A stretch of DNA of 64,000 nucleotides from a virus: positions 32,001 through 96,000 of the IMG/VR virus record IMGVR_UViG_3300023210_000015, one strand, 5' to 3'. This document shows, piece by piece, positions 1 through 64,000 of the stretch (position 1 is the stretch's first letter; each line of letters opens with the position of its first letter). A program made the translations under genes and the position numbers. The notes under the pieces were generated by a model, which was not told where the DNA came from, ran no database searches, and saw only the letters and a list, made by a program, of their open reading frames with translations.

Positions 1-1122
1 CTCTTTGCCCGGCGTATCAGACAGTTTTACTACTGGGATTTCATTGACGTACCATAGTTTGATAACCATGTTTAAAGCCTTGCTACTGTCAAAGTCGTTT
101 GTCAGATTTGTGCCGATACCAAACGCACATTTAATTTTTCTGTCACAATATTCGGCAATTTTATAGGCCGTTTCTGCGTCAAGGCCATCGCTAAAAACAA
201 TAACTTTTGACATGGGATCGATATTTAGGCTCTTATAGTGGTTGATGATTTTGTCTGCGAACTCATAGGGACAACCACTGTCATGTCTAACTCCATCGTA
301 GAGTTTTGCAAATCGTAAATTGAAATTTTCAAGAAAACTATCCGTTCCATATGTGTCAGTCAAAGCAATTCCCAAATCTGCATTGTAAATTTTGACCCAA
401 TTTTGTAGCATGTGATAATTTGGGTGATTCATGCTTTCCAATGCTGCCATTGCTTGACATAATTCGTGTGCCATTGTACCAATTGGTGTGATGTCATGCT
501 TCATAGCCAAGTGGACATTGGATGTGCCAACAAAGAAAGGCTGGTCTTTCCATGTTTTGATAAGTAGGTCTTGCACTTCAAAACTGCGTCTTCGGCGTGT
601 ACCAAAATCAGCCAATTTCATCATGGTTTTGAGATTAAATTTTGGACCATAGGCGTTGAAAACAGATGCTTTGGATTCCATTTTTTCTAGTTGACCATCC
701 GTATTCCAATCCGTATCGATAGTCTGGAAGTACAATTCAGAGATAGTCGCCATCAAAGGAACTTCCCAAAGGATCGTAGAGTGCCACGGTCCTTTAATTG
801 TGATATCTAGTTTACCTTCTACGTCTACATTAATAGCAACTTCGTTAGGATTAAAACGATAATTTCTGAGATATTCTAGATAGTTAACTTTGAAGTATGG
901 GCACTTTTTTCTCAACCAGTCATATTCTTCTTGAGTAAGTGTTAATTTGGGAAATTCCTTGTCAATGATTTTTCGTAGATTGTCTACAAATTCAGGTGTG
1001 AAACCGTGTTTGCCACGATTTGTGAAACGATATTCTGTTATTGAATCTGGGAATAGTTCCAATGCCAACTGTTGCATCGTTAGCTTGTACAAGTCAGTGT
1101 CTAAAATACTTTTGATCATCAT
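1..1122 (-). CDS. pncB: Nicotinate phosphoribosyltransferase (3' end runs off the window)
   Basis: Manual translation of the minus strand: MMIKSILDTDLYKLTMQQ...DFGTRRRRS...GTMAHE...LTDTYGT...GVRHDSG...FSDGLD...FGIGTNLTND...KLSDTPGKE. RBS GAAGGAG upstream. Absent from the ORF track because no stop lies in the window. Confidence 0.93.
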   Translation of the reverse strand, partial: MMIKSILDTDLYKLTMQQLALELFPDSITEYRFTNRGKHGFTPEFVDNLRKIIDKEFPKLTLTQEEYDWLRKKCPYFKVNYLEYLRNYRFNPNEVAINVDVEGKLDITIKGPWHSTILWEVPLMATISELYFQTIDTDWNTDGQLEKMESKASVFNAYGPKFNLKTMMKLADFGTRRRRSFEVQDLLIKTWKDQPFFVGTSNVHLAMKHDITPIGTMAHELCQAMAALESMNHPNYHMLQNWVKIYNADLGIALTDTYGTDSFLENFNLRFAKLYDGVRHDSGCPYEFADKIINHYKSLNIDPMSKVIVFSDGLDAETAYKIAEYCDRKIKCAFGIGTNLTNDFDSSKALNMVIKLWYVNEIPVVKLSDTPGKE

Positions 1123-1324
1123 CTTATTCTATCTCCTTCATTTCATTATAGCCCTTCTAAAATAAGTAAAAAGGAAAAAATATATTTTTGTTGAAAGATA
1201 TACAGATAGTCTTGGTCTATTTATAAATTGGTGATAATGTTTTTGTTATACTGTTATTCGATGATGAACGTCGTTTTGAAGCACTGCTAAGGAAAACCAT
1301 TAAAAGAATATTAGAGAGATACGT

Positions 1325-2149
1325 ATGCAAACCAAAGAACTTGATCAAATCTGGAAAAAATACTTAAAAGATCGTGATAATGATTCTATGCAAAAGCTAG
1401 TAGCTCATTATTATATTGCATTGGTTCAAAAAATAGCTTCCAATTTAGTGAGAAAGTTTAGATATAAGGTCACTAGGGACGAATTGGCTTCACACGGCGT
1501 TGGAGGGCTATATAAGGCACTCAAAGCATTTGACCCCCTCAGAGGGGTAAAGTTCGAGACATACGCTTACCCGCGAGTCTGGGGGTCAATAATAGACTGT
1601 ATACGTGAAGAAGATTGGGTTCCACGTAGCGTAAGAACACGACAAACGAAAATAGAAAATGCCAAAAAAGAACTAGAATCACGTAGAGGACATAAAATAG
1701 ATGTCGGCGAAGCAGTCAAACATGCCGGTTTCGACGGCCAAGAGTTTCATGTCAAACAGTCTAAATTTCATGCTATGGGTTTTTCCAGCATAGAAACAGG
1801 AACTGGTGAATTCGCTTCTGAAGACAATAAAAAAGATTGTAATAAATATTTGGTTTCTAAAAATAGTTCCTCTCCTGACAGCAAATTAATACGAGAAGAA
1901 TTCCTTGGGAAACTGATTGGTCGTGATTTTACGCCATTAGAACGCAAAATTATTTATTATTATTACTATGAGAGGCTTTCTATGCGAGAGATAGCCAATA
2001 CTCTTGGTGTTTCTGAATCTCGTATCAGCCAAATCCATCAGGGAATCTTGGATCGACTTAAAACACGCATCGAAGTGAATCCCGAATATTTTGGATCAGA
2101 CATATTAGAGTTGATTAATAGCTGTAATGATGCTGACCCATTGAAATAA
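1325..2149 (+). CDS. FliA/WhiG (sigma28)-family RNA polymerase sigma factor
   Basis: Region 2 GLYKALKAFDPLRGVKFETYAYPRVWGSIID..DWVPRSVR; region 4 HTH LSMREIANTLGVSESRISQIH. Confidence 0.92.
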   Translation: MQTKELDQIWKKYLKDRDNDSMQKLVAHYYIALVQKIASNLVRKFRYKVTRDELASHGVGGLYKALKAFDPLRGVKFETYAYPRVWGSIIDCIREEDWVPRSVRTRQTKIENAKKELESRRGHKIDVGEAVKHAGFDGQEFHVKQSKFHAMGFSSIETGTGEFASEDNKKDCNKYLVSKNSSSPDSKLIREEFLGKLIGRDFTPLERKIIYYYYYERLSMREIANTLGVSESRISQIHQGILDRLKTRIEVNPEYFGSDILELINSCNDADPLK

Positions 2150-2159
2150 TTTTTTTGTT

Positions 2160-2186
2160 TAAAAAATCATTTCTTATCGCCTATAA
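2160..2186 (+). promoter_or_regulatory. sigma28-like promoter
   Basis: TAAA-N15-GCCTATAA, one mismatch from the sigma28 consensus TAAA-N15-GCCGATAA, 6 nt upstream of GTG 2193. Confidence 0.55.
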
Positions 2187-2192
2187 TACACT

Positions 2193-2738
2193 GTGTATGA
2201 AGTGTTTTTATTTTTTGGAGAAAAATCATTGGTAAATGCTGAAGTCGGAGATATTACAAAGTCAAGACAAGACGCGATTGTAAATGATGCAAATAGTTGT
2301 GGTGTTATGAGTTATGGCGTATCTGCACTAATATGCAATCGTGGTGGCGTTGAGATACAAGATGAAGCAAAAGGTTTTTGTCGTAAAAATAAAAATATTG
2401 AGTTAGGAAGTTGCTTTTCAACACAATCAGGTAAATTGAAGAGATATGGGACTGAAACAATTTACCATGCGGTGATCAGCAGAACACCTAAAGACTTAGC
2501 AAGTATACATTTTGTAAAAAAAGTATTAAATGAGGTTTTAGCAACAGCGGTAAATGATGGAATAGAGTCGATTGCTATTCCTTCTATTGGTTTAGGAGGA
2601 GGTTTGGACAAAACAGTAGTCGCTATGGAAATGGCTAGGATTGCTAAAAATTTTTGTAATAAAATAGATATTCGTATTATTGATGTGGATAAAGAATTTA
2701 TTGAAAATGTACGAAAAAATCTTTTGAAAGGAAATTAA
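2193..2738 (+). CDS. Macrodomain (ADP-ribose-binding) protein with a divergent loop
   Basis: GDIT..DAIVNDAN..MSYGVS..IYHAV..SIAIPSIGLG. Alternative TTG start at 2229 after GGAG. Confidence 0.85.
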   Translation: MYEVFLFFGEKSLVNAEVGDITKSRQDAIVNDANSCGVMSYGVSALICNRGGVEIQDEAKGFCRKNKNIELGSCFSTQSGKLKRYGTETIYHAVISRTPKDLASIHFVKKVLNEVLATAVNDGIESIAIPSIGLGGGLDKTVVAMEMARIAKNFCNKIDIRIIDVDKEFIENVRKNLLKGN

Positions 2739-2740
2739 TT

Positions 2741-3373
2741 ATGACTACAAAACTCAATCATCCAACATTAGTTCTCAACAAGGGCTGGATGCCTTTAACA
2801 ATCGAGACAGCCAGAGAGTCTCTAATAAAGGCATTTACAGGTTCTGCTAAAATTGTGGATGAAAATTACATCCAATACAATTGGGAAGAGTGGTCTGAGA
2901 TATCCGAGTACGAATATGAGGATAGCAAGGAAGATGACAAGTTCATTCTCACTGCTAACTATCAAAAGATCAAGATTCCTGAAGTCATTGTTTTGCTTAA
3001 TTACAATCGTTTGCCTAATGTAAAAGTAAAATTGACTCGTCGTAACCTATTGATCAGAGACAAGTTCACCTGTCAATATACTGGTCAAAAGCTTTCGATG
3101 TCTGACGCGACTATTGACCACGTTGTGCCTAGAACTCAAGGTGGTTTGACTACATGGGACAACGTTGTTATCTGTTCTTTCGAGGCAAACGTTAAAAAGG
3201 GCGGAAGAACTCCTGAGGAAGCAGGGCTTACATTGAAGACAGTGCCTCGTAAGCCTTCGTGGAGTTTGATGTTCGCAAAATACGTTACTCGTATTCCTAA
3301 GTCTTGGGAGAAGTTCATCAAGACAGATAAGTGGAACGAGATAGGGTATTGGGATGTCGAACTCGTAGACTAA
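2741..3373 (+). CDS. HNH endonuclease (McrA-like)
   Basis: TLVLN..RRNLLIRDKFTCQYTG..TIDHVVPRTQGG.TTWDNVV....N.KKG. Confidence 0.9.
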   Translation: MTTKLNHPTLVLNKGWMPLTIETARESLIKAFTGSAKIVDENYIQYNWEEWSEISEYEYEDSKEDDKFILTANYQKIKIPEVIVLLNYNRLPNVKVKLTRRNLLIRDKFTCQYTGQKLSMSDATIDHVVPRTQGGLTTWDNVVICSFEANVKKGGRTPEEAGLTLKTVPRKPSWSLMFAKYVTRIPKSWEKFIKTDKWNEIGYWDVELVD

Positions 3374-3389
3374 GTTCGATTAACAGTTT

Positions 3390-3435
3390 ATTAATTTAAA
3401 GGGCAGAATCGCAAGATTCTGCCCTTTAAATTAAT
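3390..3435. terminator. Perfect 21-bp inverted repeat with GCAA loop; probable bidirectional terminator
   Basis: ATTAATTTAAAGGGCAGAATC-GCAA-GATTCTGCCCTTTAAATTAAT directly after the HNH gene. Confidence 0.8.
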
Positions 3436-3454
3436 CTGTGCCGATTATATATCT

Positions 3455-4213
3455 ATGATCCGTCGTAGATTAAAACACACTCACACCCGCAAAAGGGCTT
3501 CTGTACGCTTTTGGAATAACGCTCTAAAAAATGTACCATGCTTTCTTGTAGGTTGTGGTCCATGGTTAGAAAATCAACCCACTGGGCTATTAAAAGATTT
3601 TTTTACTATTGGAATTAATAGCTGTTATCTTAAAATAGACCCTACTGTTTTGCTTTGGCAAGATATAGAATTTTGGTATAGTGCGAAAAGAGATATACCG
3701 AAATTATCTGCATTGAAATATTGTCGTGACACTTCTGATCCATCTGGTACTTATTATTCATATCGATTGACACCCGGTTTTTATAAAATACCGAAAGACG
3801 CATCTCAATTGCACGGGAGAGGGAATTCAGGAGCATTAGCATTTGAATTGGCTTATATTCTAGGATGCAATCCCATTGTTTTAGTTGGATTTGATTGTAG
3901 ATATCAAGGCACCAAAACAGATTTCTATGGGGCAAATCCGCATCATAAACAACATACGCTAAGACAATGCCAGAATGCTCTAAAGTGGATAAGAGATGAA
4001 AGCAGTAAAAGCCAACAAAAACAGAGAAAAATAGATATCATTAATTGTTCTAAAAATACAGTATTTGATGTTAAATATAAATTACGTGATGCTGTGGACA
4101 TGGTGCAGGAAAGATACTCTATGCTAGGTCGTGATTATTTCGTATCTAAAATTTTAGATAATGCTGCGCGGAAGAGGGAGAAAGAGATGAATAAAAGAAA
4201 AAACTCGTCTTAA
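3455..4213 (+). CDS. DUF115/MptE/Maf-like transferase-fold protein
   Basis: CFLVGCGPWL..TIGIN..GNSG.LAFELAYILGCNPIVLVGFD. Confidence 0.7.
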   Translation: MIRRRLKHTHTRKRASVRFWNNALKNVPCFLVGCGPWLENQPTGLLKDFFTIGINSCYLKIDPTVLLWQDIEFWYSAKRDIPKLSALKYCRDTSDPSGTYYSYRLTPGFYKIPKDASQLHGRGNSGALAFELAYILGCNPIVLVGFDCRYQGTKTDFYGANPHHKQHTLRQCQNALKWIRDESSKSQQKQRKIDIINCSKNTVFDVKYKLRDAVDMVQERYSMLGRDYFVSKILDNAARKREKEMNKRKNSS

Positions 4214-4269
4214 CAGTCGGTGAAAGTTCAAGTCCTATAATTGCCAATTAAAAATAGAAAGGTTTGTTT

Positions 4270-5745
4270 ATGAGTAAGGATAAAGAGTCTAAAGTCAAGG
4301 AGTTGGAAACATCTCTTTCGGAATGCAGTGGAGAAACAGATACTACGGGTTTTAACGAGTTGCAAATTGTAGCTCGTAGTTTGGCGTATTCACCAGTCAA
4401 TAAGCTTCACGATGGAGAAAATGATATCAAAGTCAAAGATTCCACCTTGGGTCAATTCGCCAGATTGTTTGAACGATTTGATAAGAGAGATTTTAGGATT
4501 AGCAAATTTTTCGCCGGATATAAACATCAAAGTCTTTATGCCTTTTTGACACCTTATAGGAATGGTGTTTTGCAATATGTCTTAAGCGATTTTTTGGAAT
4601 TGAAAGGATACAAGATATTGCAAACTATGAGTTCTGCGTATGCCGACGAAGAAGAGACAAAAGTTGCTGAGATCAAATGCGATGTCGATGAAACATTCAA
4701 TGTATATCTAGATGCAACCATTTTGTGTTATAATCCAGAAAATGAAGGACGCATTTGCATTGAAATCACTCTAGATCAACATCGTGGTGGTGTGTCTTTA
4801 ATGATATTCTTTAATGATATTGCAAAAAACTTTTGGAGCGAATGGCAAGAGTACGGAAAAAAGAAGAATTTTTACAAAGGCAAAAAAATCAATGCTATGT
4901 GTGATTTTCTTGAGTTGAATAAGGAAATCACTTGGGAAGATGTGATTGTTCAAGATAAAATAAGGAATAAAATTAAACAAAACGTAGAGAATCTTTTTAC
5001 GTATATAGACATTTTACAAAAAAACAAAGTCACGGTAAAAAGAGGAGTTATATTAGCTGGTCCACCAGGAGTAGGAAAAACTCTAATTTGTAAGGTATTA
5101 ATTCAGGCTATTAAGGACATTACAGTATTATATGTTCTTCCATCTCACTTGAAAAGCGCTATGGATGTTTCTATGGTGTGTGAGATGGCAAGAGATTTAT
5201 CTCCTACATTGATGGTAATAGAAGATATAGACTTTTTGGCAGAAAGCAGAAATACCAATCCGTTTGGTGGTCTTACTGTAGAGTTGATGAATCAGATGGA
5301 TGGTGTTGAGAGTTTCGACGGTGTTGTTACGTTGGCTACAACTAATATGCCAGAGAAAATCGAAGAAGCCATCAAGAATCGCCCTGGCAGATTTGACAGA
5401 GTAATACAAGTAGACTTGCCAGATTCTAAAGACAGATTGAAGATGCTTAAGAAGTTTACACAACGATTTATATTAAAAGATGTGGATTTAGAATCTATTG
5501 CAGAAGAGTGTAATGATATGAGCGGAGCATACATTTATAATCTCTGCGAGACTGCCGCTATCTGTGCCGTGGATGAAAATAGTATTGATAAAGATGAGAA
5601 AATTATCATTAATAGCAAACACCTGAAAGAAGCCATAGCGGAAATCAAGGATAAAGATTTTTCTCAGTGGGCAAACACCGAACGATCTGGTGGATTCGGT
5701 TTTGGTAAAAAGGGAGAAGATGTGCCAGAAGAACCGTATGACTAA
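4270..5745 (+). CDS. AAA+ ATPase (FtsH/CDC48-like ATPase module)
   Basis: Walker A GPPGVGKT, Walker B LMVIEDID, second region of homology ATTN..RPGRFDR. Confidence 0.9.
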   Translation: MSKDKESKVKELETSLSECSGETDTTGFNELQIVARSLAYSPVNKLHDGENDIKVKDSTLGQFARLFERFDKRDFRISKFFAGYKHQSLYAFLTPYRNGVLQYVLSDFLELKGYKILQTMSSAYADEEETKVAEIKCDVDETFNVYLDATILCYNPENEGRICIEITLDQHRGGVSLMIFFNDIAKNFWSEWQEYGKKKNFYKGKKINAMCDFLELNKEITWEDVIVQDKIRNKIKQNVENLFTYIDILQKNKVTVKRGVILAGPPGVGKTLICKVLIQAIKDITVLYVLPSHLKSAMDVSMVCEMARDLSPTLMVIEDIDFLAESRNTNPFGGLTVELMNQMDGVESFDGVVTLATTNMPEKIEEAIKNRPGRFDRVIQVDLPDSKDRLKMLKKFTQRFILKDVDLESIAEECNDMSGAYIYNLCETAAICAVDENSIDKDEKIIINSKHLKEAIAEIKDKDFSQWANTERSGGFGFGKKGEDVPEEPYD

Positions 5746-5905
5746 AATTTTTTTTCAATCACAAGTTTGAATAGAGTATCGAGTTACATAAAGCAATTTT
5801 TATTGTTGTGTTAACCAAGAAGGAATCTTATCGAGACTGTTAAATAAATCGTTGTGAAGCAGACTCAAAGTTTCTATCTCAAATTTAATGCAACAAGGAG
5901 ACATA

Positions 5906-8900
5906 ATGGATCACCCCGAAATTTATACGCACAAACAGGCATTCAATGCCTCTAAAGAGTATTTTAATGGCGATGAATTGGCTGCAAAAGTGTTTGTTGA
6001 CAAATACGCGCTAAGAGATGGCAAAAAGAATTTATTAGAACCTACACCTGACTATATGCACAGGAGAATAGCAAGAGAGCTTGCAAAAATAGAAAGCGAG
6101 AAATTCAAAAACCCGCTTTCTGCTGAACAGATATTTGAATATTTAGATCATTTCAAGAGAATAATTCCACAAGGATCGTTGATGTATGGCGTAGGAAATA
6201 CATATCAAATAGTTAGTCTTTCAAATTGTTATGTTATACAATCTACGCCTGATTCATATGGTGGAATCTGCAAATCTGATGAGGAAATAGTCCAAATTTC
6301 CAAGAGGCGTGGCGGAAGTGGTGTTGATATTTCTTTCTTGAGGCCAGATGGTACAGCGACTACGAATGCGGCAAGAACAAGTACAGGTATCGAATCATTT
6401 CTTCAAAGATTTTCTAACGCAGCACGAGAAGTAGGACAGGGAGGACGCAGAGGCGCTCTTATGGTTTCTCTTAGTGTGCATCATCCAGAGATATTGAAAT
6501 TTGCAAAAGTCAAAAGGAATTTAACAAAAGTTACTGGGGCCAATATTTCTGTAAGATTGTCTGACGAATTTCTTAATGCAGTTGATAAAAATGAACAATA
6601 CGAACAAAGGTGGCCTGTTGATTCCAAAAAACCAAAGATTTCCAGAATGGTTAATGCTAGAAACGTTTGGAGACAAATCATTGAAAATGCTCATGCTATG
6701 GCTGAACCTGGTCTTTTGTTTTGGGACAATATAATAAGAGAATCTCCTGCTGATTGCTATAGCGAGTTCGGTTTTAAGACGGTTTCCACAAATCCGTGCG
6801 TCACTTCTGATACGTGGGTGTTGACGAACAACGGCCCAAAACGAGTTGTGGATTTAATAGGAAAAAAATTTATAGCTGTTATAGACGGGAACCTCTACGA
6901 TTCCACCAATGATGGTTTTTTCTTAACAGGTACGAATAAAAATCTTCTATTAATTGAGACTAAAGAAGGTTATTGTTTAAAATGCACACCAGAACACAAA
7001 ATTAAAGTCATTGAGTTTGTTAATAGAAAAAAAAGACAAAAATGGGTTGAGGCTAAAAATTTGCAATCTGGTGACGATATTTCGCTTGGCAATCATAAGG
7101 GTTTTACTTGGAAAGGCGAAGGAACTAAAGAAGAAGGATGGTTGATAGGAAGTCTTCTTGGAGATGGAGTTTTTTGCGAGAATACATCCAAGTTGACATA
7201 TTGGGGTGAAAATAAGTTCGAGATGCTAGAAGAGGCGACCAGTTTGGCAAAACAAAGTTTTAATTGCAGATCAGATATCGGAACTGCATCTGCAAATTCT
7301 ACAAATGTAATCAACAGGGATTTAGTTTCTATAAAATGTAAAGCTTTATCGGAAACTTCACAAAAATATGGATTAGAAAAAAACAAGGATTTGCTTAAAA
7401 CAATAGAAGAAAAAAGTAGTGATTTCTATAAGGGATTTTTATCCGGCTGGTTTGATGCGGACGGAACGGTTTTAAACCAAAAAAAGAAAGGTTTTTATGC
7501 GGTTCGTTTGTCTTCTGTGAAATTAGAAAATCTTGTTATAGCCCAAAGAATGTTACACCGTTTGGGTATGGCATCGACCATATACAAAGATAGAAAAAAA
7601 GCTGGACCAAGGGAACTTCCAGATGGAAAAGGTGGTTATGCTTTTTATGAATGCAATGCGAATCATGAACTTCAAGTAACAAAAGATAATTTGAAAGAAT
7701 TTTCATCATTAATAGGATTTAGGGACAAAAACAAACAAAATAAATTGGATGATATTATATCATCTTTTACGAGAGGTCCATACAAAACTGCTTTTACAGG
7801 AAAAATAAAATCTGTCACAAAGGTAGAGAATGAGGATGTTTATGACTGTACTATTCCTGAGATATCTGAGTTTGATGCGAATGGGATACAGGTCCACAAT
7901 TGTGCGGAACTCCCATTGAGCGAATTCGACAGTTGCCGATTGTTATTGCTTAACGTCTTCAGTTATGTCAAAAATCCATTTATGTCTAATTCATATTTTG
8001 ACTATGAAGAATTTACTGCTGATGCTAAAATCGCTCAACGACTGATGGACGATATTGTGGATTTGGAGCTAGAACATATTGAAAGAATTATCAATAAAAT
8101 AGAAGCAGACCCAGAGGAAGATGACATAAAACATAGGGAATTGACTATATGGAAGAAAATTTATAAAACGTGTAAAGCCGGAAGACGCACTGGTACTGGT
8201 GTGACAGCCATTGGTGATACTTTGGCTGCTTTGGGAATTCCATACGGAAGCAGAAAAGGGATTAACGCTGTTGAGAAAATTTACAAAACACTTAAATTGG
8301 CGTGTTATAGAAGTTCAGTGGATATGGCTAAAGAACTTGGGCCGTTTAGCGTATGGGATGCCAAATTGGAGCGTAAAAATCCATTCTTATTACGCATTAA
8401 AGAAGAAGACCCGGTACTATACAAGGATATGCAGATATGTGGCAGACGCAATATAGGCATCAATACAACCGCTCCTGCTGGTAGTGTAAGTATTTTGACT
8501 CAAACGACTTCTGGCATCGAGCCTTTGTATGAAGTCGGGTATAAGAGAAGGAAAAAGATTAATCCAAATGATAAAAATGTCAGAGTCGATTTTATAGATA
8601 AGAGTGGAGATGCGTGGGAAGAATTCAGAGTATATCATGCCAAAGTCAAGGACTGGATGAATATTATGGGCAAAGAAAATGCTGAAGGTTCTCCGTGGGA
8701 GGGGTCTTGTGCCTACGATATCGATTGGAAAAATAGGATAAAATTGCAAGCTGCCGCGACAAAGCATATTGATCATAGTATCTCTTCTACAATTAATTTA
8801 CCAGAAGACGTTACAGTAGAAACAGTTGCTTCTATTTATGAAATAGCGTGGAAAAGTGGGTGCAAAGGAATTACCGTGTATCGTAAAGGTAGTCGTGATG

Positions 8901-9466
8901 GTGTTCTAATAGACGACACCAATGGCTGTTCTGTTGATAACGAAAATACAATACAAACTCACAATGCTCCAAAGCGCCCAAAAGAACTTCCTTGCGACAT
9001 ACACCATTTAACTGTTTTGGGAAAAGGGTATTTGGTTTTTGTCGGTTTGCTGTCTGGCTATCCATACGAAGTATTTGCCAAAGAAAACGGACAATTACCA
9101 CGTTCCACCAAATTTGGAGTTATCAAAAAAGTAAAACGCGGACAATATAAAGCAATTATTGAAGGCGGCAAATATGTTATTGAAAATATAATGGAAGGCG
9201 GGGGTGCCATGGAAGAAGCTGTCACTAGACTTACTTCCGCTTCATTGAGACATGGTGCTGACATTTCATTTATTGTGCATCAATTAGAAAAGGCTCATGG
9301 AGATTTCTTATCATTTGAAAAAGCTATCGCTAGAGCATTAAAGAAATATGTTAAAGACGGTACAGAAGTTACCGGCGAAGGATGTGAAGAATGCGGCAAT
9401 GACGAATTGATCCGCGAGAATGGATGTAAAATTTGTAAGAACTGCGGCTGGACCGCGTGTTCATAA
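5906..9466 (+). CDS. nrdJ: Class II (B12-dependent) ribonucleotide reductase with intein
   Basis: LSNCYV, RRGGSG, GRRGALM, EPG, STNP|C..ELPL, TAPAGSVS..TTSGIEP, DHSISSTIN, KGITVYR, C-terminal Zn ribbon; RBS AAGGAG before ATG 5906. Confidence 0.92.
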   Translation: MDHPEIYTHKQAFNASKEYFNGDELAAKVFVDKYALRDGKKNLLEPTPDYMHRRIARELAKIESEKFKNPLSAEQIFEYLDHFKRIIPQGSLMYGVGNTYQIVSLSNCYVIQSTPDSYGGICKSDEEIVQISKRRGGSGVDISFLRPDGTATTNAARTSTGIESFLQRFSNAAREVGQGGRRGALMVSLSVHHPEILKFAKVKRNLTKVTGANISVRLSDEFLNAVDKNEQYEQRWPVDSKKPKISRMVNARNVWRQIIENAHAMAEPGLLFWDNIIRESPADCYSEFGFKTVSTNPCVTSDTWVLTNNGPKRVVDLIGKKFIAVIDGNLYDSTNDGFFLTGTNKNLLLIETKEGYCLKCTPEHKIKVIEFVNRKKRQKWVEAKNLQSGDDISLGNHKGFTWKGEGTKEEGWLIGSLLGDGVFCENTSKLTYWGENKFEMLEEATSLAKQSFNCRSDIGTASANSTNVINRDLVSIKCKALSETSQKYGLEKNKDLLKTIEEKSSDFYKGFLSGWFDADGTVLNQKKKGFYAVRLSSVKLENLVIAQRMLHRLGMASTIYKDRKKAGPRELPDGKGGYAFYECNANHELQVTKDNLKEFSSLIGFRDKNKQNKLDDIISSFTRGPYKTAFTGKIKSVTKVENEDVYDCTIPEISEFDANGIQVHNCAELPLSEFDSCRLLLLNVFSYVKNPFMSNSYFDYEEFTADAKIAQRLMDDIVDLELEHIERIINKIEADPEEDDIKHRELTIWKKIYKTCKAGRRTGTGVTAIGDTLAALGIPYGSRKGINAVEKIYKTLKLACYRSSVDMAKELGPFSVWDAKLERKNPFLLRIKEEDPVLYKDMQICGRRNIGINTTAPAGSVSILTQTTSGIEPLYEVGYKRRKKINPNDKNVRVDFIDKSGDAWEEFRVYHAKVKDWMNIMGKENAEGSPWEGSCAYDIDWKNRIKLQAAATKHIDHSISSTINLPEDVTVETVASIYEIAWKSGCKGITVYRKGSRDGVLIDDTNGCSVDNENTIQTHNAPKRPKELPCDIHHLTVLGKGYLVFVGLLSGYPYEVFAKENGQLPRSTKFGVIKKVKRGQYKAIIEGGKYVIENIMEGGGAMEEAVTRLTSASLRHGADISFIVHQLEKAHGDFLSFEKAIARALKKYVKDGTEVTGEGCEECGNDELIRENGCKICKNCGWTACS
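6797..7900 (+). mobile_element. Intein with LAGLIDADG endonuclease in RNR, inserted at the catalytic NP|C
   Basis: C1 (CVTSDTWV), block B CTPEH, LIGSLLGDG and FLSGWFDADG, VYDCT..VHN followed by C+1. Confidence 0.93.
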
Positions 9467-9491
9467 CTGATTTAGAGAAAAGGAGATAGAG

Positions 9492-9989
9492 ATGATTTTA
9501 AAGTTTAAAAAGTTACACGAGGATGCAGTTATACCAAAATATCAAAAACCTGGTGACGCAGGATTCGATTTTCATGCACTTATTAAACAGGACTATGACG
9601 GCAGTTGGAATAAAGCAGTAGACAATGGTAATGGTCCTGAGTTTGTGGTGGCCATACCACCTAAATATCAATTTGTTATTAAAACAGGTTTAGCATGTGT
9701 CGTAGAAGAAGGCTATGAAATGCAAATTAGACCTAGAAGTGGACTTGCATTTAAAAAATGCATTACAATTACCAATAGTCCGGGAACTCTTGACAGTGGA
9801 TATCGCGGGGAAATTATGATAATTTTATATAATCTTGGCGAAGAGACATTTTATATAAAAAACGGAGACAGAATTGGCCAAGGGGTTATTTCCCCTGTTG
9901 TGCAACCAGATATTATACAGATCGATGAATTTAGTCGAGAAGACATGGATACTGATCGTGGTGGAGGTTTGGGTAGCACCGGCGTATAA
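9492..9989 (+). CDS. dut: Trimeric dUTPase
   Basis: GDAGFD, IRPRSGLA, NSPGTLDSGYRGE, GDRIGQ, RGGGLGSTG. Confidence 0.95.
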   Translation: MILKFKKLHEDAVIPKYQKPGDAGFDFHALIKQDYDGSWNKAVDNGNGPEFVVAIPPKYQFVIKTGLACVVEEGYEMQIRPRSGLAFKKCITITNSPGTLDSGYRGEIMIILYNLGEETFYIKNGDRIGQGVISPVVQPDIIQIDEFSREDMDTDRGGGLGSTGV

Positions 9990-10069
9990 TAAATGCCTAA
10001 AATTAAAGGGTTCTCAGTTTATATGACGAATAAATAATTGGTTATATATAATTTGAGAATTCTTTTTTT

Positions 10070-12961
10070 ATGGCATTAGGAGCTAGCAATACAGTCTTTT
10101 TCTATCGAGACGGTGACCCCGACAGTTTAGCTGTCGCGGAATATTATCGTGATTCTCGTGGTCTACCAGCAGATCAAATCGTTCCCATTGTTTGTTCAGA
10201 TATAGAGATATTAAATAGTTATGACTTGTTTAGAGCGGAAGTTGAATTGCCTATTTTCAATTCTTTGAATTCTGCTCCATTAAATGCTAGAGATATTTAT
10301 GTCTTGATTCTTGGTTATAATGTGCCTGGTGGATTTTATGAACCAGGAATACCACCAGTACCACCAGAACCAAGCAGCAGTTCGTCTAGTTCTTCTACCG
10401 GTCCAATTGAAAGTAGTTCGTCTATCACCAGTTCTAGTAGTTCTGCTGTCGCTGGGAGTTCTAGTAGTTCTGCTGCCGCTGGGAGTTCTAGTAGTTCTGC
10501 TGCCGCTGGGAGTTCTAGTAGTTCAGGAGGTTGTATCGGTGATAAAGAAGTTACAGGCGATTTGAATGAACCGGAAGCTATTGGTTGTTATGACGAAGCT
10601 GGCACTATTGATGGGAAAGATTATTTTGCCGGTGGTGGAACACCACAATGGTTTATCGTCTTTAATAGCGGTGCTGATGCATGGTTTATATCGACCAATA
10701 CGACTGATCCGGACACTGTTGGCAGATATTGGATGGGCGATGATCCACCAGGCACAAATGCTAGTCCGAATGGCACTTATAATCCAGGCGGTACGGCAAC
10801 CGGAGTTGCAACCGTGACAGACGGAGCGCTGCCTCTAATCGTTGACCCAGGAAGTGGCTTTACTAGTTCTGGCGATATAATATCTTCAGTTTCACGAATC
10901 ATGAGAATAAATGCCCCACTTCTTCCAGATGAAGAAAACTATTTTTATGGTCATAAAACCAGTACATTATTCCAAGATGGCGATGAGGACTATGCTTACG
11001 TAGTTTCCAGAATTGATGCCCCAAGTGTTGCTTTGGCAGAAGAGATGATTGATAAGGCCGCTGAGATAGAAAATCAAGGCGTTATTAATGGCAAATTTTT
11101 CTTAGACCCATTTTTTGGGATTTCTAGTAATTCATATTTGACTTATCAAAACAATCTTTTGACTTTCGCTGCTCATACGTTTCCTAATCTGCATCTGCCG
11201 TTAGTGATGACGAATCTCGAAGACCCTTACGTAGATACTGTTTTTGCTTGTATAGAACAAGATAGCTTCTATTGGGGCGGCATCGCAGATTATGCTAATA
11301 ATATTTTCTATGGTACAGATACAAGCAGAATGTTCTTCTACAATACTGATACCAATCCAGCTTTGACTGTAAGAACATTAATTGAAAACTATTGGGTTGT
11401 AGATGCTCTTAATAATGGTTATGCTGCTGCGGCAGGAGCGATGTCTAGCATGATCCCAAGTAGGTTCTTAGATGCTACTGTATTCTTCGAAACTCTATTA
11501 ACGCAACACGGAACAATTGGAGAAGCATTCTTATTCGCTTCACATTATGTTCAAACTCCACTGACATTTATCGGTGATCCGTTAACAACAGTTGTATTCC
11601 CGGCTTCTAATCGTGATCCGTCTGGTGTTCCTAATCTGTACTGTAGTTTCTTTGGTGGCGAAAAAGCACCATATCAAATGACATTGGATTTCTCTGACAT
11701 TGAGATATCAGATGATTGTTTGACTGACCCATCCACTGGTGATAGATTTTATGTTAGTTCTGTTAATGCTGATATCAATTGGATACATTCTGTATCTTGG
11801 GTCAGCAACTGTAGATGGGAAACTACAATTCCTAAAGCAGTTACTACTGTAAGATGGTTTGCTCCTATAACTGAGTCTGACCCATGTAGTAATTTGCCAA
11901 GTACGTCTTTTGATGGAGAAGTCGTAGAACACGATTTAATTGTTTCAGCAGAGATACAAAAAGTTCTCTCATCTGATAAAAGTTATTATTTAACAATTAA
12001 AATACAAAGTAGTGATGGGAATATCACATTCTTTGAGGGTGGTAATTATTATACGTTGGGACAAGATTTAAAAGGATTTGTATTAGAGAATATCAATAAT
12101 ACCGCTTCTATAGATGGGAACACGATTATTATAGGCATCGGCGGTGATATCGATCTAAATGATACCTATTTCATCGGAGATATTGAGGGATATGCATTTG
12201 AGCCAACGGAAGCAGACATATGGCTTCAAACCAGCATAGAGTTAGCAAAAGCCGTCGCTAATTTCAATGAAAAAACAGAATTGACGGCTGAAGCATTCTA
12301 TAAAATAACTTTGAGCATGGACATCCCAACAGAAGTAGATATGCTCTACCCATCGCAGAGATTGGCTATAGGAAATAATACTGATAGGAGAAAGTCTTGG
12401 TTCTATGCCATGACGGAATATCTATTGACGTATGGAAAACAAAGATTTATAGAAGATTATTTGAAAGTGAATCCTGATGAAAACAAAAACATATTAACAA
12501 TGAATGAATTTCTTGGAATGGAAGGATACAAAATCAGTGAACAGTTATTGGATGTATTAGGGGAGGACAGAGAGGAAATAGAAGAGAAATACATATATCC
12601 TGAAGGATTTTGGACTTATGAAACTCCTTTGGCAGATGCGGCTGCTGCTGTTGCCTATTATTATTTTGAATTGGATGTAGCCACAGATACCGATTTCAAT
12701 AATATTATATTCTCGTTTGATAGTGCAGCCAATAGAGTAGGATGGAGATATCAAACAGGAATAGATGAAGATGGGCAACCTATATTCGACATTGTTCCGT
12801 TATCAGGTGTGCCATACAGTGAAATAGGTTCCATGATTAAATTCGAAAGTCCAGAACAGTATTATCTGGATAGAAATGTTATATATTATTATAGATTTAG
12901 ACAAAAAACAAATACAACCAATTACCCATACACAACATGGAATGGTGTAATTTATACTTAA
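10070..12961 (+). CDS. TIGR03790-like protein with Ser-rich insertion; probable virion-surface protein
   Basis: N-terminus DSLAVAEYYRDSRGLP.., VVSRIDAPS..AEEMIDKA, GTIGEAF..FIGDPL; extra beta-rich domains. Confidence 0.6.
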   Translation: MALGASNTVFFYRDGDPDSLAVAEYYRDSRGLPADQIVPIVCSDIEILNSYDLFRAEVELPIFNSLNSAPLNARDIYVLILGYNVPGGFYEPGIPPVPPEPSSSSSSSSTGPIESSSSITSSSSSAVAGSSSSSAAAGSSSSSAAAGSSSSSGGCIGDKEVTGDLNEPEAIGCYDEAGTIDGKDYFAGGGTPQWFIVFNSGADAWFISTNTTDPDTVGRYWMGDDPPGTNASPNGTYNPGGTATGVATVTDGALPLIVDPGSGFTSSGDIISSVSRIMRINAPLLPDEENYFYGHKTSTLFQDGDEDYAYVVSRIDAPSVALAEEMIDKAAEIENQGVINGKFFLDPFFGISSNSYLTYQNNLLTFAAHTFPNLHLPLVMTNLEDPYVDTVFACIEQDSFYWGGIADYANNIFYGTDTSRMFFYNTDTNPALTVRTLIENYWVVDALNNGYAAAAGAMSSMIPSRFLDATVFFETLLTQHGTIGEAFLFASHYVQTPLTFIGDPLTTVVFPASNRDPSGVPNLYCSFFGGEKAPYQMTLDFSDIEISDDCLTDPSTGDRFYVSSVNADINWIHSVSWVSNCRWETTIPKAVTTVRWFAPITESDPCSNLPSTSFDGEVVEHDLIVSAEIQKVLSSDKSYYLTIKIQSSDGNITFFEGGNYYTLGQDLKGFVLENINNTASIDGNTIIIGIGGDIDLNDTYFIGDIEGYAFEPTEADIWLQTSIELAKAVANFNEKTELTAEAFYKITLSMDIPTEVDMLYPSQRLAIGNNTDRRKSWFYAMTEYLLTYGKQRFIEDYLKVNPDENKNILTMNEFLGMEGYKISEQLLDVLGEDREEIEEKYIYPEGFWTYETPLADAAAAVAYYYFELDVATDTDFNNIIFSFDSAANRVGWRYQTGIDEDGQPIFDIVPLSGVPYSEIGSMIKFESPEQYYLDRNVIYYYRFRQKTNTTNYPYTTWNGVIYT
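10430..10524 (+). repeat. 27-bp tandem repeat x3.5 encoding SSSSSA(A/V)AG
   Basis: AGTTCTAGTAGTTCTGCTGYCGCTGGG units read directly from the sequence. Confidence 0.95.
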
Positions 12962-12972
12962 GGATTTTATTA

Positions 12973-13353
12973 ATGATTAGCAGTTCTGATTACAAATATG
13001 TTTCTGATCGAGTTTCAGATAACTATACTTTTAATGAAAAGATTAGAGATGCTCTTTTGGCGGCTCTTGGTCAATTGAATCTTTCAGATCGACCTGGGTT
13101 AACTCAAGATGGTTTTGTTCTTGAAGCATTGAAAACAGAGATATCAAACACGTTATATACATACGTTGTTACTGATAGAATTGAGGTATCTGATTTATCA
13201 TTGGATTTAGTATCTGCTATGCAATTGCATGTGACAACCCATTATGGCTCTGTAAATGGTTTTTTAAGCGATAGTGGAGTAAAGGTCAAGCAGGATTTTG
13301 CTGATCTTTCGGAAAGGGCCGGATACACTATAGATTCCGGCAATATAGAATAA
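12973..13353 (+). CDS. Hypothetical protein upstream of TerL
   Basis: ORF with AAGGA before ATG 12973; tight operon spacing. Confidence 0.7.
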   Translation: MISSSDYKYVSDRVSDNYTFNEKIRDALLAALGQLNLSDRPGLTQDGFVLEALKTEISNTLYTYVVTDRIEVSDLSLDLVSAMQLHVTTHYGSVNGFLSDSGVKVKQDFADLSERAGYTIDSGNIE

Positions 13354-13355
13354 AT

Positions 13356-15275
13356 ATGCCAAAAAAACAATATACAACTATAGGAGATATGCTACAAGAG
13401 GCTAAAGATGATATAGCTGCCAAAATGGATTTGTCTTCCAGCAAAAGCATACCTGATATCGTAACATTTTGTGAAGATCAAAAATATCTTGGATTAAGAA
13501 AATGCGATGAAGATGGAAATGAAATTGCCAATTTGTATCCTATGCAAATGCTTATTTTAAAAGTATTTTATCGTGGGACGCTTGGTAATGAGGATTTGGT
13601 TTTGACGGACGAAGACATAGAACTATTAAAAGAACTTAATTTAGAAGATAATGACCATGGCGATGTCTTAGGAAAATACAATTCAAAGGCTATTTTTAGA
13701 GAATTAGTTTTGGTATGGGGAAGACGTTCAGGTAAAACTTTCTTATTCTCTATTATCGCTTTGTATGAAGCCATGAAATTATTAGAAACACCTGGCGGTG
13801 ATCCTAACGTACTTTATAGACTTGGTGGTGGTGCTGAAATTTCTATTTTAACTGTTGCTATGTCATCTGACCAAGCACACTTGGCGTTTTTGGAAATCAG
13901 AGAGAAATTATTACACAGTAAATATTTTGAAGATAAGTTTATGAGGCCAGATGGTATTACTGCTGATTCTATTTATCTGCTTACTCCAAAAGACAAAAAA
14001 GATAATGAAGACTGTAAAAAGAAGAATATCCCTCAGAAAAAGGGATCGATAGTTATCGAAGTGGGTCACAGTAACTCTAGTACACTTAGAGGTAAATCTA
14101 TTTTCGTTTTGCTGTTTGATGAGATTGCTGCCTACAAAACAACTTCTGGCCCTTCTTCTGATGAAAACATTTATGCTTCTTTAATCCCTTCTGTTAATAC
14201 TTATTTCCGTATATTTCCTGCGTTGGATAAAGATGGTAATCAAAAGGTTGATGAACGCGGAAAAAAAGTGTTCGATAAAATATTTGATGGAAAAATAATT
14301 TGTATTTCAACTCCAATGGGCAAAGAAGGTAAGTTGTATGATTTATACAGTAAAGCCCCAGCCGCAAAACACAGGCTGACTTGCAGATTATCGACATGGG
14401 ATGTAAATCCATTTTTAACAGAAGATGATTTAAGAGCAAATGCGGATTTGCCTGAAGACAAGTTCATGCAAGAGTATGGCGCTGAATTCTCTGGTACTGC
14501 TGGTGAAAACTTCTTCCCAAGAGAATGTGTAGAAGAAATTTTCAAGAAAGGTTATTCCAAGAAAATGAAAACGCATGGCGAACCAGGCACTGTCTATTTT
14601 GCTCACTTAGACCCTGCTAGTACAAGCCATAACTATGCACTAGCCATCGTGCATAAAGAACTTTCGTATAATAAAGAAACAAAGCAAATAGATTTTAGAG
14701 TTGTTGTTGACCATCTTAAATACTGGCAACCTCTGCCGAATAAGCCAATCAATGTAGATATGGTAGATGAGTATCTCATCAAAATGAAGAGTTTCTTCTT
14801 CTTCGGATTAGTGACATACGATCAATGGAATAGCGCTTCTAGTATACAAAAAGTGCGTAAGCACGGATTGCCAGCAAAATGCACAAGGTTTAATAACAGA
14901 TTTAAGATGGCAATTTATGATGAATTATACAATTTGGTTGTTGGTGGGAAAATAGTAATTCCATATAATGACTTATTGATGAATGAAATGATTAATTTAC
15001 AGAGGAAAATGACCCCTACTGGATGGCGTGTAGGACCGAAAAAAGCTGGTGGCACACAAACAGACGATTGCGTGGACGCATTGGCTGGTGCTTGCTATCA
15101 TGCAGTACAAGCCACGTTTAATAGGCTTCCAACAGGTCAAATAGTAGCTACTACAAACGGGACAGCAGGCAGAAGAATGTGGAATTCGATGCAAGGTCCA
15201 ATAGGATACGGAACAGGTAGAGAGGTTTCTAGTAACTTAGAACGCCTTAAATCGTGGCCAAGCCGTTTAAGATAA
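13356..15275 (+). CDS. terL: Terminase large subunit
   Basis: LYPMQ, Walker A WGRRSGKT, LRG..Walker B LLFDEIA, ISTP coupling motif, QEYGAEF, nuclease HLDPA..YDQW..DDCVDALA. Confidence 0.95.
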   Translation: MPKKQYTTIGDMLQEAKDDIAAKMDLSSSKSIPDIVTFCEDQKYLGLRKCDEDGNEIANLYPMQMLILKVFYRGTLGNEDLVLTDEDIELLKELNLEDNDHGDVLGKYNSKAIFRELVLVWGRRSGKTFLFSIIALYEAMKLLETPGGDPNVLYRLGGGAEISILTVAMSSDQAHLAFLEIREKLLHSKYFEDKFMRPDGITADSIYLLTPKDKKDNEDCKKKNIPQKKGSIVIEVGHSNSSTLRGKSIFVLLFDEIAAYKTTSGPSSDENIYASLIPSVNTYFRIFPALDKDGNQKVDERGKKVFDKIFDGKIICISTPMGKEGKLYDLYSKAPAAKHRLTCRLSTWDVNPFLTEDDLRANADLPEDKFMQEYGAEFSGTAGENFFPRECVEEIFKKGYSKKMKTHGEPGTVYFAHLDPASTSHNYALAIVHKELSYNKETKQIDFRVVVDHLKYWQPLPNKPINVDMVDEYLIKMKSFFFFGLVTYDQWNSASSIQKVRKHGLPAKCTRFNNRFKMAIYDELYNLVVGGKIVIPYNDLLMNEMINLQRKMTPTGWRVGPKKAGGTQTDDCVDALAGACYHAVQATFNRLPTGQIVATTNGTAGRRMWNSMQGPIGYGTGREVSSNLERLKSWPSRLR

Positions 15276-15355
15276 ATAAAGGTAAATTTTTGTTTATTCG
15301 GAATGAAAAAAGTAAGTATCGGTATATCGATTAACATAATGTTCGGAGAATAATA

Positions 15356-16243
15356 ATGGTTAAATACAACCAACAGAAACAAAAAAAAGAAGCACAGATC
15401 AAGCCTTATGAAAAAATGTTGCTAGATAATCAAAATAAGTATGATACAGATGTTAAAGGCGACAAGATTGAAGATAAACTTCTCGAAGACGAGAGAGGCA
15501 CCGATGGTGCAAAAGGTGATAAAATTTATGAGAAGTTACAAGAGGATGTAAGAACTGGCTCTCCAGATAAAAATACAGAAGGACAGCTTAATGAAGGTTC
15601 GACCAAATATAATGACGCTGAACATCGCAGTGATGGTGGAGAACCATTGATGGATTATCATAAAAAGACGGAGAATGAAGAAATAGCTGATTTTACTAAG
15701 GCTAATTCTGGTATGAAAAGAGACAAGATGTTTTGGGATAAATACGTTAATTCTCAGATTCCCCCAAAGGGTGGGAACGAAAGTCTCAATGAATTAACCA
15801 AGATTGTTGACAATGATCAGTCAAGTCAGCTTTTGTCCAATTATGATACGAGAGAAGAGATGAGAGAGGCCACACCAGCCGTAAAATCGGCTTCTGCTGA
15901 CCTCAAAGACGCTGATGCTATCTTATACCATATTTACAGAGAAGCGGCTGAGAACGGCAGGGAATTGACAGACCAAGAAAAACAAGCAACTGAAGAAATC
16001 AATAGTTATAAAACAAATACATTGGTGGAGTTGCAAAAAGAAGCTGTTTACTTTCCTCCCGGTGGCGAGCAAATGCCCACTTCACCTAATGGCGATATAA
16101 ATTGGGCTTATTTCAGAGAACAGAAAAAGAAAGAAAAAGCACTAAAAGATAAAATTAAACGTGGGCCACCAAAAAAGGGGGAAGAAGACGAATGCGAACC
16201 TGGATCGCGTAAAAATCCATGCAGAGGACCGAATGTAAAATAA
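15356..16243 (+). CDS. Hypothetical head-associated protein with EK(L/Q)L-type repeats
   Basis: ORF after a late-type promoter motif; KEAQ and KSAS motifs. Confidence 0.6.
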   Translation: MVKYNQQKQKKEAQIKPYEKMLLDNQNKYDTDVKGDKIEDKLLEDERGTDGAKGDKIYEKLQEDVRTGSPDKNTEGQLNEGSTKYNDAEHRSDGGEPLMDYHKKTENEEIADFTKANSGMKRDKMFWDKYVNSQIPPKGGNESLNELTKIVDNDQSSQLLSNYDTREEMREATPAVKSASADLKDADAILYHIYREAAENGRELTDQEKQATEEINSYKTNTLVELQKEAVYFPPGGEQMPTSPNGDINWAYFREQKKKEKALKDKIKRGPPKKGEEDECEPGSRKNPCRGPNVK

Positions 16244-16473
16244 TGAAAATCATTAAATCAAAAAAAGTTGCTCAATATATTGATGAAGGTATCAAAAGAC
16301 CGTTACATAGGGATGAAAAATTTAGAGCCACTGTTTATCTTGATGTGTTTGCAAAAGATAAAGTTGATGCTCAATCTAAATTGAATCAAATGCTTGAAAG
16401 TTTATACCCTGATTTAGATTTATTTACTATTGTTGACGTTAAATCTTGGACTGAAATTAAAAACATTGGATAA
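16243..16473 (+). CDS. Small hypothetical protein (MKIIKSKKVAQ leader)
   Basis: TAATG coupling at 16241-16245. Confidence 0.65.
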   Translation: MKIIKSKKVAQYIDEGIKRPLHRDEKFRATVYLDVFAKDKVDAQSKLNQMLESLYPDLDLFTIVDVKSWTEIKNIG

Positions 16474-16474
16474 A

Positions 16475-17002
16475 ATGAATTGGTATCATCAGATTAAAAC
16501 TGCTATAAGGGGCAATCTGGAAAGAATGAACGATCCAGATACATATCCTTATCAACATTCTAAGCCCGGCGAAATTAGCGACGGGCAGCTTTCTTATTTG
16601 ACACAATTCGGGGATGAAAGCGGGAATTCTGGCTCTGCATCTATTGGAGGTCGTAGATTCAGAAACAAAAAAGCCCCTCGTGATTGGAGTTCAAAATCGA
16701 ATGAATATGACTGGGACGGTACTTCATCTTGGAAAATGGAAGATTTACCAGAATCCGATCATATGTTTGTTACAGATGATGATTCAACAATGATGGGGAC
16801 AGGCAAGGGTGTAGACAGTACAACTAGACAAGATTTTACCGATAGTAGAGATAGATTGCCAACAGATAAAGAAACTTTTGGCCCTGACCCTCGTGGTCCA
16901 CACAATATGTGGAAACCGTGGGGCGATAATCAGAAAAGAAAAAAAAGTTTATATGACAAAACGAGAGAGAGAGTGAAAGGAGCATATCATGGCCGAATAT
17001 AG
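16475..17002 (+). CDS. Hypothetical protein with MNWYHQIKTA leader
   Basis: ATG directly follows the upstream stop; leader shared with other ORFs. Confidence 0.7.
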   Translation: MNWYHQIKTAIRGNLERMNDPDTYPYQHSKPGEISDGQLSYLTQFGDESGNSGSASIGGRRFRNKKAPRDWSSKSNEYDWDGTSSWKMEDLPESDHMFVTDDDSTMMGTGKGVDSTTRQDFTDSRDRLPTDKETFGPDPRGPHNMWKPWGDNQKRKKSLYDKTRERVKGAYHGRI

Positions 17003-17711
17003 AGTTAAAGTAAATCCAAACTTTTTAGGAGAGTTGACGCTTCCGTTTTTGGATGTACCAGTTACAGCGAATCAAAGGATTGTGTTAAATGAGCAGCAAT
17101 ATCGTGATGGTCTAATTCAGGGAGCGATCAAAAGGAATTATCTTATTGATGACACTCCGCAAGAAGCTGTTGTGGAAGAAGTCGTAGAGGAAGTTGTGGA
17201 AGAAGTCGTAGAGGAAGTTGAAGCTGTTCATCCAACAGAAGATATCGAAGAAGTTGAGATAGAGGAAGATATTGATCCCACGTTAGGCGAACCTGAAACT
17301 ACTCCTATCGTTTGGGATGCTGAAGAGCAAGTGGCTGTAGATGCCAAAACTGGCATGAAGAAAATGCTAAAACAATTGAAAGGCGTAGAAATGGATGTCG
17401 CAGTTGGCGATATCGATTTTGATAAAGTCGAAGAAGAAAAAAAGGTTGCAAAGAAAACTCGAAAGAGGACAGTGAAGAAAGCTGCGAAGAAAACCAAAAG
17501 AGTTAAAAAGGCCAAGAAGGCCAAGAAAACAGCTAAAAAGGTAAAAAAGGGTAAAACCCTTCCATTGCCATCTTCTGGAGATATCGAATTTATTGATAGT
17601 CCAGCCAATGATGGTGAGATTTCTTTTGTCGATGAAGAGCAACGAATCGAAAAGATTAAAAAGCATCCTGTTCTAAATAAGAAATTAGAAAATAACGAGG
17701 AAGTTGGTTAA
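16989..17711 (+). CDS. Acidic protein with a histone-H1-like Lys/Ala tract
   Basis: EEVV repeats and KKVAKKTRKRTVKKAAKKTKRVKKAKKAKKTAKK. Confidence 0.65.
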   Translation: MAEYRVKVNPNFLGELTLPFLDVPVTANQRIVLNEQQYRDGLIQGAIKRNYLIDDTPQEAVVEEVVEEVVEEVVEEVEAVHPTEDIEEVEIEEDIDPTLGEPETTPIVWDAEEQVAVDAKTGMKKMLKQLKGVEMDVAVGDIDFDKVEEEKKVAKKTRKRTVKKAAKKTKRVKKAKKAKKTAKKVKKGKTLPLPSSGDIEFIDSPANDGEISFVDEEQRIEKIKKHPVLNKKLENNEEVG

Positions 17712-18295
17712 TGATATTTATTGATTCCGCAAAAAGCAAGAAAAAGAATAAAAAAAAAGATGATTTTTTCAAAGTATACTGGAAGCTCCTTGAGCCGCCA
17801 GCATACGTTGATTTAATGGTTGCGGATATTTTGTGGAATTCGACATTAACTAAATTAGCAAATAAGAATTTAAAAGAAGTATCACTAAAAGGCACATTAC
17901 ATAAGAATGATAGTGGATTTGTTTATGTAAAAGTAGATGATGATGTGATACACGGAATGTATACGCTGATTGATGAAGAAGGTATTAGTGAACCTCCTTA
18001 TTTTGGTAAGGGCGACAAAAAAATTGGGGCACATATTTCTGCTATTTCTCAAGATGAACTTGAAGAAAAAGATGTTGACATCAAAGACATTAAAGAAATA
18101 GGTGATGAAGTTAATTTCACTTTAGGTGAAATGTATTCTACTAACCCTGACGGATGGGATGAAATGAAGAAGGTATATTTCATTTCTGTAGACGCTCCTG
18201 AACTCAAAGAGATAAGAAAAAGTTATGGGTTGCCAGCGACGTACAAAAATAAAGGTCATGATTTTCATATTACAGTAGCAGTTGAAAAGGCGTAA
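17711..18295 (+). CDS. 2H phosphoesterase
   Basis: Paired HxS/HxT motifs GAHISAI and DFHITVA. Confidence 0.75.
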   Translation: MIFIDSAKSKKKNKKKDDFFKVYWKLLEPPAYVDLMVADILWNSTLTKLANKNLKEVSLKGTLHKNDSGFVYVKVDDDVIHGMYTLIDEEGISEPPYFGKGDKKIGAHISAISQDELEEKDVDIKDIKEIGDEVNFTLGEMYSTNPDGWDEMKKVYFISVDAPELKEIRKSYGLPATYKNKGHDFHITVAVEKA

Positions 18296-18297
18296 AA

Positions 18298-19128
18298 ATG
18301 GATAACGTTTGGGACATTTTGACAAAAGAGTTAGCATACTATGGAGTTAACCTCACAAATTCTAGTGAATGCTCTGTCGCTTTTGGTAACAAGATAAAGA
18401 AAGCTCCAACAAAAAATGTCATAGGGAGTATTGAGAAACGTATTAGACATAACGGTTTGCTTTTGGAAGAACTGTTTAGCGAACTGATAGAACTTCTGGG
18501 ACAAACACAACCAATATCCACAAAAGACCCACTCGATGAAATCACAATAAAGTTTTTTGTAAACTCTCTCAAAGCAACATGCGATTTTGTTGGTTTTTTA
18601 TGCCATGAATGCGACTTTGTAGATAACGCTATAAAAAAGAGATTAAGTTCTGAATTACCGCAAGCTTTAAATAGAGATTATACAGAATTTCCAAAAGAAG
18701 TGATCTTATCATTGCCAGACTTAAAGATCAATATTGATTGGGTATATAGGAATATGTCAATCTTAAATTACATTAGATCGCTTTTGGAGTTCGCAAGACT
18801 TGGCCCTAACAGTATCCAAAAAATGAATATCAAAATAGCCAGAGGTATTTCTGGTCCTTGGGCCAATCTAGACTTGCCTATGTTGGAAAGAAAATTTCCA
18901 TATGCAGATATTGCTGAAGAGATGTCAGGAAGACGCAGAGATATCCGACACCAATTAAGATACGAAAAAGGCTTTATGCATTACAACGATCCTTCTGGTA
19001 AGGTGGGAGAAGGTCATTATTGGCGTGAAATACGCAACGAACCTTTCTCTTGGTCTGCCGGAAACACAGAGAGTCCATATCCATCTAGACATACCCTTTC
19101 CCGTTGGGGTTCACGTTCTTCACAGTAA
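18298..19128 (+). CDS. Hypothetical protein
   Basis: Long ORF in operon; internal KIARG site. Confidence 0.6.
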   Translation: MDNVWDILTKELAYYGVNLTNSSECSVAFGNKIKKAPTKNVIGSIEKRIRHNGLLLEELFSELIELLGQTQPISTKDPLDEITIKFFVNSLKATCDFVGFLCHECDFVDNAIKKRLSSELPQALNRDYTEFPKEVILSLPDLKINIDWVYRNMSILNYIRSLLEFARLGPNSIQKMNIKIARGISGPWANLDLPMLERKFPYADIAEEMSGRRRDIRHQLRYEKGFMHYNDPSGKVGEGHYWREIRNEPFSWSAGNTESPYPSRHTLSRWGSRSSQ

Positions 19129-19172
19129 AGGAATTACTCTAGAATATCAGAATTATATTCTTGGAGAATTCT

Positions 19173-19652
19173 ATGTTTAAAATTTTTATCTTAGAAGATA
19201 ACCATGAACGCATTGAGTGGTTTAAAGATATGTTCAAGGGAAATGAACTAGATATAACGAAAAACGCAAAAAAGGCGATTAAGCAGATGTCTAAAAATCG
19301 TTATGATATCATTTTCCTAGATCATGACTTGGGTGAAGAGGACTTGGCATTAACTGGCCGTGAAGTAGCTAGACAAATGAAAAAACGCAAGATTGCTAGA
19401 GATACTCCTGTAGTCTTGCATTCAAAAAATCCGCATAATAGAAGAAAAATGTTAAGACATTTATTAGAGTATAAAAAGGATATTGTACGAACTATTTACT
19501 CTGATTTAAGGAAATACACATTGGCCGAAATATACGAAAAAATTAGAGTCAAGTGTGTGAGTAAAAAAGTTCGGAGGAAGTTTAGGAAAACAATTAGAAA
19601 TCTTGTAAAAGATGATAATTCTTCCGAAATTAAAGATAGGATAATAACATGA
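19173..19652 (+). CDS. Stand-alone receiver domain (cyclic-phosphate-processing REC-like)
   Basis: IFILEDNHERI, IIFLDHDLG, TG..VA, VVLHSKNP. Confidence 0.8.
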   Translation: MFKIFILEDNHERIEWFKDMFKGNELDITKNAKKAIKQMSKNRYDIIFLDHDLGEEDLALTGREVARQMKKRKIARDTPVVLHSKNPHNRRKMLRHLLEYKKDIVRTIYSDLRKYTLAEIYEKIRVKCVSKKVRRKFRKTIRNLVKDDNSSEIKDRIIT

Positions 19653-20467
19653 CTAAAATATTCGTATTAGAAGATTGCCCCGAAAGAACAGAGTGGTTTA
19701 AAAAGACATTCAGCGAATGTGATCTTTGTATTGTGCAGACTGTGAAACAAGCATGTTCTGAATTAGAGAACAATGAATTTGATTTTATCTTTCTAGATAG
19801 GGATTTGGGAAATCCGCACGAGAATGGTGAAGATGTAGCGTGGCATATGATGGAAAATAAATTGGCAGAAAAAACACCAGTTATCATTCACTCTGTAAAC
19901 AAACGTGGACAAAGAGTAATAAGCCGTTATCTTGGAAGATATAAAGATAATGTCGAAGTGTTAGATTTCAACCGTCTCAAACACCATTCCGCTGACGAAA
20001 TTCTGAAGACATCACAAACTGATACAAAAACCGTTAAAGAAAGTCAATCTGTTGTTGATTTCCTTGTTAATAATTTGTCCATAGTTACAGACAAAAGTAT
20101 AAATGGTGATGTGTTCCAGAGTCGCAAGGCTCGTGCCGCTGCTGCTGTTTTTTGTATATGGAAAAACGGTAAAAACAAAATCAGTTCTAATGTATATAGA
20201 AAACCTTTACAAATATCTGAAAAAGACATACAGATTATGGAAAAAGAGAATTTTATTAAATGTATAGGTAATAATTTGAAAATTACTCCTGAAGGTTCTG
20301 AAATTATTAAAACTATGATTTTGGGAGATGATCGTTCTAGTTTCGAGAAAAAAGGAAATGAATCTATCAGCTTACACCAAGCGGAATCGAACATTAAAAA
20401 GAAAAAGAAACACAAAGAAGGTCAACGGTTGGCATCGACCAATTGGTGGGACAGATTTGAGAAATAA
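19649..20467 (+). CDS. Second REC-like domain fused to an unknown C-terminal domain
   Basis: IFVLEDCPER, FIFLDRDLG, NG.DVA, IIHSVN; paralog of the upstream gene. Confidence 0.78.
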   Translation: MTKIFVLEDCPERTEWFKKTFSECDLCIVQTVKQACSELENNEFDFIFLDRDLGNPHENGEDVAWHMMENKLAEKTPVIIHSVNKRGQRVISRYLGRYKDNVEVLDFNRLKHHSADEILKTSQTDTKTVKESQSVVDFLVNNLSIVTDKSINGDVFQSRKARAAAAVFCIWKNGKNKISSNVYRKPLQISEKDIQIMEKENFIKCIGNNLKITPEGSEIIKTMILGDDRSSFEKKGNESISLHQAESNIKKKKKHKEGQRLASTNWWDRFEK

Positions 20468-20908
20468 ATGAATAGAGTACGCATAACAGTTTATAAGCCA
20501 ATAAAAAACATAGAAGAGAAAAAAGACATTAAACAACCTCTTCTTTGGTATGATACTTTTTATAAGAAAATGCTTAATTTTGATGCGACAGCTTTAGATT
20601 TCGACTATAGACCTGAAAAATATATAGAGTTGAACGACGGATCACGGGTGCCGGAATCAGAAGCCACAGACCAGCAAAAAAAGGAATTTGCCGTACAAGA
20701 GATTTATCTATCGAGGCCAAAACCAAGAATCGAACAAAGAATTATTCGTCGTAAAGAAATTGACAATGATGTTTTGTCTGATGTGACTAGAGATTTTGAT
20801 CCAATAGATGAGACTAAAGAAACAATGGTTTTTAGTATACCAAAAAATGAGGAAGATGATTTGGTTTTCATCCTAGAAAGAAAAAGACTTAATTACGAGA
20901 TAAAATAA
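20468..20908 (+). CDS. Hypothetical protein
   Basis: ORF, translationally coupled. Confidence 0.6.
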   Translation: MNRVRITVYKPIKNIEEKKDIKQPLLWYDTFYKKMLNFDATALDFDYRPEKYIELNDGSRVPESEATDQQKKEFAVQEIYLSRPKPRIEQRIIRRKEIDNDVLSDVTRDFDPIDETKETMVFSIPKNEEDDLVFILERKRLNYEIK

Positions 20909-21324
20909 TGAAAAAGACAACATTATATGTAGAAGTCGCCGACACTCCAACAAAACAAGCGAATGGTTTGATGTTTCGTAAAGAACTAGAACCATATTCT
21001 GGTATGTTGTTCAGATTTGGTAATCCAAAAGTTCTAAGTTTTTGGGGATTAAACACTTATATTCCTCTTGATATCGCTTTTATTTCACCAGAAAATAAGA
21101 TAGTTAAAATTAGTAGAATTAAACCTTTCTCTAAGGATGGTGTATGCAGCGATGTAGATTGCACAATGGCCGTTGAAGCTAATGATGGGTTTTTTGCGTC
21201 TCATGGCATTAAAGTCGGAGATGTAATGAGATTATCTGATGATGATAATTGTGATGCGGTAATTTTTGGTAATGAAAAGGATATTGATGAGCATGAATTT
21301 ACATTGAAAGATATATTTAGCTAA
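20908..21324 (+). CDS. DUF192 family protein
   Basis: VEVADTP..Q..GLMFR..GMLF..FW..NTYIPLDIAFI..AVEAN.G. Confidence 0.88.
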   Translation: MKKTTLYVEVADTPTKQANGLMFRKELEPYSGMLFRFGNPKVLSFWGLNTYIPLDIAFISPENKIVKISRIKPFSKDGVCSDVDCTMAVEANDGFFASHGIKVGDVMRLSDDDNCDAVIFGNEKDIDEHEFTLKDIFS

Positions 21325-21554
21325 TGAAAACAATAAAAACTGCAAGATTTTCATCAAGAAGAGAACGTTTAACGGGTTTGCATGAACAAGCGACTGAAAA
21401 GTTCGAAGATTTATGTAATCGATTGGGGCTAAATAGATTGGATGTTATTGGGGATTTTCGGTTAGGAAAAAAACCTGAAAATGAAGAACTTGCTTTAGCT
21501 ATAGATGATGTCATAAAATTACAAAATTTATTAGATATAGGTGATGAAATATAA
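21324..21554 (+). CDS. Small hypothetical protein (MKTIKTA leader)
   Basis: Coupled ORF. Confidence 0.6.
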   Translation: MKTIKTARFSSRRERLTGLHEQATEKFEDLCNRLGLNRLDVIGDFRLGKKPENEELALAIDDVIKLQNLLDIGDEI

Positions 21555-22194
21555 TTTAATGAAAACATTTTTAGGAAAAAAAGTAGCTCAGACCATGGTT
21601 AGTTGGGACGACCCCGAAGGGGAGCCTGAATCTATGTATCTATTTGACGATTATGGTCGAGCGGTTTACGATAAAGATGGAAGACAGGCAAGGACTGATG
21701 AAGTGCCAGAATTGAAAGGTGGGACTACTCAATTCGGTGGAGATTTGCCCACTTTAACACCTTCTGATGTTATGGATAGCGATTATTTAGTTGACAAAAA
21801 AGAAGGAGAATTGCCTTCTGAAGAGGAAGAAGAGATAACGGAACCTGAAGAGATTCCTGAGTTTGGCTCTCTATTTCAGGCTTTCAGATGGGCTAAACAC
21901 GAACAAAAAGTAATTAGGTTGTACTATGTGACAATTAATGGTGCTTATATCATTCGTGATATAGAACCTCATGGAGACTTTTGGGCGAGAACTACGCTCA
22001 AGAGAATTCTTGTCACTTGGGATGAAACAGTAGGTGACATTAGAGCTTTTAGATTAGAGAATGTGCAAAAATATGAATTCACAGGAAAGCCGTTTGAACC
22101 TAAATTCAATTTTTCACAACGTCAGCATACTTACCGCAAACGAATGAGACGCAGAAAAGAAAGAAGGGAAAAAGCTCAACAAGGACTAATATAA
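21541..22194 (+). CDS. WYL-domain protein lacking an N-terminal HTH
   Basis: VIRLYY..RDIEPH..LVTWDE..DIRAFRLENV..TGKPF; acidic N-terminal half after KKVAQ. Confidence 0.75.
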   Translation: MMKYNLMKTFLGKKVAQTMVSWDDPEGEPESMYLFDDYGRAVYDKDGRQARTDEVPELKGGTTQFGGDLPTLTPSDVMDSDYLVDKKEGELPSEEEEEITEPEEIPEFGSLFQAFRWAKHEQKVIRLYYVTINGAYIIRDIEPHGDFWARTTLKRILVTWDETVGDIRAFRLENVQKYEFTGKPFEPKFNFSQRQHTYRKRMRRRKERREKAQQGLI

Positions 22195-22223
22195 ATATAG
22201 CACAACAATAGGGATAAATAAAT

Positions 22224-23675
22224 ATGGATTCTGCAATTAAAAAATTGGCAAAAATATCTACTCATTTAGATAAAATGGGTCAAGTCAAGGTTGCTGATAA
22301 ACTTGATAAAATTTCAAGAAACATCTTAAATATTAAAACTGCTCAATATGTTGGAGTACAAGGATATTGGATGCGTAATCAGCGATGCTGGGGCAACTGC
22401 TATAGGCAAAAACGTTCCAACGAGCCGAACAAGACAGCTCAAGAAGTCTGGATGTCATGTCATGATGAATATCTTAAATACATTAATGATCCTGAAAGCC
22501 TAAACAAAGAACATAGTTGGAATAAATATGCTGATGAAGACGTTATTATAAAAACAGCCAGTGAAGAGGTTAAGGCAGCTTTAAAGTCTGAAGATGAGCG
22601 TTTCCATAAAGAATTACAAAAAAGAATTGCTCAAGGGGAAGAAATTCCTGTTGCTGTTTTCTCGTTAATTGATGAAAACCTTGATAAATATTCTTCAGCC
22701 ATCATGGATGAAGTTGAAGAAATGTTAAAAGTCGCTAAGGTATTGGATAATCATGGCGGTAAGAAAATTGCAAAAGCTATTACCGATACTGCAAATGAGA
22801 TCATAGAAGCTCAAGGCGGAATACGAAATTGGTTTGGGCGCCAATACCAAAAAGGAAAAGACGCATTAACCTGGAGGGGGGAAAAGGGACAAACAGTTAG
22901 GGCTAGGGGCTTAGTCAACCAAACTTTGAAAATGGTTCAAAAAGCAGTAAAATCTTATACCGGTGGAGATCGTTCTGCTGGTGCAAAACTAAAAAATGAT
23001 TTATTGAAACTTTTACCACAAATGGTAAAAATAGTTCACCCATTGCCTAACGGTGCGGATTTCGTTAATGCTGTTAAGGCGGTTGCCCAATCTTCTGGAA
23101 CTGAAGGTATGAGGGCCGCTTTGAAATCCATGAGAGAAAAAGCTACTAATTTTACGGCTCAGTTAGCAGGATTAGAAGCTAAAGAGAAAGCAGCACCAAG
23201 ATCAAAACCTGGGGCACCAGCGTTTCCAAGAAATAGACCAGCACCGACAGAGGCACCAGCAGGAACAGCGGCACCAGCAGGAACAGCGGCACCAGCAGGA
23301 ACAGCGGCACCAGCAGGAACAGCGGCACCAGCAACAGGAGCAACTACCGTAGATGATCATATCAAGAATCTGATAGCCATACGTACTTATTTCGCAAATA
23401 TGCCGACAGGACTTGGTGGTTTAGAAAAACCGATACAAATGATTATCGAATCATTGAGAGGAAAAAAGAATGCGACACCAGCGAAACCAGTGTCACCAGC
23501 GTCACCAGCGTCACCAGTAGCACCAACAACAGCACCACCAGTGGCAGGTGTGGGTATACCAACTAAATCAGAACCGAAGCCAGCACCGGCAGAAAAACCA
23601 TCAGGTGATTCGATGTACAAAAATCTGAGCAAAGAATTAAAGAATACTCTCAAGAAAATGGGAATAAATATATAA
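22224..23675 (+). CDS. Hypothetical internal head protein with Pro/Ala-rich tail
   Basis: KTAQ/KTAS/EAQ sites; APAGTA repeats. Confidence 0.6.
   Translation: MDSAIKKLAKISTHLDKMGQVKVADKLDKISRNILNIKTAQYVGVQGYWMRNQRCWGNCYRQKRSNEPNKTAQEVWMSCHDEYLKYINDPESLNKEHSWNKYADEDVIIKTASEEVKAALKSEDERFHKELQKRIAQGEEIPVAVFSLIDENLDKYSSAIMDEVEEMLKVAKVLDNHGGKKIAKAITDTANEIIEAQGGIRNWFGRQYQKGKDALTWRGEKGQTVRARGLVNQTLKMVQKAVKSYTGGDRSAGAKLKNDLLKLLPQMVKIVHPLPNGADFVNAVKAVAQSSGTEGMRAALKSMREKATNFTAQLAGLEAKEKAAPRSKPGAPAFPRNRPAPTEAPAGTAAPAGTAAPAGTAAPAGTAAPATGATTVDDHIKNLIAIRTYFANMPTGLGGLEKPIQMIIESLRGKKNATPAKPVSPASPASPVAPTTAPPVAGVGIPTKSEPKPAPAEKPSGDSMYKNLSKELKNTLKKMGINI
23253..23333 (+). repeat. 18-bp tandem repeat x4.5 encoding APAGTA
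   Basis: GCACCAGCAGGAACAGCG units read directly from the sequence. Confidence 0.95.
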
Positions 23676-23751
23676 GGTACATAAAGGATTTTTAGGAAAA
23701 GATAGACAATATAGTAAATTAGTAAAGAAAAATTACTATAAGGAGTTAGAT

Positions 23752-24420
23752 ATGGACGCAAAGTTCTATACAAACAAGATTAAAGTAGCGCAAGACCCAG
23801 ATGGATTCCAGAATTTCGTCAAAAAGATTCTTCATAAAGACGAAGAGGTTGTAAAGACCGCTTCTGCTGAAGAAGTCAAAACTGCCGAACAGGATGAAGC
23901 TGACAGTAGCGGTCAACCAGAAGCTGAAGCAAAATTAGTTAACACCCCTGAAAAGGAAGGTGGCAAAGGTAAGGGAAGCGCCGCTGGCGGCAAATGCTGC
24001 GAAGAAGGCGAAGATAGTGGACAACCTAAAGCCGAAGCCAAGTTAGTTAACCATCCTAAAGTAGAGTGTGAAGGCGAAGAAGAAGTGAAGACTGCTAAAG
24101 CCAAAGATGAGGACGAAGAAGAAGACGAAGATAAAGAAGAGAAGACCGCCGAAGTCAAAGAAGCTGGCGAATTGCCAGAAGCTTTGAAAAAGCATCAGTT
24201 TAAAGCTAAAGGCGATAAAGATGATGATGACGACGACGATGACGACGATGATAAAGATGACGATAAGGATGACGACGAGAAGGAAGACAAAGAGGCTAAA
24301 AGCGTTATTAAGATCGAAAAAGTAGCTAAATTGAATTCGCCTACCCGCGAAATGTTGAAAGAATATTGGCTTAACATCTTCCCTCCTGAATATGTAGAAG
24401 CAATGCTTGCTGAAAAGTAA
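23752..24420 (+). CDS. Highly acidic protein with many K-x-A sites (scaffold/core-like)
   Basis: Own promoter motif and strong RBS AAGGAG; duplicated DSSGQPEAEAKLVN / DSGQPKAEAKLVN; poly-Asp. Confidence 0.65.
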   Translation: MDAKFYTNKIKVAQDPDGFQNFVKKILHKDEEVVKTASAEEVKTAEQDEADSSGQPEAEAKLVNTPEKEGGKGKGSAAGGKCCEEGEDSGQPKAEAKLVNHPKVECEGEEEVKTAKAKDEDEEEDEDKEEKTAEVKEAGELPEALKKHQFKAKGDKDDDDDDDDDDDKDDDKDDDEKEDKEAKSVIKIEKVAKLNSPTREMLKEYWLNIFPPEYVEAMLAEK

Positions 24421-24463
24421 GAACAAATAGTTATACATAGTCAGGTAATTTTGGAGAACAGTT

Positions 24464-25225
24464 ATGCCTATTCTTCCTAGCGGCAAAAAACGAATTATGG
24501 AAGCTCAGTCCTCATTGGGGCTTGGGAACGAATGGGGCACCCAAGAGTTGGGTGCGCCTAGCGATTATCCTATGCCACAAAAGGAAGTGAAACCAGACTT
24601 GGATACGGATTTGGATATAAATCAAGATGATGGAGGAGTTGATATTACTAAAAATGTAAAAGATTCTCCCCCTCAAGTTGAAGAGTATATTTTTAAAGTC
24701 CTTGAAGGTTGGGGTTATCCTCCTCGCCGTATCGAAGAGTTTTCTGATGAATTTATTACTGAGGAAATGTTTCCTGGCGGTGCAAAAGAAGTTACTATTA
24801 CACTGCCTGATCGTCTTTACGGCACTAAGAAAAGATTGCCTGACGGTGAAATATCGAAAATGGTTAATAAGATTCAAGAGCAGTTCGGCCTTGTGCTGAC
24901 AAAAGCTTCGAGAGCGAAAAAGAAAGTCATTATGGACTTTACTGCTTCTGTAGAAAATGAACAACCTGGAGCCGAAGAAGAGGAAGCCATGATGGGCGAT
25001 GATCTCGATGAAATTTTTGGTGGCGATCATAAAGGACCAGGCGGAAAAAAGGTAAGAGAGAAAGAGAATAAAAGAAAAGCCTCAACAATTCAAGAGATCA
25101 TGAAGATGGGGCGAAAAGATTTAGTAGACAAATTGGTGCAGATTGCTGATGATGCTGGTTTTACAAGTAGATTGAATGATAAACGCCATGCAATGCTAGA
25201 TTCTTTATTTCAGGAGAATAAATAA
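24464..25225 (+). CDS. Hypothetical head-region protein
   Basis: ORF with GGAG RBS. Confidence 0.65.
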   Translation: MPILPSGKKRIMEAQSSLGLGNEWGTQELGAPSDYPMPQKEVKPDLDTDLDINQDDGGVDITKNVKDSPPQVEEYIFKVLEGWGYPPRRIEEFSDEFITEEMFPGGAKEVTITLPDRLYGTKKRLPDGEISKMVNKIQEQFGLVLTKASRAKKKVIMDFTASVENEQPGAEEEEAMMGDDLDEIFGGDHKGPGGKKVREKENKRKASTIQEIMKMGRKDLVDKLVQIADDAGFTSRLNDKRHAMLDSLFQENK

Positions 25226-25908
25226 TGATTCAAAAGAATAAAAATTCCGAATCCATTAACTTCTTATTTAATGCTGTTACTGGTGGCGATCAAGAAGAAA
25301 AGATTGCTGAAAACGAAGAGAAACCACCAGTTAAGATAGAAAAGGCAAAGAAACTAGATAACAATGAAGCTGTTGCTTCTAGATTCAGTAATGCTATTTT
25401 GTCTGCTGGTCAAGGGAATATCACCAATATGGGTGGGCCACAGAAACAAATAGGTTCTGAGACGAACAATAGCATTTGGGATTCAGGAATTCTTGAAAAA
25501 CTTGCGGGGACACCAAGTAATAAAGAAAAGACTATCGAATCGAAAGAGGAAATAGAAAATTTGCGTAATTCTATGAAATCTGGAAGAATAGACGAAATGG
25601 TAGAATCTCTAAAAGAAACAGATCAGCGCAAAGACGCTACTGTTACTGGAATGTCAGAGTATACCGAAAGAGATACAAGAGATTATAAGCTTCCTTCCAG
25701 AAATATTAGCATATTTGATACTAAAGAGGAAATGGATTTTCGCAGAGTGCCTGAGAAAACGGCTGGCGAACTGTCTATAGAAGAAGCCGGTATCCCAAAA
25801 GAAAAAGATGAATCTTGGAAAGATATCAAAGGCGCCCCTAGACTGAAAAATACATTAGATACATTATTTGACAATTTAACAAAAGAAGATGATCAAAATC
25901 AGCAATAA
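25225..25908 (+). CDS. Hypothetical head-region protein
   Basis: Coupled ORF. Confidence 0.65.
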   Translation: MIQKNKNSESINFLFNAVTGGDQEEKIAENEEKPPVKIEKAKKLDNNEAVASRFSNAILSAGQGNITNMGGPQKQIGSETNNSIWDSGILEKLAGTPSNKEKTIESKEEIENLRNSMKSGRIDEMVESLKETDQRKDATVTGMSEYTERDTRDYKLPSRNISIFDTKEEMDFRRVPEKTAGELSIEEAGIPKEKDESWKDIKGAPRLKNTLDTLFDNLTKEDDQNQQ

Positions 25909-27133
25909 CTTAGAGCAGATTGAAATCGCTAATGCCGCATTACAAGCGATTCAGCCTGAAAATGTACCGCCTGAATTTGAACAAGCAGGCAATGCAGCAG
26001 TTGCAATCGATTTTCTGCAAAGACAGGTAACAGAATTGCAACAAGTAGAAAATACTATTCAGGCCACATTGACTAATGCTAATGCCGTGTTGATAAATAA
26101 GCAGAATTTAATGAATCAACAACAGGCTGGCCAAACTGCTCCGATTGCACCTGTTATGTCGAAATCGAAAAGATTTAATTTAAAGATTGCTCAAATGGCA
26201 CCGCCTTTGGCCCCGCCGCTTGAACAACAAGAATTAAAAACCGACATGAATGTACCGATGGAACCCACAATGTCTGATATGAATTTGAGGACAGCGAATG
26301 ACTTAAAAAATTGGATTGATAGTTTTGAGGATCGTTCAGAGGCTGAAAGAGAATTGATAGAGTTGGTACCTGACAATCAAAAAGAAATTGTTGTTGATGC
26401 GTTGGAAGAATACTTTGAAAGTGATTTAACCGAAGAACAAAGATTGGAAATCGCAGTAAAATTATGGCCGATACTTCCTGATATTATAAAGGAAGATAAC
26501 CCTGATATACAGGAGAATATTATGGAATTTCCTTATGTGAAAGCTGAAGACATAGAGAAATTGGTGAAAGAAACCGATAGCCAAATTAAAAAAATGGCTT
26601 CTCAAGATGTCAAAACATCGAAAAAATTTAATCTACAAAAAACCGCTCAACAAAAGTCTATGGAAAATGTGATCCTTTTTGGCCCACAACAGACATATGT
26701 TGACCCGTTCCTAAGACAGCCTGCTTCTGATTGGAGTCTTATAGAGCGTAATAAAGGCTTTGGTCTTGTTGTAGACGATGTTTGGAATATCGATTGGGAA
26801 TCTGTTTGGCGCGGTAATATTATGGACAAATATTCTCGTCCTTATAGGGATAAGGATGGCAAATGGGTTGGTGGCTATATTCAAAAGCGTTTTGAAGTAG
26901 ATAAATGGATACCTGAAAAGAATAATATGCAATTATTGCCTGGTCAGCGGAGAAAACCTCGTTTGCCAGAGCAAGGCGTTATAGAAGGCCGTTTAGAAGC
27001 CATGAGAGCGAAGAACGAAAGAGGGTATGAACCTAATTCTACTGGCGAACCTTATGACTGGGATAAAAAAGAACAGTTTGCTCCTATTTCAAAAACTGCT
27101 AGTTTCAACCTAAAAAAAAAACTGAGCGCGTAG
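25889..27133 (+). CDS. Hypothetical head-region protein with three FNL(K/Q)K motifs, ending at an A10 run
   Basis: FNLKIAQ, FNLQKTAQ, KTASFNLKKK. Confidence 0.7.
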   Translation: MIKISNNLEQIEIANAALQAIQPENVPPEFEQAGNAAVAIDFLQRQVTELQQVENTIQATLTNANAVLINKQNLMNQQQAGQTAPIAPVMSKSKRFNLKIAQMAPPLAPPLEQQELKTDMNVPMEPTMSDMNLRTANDLKNWIDSFEDRSEAERELIELVPDNQKEIVVDALEEYFESDLTEEQRLEIAVKLWPILPDIIKEDNPDIQENIMEFPYVKAEDIEKLVKETDSQIKKMASQDVKTSKKFNLQKTAQQKSMENVILFGPQQTYVDPFLRQPASDWSLIERNKGFGLVVDDVWNIDWESVWRGNIMDKYSRPYRDKDGKWVGGYIQKRFEVDKWIPEKNNMQLLPGQRRKPRLPEQGVIEGRLEAMRAKNERGYEPNSTGEPYDWDKKEQFAPISKTASFNLKKKLSA

Positions 27134-27137
27134 CTCA
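27112..27137 (+). promoter_or_regulatory. Candidate -1 frameshift or slippage site
   Basis: A10 run (27112-27121) followed by hairpin TGAGC-GCGTA-GCTCA; the -1 frame is open to 27591. Confidence 0.55.
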
Positions 27138-27591
27138 ATTAGCGCCTTTACAAGACCCTTTTGCTGACAAATCTCGTAGGCCAAAAGGGTCTGAGTATTT
27201 CGAGGGAAAAAAACCAGATGTAAAAGCACAATATATGTGTAGTGCTTGTGACGCTCAAAACCCATCTCCTTCTGACGGTGTAATTCCAACTACATGTTCG
27301 TGTGGAAAATACCCGTGGTCCGAAGTCGCCGTTTTAACAACAGGCAAGAACGCACCTGATCAGCCTGGTTCTGGAAATGGTGGTAATAAGGAGATGTTGA
27401 TTAGACCAATTATGCCGTTAGCTGGCAAAAAGAAAAAGCATGATATTCCACCAGAATATACTGATTGTGGAGTTGAGGAATGTAAAACTGATGAATTTAA
27501 GATGATGAAAAATCCAAAATCCGATAAGAAAAGGGAAGATTTTTGGAAAGATATTTTGAATAGTTCCGATTTTCTTGCTATCGATGGATAA
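27121..27591 (+). CDS. Cys-rich (CxxC..CxC) segment, probably a frameshift extension of the upstream gene
   Basis: Frame open from 27103; 38 sense codons (TERVAQL..) precede the first ATG at 27235, which lacks a well-placed RBS. Confidence 0.55.
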   Translation, partial: TERVAQLAPLQDPFADKSRRPKGSEYFEGKKPDVKAQYMCSACDAQNPSPSDGVIPTTCSCGKYPWSEVAVLTTGKNAPDQPGSGNGGNKEMLIRPIMPLAGKKKKHDIPPEYTDCGVEECKTDEFKMMKNPKSDKKREDFWKDILNSSDFLAIDG

Positions 27592-27604
27592 AGGAAAATA
27601 AAAA

Positions 27605-30600
27605 ATGCCTATAAAATTTTCAATGAATGATAGAAAGCCCCAAAACACAGGGCACTCTACGACTTCTCGTGGATATCATTCTGCCGGTTCGCCATCATCT
27701 GTTGTGGATAATGGTCGTTATGTTAGCGGCATGGTTGCTCAAACACCAATCACACAATCTTTTTCTTCCAAAACTGCACAAACGATGTCAAGCGGTGGTG
27801 GAAGCGCTGCGAATGTTATGTATGGACAACCCATGTTCTTCTCTCCTTTGCATACTCCGCAAAACTGGCAAATCGCCAGTAAAAGACGAGAGATTTATCA
27901 GTGGGCTAGATTCTACTACGAAAATGAACCAAAGATTTCCGCAGGCATAGATTTCTACTCGCAATTCCCTATGAATGGGTTTACTCTTGAATGCAAAGAC
28001 AAAAAGATACTCAACTTCTTCAACAGAACTTCAAAGAGAGTGAAACTAAATTATTGGGTAAAGGCCATAAGCTTTGAAAACTTCCTGTTGGGTGATGTCT
28101 TCCCATTTGTGGAATACGAATGCGAACATTGTGGTGGCTCTGGTTACAAATCCAATGGGGAAGTGTGTAATCACCCTGGCGGAACTATTAAATCGATTAA
28201 GATATTGAACCCTGATTGGATTACAGTTCACAGTTCTCCAATGGCTTCTGACCCTGTATATGTACTAGAACCTGATGATGAACTGAAAAGCATTGTCGCT
28301 TCTAAAAGACCTGTAGAGATTTATGAAAAAATGCCACCAGGACTAATTCAAGCAATTTCTTCTGGTCAGCCAATTCGTTTGTCTAATAGATGTATCAGTC
28401 ATGTAAAGCATCAAGGTAGTACATACGGAACATATGGTACATCGTTGGTCAGAAGAAACTTCACTTACTTGGCATATAAAACCAAATTGATGACAGCCAA
28501 CTGGATTGTAGCAGAAAGACTAGTGTTGCCAGTTAGAGTTGTTAAAATCGGTAGTGAAAATCGTCCAGCCACTCAAGCGGATATCGCAGATGTTTCTAAC
28601 CAAATCGCAGCAGTTGTAAACGATCCGAACCTAACACTTGTAACTCACCACAACTTTGAATACGAGTGGTACGGGGCCTGTTATGATCAAAACACTAAAG
28701 TATTGACAAATAAGGGGTTACAAAAATATACCGACATCATACACGAAGAAGTAGGCATTGATGGAGAAATAGTTAAAAAAATTAATGACGATGTGGACAT
28801 TATGGTTTTTGATCCAAAAACTGGTAAAATGAGACTGGAAAAACCAATTGAATTTCATGAATATGATTATAATGGATGGATGAATCATATTACAGGTAAT
28901 AAAGTAGATATGTGTGTTACACCAAATCATACCATGTTAGGTTATAAACGTGATAAAAAAACCGCTTATTCTATGGAAGCAAAAGATTTTTATAAACTTA
29001 ATGAATGTGATAGGTATGTAAGATGCTGTGGAGATTTTGCGACAGATACTAAAAAAACAATTAAAATAGGTGATTACGAATTCGATACTGATAATTTTTT
29101 GAAATTTTTAGGATATTTTCTTTCTGAGGGGTATACGACCTACAATACAGAAAAATTTCAATATGTTTTATCTGTTTCGCAGAGCAATATCAAAAATGCT
29201 AATATTTGTAAAGAAATTGATGACTGTTTTAATGGTTTGAATATGTCATTCAAAAAATATGATAATAAAAAAGGCATGTATGCATGGAACATTATGTCAA
29301 AAGATTTTGTTAAGGAAATGAAAAAATATTTTGGTAAAAATGCTTATACGAAAAAAATTCCAGACTTTATTAAGAATTTACCACCACGACAACTAAAAAT
29401 ATTAATTGATGCTTTTTGCAAAGGAGATGCCACTTATTACAACTATAAACACGGTACGACTGGCGTTCAAATAGGAACGGTAAGTGAACAATTGTCGGTT
29501 GATTTACTTGAGATATTGTTTAAAGCCGGTTTCAGCCCGATATTAAGCAATTATAAAAAGAAAAATCCTTCAGGTAGCATTTCTCATATGATATACTGTA
29601 ATTTGTCTGAAGAAAGCAAGGGTAGATTTCCAAGAATTAAAGATAAACATTGTCAAACAGAATATTATGATGGAAAAGTGTGGTGTTTTGAAACATCAAC
29701 TGGTTTTTTTGTCACAGAAAGAAATGGAAAATTTGCCATTCAAGGTAATACTGGCAAGATTCATCAAATTACTAATGAGTTAGAACAAATTGGTAAAGAA
29801 ATATTAGATGGCTTCATGCTGAACCAAGCTATCTTAAACGGTGAAATGGGAGGTTACAGTAGTGCCCAAGTCGGTATCGAAGTAATGATACATCGCCTAG
29901 AAAGCTGGCGTAACAGTTTATCTGAGTGGGTTGAAAATAACATCTTCTTACCTATTGCTATGATGCAAGGATTTAAGGATGTTGACGAAAGCAAAGAAGC
30001 TGGCGAAACAGTATGGTTATATCCTAAACTGAAATGGAATGATCTCAATTTGAGAGATCGTACCAGCTATAGACAGGTTCTTATTCAATTGCATGACAAA
30101 GGATTGATTTCTACTCAAACCTTACTTGAAGAATTTGATATTGATTATGATCAGGAAATTCAGAGAAGGAGAGAGGAAACTGCATTGGCTACAGAAAGTG
30201 GTCAGTTCTTAGGCCAGCCTCCTGCCGCTGGCGGTATGGGCGGTATGCCACCTATGGGCGGCGATTTAGGCGGCGGTATGCCACCTATGGGCGGCGATCT
30301 AGGTGGCGGTATGCCTCCTGCGGGCGGTGAAATGGGCGGAATGCCAGGCGGTGAAATGGGCGGAATGCCAGTGGCACCAGCCGGTGGGGCTGTAGCTGCC
30401 GCTGCTCAACCAGTTTCTCCACCACCTAATTTTATGGTGCAAAAACGAGGTAAAGGACAATCTGCTCAAGAGCAAATGCAACCTGTACAGCCGAATATCA
30501 AACCAATGCCATTGACTACGTTAGAACAGTCGATGTTGAAGGCTCTACGCAATATGTCTGATAAGATTCCATATCAATTGTTTGGTCAATATAAGGTAGC

Positions 30601-31000
30601 TATGCCGAATCAGCCGCAACCTTTCGTGATTGATTTCGCCTATCCAGATGTTGGGGTTGGCGTTGAGACTGATGGAGAAATTTGGCATGAACAGGCAACG
30701 TCCAGAGCTAGAGATCAGCAAAGAGATCAAAAACTTGCCAATGTTGGATGGCGTATATTGAGATTCAATGAAACTGCGGTTAATGACCATATAATTGATG
30801 TCTCTAAAATTATTTATAATAATGTGATGCAGGCAACAAAAGAAAGAAATGCCAGAAATAAAAAAGCTGGTAAAGATGAAAAGTTGATTAAAGAAGCCCA
30901 ACAGCTATTAACATTTGAAAACATAAAAGAGGAAGATTTGAAATTTCAAAGAATAGACATGGAGAATAATCTAGGTTATATAGTTTTGGTTGGGGTATAA
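27605..31000 (+). CDS. Portal protein with intein and C-terminal DUF559-like nuclease domain
   Basis: Position between terL and the protease; portal-like WARFYYENEP..IDFYSQFP..LLGDVF..LNPD..YGTSLV..PVRVVKIG; GGM/Pro linker; IDFAYP..VETDG..WH..RDQQRD..GWRILRF. Confidence 0.85.
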   Translation: MPIKFSMNDRKPQNTGHSTTSRGYHSAGSPSSVVDNGRYVSGMVAQTPITQSFSSKTAQTMSSGGGSAANVMYGQPMFFSPLHTPQNWQIASKRREIYQWARFYYENEPKISAGIDFYSQFPMNGFTLECKDKKILNFFNRTSKRVKLNYWVKAISFENFLLGDVFPFVEYECEHCGGSGYKSNGEVCNHPGGTIKSIKILNPDWITVHSSPMASDPVYVLEPDDELKSIVASKRPVEIYEKMPPGLIQAISSGQPIRLSNRCISHVKHQGSTYGTYGTSLVRRNFTYLAYKTKLMTANWIVAERLVLPVRVVKIGSENRPATQADIADVSNQIAAVVNDPNLTLVTHHNFEYEWYGACYDQNTKVLTNKGLQKYTDIIHEEVGIDGEIVKKINDDVDIMVFDPKTGKMRLEKPIEFHEYDYNGWMNHITGNKVDMCVTPNHTMLGYKRDKKTAYSMEAKDFYKLNECDRYVRCCGDFATDTKKTIKIGDYEFDTDNFLKFLGYFLSEGYTTYNTEKFQYVLSVSQSNIKNANICKEIDDCFNGLNMSFKKYDNKKGMYAWNIMSKDFVKEMKKYFGKNAYTKKIPDFIKNLPPRQLKILIDAFCKGDATYYNYKHGTTGVQIGTVSEQLSVDLLEILFKAGFSPILSNYKKKNPSGSISHMIYCNLSEESKGRFPRIKDKHCQTEYYDGKVWCFETSTGFFVTERNGKFAIQGNTGKIHQITNELEQIGKEILDGFMLNQAILNGEMGGYSSAQVGIEVMIHRLESWRNSLSEWVENNIFLPIAMMQGFKDVDESKEAGETVWLYPKLKWNDLNLRDRTSYRQVLIQLHDKGLISTQTLLEEFDIDYDQEIQRRREETALATESGQFLGQPPAAGGMGGMPPMGGDLGGGMPPMGGDLGGGMPPAGGEMGGMPGGEMGGMPVAPAGGAVAAAAQPVSPPPNFMVQKRGKGQSAQEQMQPVQPNIKPMPLTTLEQSMLKALRNMSDKIPYQLFGQYKVAMPNQPQPFVIDFAYPDVGVGVETDGEIWHEQATSRARDQQRDQKLANVGWRILRFNETAVNDHIIDVSKIIYNNVMQATKERNARNKKAGKDEKLIKEAQQLLTFENIKEEDLKFQRIDMENNLGYIVLVGV
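28679..29749 (+). mobile_element. Intein with LAGLIDADG endonuclease in the portal
   Basis: C1 CYDQNTKVLT, VTPNH, FLGYFLSEG and AFCKGDA, KVWCFET..QGN followed by T+1. Confidence 0.9.
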
Positions 31001-31001
31001 T

Positions 31002-31427
31002 ATGTCTTTCAATTTAACAAAACAGGCTGGTGGTCCAAAGCGGATCAGAGATCGCGGTATTCGATGGCACGAAGCATATCACGAAAAGTCTAAAGGTGTG
31101 AAGAAAAAATTTAACAAAGAACTTGGTGAAGGTTCTTATTATCGCTGGGAAGGTCACGACTATACTACATTTAGTGATTATTTTGTAGTTGTTGGACCAG
31201 CCAAACAAAGATATGGTCAAAAATCATATTTCGCTGGTATTAAAAAATTACCGCCACGAGGAAGTCGTAAAAAAGTTTATGCACCATCTGGTGAGTATTT
31301 TTCTACAATTCTTTCTGCTCTAAGTCATGCTAGTAAAATGTGGGGTCTTCCTTTTCCTAAAAATCAGCACAATTATACTGCCGATGATTTGGAAAACATT
31401 TATATCCCACGACACGTTAAAGGATAA
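31002..31427 (+). CDS. Basic hypothetical protein (MSFNLTKQA leader)
   Basis: ATG directly after the portal stop. Confidence 0.7.
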   Translation: MSFNLTKQAGGPKRIRDRGIRWHEAYHEKSKGVKKKFNKELGEGSYYRWEGHDYTTFSDYFVVVGPAKQRYGQKSYFAGIKKLPPRGSRKKVYAPSGEYFSTILSALSHASKMWGLPFPKNQHNYTADDLENIYIPRHVKG

Positions 31428-31638
31428 AAAATCCCGCAAACAAAAAGAGGATTTTTCTATCATCTTGTGTAATATGGAATTAAGCGAGACGCCCGAATTG
31501 TAATTATGCACTAGAACGAAAAGGGAACAAATAGTCCTTAAAGTTTGATTAAATAGCAGATTTAAGCCCTTTTAAGAAATCGCAGTCAAGATGAACAGTA
31601 AACACGAAACTATTTTTTACACTGCGAAAGGGTAAAAT
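31426..31638 (+). promoter_or_regulatory. Late-type promoter plus structured 5' leader
   Basis: AGAGGATTTT..GTAATA motif; stems AAAAGGG/CCCTTTT, TCGCAGT/ACTGCGA and TGTGTAAT/ATTATGCA. Confidence 0.45.
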
Positions 31639-31998
31639 ATGATAGGGGCAACTAAAAAAACAGAGCCTAAAAATAAAAAGGGAGTCAAAGGAACTAGTGG
31701 TAATGGAGATTCCTTTAGACTTTCCGGCGGCGGTATGAAATTTGTTACATTAGTCATTGTGTGTATTTTAGCTATTGGAAGTACAGTTTATAATATCGCT
31801 AGTGCTTATGGCCAAATCGATACAATAAAAAATCATCAAGAAATACATTGTAAAAAATTTGATGATGTCGATAAACATGTAGAAAGAAATGAAAACAAAA
31901 TAGATCGTATGGCTGAAAAACAAGCAGAGATGGCTGGCGACGTAAAAGTTATTAGAACTTTATTAGAACAAGCCACGAAACCAACACCTAATAAATAA
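31639..31998 (+). CDS. Single-TM, coiled-coil membrane protein (holin/XhlA-like)
   Basis: Hydrophobic FVTLVIVCILAIGSTVYNIA followed by a heptad-rich tail. Confidence 0.5.
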   Translation: MIGATKKTEPKNKKGVKGTSGNGDSFRLSGGGMKFVTLVIVCILAIGSTVYNIASAYGQIDTIKNHQEIHCKKFDDVDKHVERNENKIDRMAEKQAEMAGDVKVIRTLLEQATKPTPNK

Positions 31999-32009
31999 GG
32001 AAATTATTC

Positions 32010-35000
32010 ATGATTATTAAACATGCTATTCGTTTAGTTGACGGAACTCTTGAGGCTCTGAATAAACCTGATTGGTATGAGTATAATATGAGTCGTGTTA
32101 AGTTTGCTTCTATCCAAAAAGATAAAAATGATCTTGGTGGATTTGATTTAGAATCAGCAGTAAAAGAAAGTCCAGACTTTCTTTTTGTTAAAGTTTTTGC
32201 AATTAAAGAAGATGAAGTTAACGATAATGGTGATGCATTTTCTAGTATGGAACTAAAAAAAGCGGCTAAAAGCTTTATCGGAGTTCCTATATTCACAAAT
32301 CATCAAAACGATGATGTAGAGAAAGCAAAAGGACAATGTGTACACGCATGGTATGACAAAAATGCAGAAGGTATTTGGATTATATCAAAAATAGATAGAG
32401 TTGCTTATCCTCAATTAGCTCGTGGAATAGAAGAAAAATATGTGGCAGGAACCAGCATGGGGGCCATGTCAGGTGACGCAGAAATTCTAATGTCTGATTA
32501 TTCTAAGAAAAGAATTTCTGATGTAGAAATAGGTGAAAAGGTTATTACACATTTAGGAAATTGCTGTAAGGTAGAAGAAGTACATAGTGATTTTATAGAT
32601 GAGCATTTGTTAAAATTTGATTTAGGCAATTTGGCCAATAGCCCATTGTTTACTCAAGACCATCCAATTTTTTCTATTAATGGAAAAACCATTCGAGAGC
32701 AGAAGAAAAATAATAAAGATTGGAGATCGTACCCATATGATTGTATTTTTAGAGAAGCAAAAGATTTGAAACTTGGTGATTACGTTCTTATACCATCTGC
32801 TCATAAAATGGTTAAAGAAAATGAATTCGATTTAGATTTTTATTATCTTCTAGGGGCATTTGCTGGTGATGGTTACATAAAATTTAACAGAGGAAAAATA
32901 GAAGGTTTTGGTTTCTGTTTTGGCAATCAAGATATTGCTTTAATAAGTAAAATTAAAAACATTTTAAGTCAATATACTGATTTTGATATCAAAGAAAAAA
33001 TTATTGAATCAAGAAATGGTGTTTACCTTTCTATATATGACAGAAAATTAGCTAATAAATTAAACACTTTAATTGGGCATGGAGCGTATACTAAACGAAT
33101 AAAAATTAAAGAATTTAGCGAAAATGCTATTAAGCAATTTATATCTGGCTATATAGATACAGACGGTTGTTCAGTTAAAGATTATACAGATTGTAAAAAT
33201 GATATTAGAGGTTTTCAAATTTCTAGTTGTAATAAAAACTTATTAGAAAGCGTTCGATCTATGCTCGTTTTGATTGGTTGTCCCGCCGGAATCATGACCA
33301 ATATTAGAAAACCCAATAAAAATAGTGTAGTGGATATCGAAACCATAGAACATACTTTATTTATAAACTTGTTTACTTCTTCTAGGTTTAAAAACTCCAT
33401 AAAGGTTGCCCAAAAATTAAATGGATATGAAGCTTCTTATTGTAATACTCCTAACATGATTTATCGAGTAGGAGATCAAAATTATATTGCGGCAAGAATT
33501 AAGGGCGTAATTTTAGTTGATAATTACGATAATGAAGTTTATGATTTGACTGTTGAAAAAGATGCTAGTTATATCGCTAATAATATAGCTGTTCACAATT
33601 GTTCTGTAGAATACTCTGTATGTTCGATATGCCACAACAAAGCTCATACTGCTGATGAGTATTGTGATCACATCAAAAACCACAAAACCAGAAAAGTAAG
33701 CGAAACTACAGAATGTCAATATCATAAAAGTCCAAACAAACCAATAGATGATTGTCCAGTTTGCGGCAAAAAACACAATGAATCTAAGAAATTATCACAC
33801 AAAGAAGCCCAGGTATTTGAGTGGAACTACGATGTAAAGTTTATCGAAGATTCTTTTGTTGTAAATCCTGCATGTCACACTTGCAATGTGAATGGGATTT
33901 TGAATCCTAATGGCATGAATAGAAAAGTGGCTACTATTAGAGATAGGATTGGAAAATTGGAAAAAGCAGCAAGTTCTGAAAATGATTGGTGTTTGGAAAA
34001 AACTGCTGGCGAAAGAGAACTGAAATACTTGACTGATGCAATGGATAAAATAGAAACCGTGGCTAAAAGCATGATGAGTCAAAAGAAACAGATTTCTATG
34101 GAGTATGTAAGTGATTTAGTTGATGTTTTAGCCAGTGTACAGGCTACTTTGGATGAATTGGAAGAAATGGGATATGCTCAACTTCCGTCTCCAAGTGTAC
34201 AGTCTGTTGAAGATGTCGAACTTCCGAAAGAAGCGGAAGAAGAGACAGAAATACAACCACAATCTCAAGCGGTTCAACCTCTAAATGCGGCCCCAACTAT
34301 TCCACCGGCAGGACAACCACCAGTACAACAGGTCGCTCCGGGAATTGAGAGCGAACAATTGGGAGATTTAGGGAGCGTAACTCGACCTAAGTTCTCTGAA
34401 ACAATCGAGATAAAAAAGAAGGATTTTCTGAGAGCTTCCAGTAGTATTATAGATAGACTTGATAAAATTCAGGAAAATTATACAAAATTAGAAAAAAACT
34501 CTGAAGCTAATCAAACAAAAATAGATAAGGAGTCTATTACTATGGCAAATAAAACAGGTAACGACCAAAATGAAAATGAAAAAGTAGCAGAACATGATCT
34601 AAATGTTATTACAGAAAAGCAGTTAGATGATGCCGAATTCACTGGTGAACGTACAAATGATTCTCCTAACGTCATCACTGAAAAGCAACTAGATAACCCT
34701 AAAGATGTCAATGTAACCACTTCTAAGACTCCACAGGAGCGTTCTGGTTCTTATGACGTTATCACAGAAAAGCAACTGGCTTCTATTAAGGAAGGTTATG
34801 TCGTGCGTTGGAATGATTTCCCCAACGTAATCACTGAAAAACAGTGGACAGACATGAGCAGATTGCTTGGTTCTGAACTTTCCAATGACCAAAGTAACCG
34901 TATTACTGAGAAACAGTTAACTGATTTTATGTCTAAGCATAAATACGTTAGTCCTACTGTTATCTATGAGAAACTTTTGAATGGTCAAGATGGAGAGTTG

Positions 35001-38000
35001 GCTCGTTGGGCTTCGGCGGATACCAATACTTTGGTTAAAATCGCTGAAAATGTCATTGCTGACGCGATTGCGTATTATGGCAAGACACCTGATGAGATCA
35101 GAAAAGCTGCTTCTACCATTGATAACAACGGTAATAATCAAGAAAAAGCGGCTTTCCTAGTCGTTATCAACTCTTTAGCTCATAAAGCAGATGCTCGTGA
35201 AAGCGAAAGAGTCCGTTACAACTATCTAAGTAAACTATCTTCTTCTGCGATTAATACTCCTTCGGCTGTTGATGCGTTGGTAATCGCTATGAGCGACAAT
35301 ATCGCTGATCAAGATGCCTTTGAATTAATTGAAGTTGTTAATCATGTAGCCAAATCTAAAGTGGCTATTAAGAGAATCGAAGCCATCGCCAAGTCTAAGT
35401 TGTCTGGCGAAGGCGAAGATAAGAAGGTTGTTAGCAAACAAGCAGCTATCGAAGAGGCAATTGCCAATTTGAATAAAGCTGATGATGGTAAATACCGTAT
35501 CGTTGCTAATTTCGGCAGCGAAAATGATAAAGACGTTGACCTCCATGTGAGTCCTGAGAACAAAACGGCGTTTACAAGTGCTGTTTATAAATTTGCCAAC
35601 GACGCAATCGCAGAAGAAGTTGGCACTGAAGTAGATACCGCACTTCTAGATGTTAATGTAGATAGCGGCAATAATGTTGTTGTTGCTACTCTGAAAGATG
35701 TTTCTGTTCTTACGGACGAAGAGAAAACGAGTTGGGATAAGGTGGCACAGAGTTTACAAAGTCTTGTTGAAGACCCCACTAAGCCATCTCGTAGTTTCCT
35801 TCCAGATGCTGAGACACCGCTAGCTAAAGAAGGACTAGATATCCTTCCGGAACCCGGTGAAGAAGAATTAGCAATTGGTGTTGACGATATAGACCTAGAG
35901 GGTGTAGACCTAGATTTGGAACTTGACGTAAGTGGTGCCCCTGGCAGTCTTAATGAGGAACTGTTCGAAGGTGAAGGAAAAGACATGCTCATGGGCGATG
36001 AAGAAGTTATTAAAGATATGTCCATGGGAACTGAAGACGAAATGGCACTTGACATTGAAGATGCTCGCGGCGGTCCAGTTTTTGCTTCTAGAAAAGACAA
36101 ACGTGATGGAATGGTTAAAGAAGCACAGCTACTTGGCGGCGAAATGGGCGGTCAAGGCGGTGCGGCTCAAGGTCCAGGTGCCGGTGCAGGACTGCCTCAA
36201 CCTCCTGCTGGCGGCGAAGCTCCATTGGAGAGTTTCGAAGGTTCTGACCTTGGTGGCGAATTTGAGGACGAGGGTGATTTACAACCTAAACCACCTGGCT
36301 CGATTTGTCCAGTTTGCAGTAGCGAGAATGTAGATATCATCAAGGGCGAGGGCAAATGTAATAACTGTACTTCTGAATTTAAGTACAAAGTTGCTATTGA
36401 GGTTACAAAGTGGGCTGATCTGCTTGAAGACCAAGATAATGGCGACGAGGAAGAAGATATTGAGGGCGAAGGCTTCGAAATCGAAGAAACACCTGAAGCT
36501 GCTGCCCCTCCTGCTGCTCCTGCCCCTCCTGCCGCTGCTCCTGCTCCTGCCCCAATGCCTGGTGCAGCAAGCACTGATAATGACAAAATACAAAAATTCG
36601 CAAGCGTTGACAGATTTGCGTCAATGACTGTTATCAAACCAGAAGCTATTAAGGTTGCTAAAGAAGCTGGCATTGAGCTAGGTACTGTTAGCCCTGTAAC
36701 TGGTTCTGCAAATACTATGAAATTGGAAGATGGAAGACGTTTCTGCTTGGATACGGGTACTCCTTATTCTGTAGAATATGCAGTTGATAAAAATGATCCT
36801 AAGAAAGTATATGCTCAGTGGTCTTGGAAGCCTCCAGTTGATGAAGGATGTTCGGAATGTGCGAAGAGTCATCAACAGTTCGTTGAGTCTCTAAGTACAA
36901 TGAACATTACAGAAGATCAGTTCGATTCTATGGGACTGAAAGAGAAGGGCGAAACTATTTTGAGCATGAAACAAGCTGGATTGCTTAAACAGATTAAAAC
37001 CGCTTCTGCGGAAACAAACAATATGATTAAGAAAGCAACAGTTACCTTGGGCGATAATTTCCCAATGGAATCTTGTGTTGAAAAACTAGCTCGTCGTTAT
37101 GGCGAAGACGCATTGGCATTAAGTGGCCCTTGTGAGGGTAAGCCTCTTGCTGATTGCATCTGTGCTTCGCTTAAACGTTCTGGCATGTACTCTAGTAGGT
37201 TGGCTAATAAGGTCGCCAGCATCTGGTCTGATAAAGAAGCTTCCACCGAATGCCTAGAAGATTATGTAAGAATGGGATTCGAGTTGAAGGAAGCCGCTGC
37301 TGTTTGCCAAGCTTTGAAGACCAAGTATGCGTCTCCTAAAGATGTATACGCACAGCAGTTAGGCGAAATCATCGAACAGGACGAAGAAGTTGATGTTCCT
37401 GTTGCTGATGATGAAGTCGGAGTAACAGACTTGGGTGATGAAGACCCATTTGATGGAGAAGAGGTCGAAGGTGCTGGCGATGTGACAATTACATTGCCTG
37501 GCGAGGTTGTAGAGCAGCTTGACGCGGCTCTAGATACTGCTTTGGGCGAAACTCCAGAAGAAGAGGCTCATCACGAAGAGGGTATTGATGTTACAGAAGA
37601 CGTAGGTGGACCGGCTGAAGAGGCCGTTGATGTTGCAGAAGGAGCAGAAGAGATGGTGCCAATGGAAGGCGGCGAAGTCGGCGAAAGCAAAGACATGGGT
37701 GGCGAAGTTGTTGAAATCGGCATCGAAGACGGTGGAGAAGAAGTTGGTGGCATCGGTGAAGTTGGCGAAGTTGTAGAAGACGAAGTTGGCGAAGTTGTAG
37801 AAGACGAGGGTGAAATTGGTGGCGATATCGGCGAAGATATCGCTGACGAAACAGCGGCCCCACAGGGGTTGGCTGAAGTAGTTGAAGAGGTTGTAGAAGC
37901 TGTAGAAGAAGCTGTAGAAAAGGTTAAAGAAATTATTGACGAAAAAAATGGTGTTGAAGAAGAAGGAATTTTAGAAGAAGATGAGAATAGTGAAGGAAAT

Positions 38001-39200
38001 GACCTCCCAGGAGTTTTGAATCCTGAAGAAACTGATGTTGAAGTTGAGAAGGAAGGGGAGGAAGAGGAAACCGAAATGGACTTTGAAGAAAAGGAAGCTG
38101 CCATCATGAATAGAAATTACATCGGCAGAACTGACGAAATTGCTCATCTTGATTTTTCCAAGTTAGCCAGTGTTATTAAGGGTGCTGACACAATCAAGAT
38201 TAAGCCTGCTCAAGACGTTGTTCCTTTCCAATATAGTGCTACAAGCACAATTGGCGATGAAGACGCTTTCACCGCTGACAAAGCAACTGCTCCCCATAAG
38301 GGTGATGCGGCTGCTATAGGAAATGAAGAACCTCCAAAGGCTGAAAAAGCAAGCGCTCCTACTTCCGACGCTCGTATGAGCGGAGAAAAAGATAATACTG
38401 ATCTAAAACCAGAACTTGATGATGTCGCTACTGGCGGCGAAGAGGGTGCTGGTACTTCAAAGGCCGCTTCTACAAAAGAAAGAATTTCCAATTTGGCTGA
38501 CGCAATCATCAAAGCTCAAGCTAATATCGAAGCTCAGACAAAAGTGAAAAGGAAATTCGTTCAAGACGATGAAGACACAAAGCCTTATTCTGGCGACAGT
38601 TTTATAGGCAATGAAAAAGAATCCATCGGTGATGTTCCTGCTGCCAAGCCTGCAATCGAGCAGAAGGTTCCAACCGATCAAGCCTTTATTGGCAATGAAA
38701 AAGAATCTATTGGCGAAAAGCCAAGTGATGCCGACATGCCTGACATCCCAACAAAGGATAGCAGAATTGACGGCGAAAAAGATAATGAAAAAATCGCTCC
38801 TGAAAAGGACGATGAAATGACGGGCGACGTTACAAATGGTGGCGTAAACGCGGAGTCTCACACTCATAGAAAAGAAGCAACTCGCGTTGCTGGTCGCATG
38901 CTTCAAGCTGGCAAGATTAGCATTGAAGACTTAGCAACCAAGATCGCAGAGTTAGAACGCTATGAGAGTGGAACACTCAATGATATTGAGAACTCCATCT
39001 TTGATGAAAAGGGACTTAACACGCAATCCGAGGGGTTAGAGCAAGCCCCTGTAGTATCCGAAGACAGCAATCAGATAAAGGTTGCCAATTCGCAAGACGA
39101 GTTGGCTAAACAATTAACTGGTATGTTTAGTCTTTCTAGGAGAAACGAAGCTGCTCAAGAGGATTCCGATATCCAATTAAGGAAAGATTATGGTAGGTAA
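32010..39200 (+). CDS. Prohead protease fused to a giant acidic scaffold; contains an intein
   Basis: NDNGDAF, PIFTNH, LARGI..GTSMG|CSV..CSIC, FIEDSFVVNPA; about 1500-aa acidic region; directly upstream of the decoration and MCP genes. Confidence 0.85.
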   Translation: MIIKHAIRLVDGTLEALNKPDWYEYNMSRVKFASIQKDKNDLGGFDLESAVKESPDFLFVKVFAIKEDEVNDNGDAFSSMELKKAAKSFIGVPIFTNHQNDDVEKAKGQCVHAWYDKNAEGIWIISKIDRVAYPQLARGIEEKYVAGTSMGAMSGDAEILMSDYSKKRISDVEIGEKVITHLGNCCKVEEVHSDFIDEHLLKFDLGNLANSPLFTQDHPIFSINGKTIREQKKNNKDWRSYPYDCIFREAKDLKLGDYVLIPSAHKMVKENEFDLDFYYLLGAFAGDGYIKFNRGKIEGFGFCFGNQDIALISKIKNILSQYTDFDIKEKIIESRNGVYLSIYDRKLANKLNTLIGHGAYTKRIKIKEFSENAIKQFISGYIDTDGCSVKDYTDCKNDIRGFQISSCNKNLLESVRSMLVLIGCPAGIMTNIRKPNKNSVVDIETIEHTLFINLFTSSRFKNSIKVAQKLNGYEASYCNTPNMIYRVGDQNYIAARIKGVILVDNYDNEVYDLTVEKDASYIANNIAVHNCSVEYSVCSICHNKAHTADEYCDHIKNHKTRKVSETTECQYHKSPNKPIDDCPVCGKKHNESKKLSHKEAQVFEWNYDVKFIEDSFVVNPACHTCNVNGILNPNGMNRKVATIRDRIGKLEKAASSENDWCLEKTAGERELKYLTDAMDKIETVAKSMMSQKKQISMEYVSDLVDVLASVQATLDELEEMGYAQLPSPSVQSVEDVELPKEAEEETEIQPQSQAVQPLNAAPTIPPAGQPPVQQVAPGIESEQLGDLGSVTRPKFSETIEIKKKDFLRASSSIIDRLDKIQENYTKLEKNSEANQTKIDKESITMANKTGNDQNENEKVAEHDLNVITEKQLDDAEFTGERTNDSPNVITEKQLDNPKDVNVTTSKTPQERSGSYDVITEKQLASIKEGYVVRWNDFPNVITEKQWTDMSRLLGSELSNDQSNRITEKQLTDFMSKHKYVSPTVIYEKLLNGQDGELARWASADTNTLVKIAENVIADAIAYYGKTPDEIRKAASTIDNNGNNQEKAAFLVVINSLAHKADARESERVRYNYLSKLSSSAINTPSAVDALVIAMSDNIADQDAFELIEVVNHVAKSKVAIKRIEAIAKSKLSGEGEDKKVVSKQAAIEEAIANLNKADDGKYRIVANFGSENDKDVDLHVSPENKTAFTSAVYKFANDAIAEEVGTEVDTALLDVNVDSGNNVVVATLKDVSVLTDEEKTSWDKVAQSLQSLVEDPTKPSRSFLPDAETPLAKEGLDILPEPGEEELAIGVDDIDLEGVDLDLELDVSGAPGSLNEELFEGEGKDMLMGDEEVIKDMSMGTEDEMALDIEDARGGPVFASRKDKRDGMVKEAQLLGGEMGGQGGAAQGPGAGAGLPQPPAGGEAPLESFEGSDLGGEFEDEGDLQPKPPGSICPVCSSENVDIIKGEGKCNNCTSEFKYKVAIEVTKWADLLEDQDNGDEEEDIEGEGFEIEETPEAAAPPAAPAPPAAAPAPAPMPGAASTDNDKIQKFASVDRFASMTVIKPEAIKVAKEAGIELGTVSPVTGSANTMKLEDGRRFCLDTGTPYSVEYAVDKNDPKKVYAQWSWKPPVDEGCSECAKSHQQFVESLSTMNITEDQFDSMGLKEKGETILSMKQAGLLKQIKTASAETNNMIKKATVTLGDNFPMESCVEKLARRYGEDALALSGPCEGKPLADCICASLKRSGMYSSRLANKVASIWSDKEASTECLEDYVRMGFELKEAAAVCQALKTKYASPKDVYAQQLGEIIEQDEEVDVPVADDEVGVTDLGDEDPFDGEEVEGAGDVTITLPGEVVEQLDAALDTALGETPEEEAHHEEGIDVTEDVGGPAEEAVDVAEGAEEMVPMEGGEVGESKDMGGEVVEIGIEDGGEEVGGIGEVGEVVEDEVGEVVEDEGEIGGDIGEDIADETAAPQGLAEVVEEVVEAVEEAVEKVKEIIDEKNGVEEEGILEEDENSEGNDLPGVLNPEETDVEVEKEGEEEETEMDFEEKEAAIMNRNYIGRTDEIAHLDFSKLASVIKGADTIKIKPAQDVVPFQYSATSTIGDEDAFTADKATAPHKGDAAAIGNEEPPKAEKASAPTSDARMSGEKDNTDLKPELDDVATGGEEGAGTSKAASTKERISNLADAIIKAQANIEAQTKVKRKFVQDDEDTKPYSGDSFIGNEKESIGDVPAAKPAIEQKVPTDQAFIGNEKESIGEKPSDADMPDIPTKDSRIDGEKDNEKIAPEKDDEMTGDVTNGGVNAESHTHRKEATRVAGRMLQAGKISIEDLATKIAELERYESGTLNDIENSIFDEKGLNTQSEGLEQAPVVSEDSNQIKVANSQDELAKQLTGMFSLSRRNEAAQEDSDIQLRKDYGR
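32463..33599 (+). mobile_element. Ala-initiated intein with LAGLIDADG endonuclease in the prohead protease
   Basis: A1 (AMSGDAEILM..RISDVEIGEKVITH), FTQDHP, LLGAFAGDG and FISGYIDTDG, VYDLTV..VHN followed by C+1. Confidence 0.88.
34542..39200 (+). CDS. Nested in-frame scaffold protein (internal start MANKTGND)
   Basis: TAAGGAG 10 nt before in-frame ATG 34542; internal AGAAGGATTTT..GTAGTATTATA promoter-like motif at 34417-34451. Confidence 0.65.
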   Translation: MANKTGNDQNENEKVAEHDLNVITEKQLDDAEFTGERTNDSPNVITEKQLDNPKDVNVTTSKTPQERSGSYDVITEKQLASIKEGYVVRWNDFPNVITEKQWTDMSRLLGSELSNDQSNRITEKQLTDFMSKHKYVSPTVIYEKLLNGQDGELARWASADTNTLVKIAENVIADAIAYYGKTPDEIRKAASTIDNNGNNQEKAAFLVVINSLAHKADARESERVRYNYLSKLSSSAINTPSAVDALVIAMSDNIADQDAFELIEVVNHVAKSKVAIKRIEAIAKSKLSGEGEDKKVVSKQAAIEEAIANLNKADDGKYRIVANFGSENDKDVDLHVSPENKTAFTSAVYKFANDAIAEEVGTEVDTALLDVNVDSGNNVVVATLKDVSVLTDEEKTSWDKVAQSLQSLVEDPTKPSRSFLPDAETPLAKEGLDILPEPGEEELAIGVDDIDLEGVDLDLELDVSGAPGSLNEELFEGEGKDMLMGDEEVIKDMSMGTEDEMALDIEDARGGPVFASRKDKRDGMVKEAQLLGGEMGGQGGAAQGPGAGAGLPQPPAGGEAPLESFEGSDLGGEFEDEGDLQPKPPGSICPVCSSENVDIIKGEGKCNNCTSEFKYKVAIEVTKWADLLEDQDNGDEEEDIEGEGFEIEETPEAAAPPAAPAPPAAAPAPAPMPGAASTDNDKIQKFASVDRFASMTVIKPEAIKVAKEAGIELGTVSPVTGSANTMKLEDGRRFCLDTGTPYSVEYAVDKNDPKKVYAQWSWKPPVDEGCSECAKSHQQFVESLSTMNITEDQFDSMGLKEKGETILSMKQAGLLKQIKTASAETNNMIKKATVTLGDNFPMESCVEKLARRYGEDALALSGPCEGKPLADCICASLKRSGMYSSRLANKVASIWSDKEASTECLEDYVRMGFELKEAAAVCQALKTKYASPKDVYAQQLGEIIEQDEEVDVPVADDEVGVTDLGDEDPFDGEEVEGAGDVTITLPGEVVEQLDAALDTALGETPEEEAHHEEGIDVTEDVGGPAEEAVDVAEGAEEMVPMEGGEVGESKDMGGEVVEIGIEDGGEEVGGIGEVGEVVEDEVGEVVEDEGEIGGDIGEDIADETAAPQGLAEVVEEVVEAVEEAVEKVKEIIDEKNGVEEEGILEEDENSEGNDLPGVLNPEETDVEVEKEGEEEETEMDFEEKEAAIMNRNYIGRTDEIAHLDFSKLASVIKGADTIKIKPAQDVVPFQYSATSTIGDEDAFTADKATAPHKGDAAAIGNEEPPKAEKASAPTSDARMSGEKDNTDLKPELDDVATGGEEGAGTSKAASTKERISNLADAIIKAQANIEAQTKVKRKFVQDDEDTKPYSGDSFIGNEKESIGDVPAAKPAIEQKVPTDQAFIGNEKESIGEKPSDADMPDIPTKDSRIDGEKDNEKIAPEKDDEMTGDVTNGGVNAESHTHRKEATRVAGRMLQAGKISIEDLATKIAELERYESGTLNDIENSIFDEKGLNTQSEGLEQAPVVSEDSNQIKVANSQDELAKQLTGMFSLSRRNEAAQEDSDIQLRKDYGR

Positions 39201-39213
39201 TGGAGAATAAATT

Positions 39214-39762
39214 ATGGCTCTTATAGAAATTTACCACGTTGTTGCAGACATGTATGATGTTGACCCAGACTGGACCAATGCAGAAGCTATTATCGAGGGG
39301 CAGTGGGTTGCACTCGAAAGCGTCTCTGGTTCAATTTACGCGAAACGCGCTGATGGTACTGATGAGAGAATCATCGGTATTGCTGGCGATACTATGTCGA
39401 ACACAACCTCCGGTACCCCGTATGCTACTGCTGTATTGGTTAACCCTGCTGGTAATACTCGCCAGACTGAGAACCGTGTTTCTGATATGTTCAATGAGAC
39501 ATTGGCTTCTGGCAAGATTACAGTTTACAACGCTGGCGGCAAGTTCGCCACCGACCAGGTCCGCTCCGGTGTGACCTTTACAGTCGGTCAAGCATTGTAC
39601 TGTGATGCCGCAGGTAATACTACTAATGCAGATGCTGGTAACGCTCAAATCGTGGGTATATGTGTTGACCCCGTTTCTGCGTACCCAAGTGGTGTTCCGG
39701 GCACAGACGTAGAAGGTTCGATTAGCTTAGGCAACTATCTAACGATCCTCATCCAACACTAA
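39214..39762 (+). CDS. Capsid decoration/cement protein
   Basis: Position before the MCP; IIGIAGD, GKITVY..GG.F.TDQ, GQALY, IVGIC beta-tulip-like pattern. Confidence 0.75.
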   Translation: MALIEIYHVVADMYDVDPDWTNAEAIIEGQWVALESVSGSIYAKRADGTDERIIGIAGDTMSNTTSGTPYATAVLVNPAGNTRQTENRVSDMFNETLASGKITVYNAGGKFATDQVRSGVTFTVGQALYCDAAGNTTNADAGNAQIVGICVDPVSAYPSGVPGTDVEGSISLGNYLTILIQH

Positions 39763-39848
39763 AAACAGGATAACTTAAGTCCCTTTGTTCTATAGTTTTA
39801 GGGTTTATGAGAATTAACGCCTAAAAGATAGAAAAACAGGAGAATAAA

Positions 39849-40718
39849 ATGATTACTAAGAATGGTTTAACAAACGAAGACAAGCTAGCAGTTATTGAAG
39901 CTGCTTTGAATACTGATGAAGGTCGTGTCGCCCTTGCGCAAGCAATTGTCGAGCCAATTCGCCGTTCTTTGGAATACCAGGCCGTTGGTCGTAAGCTTAT
40001 TATGGTCGACGAACTACCTCAAGGCGCTCTCGCTCGTTACGAGAGAGACGTTGCCGCAATCGCTCATGTGATTTCTCGTCGTGGTGCTGTTCCCGACCAG
40101 ATTCAAGAAGGCGAAGAGGTCTTGGTTCCAACGTTCGAAATCGCCGCTCACCCAACTGTACGTTTGAGTGAAATCAAAGCTCGTCGTTTCTACATTGTAG
40201 ATAGAGCGCAGATTAAGGCAAAAGAGGCTATTCAAAAAGAGGAAGATACCAATATTTTCAACGCATTGATCGCTGCTGCCACTAACCGTGGTACGCAAGT
40301 TGTTGTCAACGTTGGAGCTTTGAGTATCAACTCGTTGAACACGGCGTATCGTCTGATCGAACAGCATGACCTAGTTGCAACAAAGGTCGTTCTGCACGCG
40401 AATCAGTTTGCTACAATCCGTATCTTTGGCAAAGATTTCTACGATGAGGCAACTCAGCGTGAAATCATCACAACTGGCCTTTACGGTCACTTGTGGACTG
40501 CCGATATCCACGTTTCCAGTCGTATGGACACGGATACGGTCCTCGTTGTTGCCTCGCCTGACACAGTGGGTGCGTTCCCCATCCGTCAGGATATTACAGT
40601 TCTTCCCGCCGATGATCCCAAGAAATTGCGTCTTGGCTGGGTGATCTATGAAGAGGTTGGCATCGTTGTGTTGAACGATTACGCTCTAAGCATAATCGAA
40701 GTATCAACAGCTAGCTAA
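39849..40718 (+). CDS. Major capsid protein (HK97 fold)
   Basis: Position, strong RBS, strongly biased codon usage; VGRKL..DELPQG, PTFEI, IQKEED..IF, LGWVIYEEVG. Confidence 0.9.
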   Translation: MITKNGLTNEDKLAVIEAALNTDEGRVALAQAIVEPIRRSLEYQAVGRKLIMVDELPQGALARYERDVAAIAHVISRRGAVPDQIQEGEEVLVPTFEIAAHPTVRLSEIKARRFYIVDRAQIKAKEAIQKEEDTNIFNALIAAATNRGTQVVVNVGALSINSLNTAYRLIEQHDLVATKVVLHANQFATIRIFGKDFYDEATQREIITTGLYGHLWTADIHVSSRMDTDTVLVVASPDTVGAFPIRQDITVLPADDPKKLRLGWVIYEEVGIVVLNDYALSIIEVSTAS

Positions 40719-40731
40719 TTAGTACAGACTA

Positions 40732-40770
40732 AAATAAAAAGGCAGTTTTTTATAAACTGCCTTTTTATTT
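40732..40770 (+). terminator. Rho-independent terminator after the MCP gene
   Basis: AAATAAAAAGGCAGTTT-TTTAT-AAACTGCCTTTTTATTT. Confidence 0.85.
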
Positions 40771-40806
40771 ACTATAATGTCATACACGAAGATGTTGGAA
40801 TAGAGA

Positions 40807-42531
40807 ATGCATAAAAGAAAAATATTCAACTTTGAATCTGTTATTTTAGATCATTTAACTATAGAAAAAGAAGGATATCCTCCTGTTCAATATAGTAATG
40901 GTTCTGCGAAATTTATTTGGGCCACCTGTAGATATTGCGGTGAACCTCATCGTTTGCGTAAATGTTTTTTCTATAGAAGCGGATCAGCATGTCACAAAGA
41001 GTGTAGAATAGAAGAACAGAAACAACAAGTGTCTCCATTCGCTGATAAAAAAGTTAGGAAAAAAGCCGAAGAAACTAATCTCAAAAAATATGGAGTTAAA
41101 CATGCTGCCTCTAATCCTAAAATTCGTTCTAAAATTTCTAAAACTAAAAAAACTGAATTTTCTAAAAACAAAACGAAGCAAACGAATTTACAAAAATATG
41201 GTGTTGAAAATGTATTTCAAAATCCTGAAATAAAAAACAAAATAGCTGCTACTAACAAAAAACGCTATGGATACAAATCTCCTATTCAAAACCAGTCAAT
41301 CATGGATAAAATACAAAAAACTAATCTCAATAAATTTGGTTTTATCAATCCAATGCAGAATGATGTCGTAAAAGAAAAAGCCGTAGCAACCAGTATGGAC
41401 AGATATAATAAACCAAATCCTATGCAAAATGCAAAAATTGCCAAACAAACATCTATTTCTCTTAAAACAACTATAAAAAATAATGTTTCTGGTAATTATA
41501 ATTTAATCAATTTGTTGCGCGGTAAATCCTTTTGGAGTATGTTAAAAAAAGAAGATATAACGTTATTAGAAATATGTGATTATTTTAATATAAATTATGG
41601 CAGCTTAACTGCCCACTTAGTTCAAGATGAATTTAAAAATAAATATTACAGTATTTACTCTTTCCCAACGCAGCAAAAACAAAAAGAATTAATCAATTGT
41701 ATTAAAAAAATGGGGATACGCGATAATCAAATTATAATTAACACCAGAAAAGTAATTTCTCCTCTAGAACTTGACATATATATACCTCATTTAAATGTGG
41801 CTATAGAATTCAATGGAAGTTATTGGCATTCAGAAGCAATTCTTTCTTCTATAGAGGCTAGAAATAAACACATACATAAAACGAAATTATGCCGAGATAA
41901 AGGAATATTTTTATTACATATCTTTGAGAATAATTGGCATCAGAAAAAACAACAACTATTGAACTATATAAAGTCCAAACTGGGTCTAAATCAAAATAGA
42001 ATCGCGGCCAGAAAATGTACGATAGATCATACGAATGCTAAAGATTTTATCGACACTAATCATATACAGGGGTATGGTCGTGGAACAATAAAATATTTCA
42101 ATTTGAGATATGACGGAAAAATTATTGGCAGCATGACAGCTTCGTTGCATCACAGACAAAAAGACGCTAATGTTATTTTAAATAGACTTTGTTTCTGTAG
42201 TGATACGACTATACAAGGAGGAGGGCGTAGGCTATTTAAGTATTTTGAACTTTGGGCACGAGAACAAAATTATAAAAATATTATATCGTGGTCAGATAAT
42301 AGTTGGACTGACGGTAACATATATCCTATTTTGGGATTTAAAAAAGAGCATGCATATGGACCTGATTATTTTTACTGGGATATAAAAAGTAAAAAATATT
42401 TCTCTAAACAATCTAAACAAAAGAGTAAAATTGGTTGTCCAAAAGATATGACGGAACATGAATATTGTATGCAGATGGGTCTTTACAGAATTTGGGATTG
42501 CGGAAAAATTCGTTGGATATATGATTTGTAA
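40807..42531 (+). CDS. Hef-like free-standing homing endonuclease (TNLxKYG repeats + PD-(D/E)XK + GNAT-like domain)
   Basis: TNLKKYGV repeats, ELDIYIP..AIEFNGSYWH, NHIQG..LNRLC..IQGG..IISWSD..IWDCG; very AT-rich. Confidence 0.75.
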   Translation: MHKRKIFNFESVILDHLTIEKEGYPPVQYSNGSAKFIWATCRYCGEPHRLRKCFFYRSGSACHKECRIEEQKQQVSPFADKKVRKKAEETNLKKYGVKHAASNPKIRSKISKTKKTEFSKNKTKQTNLQKYGVENVFQNPEIKNKIAATNKKRYGYKSPIQNQSIMDKIQKTNLNKFGFINPMQNDVVKEKAVATSMDRYNKPNPMQNAKIAKQTSISLKTTIKNNVSGNYNLINLLRGKSFWSMLKKEDITLLEICDYFNINYGSLTAHLVQDEFKNKYYSIYSFPTQQKQKELINCIKKMGIRDNQIIINTRKVISPLELDIYIPHLNVAIEFNGSYWHSEAILSSIEARNKHIHKTKLCRDKGIFLLHIFENNWHQKKQQLLNYIKSKLGLNQNRIAARKCTIDHTNAKDFIDTNHIQGYGRGTIKYFNLRYDGKIIGSMTASLHHRQKDANVILNRLCFCSDTTIQGGGRRLFKYFELWAREQNYKNIISWSDNSWTDGNIYPILGFKKEHAYGPDYFYWDIKSKKYFSKQSKQKSKIGCPKDMTEHEYCMQMGLYRIWDCGKIRWIYDL

Positions 42532-42726
42532 AAGAGAAGTCATATAGTTTAGATCGTAAATAGTGTTAATCACTTCAGATATAGTTATTCTTAATCATTT
42601 TTTACACATCCATTTCCGATATATAGATAAAGGATTTCGTCTTATTTCGCAATATTAATAACTAATCAAAGAAAATGGTGAACTACATATGGACCCTAAC
42701 AAAATTAAGTATGAGAGTAATAACTA

Positions 42727-43011
42727 ATGACTGAATTAACTACGCAAGTGATAACAGCAGCGACAGTGAAAGACGTAAGCGATGCGATAGTTTCGGTTGC
42801 AACGGTTCCGCGTACCATCGAACTTCGCACGCGGGACGATGTGCGAATCACGGCTGAAAGCGGCCGAATGGGGCATCGTCACGCTCGACTCCTCAAGGAG
42901 CGTCTGGTTGCTGCCGGGTATAGATGTTACGGCCCCGGATGCGTGAACCGCTCGTTCACGGTCGTCGCCAAGAAGCCTCTGCCCGTCGCAGTGGTTGAGG
43001 AGATCGGGTAA
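42727..43011 (+). CDS. Hypothetical protein at the start of a GC-rich cassette
   Basis: TAATG coupling at both ends. Confidence 0.6.
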   Translation: MTELTTQVITAATVKDVSDAIVSVATVPRTIELRTRDDVRITAESGRMGHRHARLLKERLVAAGYRCYGPGCVNRSFTVVAKKPLPVAVVEEIG

Positions 43012-44515
43012 TGGCCAACAAGGAATGGGTGCCTGCCGACGACAACTGGGCATTGGCGACCAACTACACGGGCGGGGTTGCCCCCGTTACCACCGACACG
43101 ATCCAGCACACGCTCGCCACGCGAACCGCCCCCGCCACGAATCTCCCGGCGTCGGGGACGTACAACTACGAATTCGTCGATGCGGTCAACAGCTACGAAG
43201 TAGACATCTCGGCCTTCGATGCAGGTGCGGCAGTCGGGACGATCCTGTTCTCGACTCTGGATGGGTATATCGTCATCGAGGAAGCTACTGGAACGCTGAC
43301 CTCGACGCTGGGCCAGTTCGACCTGAATGGTGCTAATGCGTATGTCGTTGTCCTCAACGGTGCGGATGCAAGCGTAGTCGCCCACGAGGGGGCGACGGTT
43401 CAGTCGATCACGGACGGTGGGGCTGGTGGTACGATTTATGGAACGGCCGACGAGTCCTTCACGATCATCGACGCCCTGACCACCGGGACGATGGATGTAC
43501 TGCTCGACTCTGGTAGCGAACTCATCACCACGGGCGGGGCGACGATCTCCAACACGTCCACGCTCCAGATGCTCGACGACAGTGGCAACGACAACATAAT
43601 GATCACGGGCGACCTGACCATCGCCAGCGGCGGGACGTTTGACTGGTCGATTCTCGCTGCTGCCCAGATCGTGACCGTGGATGGGAACTTGGTCGTCGCG
43701 GGAGTATGGACAGGTTCAGTGGAAGCTGGGGCGTATCTGATCGTCACTGGCAACCTTCACTACGCGAGTGCCACAGGCGAAACAAACGTCCATGTCAAGA
43801 TGACGGGAAGTGGGAAGACCATCAACGGGGCGAGGTACAACCATCACCCCGGCTCTCTGACCTTCGTTGCAGGGTCCAGCGTCGAGGTTACGGCCACCAC
43901 CTACGCAGATGTCATAGCGTCGGAGGTCGGGTCAACGGTCACGGGTTCGTCCCTTCTCTATGTCGAGTACATGGGCAACAACTCGCTCGATCTTCAGGGC
44001 GACGTTTCCGCTCCCGTTAGGATCAGGCCGTCCAGCTCTCGGTCTAACACAGGGCGGGTTCACACGACCGGCGTGTGTACCATCACGGGCCGGGATACGA
44101 CATGGACTTGCAGTGGGGTATGGGACTGCGGCGAAACGATTATCGAGGGCGATGACACTGACAACGAGTATGGCAAGCTTACCCTGACCGGGGCGAGTGC
44201 TTCGCTTGGCGATTTGACTCTGGGCAAAGCCGCCGACATCAATCGGCATGGAATTCTTGATGTAAGTGGCGTCAGCGGTGCGGTGTCGATTGGTGATCTC
44301 GTTGATGCTGCGGGCGGCTCGTCGGCTCTTGCTCTCGGTGCGAAGGAAATCACACTCGGTGGGGACTGGGACGGGACGAACATCGCCGTGACGGGCAGCG
44401 GGACCGTAACGGGTGACAACACCATGACCATCGACAACATGGGCGACCCTGGGGCGGTTATAACTGTCTTGGGCGGCGTGACGGACGGAGGGTCGAATCA
44501 CGAGAACTGGATATT
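42750..44515 (+). mobile_element. GC-rich, horizontally acquired cassette
   Basis: Spot count 39/60 GC in line 43621 versus 16/60 in line 41101; abrupt return to AT-rich sequence after ..NHENWIF. Confidence 0.8.
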
Positions 44516-45059
44516 TGCTCAACCTACTCCACCAATACCAGTAGTTCCTAAAGTGACTACAATAACGAGTAGTGTTATAAACAGAATAGGCTCAACTGAT
44601 ATAGCCGCTGTTAGAAATAACAATTATGATTATATGATCAATGTAGTATTGGCTTCTTCTGTTGGTTTCTCTGCAACTACGAATAAGTTAAGTCTATATG
44701 GATACCCTCTGTCATTGATGGAAAGAGGAGGGAATTATGCTCTTAACGTGATATCTAAAAATGATGTACTTGTAACAGATAATACATATGTTTATAACGG
44801 CGTAAGATATATGCTCTTTAATTATGGCGGCAACAATGTTTATGCCATCAATAATGTTTCTGGTTCTTCTGTAGCGACTAATTCTACAATGTGGCATGGT
44901 GTTCCTGTCTCAATCAATTCAGACAATTCAATGGTGATGGTTGATAAAAGAGATGTAGTAACAGATGAAACAGCACAATTGATGATGGGTGGAGTTCCAA
45001 TTCTGATCGGAAGGATTGATAACGATTGGCATTTGATAGTAGGCAAGAACAATAGTTAA
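43011..45059 (+). CDS. Chimeric beta-solenoid/adhesin-like virion protein
   Basis: Gly/Thr-rich beta-helix-like GC-rich N-terminal part ending NWIF, Pro linker, AT-rich C-terminal domain. Confidence 0.65.
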   Translation: MANKEWVPADDNWALATNYTGGVAPVTTDTIQHTLATRTAPATNLPASGTYNYEFVDAVNSYEVDISAFDAGAAVGTILFSTLDGYIVIEEATGTLTSTLGQFDLNGANAYVVVLNGADASVVAHEGATVQSITDGGAGGTIYGTADESFTIIDALTTGTMDVLLDSGSELITTGGATISNTSTLQMLDDSGNDNIMITGDLTIASGGTFDWSILAAAQIVTVDGNLVVAGVWTGSVEAGAYLIVTGNLHYASATGETNVHVKMTGSGKTINGARYNHHPGSLTFVAGSSVEVTATTYADVIASEVGSTVTGSSLLYVEYMGNNSLDLQGDVSAPVRIRPSSSRSNTGRVHTTGVCTITGRDTTWTCSGVWDCGETIIEGDDTDNEYGKLTLTGASASLGDLTLGKAADINRHGILDVSGVSGAVSIGDLVDAAGGSSALALGAKEITLGGDWDGTNIAVTGSGTVTGDNTMTIDNMGDPGAVITVLGGVTDGGSNHENWIFAQPTPPIPVVPKVTTITSSVINRIGSTDIAAVRNNNYDYMINVVLASSVGFSATTNKLSLYGYPLSLMERGGNYALNVISKNDVLVTDNTYVYNGVRYMLFNYGGNNVYAINNVSGSSVATNSTMWHGVPVSINSDNSMVMVDKRDVVTDETAQLMMGGVPILIGRIDNDWHLIVGKNNS

Positions 45060-45316
45060 TGAAAACGATTGAAACACAAAATTACAAAACGGGAAGTCGA
45101 TTGGCTTTCTTAGAAAAGCTGTCTAAGGAAGCCCAACTCAACGTCTTAGAAAAAAAAAACTTAGAAGAATCATTGCCTTGGATCGAAAACGCTATACTTA
45201 AAATTGATGAAGCTTTAAAAAGTCATAATTATGGCTTCAAATACCATCTTCTCAAATTGCGCAGAAAAGCTCTATTAAAAGAATATAGATTAATTAGACA
45301 ACTCCTTAACAGATAA
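45059..45316 (+). CDS. Small hypothetical protein (KEAQ site)
   Basis: Coupled ORF. Confidence 0.55.
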   Translation: MKTIETQNYKTGSRLAFLEKLSKEAQLNVLEKKNLEESLPWIENAILKIDEALKSHNYGFKYHLLKLRRKALLKEYRLIRQLLNR

Positions 45317-45372
45317 CAACATATCTTTATCTTTTGTCCTCTTAAGCCGAATATATATGTGAAAGCAGAAAG

Positions 45373-46794
45373 ATGAAATTCATTAATACCAGCAAAAACA
45401 CTGTCTATTTAGATGATATAGATAGAGACATCCCATTCTTAGAAGATATGTCTCCACAGTTTATCTCTTTGCAAGATGCGAAAAAATCTGCTGGATTTAG
45501 AAAGCTTGTTAAGTTAAATTATTTTGAGATTACACAACATAATAATTCTTTATTTGAAAGAAATCTTGTTAAAACGCAAAAGAAAGGCAAAGAGATGTTA
45601 AAACTCATTCCCAAAGAGAAGAAGAACGAAATCACTCAAAAAGACAAGACAGAAACGAGTAAAGATCAAATAGAAGTAAGACTGAGAGGTAATTTTTATG
45701 AACTAGGGGGCTACGCAAAAGTCAATAGAAATTTAGCATTCATGTTACACAACTCAGGATGTAAAGTGCATATAGACCCAGTTAATAAGAAATCAAATCA
45801 ATTATGTGAAGATGAATTAAGGGCATTATCACAGATCAATAGTGAAGTTAGCAAAAACGCAATTGTAATCGAAAGTGTGATTCCGACATTCAGTGATGCA
45901 GTGTGCGGTAAATATAGGATACTATATACCACAATAGAAGCGTATACAGTTCCTCAACAGTTTCTAGAGATAGCCAGAACGTACAGAGAAATATGGGTAA
46001 CATCTGACTTCTGTAAAAAAGTGTTAGAGGATCATAACTTGGATAGGCCAATTTATGTTGTGCCTGATTCTATAGATACTGATTTGTATACGGCAGAACA
46101 CAACGAATATGAGTTTAAACCCAAATTAAATGATTTTGTTTTTCTGAGCGTATTTGGGTGGAGTTACAGAAAAGGTTATGACACACTGTTGAAGGCATAT
46201 CTGTCTGAGTTTAGTGGGGATGATGATGTTTCGCTATTGATCGTTAGTAGGAATCATCTTGGAATGGGTAAAGACGAAGTAATTAAAGAAACAATAGAAA
46301 AATTTATTAATGAGTATGGTGGTGATAATCCGCCACATATCGCTCGTTGTAGCAAAATGATACCAGAATCTATGATGCCAAGTATTTATGCTGCATGTGA
46401 TGCTTTCGTTTTGTTCTCACGGGGAGAAGGGTTCGGTCTTCCGTTTTGTGAGAGTTCATTGTGTGGATTGCCAGTTATAGCAAGTGATTGTTCTGGTCAA
46501 TCAATGTTTTTGAAGAAAAACAACTCTTGCTTAATTGATGTGGATGAAATAGCAGAGATGCAAGCTGGTAGAATGCAAGTACATTATTGGGATGGGCAAA
46601 AATTCCCGATGTTAAATAGTGAAAAAACCATTGAACAGGCAAAGAAGGCTATGCGATACGTATATTACAATTATGATGCGGCAAGTGATAAAAATGACAT
46701 ACTGAGAGACTATATTGCCGACAATTATAGTATGAAGGCCGTTGCGAAAGTTGTTAATGCACGGTTATCAGAGATTTGGAGAAAAATATCATGA
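45373..46794 (+). CDS. GT4-family glycosyltransferase
   Basis: GGYAKVNR, FLSVFGWSYRKG.D.L, DAFVLFSRGEGFGLPFCE..GLPVIA. Confidence 0.9.
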   Translation: MKFINTSKNTVYLDDIDRDIPFLEDMSPQFISLQDAKKSAGFRKLVKLNYFEITQHNNSLFERNLVKTQKKGKEMLKLIPKEKKNEITQKDKTETSKDQIEVRLRGNFYELGGYAKVNRNLAFMLHNSGCKVHIDPVNKKSNQLCEDELRALSQINSEVSKNAIVIESVIPTFSDAVCGKYRILYTTIEAYTVPQQFLEIARTYREIWVTSDFCKKVLEDHNLDRPIYVVPDSIDTDLYTAEHNEYEFKPKLNDFVFLSVFGWSYRKGYDTLLKAYLSEFSGDDDVSLLIVSRNHLGMGKDEVIKETIEKFINEYGGDNPPHIARCSKMIPESMMPSIYAACDAFVLFSRGEGFGLPFCESSLCGLPVIASDCSGQSMFLKKNNSCLIDVDEIAEMQAGRMQVHYWDGQKFPMLNSEKTIEQAKKAMRYVYYNYDAASDKNDILRDYIADNYSMKAVAKVVNARLSEIWRKIS

Positions 46795-47525
46795 TAGTGT
46801 TGCTAGATACAGAACGTTTATTGATTAAAATATATTCTGATTCAGGTTTACAAACATTAGCTTTTGATCAAGCGGACGCTTTGAAAGAAATGACAAAGCG
46901 TGGAGAAAAAATTCTATATGTAACGAATGGTATAGCGACTACGGCAGATCAGGTAGTCGATACTGTTGCGTCTTTTATGGAAGGTCGCGCTGCTAATATG
47001 AGGCAATCTAATGAGCCATTGTTTTTGCGAAGTACATTGCCAGGATCAATGAATATCCCCGGAATTTATAACGTATGTTCTAAAAAGAGAGAAGATTTAA
47101 TCTTTAATAATCCTTTTGATGCCAAAGCAATTGAGGAAGTATTTAGAGATTACGGCAAAGATGTGTTTAAGAAAAATAGAACTATGCGTTCTTTGCTCAA
47201 AAAAGGCAAATTGCAAATTATCGCCGAAAGCGAATTAGAGGATATGGAAGCTCGATACAAAAGAGGAGATTTGAAAATATCCATGAGTCGTGCAGATCAG
47301 CTCAAACACCTTAAAACGATGACAAAAGAAGAGGCAGAAAACTCTTCAGCTTTGGAAGGAGATGTTAAGGCTGGTGGGCCTATCAGCGTACCAAGACAGG
47401 GTGATATGGGATCACACGAAAGAAGCATGGTTGGTGAAGGCGGTATGGATATAGATCGAGATGTTATGAGCGGAAAAACATTAGATAATTTTGTTGATAC
47501 ATTAGTAGATAGATATGTACAATAA
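46791..47525 (+). CDS. Hypothetical protein
   Basis: ATGA overlap with the GT4 gene. Confidence 0.6.
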   Translation: MIVLLDTERLLIKIYSDSGLQTLAFDQADALKEMTKRGEKILYVTNGIATTADQVVDTVASFMEGRAANMRQSNEPLFLRSTLPGSMNIPGIYNVCSKKREDLIFNNPFDAKAIEEVFRDYGKDVFKKNRTMRSLLKKGKLQIIAESELEDMEARYKRGDLKISMSRADQLKHLKTMTKEEAENSSALEGDVKAGGPISVPRQGDMGSHERSMVGEGGMDIDRDVMSGKTLDNFVDTLVDRYVQ

Positions 47526-48259
47526 TGAAAATATTACTTATACATTTAGGGACTCAAAGCGAATGTTTTATCGCCACAAGTTTAATCAAGGGTCTTAAAA
47601 AGGCATATAATGATGCGGATATTTATTGTGTTGTTAAAAATACAGAAACAGAATCTATTTTCAAATACAATAAAAATATCAAAAAGACATATACAATTAA
47701 AAATGTTCCAGTAGAGTTCACAAGAATGCATTTTGACAAAGTGATTAACTTACATCCTGATTTTTCTACTGAAGAACATTTTGACCCCAAAAGCACAGAA
47801 AAACTAGGTTTTGATTTTGGTGAGGGTACGGCAAAGATATATGGTTTTTTATATGAACGCAAAAAGACTAATAAAAACATATTCCAATTGTATTATAGAT
47901 TAGCTGGGCTAAAGTGGCGAGGCGAAGGATATAGTTTTTCATATTATCCTAAAGCAAGAACAAAAAAATATACGACTGGAATTGCCGTTGTAAATGCTAA
48001 TTTGAAAAGTTATGTTGTAGACAAACTGAAATTAGATTTGTCGAAAATATGGAATATTCCATATAAGAAAAATATACACAAAAAGTTAGACGAGATCAAC
48101 AGATGCCCGTCTATTGTGACTGATGATTTTTTCACATTGAACTTGGCACTGTATTTAAGGAAAAATGTTTACTTTCTTGAAACAGCACCTATTAATATGC
48201 AAATAGAGTTGTTTGGAAGTGGTAAAATATTCAAAGTTCCACTTGAAATTGTTAGATAA
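47525..48259 (+). CDS. GT9 (heptosyltransferase)-like protein, divergent
   Basis: MKILLIHLG..ATSLIKGLKK.Y.DADI..FDKVINLH..IVTDD..LNLALYL.K. Confidence 0.6.
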   Translation: MKILLIHLGTQSECFIATSLIKGLKKAYNDADIYCVVKNTETESIFKYNKNIKKTYTIKNVPVEFTRMHFDKVINLHPDFSTEEHFDPKSTEKLGFDFGEGTAKIYGFLYERKKTNKNIFQLYYRLAGLKWRGEGYSFSYYPKARTKKYTTGIAVVNANLKSYVVDKLKLDLSKIWNIPYKKNIHKKLDEINRCPSIVTDDFFTLNLALYLRKNVYFLETAPINMQIELFGSGKIFKVPLEIVR

Positions 48260-48263
48260 TTTT

Positions 48264-49040
48264 ATGTCAATTAATATATTCTCTATAGATAAAAAAGATA
48301 CCGTAAAAGCCGTTAAACGCCCTGTAAGCTATCAGCCTAGTGTGTTCGGAGCAGAAGACGTTTTTACGGGAAAAGGCGTCCAGGTGGCAATTGTGGGGAC
48401 TGGATTGCCCATATATCATGGGTTTAACACCATTTCAGAGTTTGAGGTCGCCATCGAAGAAGCAGACACCCCAAATGACGAATTAGGGGCTACTACAGCC
48501 ATCGCAGGGCTTATCGCAGCGAATGGGAAACAAGACTTAAAGGGTATTGCTCCATCTACGAAAATATTGTGCGTTAAGTCATTTTATAAAGATTATTCCA
48601 GTGATGTTTCAACTATTGCGGCATCTATTCTGTGGGCGATAGTCAAAAAGGTAGATATCCTTGTTCTGCCGTTTGAATTCGATACAAATAACCAATTGAT
48701 AAAAGATTCTCTTAAAAAAGCGTATAGAAATAACATAATCATTTTGACTCTTCCCACGAATAAAGCCAAAAGATGTCAAGAAGTGATATCTGTTGATACC
48801 CACTTTAAAAAGGGCTGTTTTGGAGAATTAAGGGGAGTTAAAAACATTTCAGTAAGTTGTTCTACTAGGCGAAAACTTTCTGCTTATGATGTAGAGGGTT
48901 TCGTAAGAATGGACAACAATATCGCTGCTTTGTCTTTAATCGCAGGATTAGTGTCCACATTGGTCGAAAAGAGCAAAAAAGAAGGATCAAGAGATGCTCG
49001 TCAATTCGTTATGAAAGAACTTCGAAATTTATCTAAATAA
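48264..49040 (+). CDS. Subtilisin (S8)-fold protein lacking the catalytic triad
   Basis: TGKGVQVAIVGTG, GATTAIAGLIAA..GIAP, AALSLIAGL. Confidence 0.75.
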   Translation: MSINIFSIDKKDTVKAVKRPVSYQPSVFGAEDVFTGKGVQVAIVGTGLPIYHGFNTISEFEVAIEEADTPNDELGATTAIAGLIAANGKQDLKGIAPSTKILCVKSFYKDYSSDVSTIAASILWAIVKKVDILVLPFEFDTNNQLIKDSLKKAYRNNIIILTLPTNKAKRCQEVISVDTHFKKGCFGELRGVKNISVSCSTRRKLSAYDVEGFVRMDNNIAALSLIAGLVSTLVEKSKKEGSRDARQFVMKELRNLSK

Positions 49041-49104
49041 ACGGCAAGGAAAATGCCATTATCTTTTGAATATTAAAAAGGTGGTTTATTAAAGGATTCA
49101 TTCT

Positions 49105-50106
49105 ATGGCAATAAGCGCAATAGCAGATTTTCAAGGAACATGGGTACAAGGTACATCTAGCTCTCTATTAATCCGAATCACGGATTTTGAAGGTTTTCCT
49201 ATCGATCCAGAAGATATTGTTGTATCTATAGACACGGCTGGCGGTACAGCAGTATTGACAAATGTAATTCCTGAAAAAGTGGAAATCGGTTTCTACGTTT
49301 ATGAGTGGGAAATTCCTGCAAATCAAATTGTTGGTCAATATGATGTAACATGGGAATTCACCACAGAAGATGGTCCACAAACTGAACTACAAGAGATTGT
49401 TGTTGTAGCTGATGGAGAAAATTCTGATATCTATAGTGGTAGACCTGGCGATTTATTGCGTAATCTAGAATATAGAATCGCATGTGCCCAAAACATACCA
49501 GTTTATTACGAACAGTGCAAACCTTCTCAAGACAAAAGAACCTACTACTGCACTTTTCCAAGATGGAATCAAACTCCTGGAATTCGCGTATATCGTAATA
49601 AGACGAATATGATGACTACAGATGATATGGGAGTTGACTATTCTAATGGTAGAATCGTGTTTAATGAAACACTGACTCAATATGACGAAGTGTATGTGGA
49701 CTATAATTTTAGATGGTTTACGGGAGAAGAATTGAATCAGTTTCTCAGAGATGCTGTGGGAGAATTAAATCTATATCCAGGTGTTACGGATTACAATCTC
49801 AATTCGTTCCCGGATAGATGGACAAAGGCTATCGTCCTGTCTGCTGCTGTAGATGCGTTAAGAAAAATCATGCTTTGTTTGAACTTCCAACAGCCTGCAC
49901 AGGTATTCGGCGGAACAGAAGCTGCCGGTGAAAAATTCTCTAATTTTGACACGCTAAAGAAAAACTATGAAGAAGAAGTAACAAAAATGCTAGAGCAGAA
50001 AAAGTATGGCCCATACCCAAGAACTAATGCTATCGTTGTGCCTGAATATACCCTACCTGGTGGACGCTCGCGTTGGTTTCGTTACCTCTTTTCCTCAGGT
50101 GTCTAA
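49105..50106 (+). CDS. Probable head-completion/neck protein with an Ig-like N-terminus
   Basis: GFYVYEW..GQYDVTW; VDYSNGRIVF..VYVDYNFRWFT.EEL..F; late-type promoter motif upstream. Confidence 0.55.
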   Translation: MAISAIADFQGTWVQGTSSSLLIRITDFEGFPIDPEDIVVSIDTAGGTAVLTNVIPEKVEIGFYVYEWEIPANQIVGQYDVTWEFTTEDGPQTELQEIVVVADGENSDIYSGRPGDLLRNLEYRIACAQNIPVYYEQCKPSQDKRTYYCTFPRWNQTPGIRVYRNKTNMMTTDDMGVDYSNGRIVFNETLTQYDEVYVDYNFRWFTGEELNQFLRDAVGELNLYPGVTDYNLNSFPDRWTKAIVLSAAVDALRKIMLCLNFQQPAQVFGGTEAAGEKFSNFDTLKKNYEEEVTKMLEQKKYGPYPRTNAIVVPEYTLPGGRSRWFRYLFSSGV

Positions 50107-50163
50107 AAATACATCGCTTATGGCTCGGAAACTGCCATTTCCATCATCTCATATAACTATCAC

Positions 50164-50191
50164 TAAAGTTTTTCTCTACTCGTACCGATAA
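50164..50191 (+). promoter_or_regulatory. sigma28-like promoter
   Basis: TAAAGTTT-N12-ACCGATAA. Confidence 0.5.
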
Positions 50192-50232
50192 CATATATAT
50201 ATAGGGACTATAATGTAATCAAAGGAGAAAAT

Positions 50233-52359
50233 ATGCCAGCGAAAGGACAAAAATTATCAGAACAAAGTGTCACTTTAATGAAGGACAATAAAAGAAAACG
50301 TTTATTAAATCAATATAAATGGGATTTAGTTAAACCTTATTTGGATATAAATCTTTCTTTATCTTCTAGGGGGCGTAAGCGTCATTTTATTACATTGAGA
50401 CAATTTAAAGAATACATTGAAAGCGGACTAAGTATAAGAGAAATACAAAAATTAACATCTAAAAATCTCGTTTCGTTTTATAGCATATTATGCCAAGGAA
50501 AAATTGACCTTAGTAAAAATGAATTTATACAACAATATGAAAGTGGAAAACCTCTCGAAGAAATAGCGGAAGATAATAAGATTAGCAAAGATTATATCGG
50601 GTATTTAAGACAGTTATATCGAATCAAATCTAAAGGGGCGAAGTTTATTCGCCGCAAAGAAACTGAAACACCGTTAACACAGAGACAAATTGAAATATTA
50701 TATGGCTCTATGCTAGGTGATGCCCAACGCTTAGGTGGAGCGGGTGTCCTTTTTCGACAAGGAGGGGAACAAAAAGATTACTTATTGTGGAAATATAAAG
50801 AATTTGAGAGCGTTGCTTCTCCTGATTCTTTAAAATCAACACATTCTATTGATTTTAGGTCGGAAACAGAAATAACATCTTGGTCATTTTATACTTTTGC
50901 TAATACGGATATCGAAAAATGTATTTCATCATTTTATCAAGTTGATCCTAATGATTCCTCGAAAAAAGTGAAAGAAGTTTCTCGTGACATTTTAAATCAA
51001 CTGACTCCATTATCGCTGTCCGTTTGGTTTATGGACGATGGGCAGACAGACTTCCAACACAGATCGATTGTGAAGGGGAACAATAGTAACCCGACTTGTA
51101 ATATATGTACTGATTCTTTTTCTAAAAAAAGTTGTGAAAATATAAAAGAATGGTTTAAAGAAAAGTTTGATATTGATGTCAATATCAAAGATCATCCTTT
51201 AAAATATAGAATGGGATATCGAATACGCATGAATGCCAAGAATACAAAGCAATTCATAGATTTAATTTCTCCACATATATTGCCCATGTTTCAGTATAAA
51301 ACTGATTATGAGTCATATAAAAATAAAAGATTAGAATTGCAAAAACAAGAAATAGATTATGGGAAAATCATGAAGTGTCCATTAGGTGTTGATTTCAAAA
51401 TGCTTACTGCGAAAGAACAAAGCGGATACATTGAAAACCTTGTTGTATCATTTTACAAAGGTGGTTTTAATGCTTTGATGGATGACCCAAAAACTATACA
51501 AAATCATATGAATGCTGTTTTAAAGGTGAACCCGAATAATTTAATTAAAGATGATTTTATTTCGTTTTCAAATGTTGGCAATCGATTTTTAATGGCTCAT
51601 TTTCCGAACTATTGGGATGCCAAGGCGAAGGGGAATAAGTCACCAAGAGAAATTTTTGAAAACAAGAAATATTTATCAGAAATTATACGTAAAATAATCA
51701 CAAATGGAACTTTTCCAAATAAAAAAGAAATATTAAAGTCGTTGAAACGATATCGTGGGAATAAGGCCGCCAGTGGATTTATGCCCTGTGTTGCCAAATC
51801 AATATATCATAAATATTGTGATAAAAATTCAAAAGTTATTGATTTTTGCGCTGGGTATGGAGGTAGATTGTTCGGTGCATTTGCTTGTGAAAAGGTGTTT
51901 TCTTATACTGGTATAGAAATTAATTTTAAAACATATTATGGTTTACACGATCTGTACAAAACATTGAGAGAAAAATCGGGTGAAAGCAAAGAAATGAGTC
52001 TTCTTAATCAGGATAGTATTATTGGTATGAAACAATTTAAAGATAATACTTTTGATTTCTGTTTTACTTCTCCTCCCTATTTTGATGCAGAAGAATATGA
52101 AGATAGTCAATTGCAAAGTTCTCAAAAGTATGATACATATGGAGAGTGGTTTGAAGAATATCTAATTAAATGCGTTCAAGAGGCAACGAGAATTTCTAGA
52201 AAAGTAGCAATTGATATTGCTAATACTGGTGGATACCAGATCGCTGACGATCTTGAAAGGTGGTTAAATAAAAATAATTATAATTTTTCACAGGACCAAA
52301 TTAGGATGCCAAGATATGATGGCAAATTTAGATTTGAACCAATTTTTGTCATCGAATAA
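50233..52359 (+). CDS. LAGLIDADG endonuclease fused to an amino-DNA-methyltransferase
   Basis: ILYGSMLGDA and LSVWFMDDG; C-terminal IDFCAGYGGR and FTSPPYF. Confidence 0.82.
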   Translation: MPAKGQKLSEQSVTLMKDNKRKRLLNQYKWDLVKPYLDINLSLSSRGRKRHFITLRQFKEYIESGLSIREIQKLTSKNLVSFYSILCQGKIDLSKNEFIQQYESGKPLEEIAEDNKISKDYIGYLRQLYRIKSKGAKFIRRKETETPLTQRQIEILYGSMLGDAQRLGGAGVLFRQGGEQKDYLLWKYKEFESVASPDSLKSTHSIDFRSETEITSWSFYTFANTDIEKCISSFYQVDPNDSSKKVKEVSRDILNQLTPLSLSVWFMDDGQTDFQHRSIVKGNNSNPTCNICTDSFSKKSCENIKEWFKEKFDIDVNIKDHPLKYRMGYRIRMNAKNTKQFIDLISPHILPMFQYKTDYESYKNKRLELQKQEIDYGKIMKCPLGVDFKMLTAKEQSGYIENLVVSFYKGGFNALMDDPKTIQNHMNAVLKVNPNNLIKDDFISFSNVGNRFLMAHFPNYWDAKAKGNKSPREIFENKKYLSEIIRKIITNGTFPNKKEILKSLKRYRGNKAASGFMPCVAKSIYHKYCDKNSKVIDFCAGYGGRLFGAFACEKVFSYTGIEINFKTYYGLHDLYKTLREKSGESKEMSLLNQDSIIGMKQFKDNTFDFCFTSPPYFDAEEYEDSQLQSSQKYDTYGEWFEEYLIKCVQEATRISRKVAIDIANTGGYQIADDLERWLNKNNYNFSQDQIRMPRYDGKFRFEPIFVIE

Positions 52360-52416
52360 TCTACTTGGTGAAACCTTATATGTTAGAATGTATGAAATAT
52401 AAGATTGGAGAATAAA

Positions 52417-52788
52417 ATGCCACTTATTATAACCGCATGGTGTACTAATTGTAAAAAAGCCGCTGCTGGTACGCTTCAATACGTACAATATTGGCTTGAA
52501 GAAGACGGCTCAAAAACACATCTTTCTCATCCGTTTGAAGGTTTTATTTTATATGATAAATGGAAGGAAGAATACAAAGAAAAAGGCATAACATTTAACG
52601 AAATGGAAAAAGAACGCTCAGGTTGTGCAACGGCATTTTGGGACACAGAAAACAAATGTTTAATTTATATTGATGAAGATCGAGAAGAAAAACCGGATAA
52701 CGCTGTTAATGTTTGTAGCGATGAAGCTGTCGTTATTTGTAAAGACTGCGGAGAAAAAACAAGTTTTGCTCCATTTGCAATGTCATAG
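52417..52788 (+). CDS. Hypothetical protein with two CxxC motifs
   Basis: CTNC and CKDC; GGAG RBS; TG-T-TAGAAT extended -10 at 52381-52389. Confidence 0.65.
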   Translation: MPLIITAWCTNCKKAAAGTLQYVQYWLEEDGSKTHLSHPFEGFILYDKWKEEYKEKGITFNEMEKERSGCATAFWDTENKCLIYIDEDREEKPDNAVNVCSDEAVVICKDCGEKTSFAPFAMS

Positions 52789-52797
52789 GATAATAAT

Positions 52798-53094
52798 ATG
52801 GAAATAGAAGAAGTCAGAAAACAAATATGCAAAGCGATGTTGGAAGATATCGATAAAGAGTGGAAAAACATTGAAGAAGAGTTTGAAGAAAGCTGTATGA
52901 AACACTTTTTATCATGGGTTCTGTTGTCGCATGGCGAACAAGTCAAAGAAGAGTGCAAAAAAATATTTGCAAAAAATATTAGTCCAAAATTGCCTTTACT
53001 TGAAGTTCTATCTCAAGCATTGGACACGGTATACGAAACAGATTTAGAAGAAGCGGCAGAGGCAGCGAGAATGCCTTTTGACGATAGAGAATAG
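52798..53094 (+). CDS. Small protein resembling MCP fragments
   Basis: EEVRKQICKAMLEDID versus MCP DEGRVALAQAIVEPIR; LSQALDTVYETDL versus LNTAYRLIEQHDL. Confidence 0.55.
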   Translation: MEIEEVRKQICKAMLEDIDKEWKNIEEEFEESCMKHFLSWVLLSHGEQVKEECKKIFAKNISPKLPLLEVLSQALDTVYETDLEEAAEAARMPFDDRE

Positions 53095-53104
53095 GGAGAA
53101 TAAA

Positions 53105-53503
53105 ATGGAATATGATTTTAGTTGGATGAAAGAAAAAAATCTACCTGATGGTAGTTATCGTGTAGACGGAGAATACCTAGAACCTAGAGAAATAGAAGCT
53201 AAAGCGATTTCAACGATGACTCAATATGTTGATGATGCTAACCGATATTATATGAGCAAAGTCGAAAATGATGGACCTGATGTGTGGTTATGGTGGTCGT
53301 ATTGTCGATCTTTAGACAGCGAAATTAATCCTAGATTATCTCACTTCATGGTTTGGGGAACAAACCTAAAAACTTTTGGCAAACATGATGTAATGCCGAA
53401 AAAAGCATTATTTGTATTCGCCGGTTATGATACCATGTTCAGAGACATGTGTACTAAGGAGACTCTCGATGAATGGGAAGAGAAAATCAAAGAAAATGAC
53501 TGA
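53105..53503 (+). CDS. Small protein resembling an internally deleted MCP
   Basis: LPDGS versus LPQGA; EAKAISTMTQYVD versus QIKAKEAIQKEED; W..MPKKALFVFAGYDT versus W..MDTDTVLVVASPDT. Confidence 0.6.
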   Translation: MEYDFSWMKEKNLPDGSYRVDGEYLEPREIEAKAISTMTQYVDDANRYYMSKVENDGPDVWLWWSYCRSLDSEINPRLSHFMVWGTNLKTFGKHDVMPKKALFVFAGYDTMFRDMCTKETLDEWEEKIKEND

Positions 53504-53789
53504 AGAAGAGAAAAACAAAAAAATACTTGAAATTTTAAGTACAGAAGAGGGAAGATCGGCACTAGCTAAAGCCATGTGGGAACCGGCTCGTTGTGGCGGC
53601 ATGGCATACGCCAATGACGGAAAAGCATTTATTCGATTTGGCGGTTATTGGTATGATTATGAAAAATGGAAACAACAGTATAATAATAACAGACATCAAA
53701 TACCAGTTGAATGGATGAAAGAGTATTGTGAAACAAATGAACACAAAAATAATTCTGAAGATTTTGTGGTAGGAGAAAATAGTGGATAA
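53496..53789 (+). CDS. Small protein carrying an MCP N-terminal helix copy
   Basis: MTEEEKNKKILEILSTEEGRSALAKAMWEPAR versus MCP LTNEDKLAVIEAALNTDEGRVALAQAIVEPIR. Confidence 0.8.
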   Translation: MTEEEKNKKILEILSTEEGRSALAKAMWEPARCGGMAYANDGKAFIRFGGYWYDYEKWKQQYNNNRHQIPVEWMKEYCETNEHKNNSEDFVVGENSG

Positions 53790-54015
53790 ATACAAAATAA
53801 AAGAACCCAATTGGTTTCAAGACAAGAATACCGGTGCGACAACATGCTTGGCTATGTCAGTAAATCCAGAAACCAACAGAATTTATGTGGTGGTTAGCAC
53901 CGAAATACCTCTTATGCGTTTAGAAGAAATCGATGAATCTGTAAAATTGGAAGTGAGTAAACAATTAGCAGAAACAGCAGAATTTATTATGCAAAATAAA
54001 AAAGATATTTATTAA
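53782..54015 (+). CDS. Small protein resembling the middle segment of the MCP
   Basis: VSTEIPLMRLEEI..V..EFI versus MCP PTFEIAAHPTVRLSEI..V..EAI. Confidence 0.55.
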   Translation: MDKYKIKEPNWFQDKNTGATTCLAMSVNPETNRIYVVVSTEIPLMRLEEIDESVKLEVSKQLAETAEFIMQNKKDIY

Positions 54016-54019
54016 AAAA

Positions 54020-54199
54020 GTGACACCAGAAGAATTTAAAATAGAGTGGCAGAAGATGATGGAAGAAAACGCGAAGTGGCGTAGGGAAACAATGGTTCCC
54101 ATATATCAAGCGCAAATAATTTCAGCTTGCATGGAGAGTGACATCGGAAGAAAAGCGTTATCACAAGCAGTAGCAAAAAGATTATTGGGAGAAAAATAG
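54020..54199 (+). CDS. 59-aa ORF with an MCP N-terminal helix copy (not in the ORF track)
   Basis: GTG start; IISACMESDIGRKALSQAV versus MCP VIEAALNTDEGRVALAQAI. Confidence 0.65.
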   Translation: MTPEEFKIEWQKMMEENAKWRRETMVPIYQAQIISACMESDIGRKALSQAVAKRLLGEK

Positions 54200-54308
54200 T
54201 GTATAAATTCAAAAGGAAATATATCTTTCTTCTATAATATAAAGACATGGAAACTTATAACATTCACAACCTTGATTCCCTCTAGTTATTAACTAGAGGA
54301 GAATTAAT

Positions 54309-54683
54309 ATGAGCGGTTATTTCAGACACCCTAAAACCCTTAACGAGAAAAAAGCAAATCAAGATTGGCCAGTGCGCGGAAGAAGAATGTCCAAAAGGCT
54401 TCCACATTTTTGGGACGATATTTGGAACCGCACCACCCGCTGCTGGAAGAAAACTCGAAAAACACAGTATAGAGTCAAATCTGTCAAACCCAAAAAAGAT
54501 AGCACCAGATACGGCAAATCGATGGCAAAACGAGATCATTTTTACAAAGAACACAAAGCGTGTCGCTATGAAAGACGCAGATGCACATATTGCATTAAAC
54601 ATGGTTGTTGGGACGAATATGACAAATATATTGAACGTCATTATAGAAGGATTCTGGCAGAGCAACCAAACAATTATTTCTAA
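54309..54683 (+). CDS. Basic hypothetical protein
   Basis: GAGGAG RBS; YFRHPKT..LPHFWDD..CWK..RKTQY. Confidence 0.7.
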   Translation: MSGYFRHPKTLNEKKANQDWPVRGRRMSKRLPHFWDDIWNRTTRCWKKTRKTQYRVKSVKPKKDSTRYGKSMAKRDHFYKEHKACRYERRRCTYCIKHGCWDEYDKYIERHYRRILAEQPNNYF

Positions 54684-54717
54684 AGGAATTCGTTTAACTA
54701 TTTTCGAATAATTAAGT

Positions 54718-55524
54718 ATGATAACTTTAGATGACAAAACAATTTATATCGTATCTGATTTACACATGGGAAACGGATCAAAAGCTGACAGTTTCGCACC
54801 ATATGCAAAAATCTTTAATGATTTTTTAGACATGGTAGACCAAGACCCTAATGGAATCCTTATTATCGCAGGTGATGTCTTCGAGTTATGGCAATTCAGT
54901 AGCGGAAATATATTCAAAACATATTTTGATTTGATCAAACGACTTATTAATATGAATACGATTTTCATCATTGGCAATCATGACATAGATTTGTTTGGGT
55001 TTATTGATTCTCCATTAAAATTATCTTTTTTAGATCAATTAAAGAATGATGTTCAGATTGAACGTGGTGGACAAAAAATAAAAATAATTCATGGTCATGA
55101 GTTTGATATCTTCAACAATCCTTCTAAATCACTGTTCATGGGAAGAATAGTCACATTGCTTGTTGGAGAATATGAGAAGAACAATCAAGACTTTGACAAA
55201 TGGGCAGAAAAGTATTTAGAGCCGTTCTTTAGGAAACTTTCTTTGTTCGCTATGAATTTTTATAGTAGATTTTTTGGGAAAAGTCAGTCACAGGTCGAAG
55301 GAAAATTGTCAAAGATACTGGAGAAATATCACAAAAATAATCCTAATGAATTTATCGTGTCTGGTCATACTCATTATCCCGGATGGTTTGGTGATTGGTA
55401 TGTAAATACTGGTTCATGGGAGAGGAAAGATAATCCTCACTACGTTAAGATTACACCAGATGGGTCTGTAACGCTCTATAAATACCCAGAAAATACGATA
55501 GTGACTAAACAGTACAACTCTTAG
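54718..55524 (+). CDS. Calcineurin-like metallophosphoesterase (LpxH-like)
   Basis: SDLH, AGDVFELW, GNHD, HGH, GHTH, NTGSW. Confidence 0.9.
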   Translation: MITLDDKTIYIVSDLHMGNGSKADSFAPYAKIFNDFLDMVDQDPNGILIIAGDVFELWQFSSGNIFKTYFDLIKRLINMNTIFIIGNHDIDLFGFIDSPLKLSFLDQLKNDVQIERGGQKIKIIHGHEFDIFNNPSKSLFMGRIVTLLVGEYEKNNQDFDKWAEKYLEPFFRKLSLFAMNFYSRFFGKSQSQVEGKLSKILEKYHKNNPNEFIVSGHTHYPGWFGDWYVNTGSWERKDNPHYVKITPDGSVTLYKYPENTIVTKQYNS

Positions 55525-56608
55525 GCAAAAGGTCTTCGATCCTCTTGCCCTTTTCTGCCAAAAACTGGCTGAATGTCTTTTTCTTGAAGTCTTTAGCCAT
55601 TAACCAATAATATCTGAATTCTCTAGCTAAGTCTGCTGTCCATTTCTCAGATACAAATATTTTATTATCTAGAGCATTTAATGGTTTAAATATCTGTGGA
55701 TATGGTCTAACGCCTAATTCTCTAACTTCTGTTGCTCTATACATTGCTTCATCAAAATCATCTTGGAAATTAAATAACACAAATACCATAAATGCGTACT
55801 TGGGAACACCTAATTTTCTCAATTTCTTAATAGCATCTTGTAAATACCCGTCTTCTGTCATATTATCGAACGCAAGACGCAATCCATTCTCTTGCCATCT
55901 AATCTTAGACAGCATCTCTATCTTTTCATCGTCCAGCAAACGAACATCAAATCCATTGTGGAAGCACGTAATTAGGCGTTTTTCGGCCAAAAAGTTGACA
56001 ACCTCTTTGAAGTGTTCTTTTGGCATCGCTGTTAAGTTGTTGTCATAAACCATAATGTGCTTTTTATCATAATCAATTAGGTCTTTCCAATTTTCTATAA
56101 TTTCAGTTCTTGGCTCTAACCTCTTAACTGCACAGAATTTACAGCTTCTTGGGCATCCTCTTGTAGTGAATATCATACTAAAATTTTCCCATCTTTGTAT
56201 TTTAGGAGAGTATTTGATGAATTCCTCATAAAGAGAGTAATCAGGTTTTATCTTATCTAGATTGCTAGAAAAGCCTATAAATGGTTTTATTCCTGTTTTT
56301 TCTTCTATATAATCTGGCATAAGAGTAGCAAAAATCCCACCAACCAGTATTTTAGCATCTTGAAAGTTGTCTTTATAATAATTAATACATTCAATGGTTC
56401 TAGCTGATTGGTAAGTAAATAACGTGGATATGTAGATAATATCTGGTTTATACAGATCATCTCCAAACATATCATTGCTAGTGGAGGGTAATAACCCTTT
56501 GACGTAATGAACTTGATGGCCTTTTTTCTTATGTCTAGCCGATATTTTCATTAGAGCCAGATTTGGATATGTCAACGGAATGTTCGGTTCTACTAATAAA
56601 ATGTTCAT
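55505..56608 (-). CDS. Radical SAM protein with a B12-binding-like N-terminus
   Basis: YPNLALMKIS, VGGIFATL, TTRGCPRSCKFC. Confidence 0.88.
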   Translation of the reverse strand: MNILLVEPNIPLTYPNLALMKISARHKKKGHQVHYVKGLLPSTSNDMFGDDLYKPDIIYISTLFTYQSARTIECINYYKDNFQDAKILVGGIFATLMPDYIEEKTGIKPFIGFSSNLDKIKPDYSLYEEFIKYSPKIQRWENFSMIFTTRGCPRSCKFCAVKRLEPRTEIIENWKDLIDYDKKHIMVYDNNLTAMPKEHFKEVVNFLAEKRLITCFHNGFDVRLLDDEKIEMLSKIRWQENGLRLAFDNMTEDGYLQDAIKKLRKLGVPKYAFMVFVLFNFQDDFDEAMYRATEVRELGVRPYPQIFKPLNALDNKIFVSEKWTADLAREFRYYWLMAKDFKKKTFSQFLAEKGKRIEDLLPKSCTV

Positions 56609-56665
56609 ATTTTTTTATCGGAACAAGTGAAGGAAAGAGAGGAGATAATTCGTAAGTATAGAAGT

Positions 56666-58777
56666 ATGGAGAATTTGTTTAAATTGGGTCAAGACATGCC
56701 GATAGAGCCTGCGCCCCAAGAAGGCGAAGTGCAACCTGTACAGCCTCAAATGGCTGGAGAATTAATCACATATGTTAACCATGGTAGAGCGGGTCTGTAT
56801 TTGGCTGTTGAAATCAAAACCCAAGACCCCGAAGCCAAACAAGGCATTGTCACTAAATTAACGGTTGGATCAGATTATAGAGAATTTAGGGGCAAATTTA
56901 CCAAATTAATAACAGAAGAAAATATTAATACAGTACAATCGAATTTGGAAGAAGCGGCAGCAGCATATAATTTCACACTTGATCTTAGTGGATTACAATA
57001 TGCCAGAGATACCCTATCGGCTGGCGAAATAGATACTTCATCTCTCGTGGTGGCTGGCGATGTCGATGCGACACTCAAAAATATGCAGGAAAAACTGAGA
57101 GACGCAATTAGAAAAACGCCAGGAGATAAGCGTACTAAGATGATTTCTGGCCTTATTGACCAGCAATTAGAAACTCTTGAAAAAGCTGTTGATGACGAAA
57201 CCAAATGGGAATTTTTGAAATCATTCTTGGCTCTTTCTCAAAGATTGTACAGATATAGTTTTGGCAACCAAATGCTTATTTGGTGGCAGACTGGCGGAAA
57301 AGCTGTTGATGTACAAGCGTTTAAAAAATGGAAACAATTGGGTAGATATGTTAAAAAAGGAGCAACTGGAATTTCGATTTGGGTTCCTCTTAAAATAGAT
57401 GCCAAAGATGCGTCGGGCAAAGTCATTATGGACCCCGCCACAAAAGCCCCTAAAAAGAAATTAATCTTTGTAATCAAACCAGTTTTTGACATTGGGGATA
57501 CGGCCAAATTCGAAGGCAAACAATTGGAGCGATGGAAGAAACAACATCCAGATGAAGAACCTTACGAAAGACCTCCTCGTGATGTTTGGATGAGCAAACA
57601 AAATGAAGATACAGACACTACGGTTACACTTAGGGCTGCATTATTGTCGTGGATTGGGAAATTCGCCACAGATAAAGATTCTCCATATGCTGGCAGAAAA
57701 ATTGATATCAACTTACATGCCGACACAGGGACTGCTGGCGGATGGTCTGCTGGTGGTAGGATTGAAATTGATAAAACCTCTGGTGGAGAAAGACAGCTAT
57801 CTGCACTAATTCATGAACTTGCACACGAAGTTTTGCATTGGCAAGTTGATGGAACAAAATCAAAAGAAAAATATACAAAGAAACAGGTCGAAAGCGATGC
57901 AGAAGCTACGGCATTTATCGTTATGAATGCATGGGGATTCAAATCTATTGAATATGTTGGAGCGTATATGAAATTATTGCGTATCGGTTCTAACCTGTTG
58001 AGAAGCAGAAGAAACATTGTTAATAAGGTTTCTCAAAACATTATAGAGGGCATGTGGAACGAAGTGCAGGCTATGAAGAATCAGGGTGATAACGTAGAAG
58101 CTAACTGGTATCATGATATAAAAATAGCAAAAATATTAGATTCTTTATTGAGTCCGATTAGTTCTATTGAAGCTAAAGTGTCTCATCCAAAGATGCTTAA
58201 AACCGCTTCTACGAAAGAGGCTAGAAGCAATATGGACCTTCCTGATGGTAAAACTGATAAAAAGATTTTTCAAAGAAAAAGTGACGCTCAAGCTTCTAAT
58301 CAACATGGAAAATATTGTACCGTTTTTGATGTGCAACGTTATGTAATGGATAGTTATATGTCCAAGGTCGCTCTTTCACAGACTAATGACAAGTTAACGG
58401 TATCTATTACTGTTGCTCACGGCTTCTTGGGTACAATTACATGGGATGAGTATTGGTACTATAATCTTGATGAAATGGATCAGGCACAAAAAACTTACAA
58501 AGCAGTAAACAAGATATTGAAAGATACGATGGAGCAGTTCGTTGATGAAGAAATACCTACACCAATGTTTTGGGCTTTCTTGAAAAAGAAAACAGATGAT
58601 GTCGATCCTGATGGAAGACAGCGCATCAATATACCTGTTCTTAATTATGCTCGACAATATTCGGATTTACACAACCCTGACTGGCGTAGTAATTTGTATG
58701 GCACAAGATATCCAACTCACAAAGAAGAATCTTATCGTCAATACTTAAACAGTCATGGACCGAATAGCCCAAAATGA
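56666..58777 (+). CDS. ArdC-like ssDNA-binding domain + HExxH metallopeptidase + C-terminal domain (polyvalent-type protein)
   Basis: YSFGNQMLI..FKKWKQLGRYVKKG..I.IWVP..PVFDI; LIHELAHEVLH..ESDAEATAF. Confidence 0.8.
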   Translation: MENLFKLGQDMPIEPAPQEGEVQPVQPQMAGELITYVNHGRAGLYLAVEIKTQDPEAKQGIVTKLTVGSDYREFRGKFTKLITEENINTVQSNLEEAAAAYNFTLDLSGLQYARDTLSAGEIDTSSLVVAGDVDATLKNMQEKLRDAIRKTPGDKRTKMISGLIDQQLETLEKAVDDETKWEFLKSFLALSQRLYRYSFGNQMLIWWQTGGKAVDVQAFKKWKQLGRYVKKGATGISIWVPLKIDAKDASGKVIMDPATKAPKKKLIFVIKPVFDIGDTAKFEGKQLERWKKQHPDEEPYERPPRDVWMSKQNEDTDTTVTLRAALLSWIGKFATDKDSPYAGRKIDINLHADTGTAGGWSAGGRIEIDKTSGGERQLSALIHELAHEVLHWQVDGTKSKEKYTKKQVESDAEATAFIVMNAWGFKSIEYVGAYMKLLRIGSNLLRSRRNIVNKVSQNIIEGMWNEVQAMKNQGDNVEANWYHDIKIAKILDSLLSPISSIEAKVSHPKMLKTASTKEARSNMDLPDGKTDKKIFQRKSDAQASNQHGKYCTVFDVQRYVMDSYMSKVALSQTNDKLTVSITVAHGFLGTITWDEYWYYNLDEMDQAQKTYKAVNKILKDTMEQFVDEEIPTPMFWAFLKKKTDDVDPDGRQRINIPVLNYARQYSDLHNPDWRSNLYGTRYPTHKEESYRQYLNSHGPNSPK

Positions 58778-59157
58778 ACTGGTATACTTTAATAAAATCC
58801 GCCGCCCCAATAGGGCCAAACATGCAAGGTCTAGGTTATCTCGCTATTGGTCATGATTTCGATGTAGGAATCGAAAATCATTTATGGTTTTTAACTCTCG
58901 ATGGAGATTTTATTTCTAAATTATCTACAGGGCCATATGATGTACACGCTGGATGGGACAAGTGGGTGAGAAATGATAATCTAGGGACTATTGTTTCGGA
59001 AGGAAGAGTCGAGTGTGTAAAGGGGCAAAATGGATGTAAAGCTTCTTTGGTTCTTCGTCAAACTTTAACTCCACACTATAAAGAATTTGCTAGAAAAAAA
59101 TCCTCTAAGATGCTGGATGAGAAGTTCAATAACCCGGAAATATTAGTGATGAGATGA
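58774..59157 (+). CDS. Hypothetical protein with MNWYTLIKSA leader
   Basis: ATGA-coupled ORF. Confidence 0.7.
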   Translation: MNWYTLIKSAAPIGPNMQGLGYLAIGHDFDVGIENHLWFLTLDGDFISKLSTGPYDVHAGWDKWVRNDNLGTIVSEGRVECVKGQNGCKASLVLRQTLTPHYKEFARKKSSKMLDEKFNNPEILVMR

Positions 59158-61784
59158 ATTGGTATAAAACAATTTTTGCTGGGGCACAAGGAGATTATCT
59201 TCATTCGCTAGGAGCGAGTCAAGAAATCATAGCTTATATTGTTTCTCAACCAAACATGCAATATCTCATTAATGCTTTTCGCAAGAATCCGCAGATGACA
59301 TTAGAGCAAGTTAAAGAAATTAGCAATCCTAATAAAAGAGAATTAACAGAACTAGAATCTACGTTTATCGATACTTGTTGGGCCAATTCAGGGGTAGGAA
59401 AATGGGCGTTAATACAACTACAAAAAATGTTTAGGACCGCTGAACGTACAGGTCAATCATTTTATCCTGATGTTTCGACAGCAATAGCTTACCGTTTAAC
59501 TCTACAACATACTTGTGGCAGAATGAACGAAGTCGGACAACAGTTCGCACAAATTGGAGACTGGGTTGTTCGTAGTGAAGACGAGTTCGATCTGTTAAAT
59601 TATACCTATGAACAAGCCGTAGTCGCTTCTGATGCTTGGCATGAGCGAATGGCAAAAGGAGGAGCAGGAAAAGAATATGAAGAAAAAAATATTGTCTATG
59701 GACCAGAGTGGGTAAATAGGGGAGGGGATAAGATCGACGAATTTGAAGGTTGGACCATACAAAATGTTAAAACTGCAAATGATTTAGAAGTAGAGGGACA
59801 TTTGATGGATCACTGTTTTGCACCAGGGGCATTGGTAAGGACCAAGAGCGGATATAAGTCGATAGAAGACATCAAAACCGGGGAAGAAGTGCTATGTGAA
59901 GGGGGTGGTTTCAACCGGGTATTGAGACTGTTCAAAAATCAATATAATGGGCCAATGATTAAATTTGCAACAAGGTTTGGCATCAAGGAAACATTGGTTA
60001 CTTTAAATCATGAATTTGTGACCATGATAAAAAACCAGAAACATTTTGAAAGTAAACACCAGTGTCGTAAACACATATGCGGACAGGTAAAACACAATTC
60101 AAACGAAATACATAATTTAAAGTGGGAAAAAATTGGCAATTTAAATTCATGGAGCTATTTACTGTCAACTGTTCCAAGGCAATTTGCTGATATCAATACT
60201 GTTAAAGTACCAGAGCAATATACAAATAGTAGAAGAAGAGGAAACAGGATATATACTGTGAATTCTGATTTTTTATGGATAATCGGCATGTTTATAGCAG
60301 AAGGGAGCGCTACTGGTGATCAAATTTCTTTTGGGCTTTCCAAGGATGAACGAAATTATGTAGATAAAATAATGTCATTCTTTACTGATAACGGATTTTA
60401 TGCTAAAATTAGAAAAGATAAAGAAGACTATGGTGGTATGGTTGTTGTTATAAGGAGTAGAATGCTTTCTGACTGGTTTTCAAATTGGCTAGGTAAAGGG
60501 TGCGATAATAAACATATCCCATCTGAGTTATTAAATCTCCCGAATGAGAAGGTGTATCACTTATATAAGGGGGTACTAGATGGAGATGGCTGTGAATCTC
60601 ATAAGGTTTTAAATCAAACTTCGCCTGTTCTTGCTCTTCAGATGACAGAAATTGGTCTTCGACTGGGAATCGTGCCGACAATTTCTCATCGCACTAATAA
60701 GGGTAAAAAAGATACATATCCTATTGAGGGAATAGACACATCTTTAAGTTACAAAAAAAGTAAAGTTGAGAAACAAAATATATGGAACTTAGATAATAAC
60801 CTGTTAATCCATCCACACGTATTCGAAAAGGTAAAATATACTGGTCCTGTGTATAATTTAGAGGTAGAAAACGTTCATTCCTACACGATACAAAACATAT
60901 TAGTCCATAATTGTGTCGGTGGTTATTGTGATGATGTAGAACGTGGAGACTCAATAATATATTCATTGCGTGATCCTAAAAATATGCCTCATGTAACTAT
61001 AGAGGTTGATGGTCATGAGGGCGGCGTAAATCAGGTGCAGGGTCACAGCAACAGTGAACCAAAAGATAAATATAAAGACATGATCAAACACTGGATTCAA
61101 AATGATAAAAATTCTCCTAAATTTATGGATGATCCGGAAGAAGGTATACTTAAAGGATATTGGGAGTTAAGAAACTTAAGAGATATGAGTCCAAGATTGT
61201 TATTGGAATCCCTAGAGAGCCGTGTCGCTGGAGGAGATGAATATGGTCTGAGGCATGGTGATATTTATTATGATATGACAAATGTATTTGATCTTGCCTG
61301 GCGTTCTGTTGGAAAAAATGCACAGTATGGCATGTATGCTGGCGATGGCGGTCTTGGTGAATTTATGGTTGAGGCTGCTTTAGATAGTGACGATTTATCT
61401 AAAGAAGATGATAATAAAAAATGTCTTCGTAGTCTTATTGACGAGATGACACAGGTGGAAGAAGATTCCAGAGACGAGTATCAACGACAGCATATAGATG
61501 TCGGTATTCCATATCCGCAAGAAGAAGAATATGAAAACCCGGCAGAATATGAAGAAGCTTTGGAAGATTATCAAAAACAAGAGGATGAATTATTAAGTGG
61601 GATGTTCCCTTTTCCTTGGGTAACATTGCTTTGGCAAAAAATTCAAGAAAAATTTCAACAAAGATATGATCAAGATTTTACCAAATGGTATGAAGAGTAC
61701 CAAGAACGAAGAAGAGAAGAGATGAAAGAACGAGAGAGACTGCGTGAACTAAACCGTGAACCAAAAACGATATTGGATGATTGA
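59154..61784 (+). CDS. PcfJ-like domain protein with intein and MNWY leader
   Basis: Spliced sequence LEVEGHLMDH|CVGGY..G.SIIYSLRD..PHVTIEV..QVQG.SN. Confidence 0.78.
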   Translation: MNWYKTIFAGAQGDYLHSLGASQEIIAYIVSQPNMQYLINAFRKNPQMTLEQVKEISNPNKRELTELESTFIDTCWANSGVGKWALIQLQKMFRTAERTGQSFYPDVSTAIAYRLTLQHTCGRMNEVGQQFAQIGDWVVRSEDEFDLLNYTYEQAVVASDAWHERMAKGGAGKEYEEKNIVYGPEWVNRGGDKIDEFEGWTIQNVKTANDLEVEGHLMDHCFAPGALVRTKSGYKSIEDIKTGEEVLCEGGGFNRVLRLFKNQYNGPMIKFATRFGIKETLVTLNHEFVTMIKNQKHFESKHQCRKHICGQVKHNSNEIHNLKWEKIGNLNSWSYLLSTVPRQFADINTVKVPEQYTNSRRRGNRIYTVNSDFLWIIGMFIAEGSATGDQISFGLSKDERNYVDKIMSFFTDNGFYAKIRKDKEDYGGMVVVIRSRMLSDWFSNWLGKGCDNKHIPSELLNLPNEKVYHLYKGVLDGDGCESHKVLNQTSPVLALQMTEIGLRLGIVPTISHRTNKGKKDTYPIEGIDTSLSYKKSKVEKQNIWNLDNNLLIHPHVFEKVKYTGPVYNLEVENVHSYTIQNILVHNCVGGYCDDVERGDSIIYSLRDPKNMPHVTIEVDGHEGGVNQVQGHSNSEPKDKYKDMIKHWIQNDKNSPKFMDDPEEGILKGYWELRNLRDMSPRLLLESLESRVAGGDEYGLRHGDIYYDMTNVFDLAWRSVGKNAQYGMYAGDGGLGEFMVEAALDSDDLSKEDDNKKCLRSLIDEMTQVEEDSRDEYQRQHIDVGIPYPQEEEYENPAEYEEALEDYQKQEDELLSGMFPFPWVTLLWQKIQEKFQQRYDQDFTKWYEEYQERRREEMKERERLRELNREPKTILDD
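59814..60911 (+). mobile_element. Intein with LAGLIDADG endonuclease in the PcfJ-like gene
   Basis: C1 CFAPGALV, VTLNHEF, IIGMFIAEG and YKGVLDGDG, VYNLEV..VHN followed by C+1. Confidence 0.92.
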
Positions 61785-61847
61785 ATTTAAACCGAATAAA
61801 TAGGAACGAGGAAGAGAGTCGTTCTTTTCCAGAAAGGAGTCGTTCCT

Positions 61848-62312
61848 ATGGAAACAAGTAAATTGTACCCAGTTTTACTCACACTTCTAGATATTTGCAA
61901 AGAACGTAAAGGAAGAATGGACAAATCTCATTATACAGGCATTGCTTTAGCTAAAGAATTTTGCACAATAGAATTAAAGGCGTGTAGAGGAGCAGGACAT
62001 ACATTGGCTATTATCAATTTAGTACAAAGTAGATTTGACAAATCTATTATAATGGTCCCCTCAGAAAATCAAAAACACACATTGATTAGTTCTCTAGAAT
62101 ATTATGGTGTACCTGAAGATAGATATAGCATTTCGTGTGTTGGAAGTGGCAAATGTCGACAGGTCATGATGAGGGGCGTTGACTATAGCATGATTGATGC
62201 CGTACTCTGGGATTGTGCCTATACATTGACCAATAAAGACAAAGATAATATGTATGCTGCTATATTGCCTTCTTGTGGAAGGAGTATACCTTATTTTATT
62301 TTTTTAGAATAG
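61848..62312 (+). CDS. Degenerate terminase-ATPase-like domain
   Basis: ACRGAGHT (Walker A K>H), IIMVPSENQKH, MRG..AVLWDCA (Walker B E>C). Confidence 0.6.
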   Translation: METSKLYPVLLTLLDICKERKGRMDKSHYTGIALAKEFCTIELKACRGAGHTLAIINLVQSRFDKSIIMVPSENQKHTLISSLEYYGVPEDRYSISCVGSGKCRQVMMRGVDYSMIDAVLWDCAYTLTNKDKDNMYAAILPSCGRSIPYFIFLE

Positions 62313-62326
62313 AACTATAATGTAGT

Positions 62327-63046
62327 ATGGAACGTAAGAGTTTTTGTTTGGCAGAATTAATGATAGCCATTGGGATAATGGCTATTGGTCTGATAATGGC
62401 AGCAACTTTGTTTCCCGCTGCGATACGAGAACATAGCAGATCAGCGAGAAGCGTCATGGGGACAATTATCTCTGAAAATGCCTTAGAAACTGTTATGGCT
62501 ACTCTAAAGCACCCTCTACAAGATAACAGTGGTACAATTGTCGAAGCGGATATGCTTAATTGTACGGAAAAAGTTCAACCACCTGAAGTTAGGAGATATC
62601 CAGCCGGTAGTGCGGATACAAAATTTGGTTTTCTCGTTTTCGCCAGAGTAAAGACCGAAGATAAAAACGACTATATCTTATCAATGGTTTCTTTTTGCAA
62701 ATCAGACAAAGATAATACTATTGAGGCGATAAAATTGACAGGTGTTACCATACCGTCAGGTGATAAAACTTTTGATATTAGTGGTTATGTGCCATCGGTT
62801 GGAGATAGATATAGAATTATTGGTTCGCCAGTAATAGCCCCCAGTGGTTATTACGCCACGATTATAGGCATTGATGGAGATAATGCTGTGTTAGATCATA
62901 CGATTATAGGCGTTGATTCTGTTAATCCGTGGATTATTGTAGAAAAAAGTGGGGCTGCTTTTGCTGGCACTCGCAGTCCTGCTCTGATCGTATTTATGAC
63001 ACGTATGGCTTTGCCAACACGCCCAGCAGAGAAAGTGCCTGCATAA
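62327..63046 (+). CDS. Type IV pilin/pseudopilin-like protein
   Basis: Class III signal-like RKS|FCLAELMIAIGIMAIGLIMAATLFP with Glu5. Confidence 0.75.
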   Translation: MERKSFCLAELMIAIGIMAIGLIMAATLFPAAIREHSRSARSVMGTIISENALETVMATLKHPLQDNSGTIVEADMLNCTEKVQPPEVRRYPAGSADTKFGFLVFARVKTEDKNDYILSMVSFCKSDKDNTIEAIKLTGVTIPSGDKTFDISGYVPSVGDRYRIIGSPVIAPSGYYATIIGIDGDNAVLDHTIIGVDSVNPWIIVEKSGAAFAGTRSPALIVFMTRMALPTRPAEKVPA

Positions 63047-63049
63047 ACA

Positions 63050-63450
63050 TTTCTAAGACGGTGCTAAAGTCCCGTGTATCCTCGGGACCAATTAGCAGCT
63101 TGTCGTCTAGCGAAAAGGCGATGTCGCGTGGTGTGTATCCTCGCCACAAAAAATGGATTCAGTGGCCCTAGACTAGACTGGGGCAAACCATGTATAAACT
63201 ATGCAGATTACTCAATTACATGTATAGGCAGGAGAGAGACGCACCGGCTTGACTACTTCCCCGGTGTTATCGTTTGAATCCTGACGCTGCGATTGGAACT
63301 CGTTGGAGATAACAGCGTTAACAAATGAAAACTACCCGTATGGGATAATATCGTTGATATAGAGCTTTAAGCACAATGTCTTCTATATTATTGCTCCAGT
63401 AGTGAAGCCCACAATATACCATTGAGGCATCACGCTTCCTTGCTTACTTT
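63050..63450 (+). ncRNA. Putative structured non-coding RNA
   Basis: At least 7 stems with G.U pairs on the + strand; two hairpins have different stems but the identical loop TGTATCCT. Confidence 0.55.
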
Positions 63451-63553
63451 ATTGTTTTTTAAAGTAAAAACTTGGAAGTAGATGTGCGCCAACAATGCCC
63501 ATTTCGGCATATATCTCTAAAGGAGAAATTTATAATTCGGCGAAAATAATACT

Positions 63554-64000
63554 ATGAACTGGTATAAGTACGCCAATACGGAACGTAAAATCTTTAGAAA
63601 TCCTGATAAAGCAACTTTTCAAGCTCTCTTGGCAGAATATAATGGTGGGATGAGAGGAGCATTGATGTTTACTGGTGATCTATATGTAGGAAATGGGGAT
63701 TACCATAGTCATGCAGATTTGCTAAAAGGACTTAAAGGTATCAAAGGAAATGAGTTTTTTCGATTAAATATTGCTAGTATAAGTGAATTAAATGTTGAAA
63801 TATGGTTAGATTATCATGAAATATTTGAAGACGAAGATGACCCTGATAGCAAAATAATTCTACCAGATTCATATGCAGTAGATGTGGCAAATAAAATCAA
63901 GGGAGCTAATGCTATAAAAAGAGCTTTTGGTACTCCTCCGCAAGTTAAAGTTATCGTTTACGATTACGATGCGTTTATACATATAGAAGAAACGATATGA
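63554..64000 (+). CDS. Hypothetical protein with MNWYKYA leader
   Basis: Late-type promoter motif TAAAGGA..CGAAAATAAT immediately upstream. Confidence 0.7.
   Translation: MNWYKYANTERKIFRNPDKATFQALLAEYNGGMRGALMFTGDLYVGNGDYHSHADLLKGLKGIKGNEFFRLNIASISELNVEIWLDYHEIFEDEDDPDSKIILPDSYAVDVANKIKGANAIKRAFGTPPQVKVIVYDYDAFIHIEETI

Follow-up and report, generated by a model that had tools for sequence, protein, structure and literature searches.

Small proteins of phage-G-like megaphages that appear to mimic the N-terminal arm of the capsid protein

The internal proteins of phage T4 are small, fast-evolving and sporadic, with an N-terminal capsid-targeting peptide placed ahead of variable bodies. The targeting peptide, of ~10 residues, has no capsid origin and is cleaved off by the prohead protease. 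Full-length capsid paralogues of the T4 gp24 type are complete HK97 folds that occupy the vertices. To our knowledge, capsid-derived accessory proteins have been known only as full-length paralogues or as satellite-encoded homologues.

The satellite-encoded protein Ccm of SaPIbov5, a full-length homologue that co-assembles, redirects the capsid assembly of the helper phage (PMC8569155). In the procapsid of phage 80alpha, the scaffolding protein attaches by its C-terminal helix to a helix in the N-terminal arm (N-arm) of the capsid protein, a site for which a satellite protein competes (PMC5644958).

This study analyzed a stretch of 64,000 nucleotides (the window), which is part of a 109,228-base virus contig. 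A sequence-only reading had described five consecutive small ORFs in the window as a tandem array of miniature proteins derived from the phage's own major capsid protein (MCP). Such an array was absent: derivation from the MCP holds for two of the ORFs and fails for three. ORFs 53496 and 54020 (named by their first positions) each carry a copy of the N-arm of the phage's own MCP, and the alignments point to a new megaphage family of proteins that mimic the capsid N-arm, narrower in the window and broader across phages than had been claimed.

The capsid protein and the five-ORF cluster

The source phage is an uncultured phage-G-like megaphage, a relative of Bacillus phage G, as judged by its MCP type and the contigs that carry this type. 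This MCP type was represented by >1000 metagenomic proteins and by 360 IMG/VR contigs, some of them 450-550 kb long. Two features of the capsid gene are used throughout:

39849..40718, + strand: major capsid protein (MCP), HK97-fold, phage G type, 289 aa (phrog_2522, gp27, 6WKK)
39861..39998, + strand: MCP residues 5-50, N-arm helix-turn-helix and start of the first E-loop strand, the copied segment

The earlier call of this gene as the MCP was correct. The protein matched PHROG 2522 "major head protein" (phrog_2522) with E 2.9e-62 and shared 53% identity with gp27 of Bacillus phage G, and its family profile matched PDB 6WKK, the solved phage G capsid protein gp27, with E 1e-140. Upstream of the MCP are encoded a cement/decoration-like protein and a 2396-aa protease/scaffold-like protein (32010-39200). 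The latter contains a LAGLIDADG-bearing intein, and its N-terminal region shows a weak resemblance to head maturation proteases (phrog_18299, E 4.9e-5). In an alignment of 27 metagenomic MCPs and phage G gp27 (28 members; A1), the N-arm core of the MCP (about residues 19-49) was invariant or nearly so across all members. The AF2 model of the MCP, poor overall, placed helices at residues 9-20 and 23-33.

All five small ORFs were present where the sequence-only reading had placed them, with the following features:

52798..53094, + strand: ORFan, 98 aa, coding-like, without demonstrable MCP relation (alignment/profile tests)
53105..53503, + strand: ORFan, 132 aa, without demonstrable MCP relation (alignment/profile tests)
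53496..53789, + strand: small protein, 97 aa, R-C-G-G family member (MCP match and family search)
53496..53630, + strand: N-arm-like module of ORF 53496, residues 1-45 (alignment to MCP)
53589..53600, + strand: R-C-G-G signature in place of R-R-S of the MCP (family conservation)
53782..54015, + strand: ORFan, 77 aa, without demonstrable MCP relation (alignment/profile tests)
54020..54199, + strand: small protein, 59 aa, GTG start, no clear ribosome-binding site (coding score 0.29)
54104..54178, + strand: C-terminal helix of ORF 54020, residues 29-53, like MCP residues 11-35 (z 5.4, hhalign, HMM)

The five look coding, with gene-like codon usage in their own frame only: their codon-usage scores there were 0.29-0.46, compared with 0.30 +/- 0.13 for windows of true genes and -0.68 for off-frames. 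Each ORF was compared with the MCP by Smith-Waterman alignment, with z taken from 500 shuffles, and two flanking control ORFs scored at chance. The match of ORF 53496 was confirmed (shuffle z 11.8; N-arm HMM E 7e-10), with 16/32 residues identical to MCP residues 7-38 and an hhalign match to the A1 MCP profile of 95% probability and E 2.4e-8 over 46 columns (MCP residues 5-50). ORF 54020 was supported at moderate strength: 9/21 residues were identical to the MCP (Smith-Waterman z 5.4), hhalign against the A1 profile gave 56% probability and E 1.1e-4 over 25 columns, and the HMM gave E 1.6e-3.

The same measures gave no indication of capsid ancestry for the other three ORFs that had been claimed as MCP-derived. 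ORF 52798 scored z 0.05 (hhalign 0.8%, chaining z 0.7, N-arm HMM E 2.2), ORF 53105, for which three collinear blocks had been proposed, scored z 2.0 (hhalign 0.1%, gap-tolerant chaining z 0.0), and ORF 53782 scored z -0.3 (hhalign 0.4%, gap-tolerant chaining z 0.0). PHROG and Pfam scans found no capsid match for any of the three, and pairwise comparison of the five ORFs detected no paralogy among them (z <=2.6). A search of the contig's 1643 six-frame ORFs with the MCP N-arm HMM recovered, in this order, the MCP, ORF 53496 and ORF 54020, with noise starting from E 2; these two ORFs were the only non-MCP matches. The N-terminal helix, said to recur three times, thus occurs in two copies. ORF 52798 was considered as a third, weaker copy, because the best of its sub-threshold alignments lie on this helix (E 0.07-2.3); a model with the two true copies added gave no rise (E 2.3), and the proposal was rejected as unproven. 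ORFs 52798, 53105 and 53782 are probably unrelated small accessory genes.

Concerning ORF 53496, an alternative start at 53469 lies behind an AAGGAG ribosome-binding site and would give 106 aa, and most family members use a start equivalent to 53496. Different codons encode 15/16 of the residues common to ORF 53496 and the MCP, with a nucleotide identity of 50%; as the codons mostly differ, the likeness has been held at the protein level and does not stem from a recent DNA copy. These codons, the conserved residues of 22 distant relatives, and a module that in four of five phages is most like the MCP type of its own clade (both described below) favour a functional mimic over a decayed pseudogene. 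Beyond the module, the remainder of ORF 53496 was at chance against the MCP (z -0.1). Only N-arm segments align in ORFs 53496 and 54020, and neither has the full HK97 fold (N-arm, E-loop, P domain with spine helix, A domain). In the complete genome of phage G, tblastn again gave the N-terminus of gp27 as the best match of each, with E 5.5e-4 for ORF 53496 but E 0.22 for ORF 54020.

An AlphaFold2 model of ORF 53496 built with the family alignment described below (A2) was confident (pLDDT 85) and placed helices at residues 12-23 and 26-35, along with two more helices and three short strands. The predicted models of ORF 53496 and the MCP show the same two helices. A Foldseek search of the PDB with the ORF 53496 model returned no match with E <0.5, and a wide VIA-align search gave Z 2.9 at most. 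BFVD gave no significant match; its row of top probability was that of phage G gp27 (39 columns, 2.8 A, E 0.57).

ORF 54020 starts 5 nt past the preceding stop codon and is also called by public gene callers. It ends right after the helix and lacks the R-C-G-G signature, and its hhalign comparison with A2 gave E 0.024 and 2% probability. It is nearer to the MCP than to the R-C-G-G family and is a separate helix-only copy. No homologues of its own were found, and its likeness to the MCP is just moderately significant. The idea that its N-terminus is a rearranged C-terminal motif of the R-C-G-G family was unsupported.

Several wider searches returned little. A word-indexed protein search with ORF 53496 retrieved only variants at >=99% identity, and a protein atlas offered no usable lead for ORFs 53496 or 53105. 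Phage GenBank records yielded nothing at the DNA level and, for ORFs 53496 and 54020, nothing at the protein level; back-translation searches of IMG/VR with ORF 53496 and the neighbouring phosphoesterase also found no match. Promoter and terminator scans were at background level, and Rfam had no match within 49000-56000.

The R-C-G-G family and the split capsid genes

An exhaustive HMMER search of 1.84 billion representatives (E <=1e-3) identified 22 further small proteins of 56-173 aa, with 34-59% identity over the matched stretches. The family alignment (A2) comprises 23 sequences including ORF 53496, and its conserved positions, all of which ORF 53496 has, form the helix pair, then M-x-x-P-x-R-C-G-G-x-x-Y, a G-K strand and a G-G turn. 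The C and the second G are invariant in the 23 sequences, and conservation reaches >=90% at the R, at the first G and at the Y that follows. Members are only 26-54% identical across phages, yet they keep these invariant positions. The family thus consists of small megaphage proteins in which a short beta hairpin and an invariant R-C-G-G turn accompany the helix pair of the N-arm.

The A2 profile matched the MCP profile with 97% probability and E 1.2e-10 over 48 columns (MCP residues 3-51), and the A2 positions T, G-R, L-A, M, P, R, Y and G match residues that are invariant in the MCPs of both clades. The invariant C-G-G signature has no counterpart in the MCP, and pure mimicry does not explain it. 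No Pfam or PHROG family covers the R-C-G-G proteins; the sole library match was that of two members to the PHROG major-head-protein model.

A DNA-pattern search for the signature returned 4 IMG/VR contigs (46-536 kb) and 14 metagenome contigs, all 18 of which encode members, and 4/4 of the IMG/VR contigs also encode a phage-G-type MCP. Alone or joined to unrelated sequence, the module can be N-terminal, central or at the very C-terminal end in proteins that range from 56 to 389 aa, and some members begin, by eye, with an apparent twin-arginine signal or a membrane segment. Pfam scans of the fused members found no known domain, and pure mimicry leaves these varied fusions, leader-like N-termini included, unexplained. 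Of the 80 IMG/VR contigs that ranked best for this MCP type, the 50 largest were scanned with the A2 profile, which detected, besides the MCP itself, only 2 extra ORFs and the short exon-1 ORFs of split MCP genes; an extra copy was present in just 1/5 near-complete related genomes. The genome of phage G lacks the R-C-G-G family; its gp542 was considered as a distant relative and rejected (tblastn E 0.009; family profile 0.8% probability). Because the family is absent from phage G and from 4/5 near-complete relatives with this MCP type, it is sporadic, like an accessory gene, and does not belong to the core assembly factors.

For the five phages with both proteins known, the final 26 residues of the module were compared with every MCP. 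The protein of G002 shared 20/26 residues with its own MCP, 17-18 with the MCPs of its own clade and 9-11 with those of the other clade, and that of G020 shared 17 with its own MCP versus 10-11 with the other clade. The window protein shared 13-14 residues versus 9-11 with the other clade, the G003 protein 13 versus 8-10, and the G001 protein did not discriminate between the clades. In 4/5 phages, the module was most like the MCP type of its own clade; with four informative pairs, this matching to the resident MCP is suggestive. Identical residues in four small-protein/MCP pairs were encoded by identical codons in 1/15, 8/21, 5/13 and 3/17 cases; with so few, the likeness is not a product of recent gene conversion.

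The genomes that carry family members also hold further fragments of the MCP. These are a 90-aa protein with a hydrophobic leader followed by MCP residues 9-68 (E 5e-8), an ORF with a C-terminal end matching MCP residues 33-58 (E 3.6e-5), another helix-only copy of the MCP helix (E 2e-3), and a 370-aa protein with a C-terminus like MCP residues 155-233, a piece of the A domain (85% probability, E 6e-6).

In several relatives, the reading frame of the MCP resumes only at about residue 33 or 55, after an insertion. One of them has an exon 1 in the form of a 54-aa ORF ending at residue 54, then a 305-aa LAGLIDADG ORF, and then the rest of the MCP; as the split falls after residue 54, exon 1 equals the module kept in the small proteins (MCP residues 3-51). 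The insertion in another relative gave a sub-threshold match to a group I intron (31.8 bits, E 3.5e-5). A gene of a related kind lies upstream of the cluster in the window, with one small gene between:

50233..52359, + strand: LAGLIDADG homing-endonuclease-like protein, 708 aa (PF03161 E 5e-27)

Its product shares 26% identity over 282 aa (E 1e-9) with the endonuclease that splits the MCP gene of the relative. That MCP genes are split right after the module suggests how the small genes may have originated: exon 1 of a capsid gene split by the insertion of a homing endonuclease would have been captured as a free-standing gene.

Possible functions of the module

The explanation that we consider best is that the two ORFs are capsid N-arm mimics derived from exon 1 of a split gene and that the other three are unrelated accessory genes, to which we assign a probability of about 0.5. 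One natural variant of ORF 53496, in which the Arg of the E-G-R motif is replaced by Ile, counts against it. Concerning function, our best guess, by analogy, is that an N-arm mimic would dock on the partner of the N-arm or compete for it. The N-arm helix is the scaffold-binding site in other HK97-fold phages, and a free N-arm would therefore be expected to bind that partner. A free module could thus bind either a scaffold-type partner or a groove on an adjacent capsid subunit, and this binding would dock or load the small protein, together with any fused sequence, onto the procapsid; alternatively, the module might titrate an N-arm-binding factor. A docking or targeting tag seems to fit best with a sporadic gene, a fast-diverging body, variable fusions and a conserved module, with a decoy second. 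The signal- or membrane-like leaders of some members fit poorly with docking on a cytoplasmic procapsid.

The decoy reading supposes that a host defence senses the invariant N-arm and that the small proteins, made early or in excess, occupy the sensor without triggering it. Capsid proteins are reportedly direct triggers of defence in the case of CapRel-SJ46, and the N-arm motif, invariant across the clade, would offer a sensor a good target. Like anti-defence genes, the family is also sporadic; it lies among small accessory ORFs, and its mimicry has been maintained at the protein level. However, no sensor of this capsid region is known, mimicry would need neither the invariant C-G-G nor the conserved beta hairpin, and fusions to large unrelated regions and leader-like N-termini would be unexpected, so that we regard a decoy as doubtful. 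The small ORFs might instead be neutral or nearly neutral relics, in which the mobility of an endonuclease or intron copied exon 1 elsewhere and the fragments persist without a function tied to the capsid. Such a history would agree with the insertions, with endonuclease ORFs, that interrupt the MCP genes of relatives after about residues 33 and 54, with the LAGLIDADG gene just upstream of the cluster, and with the other MCP pieces present in other megaphages (residues 9-68, 33-58 and the A domain). Relics are nevertheless improbable in our judgment, as capsid-like residues have been retained though the codons mostly differ, the invariant positions persist in a family at 26-54% identity, and all of the ORFs are intact.

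A dominant-negative inhibitor that acts on the capsid assembly of co-infecting related phages, in inter-phage competition, would suit a sporadic accessory gene, and a free N-arm with the first E-loop strand could cap a subunit interface. Its difficulty is that the N-arm motif hardly varies within the whole clade, so that an inhibitor would strike the phage's own capsid too, and that the module matches the resident MCP best. A self-poisoning inhibitor of assembly seems unlikely, and we give this kind of competition lower odds than relics. Chance resemblance between amphipathic helices deserves the least credence of all. The segments are short and ORF 54020 taken alone is borderline (E 0.22 in phage G), but z reached 11.8, profile E values were 1e-8 to 1e-10, there were only two matches among 1643 ORFs, and both ORFs picked the same MCP segment in a second genome, that of phage G. 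For ORF 53496, these alignments mean that chance is already disfavoured.

Returning to N-arm mimics derived from exon 1, a fuller version would be that megaphages keep mimics of their own N-arm under protein-level selection, either as a docking tag with head cargo or as decoys. We propose it tentatively, at less than even odds.

Comparison with known systems

If this proposal is true, a docking tag or a decoy would constitute a new class of capsid-mimic accessory protein. A conserved family confined to the N-arm, with a sequence that follows the resident capsid protein, would indicate an interface read independently of the shell, by the phage or by the host; the candidate interfaces are those of the N-arm with a scaffold, with a neighbouring subunit, or with a sensor. 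It would also illustrate a concrete evolutionary route, from exon 1 of an intron-split structural gene to a free-standing gene, and would provide a small handle for tests of assembly or defence in megaphages, to which there is otherwise almost no access.

The small proteins resemble the T4 internal proteins in being sporadic, fast-evolving accessory proteins with a conserved N-terminal peptide and variable bodies. They differ in that the module here appears to be capsid-derived and is not always N-terminal. With T4 gp24 they share the duplication of capsid-gene sequence within one phage genome, although the proteins described here are fragments.

Like Ccm of SaPIbov5 (PMC8569155), they are accessory proteins derived from an HK97-fold capsid protein and expected to act via capsid interfaces. 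Unlike Ccm, they keep about 25-50 N-terminal residues, are encoded in the phage's own genome, and have no detectable HK97 body. The 80alpha scaffolding protein and CpmB of SaPI1 (PMC5644958) involve the same interface, between the capsid N-arm helix and its partner helix. In CpmB the scaffold side is imitated, whereas the small proteins of the megaphages would imitate the capsid (N-arm) side.

Start sites and a repeat in the small-gene cluster

The gene of ORF 53496, a member of the small-protein family with helices like the N-terminal helix pair of the major capsid protein (MCP), termed the N-arm, and an R-C-G-G signature, has two candidate starts within window positions 53469-53503:

ATG 53469, with a strong AAGGAG site and a 35-nt overlap with the end of ORF 53105
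ATG 53496, the start used in most family members, overlapping the upstream stop codon

A near-perfect inverted repeat (54275-54296; arms C-C-T-C-T-A-G-T-T) was also observed directly ahead of the gene at 54309, whose ribosome-binding site it overlaps.

Insertions in and near capsid genes

The window's decoration and capsid genes are preceded by one long open reading frame:

32010-39200, + strand, 2396-aa protein

Its N-terminus is protease-like (phrog_18299, E 4.9e-5). An intein containing a LAGLIDADG domain (PF14528, E 2.9e-11) interrupts the protein; the Intein_splicing match (34.7 bits) is slightly below the cut-off.

Split MCP genes were observed in related megaphages, namely in the IMG/VR relative L152 (1501-3113) and in L117, L121, L122, L133, L136 and L144. 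Exon 1, with residue 54 as its last, is followed by a 305-aa LAGLIDADG ORF and then by exon 2; in other contigs with the split gene, the MCP frame picks up again at about residue 33. For one MCP-gene insertion, the match to a group I intron scored below threshold (31.8 bits).

Capsid-like segments in other phages

The following ORFs of other phages carry N-arm-like or other MCP-like segments, or adjoin an ORF that does:

L177:1696-2508, - strand, 270-aa protein with an N-arm-like segment (IMG/VR relative G014)
L176:2922-3140 and 3142-3486, both - strand, two neighbouring small ORFs (IMG/VR relative G020)
L031:3072-4184, + strand, 370-aa protein on an IMG/VR contig of 497 kb; L063 carries this ORF as well
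L037:1411-1683 (+ strand) and L038; L031:985-1494 (+ strand); P0138; N-arm-bearing proteins with an R-R-x-F type hydrophobic leader

The G014 protein starts with a K-Q-A type leader, and its N-arm-like segment closes with P-x-R-R-S-L-E-Y, as in the MCP itself. In the first G020 ORF, a copy of the N-arm, R-G-G-Y replaces R-C-G-G; both G020 ORFs share N-R-F-E-I-L-D-L-E, placed at the extreme C-terminus of the first and close to the C-terminus of the second.

The L031 370-aa protein is encoded 2 kb downstream of the R-C-G-G protein of the same phage. With the last 80 residues at its C-terminus matching residues 155-233 of the MCP (hhalign probability 85%, E 6e-6), it is a capsid-fragment fusion of a second kind.

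In the L037 protein, a copy of residues 9-68 of the MCP comes after the hydrophobic leader. The R-R-x-F leader of such N-arm-bearing proteins looks like a twin-arginine signal or a membrane anchor.
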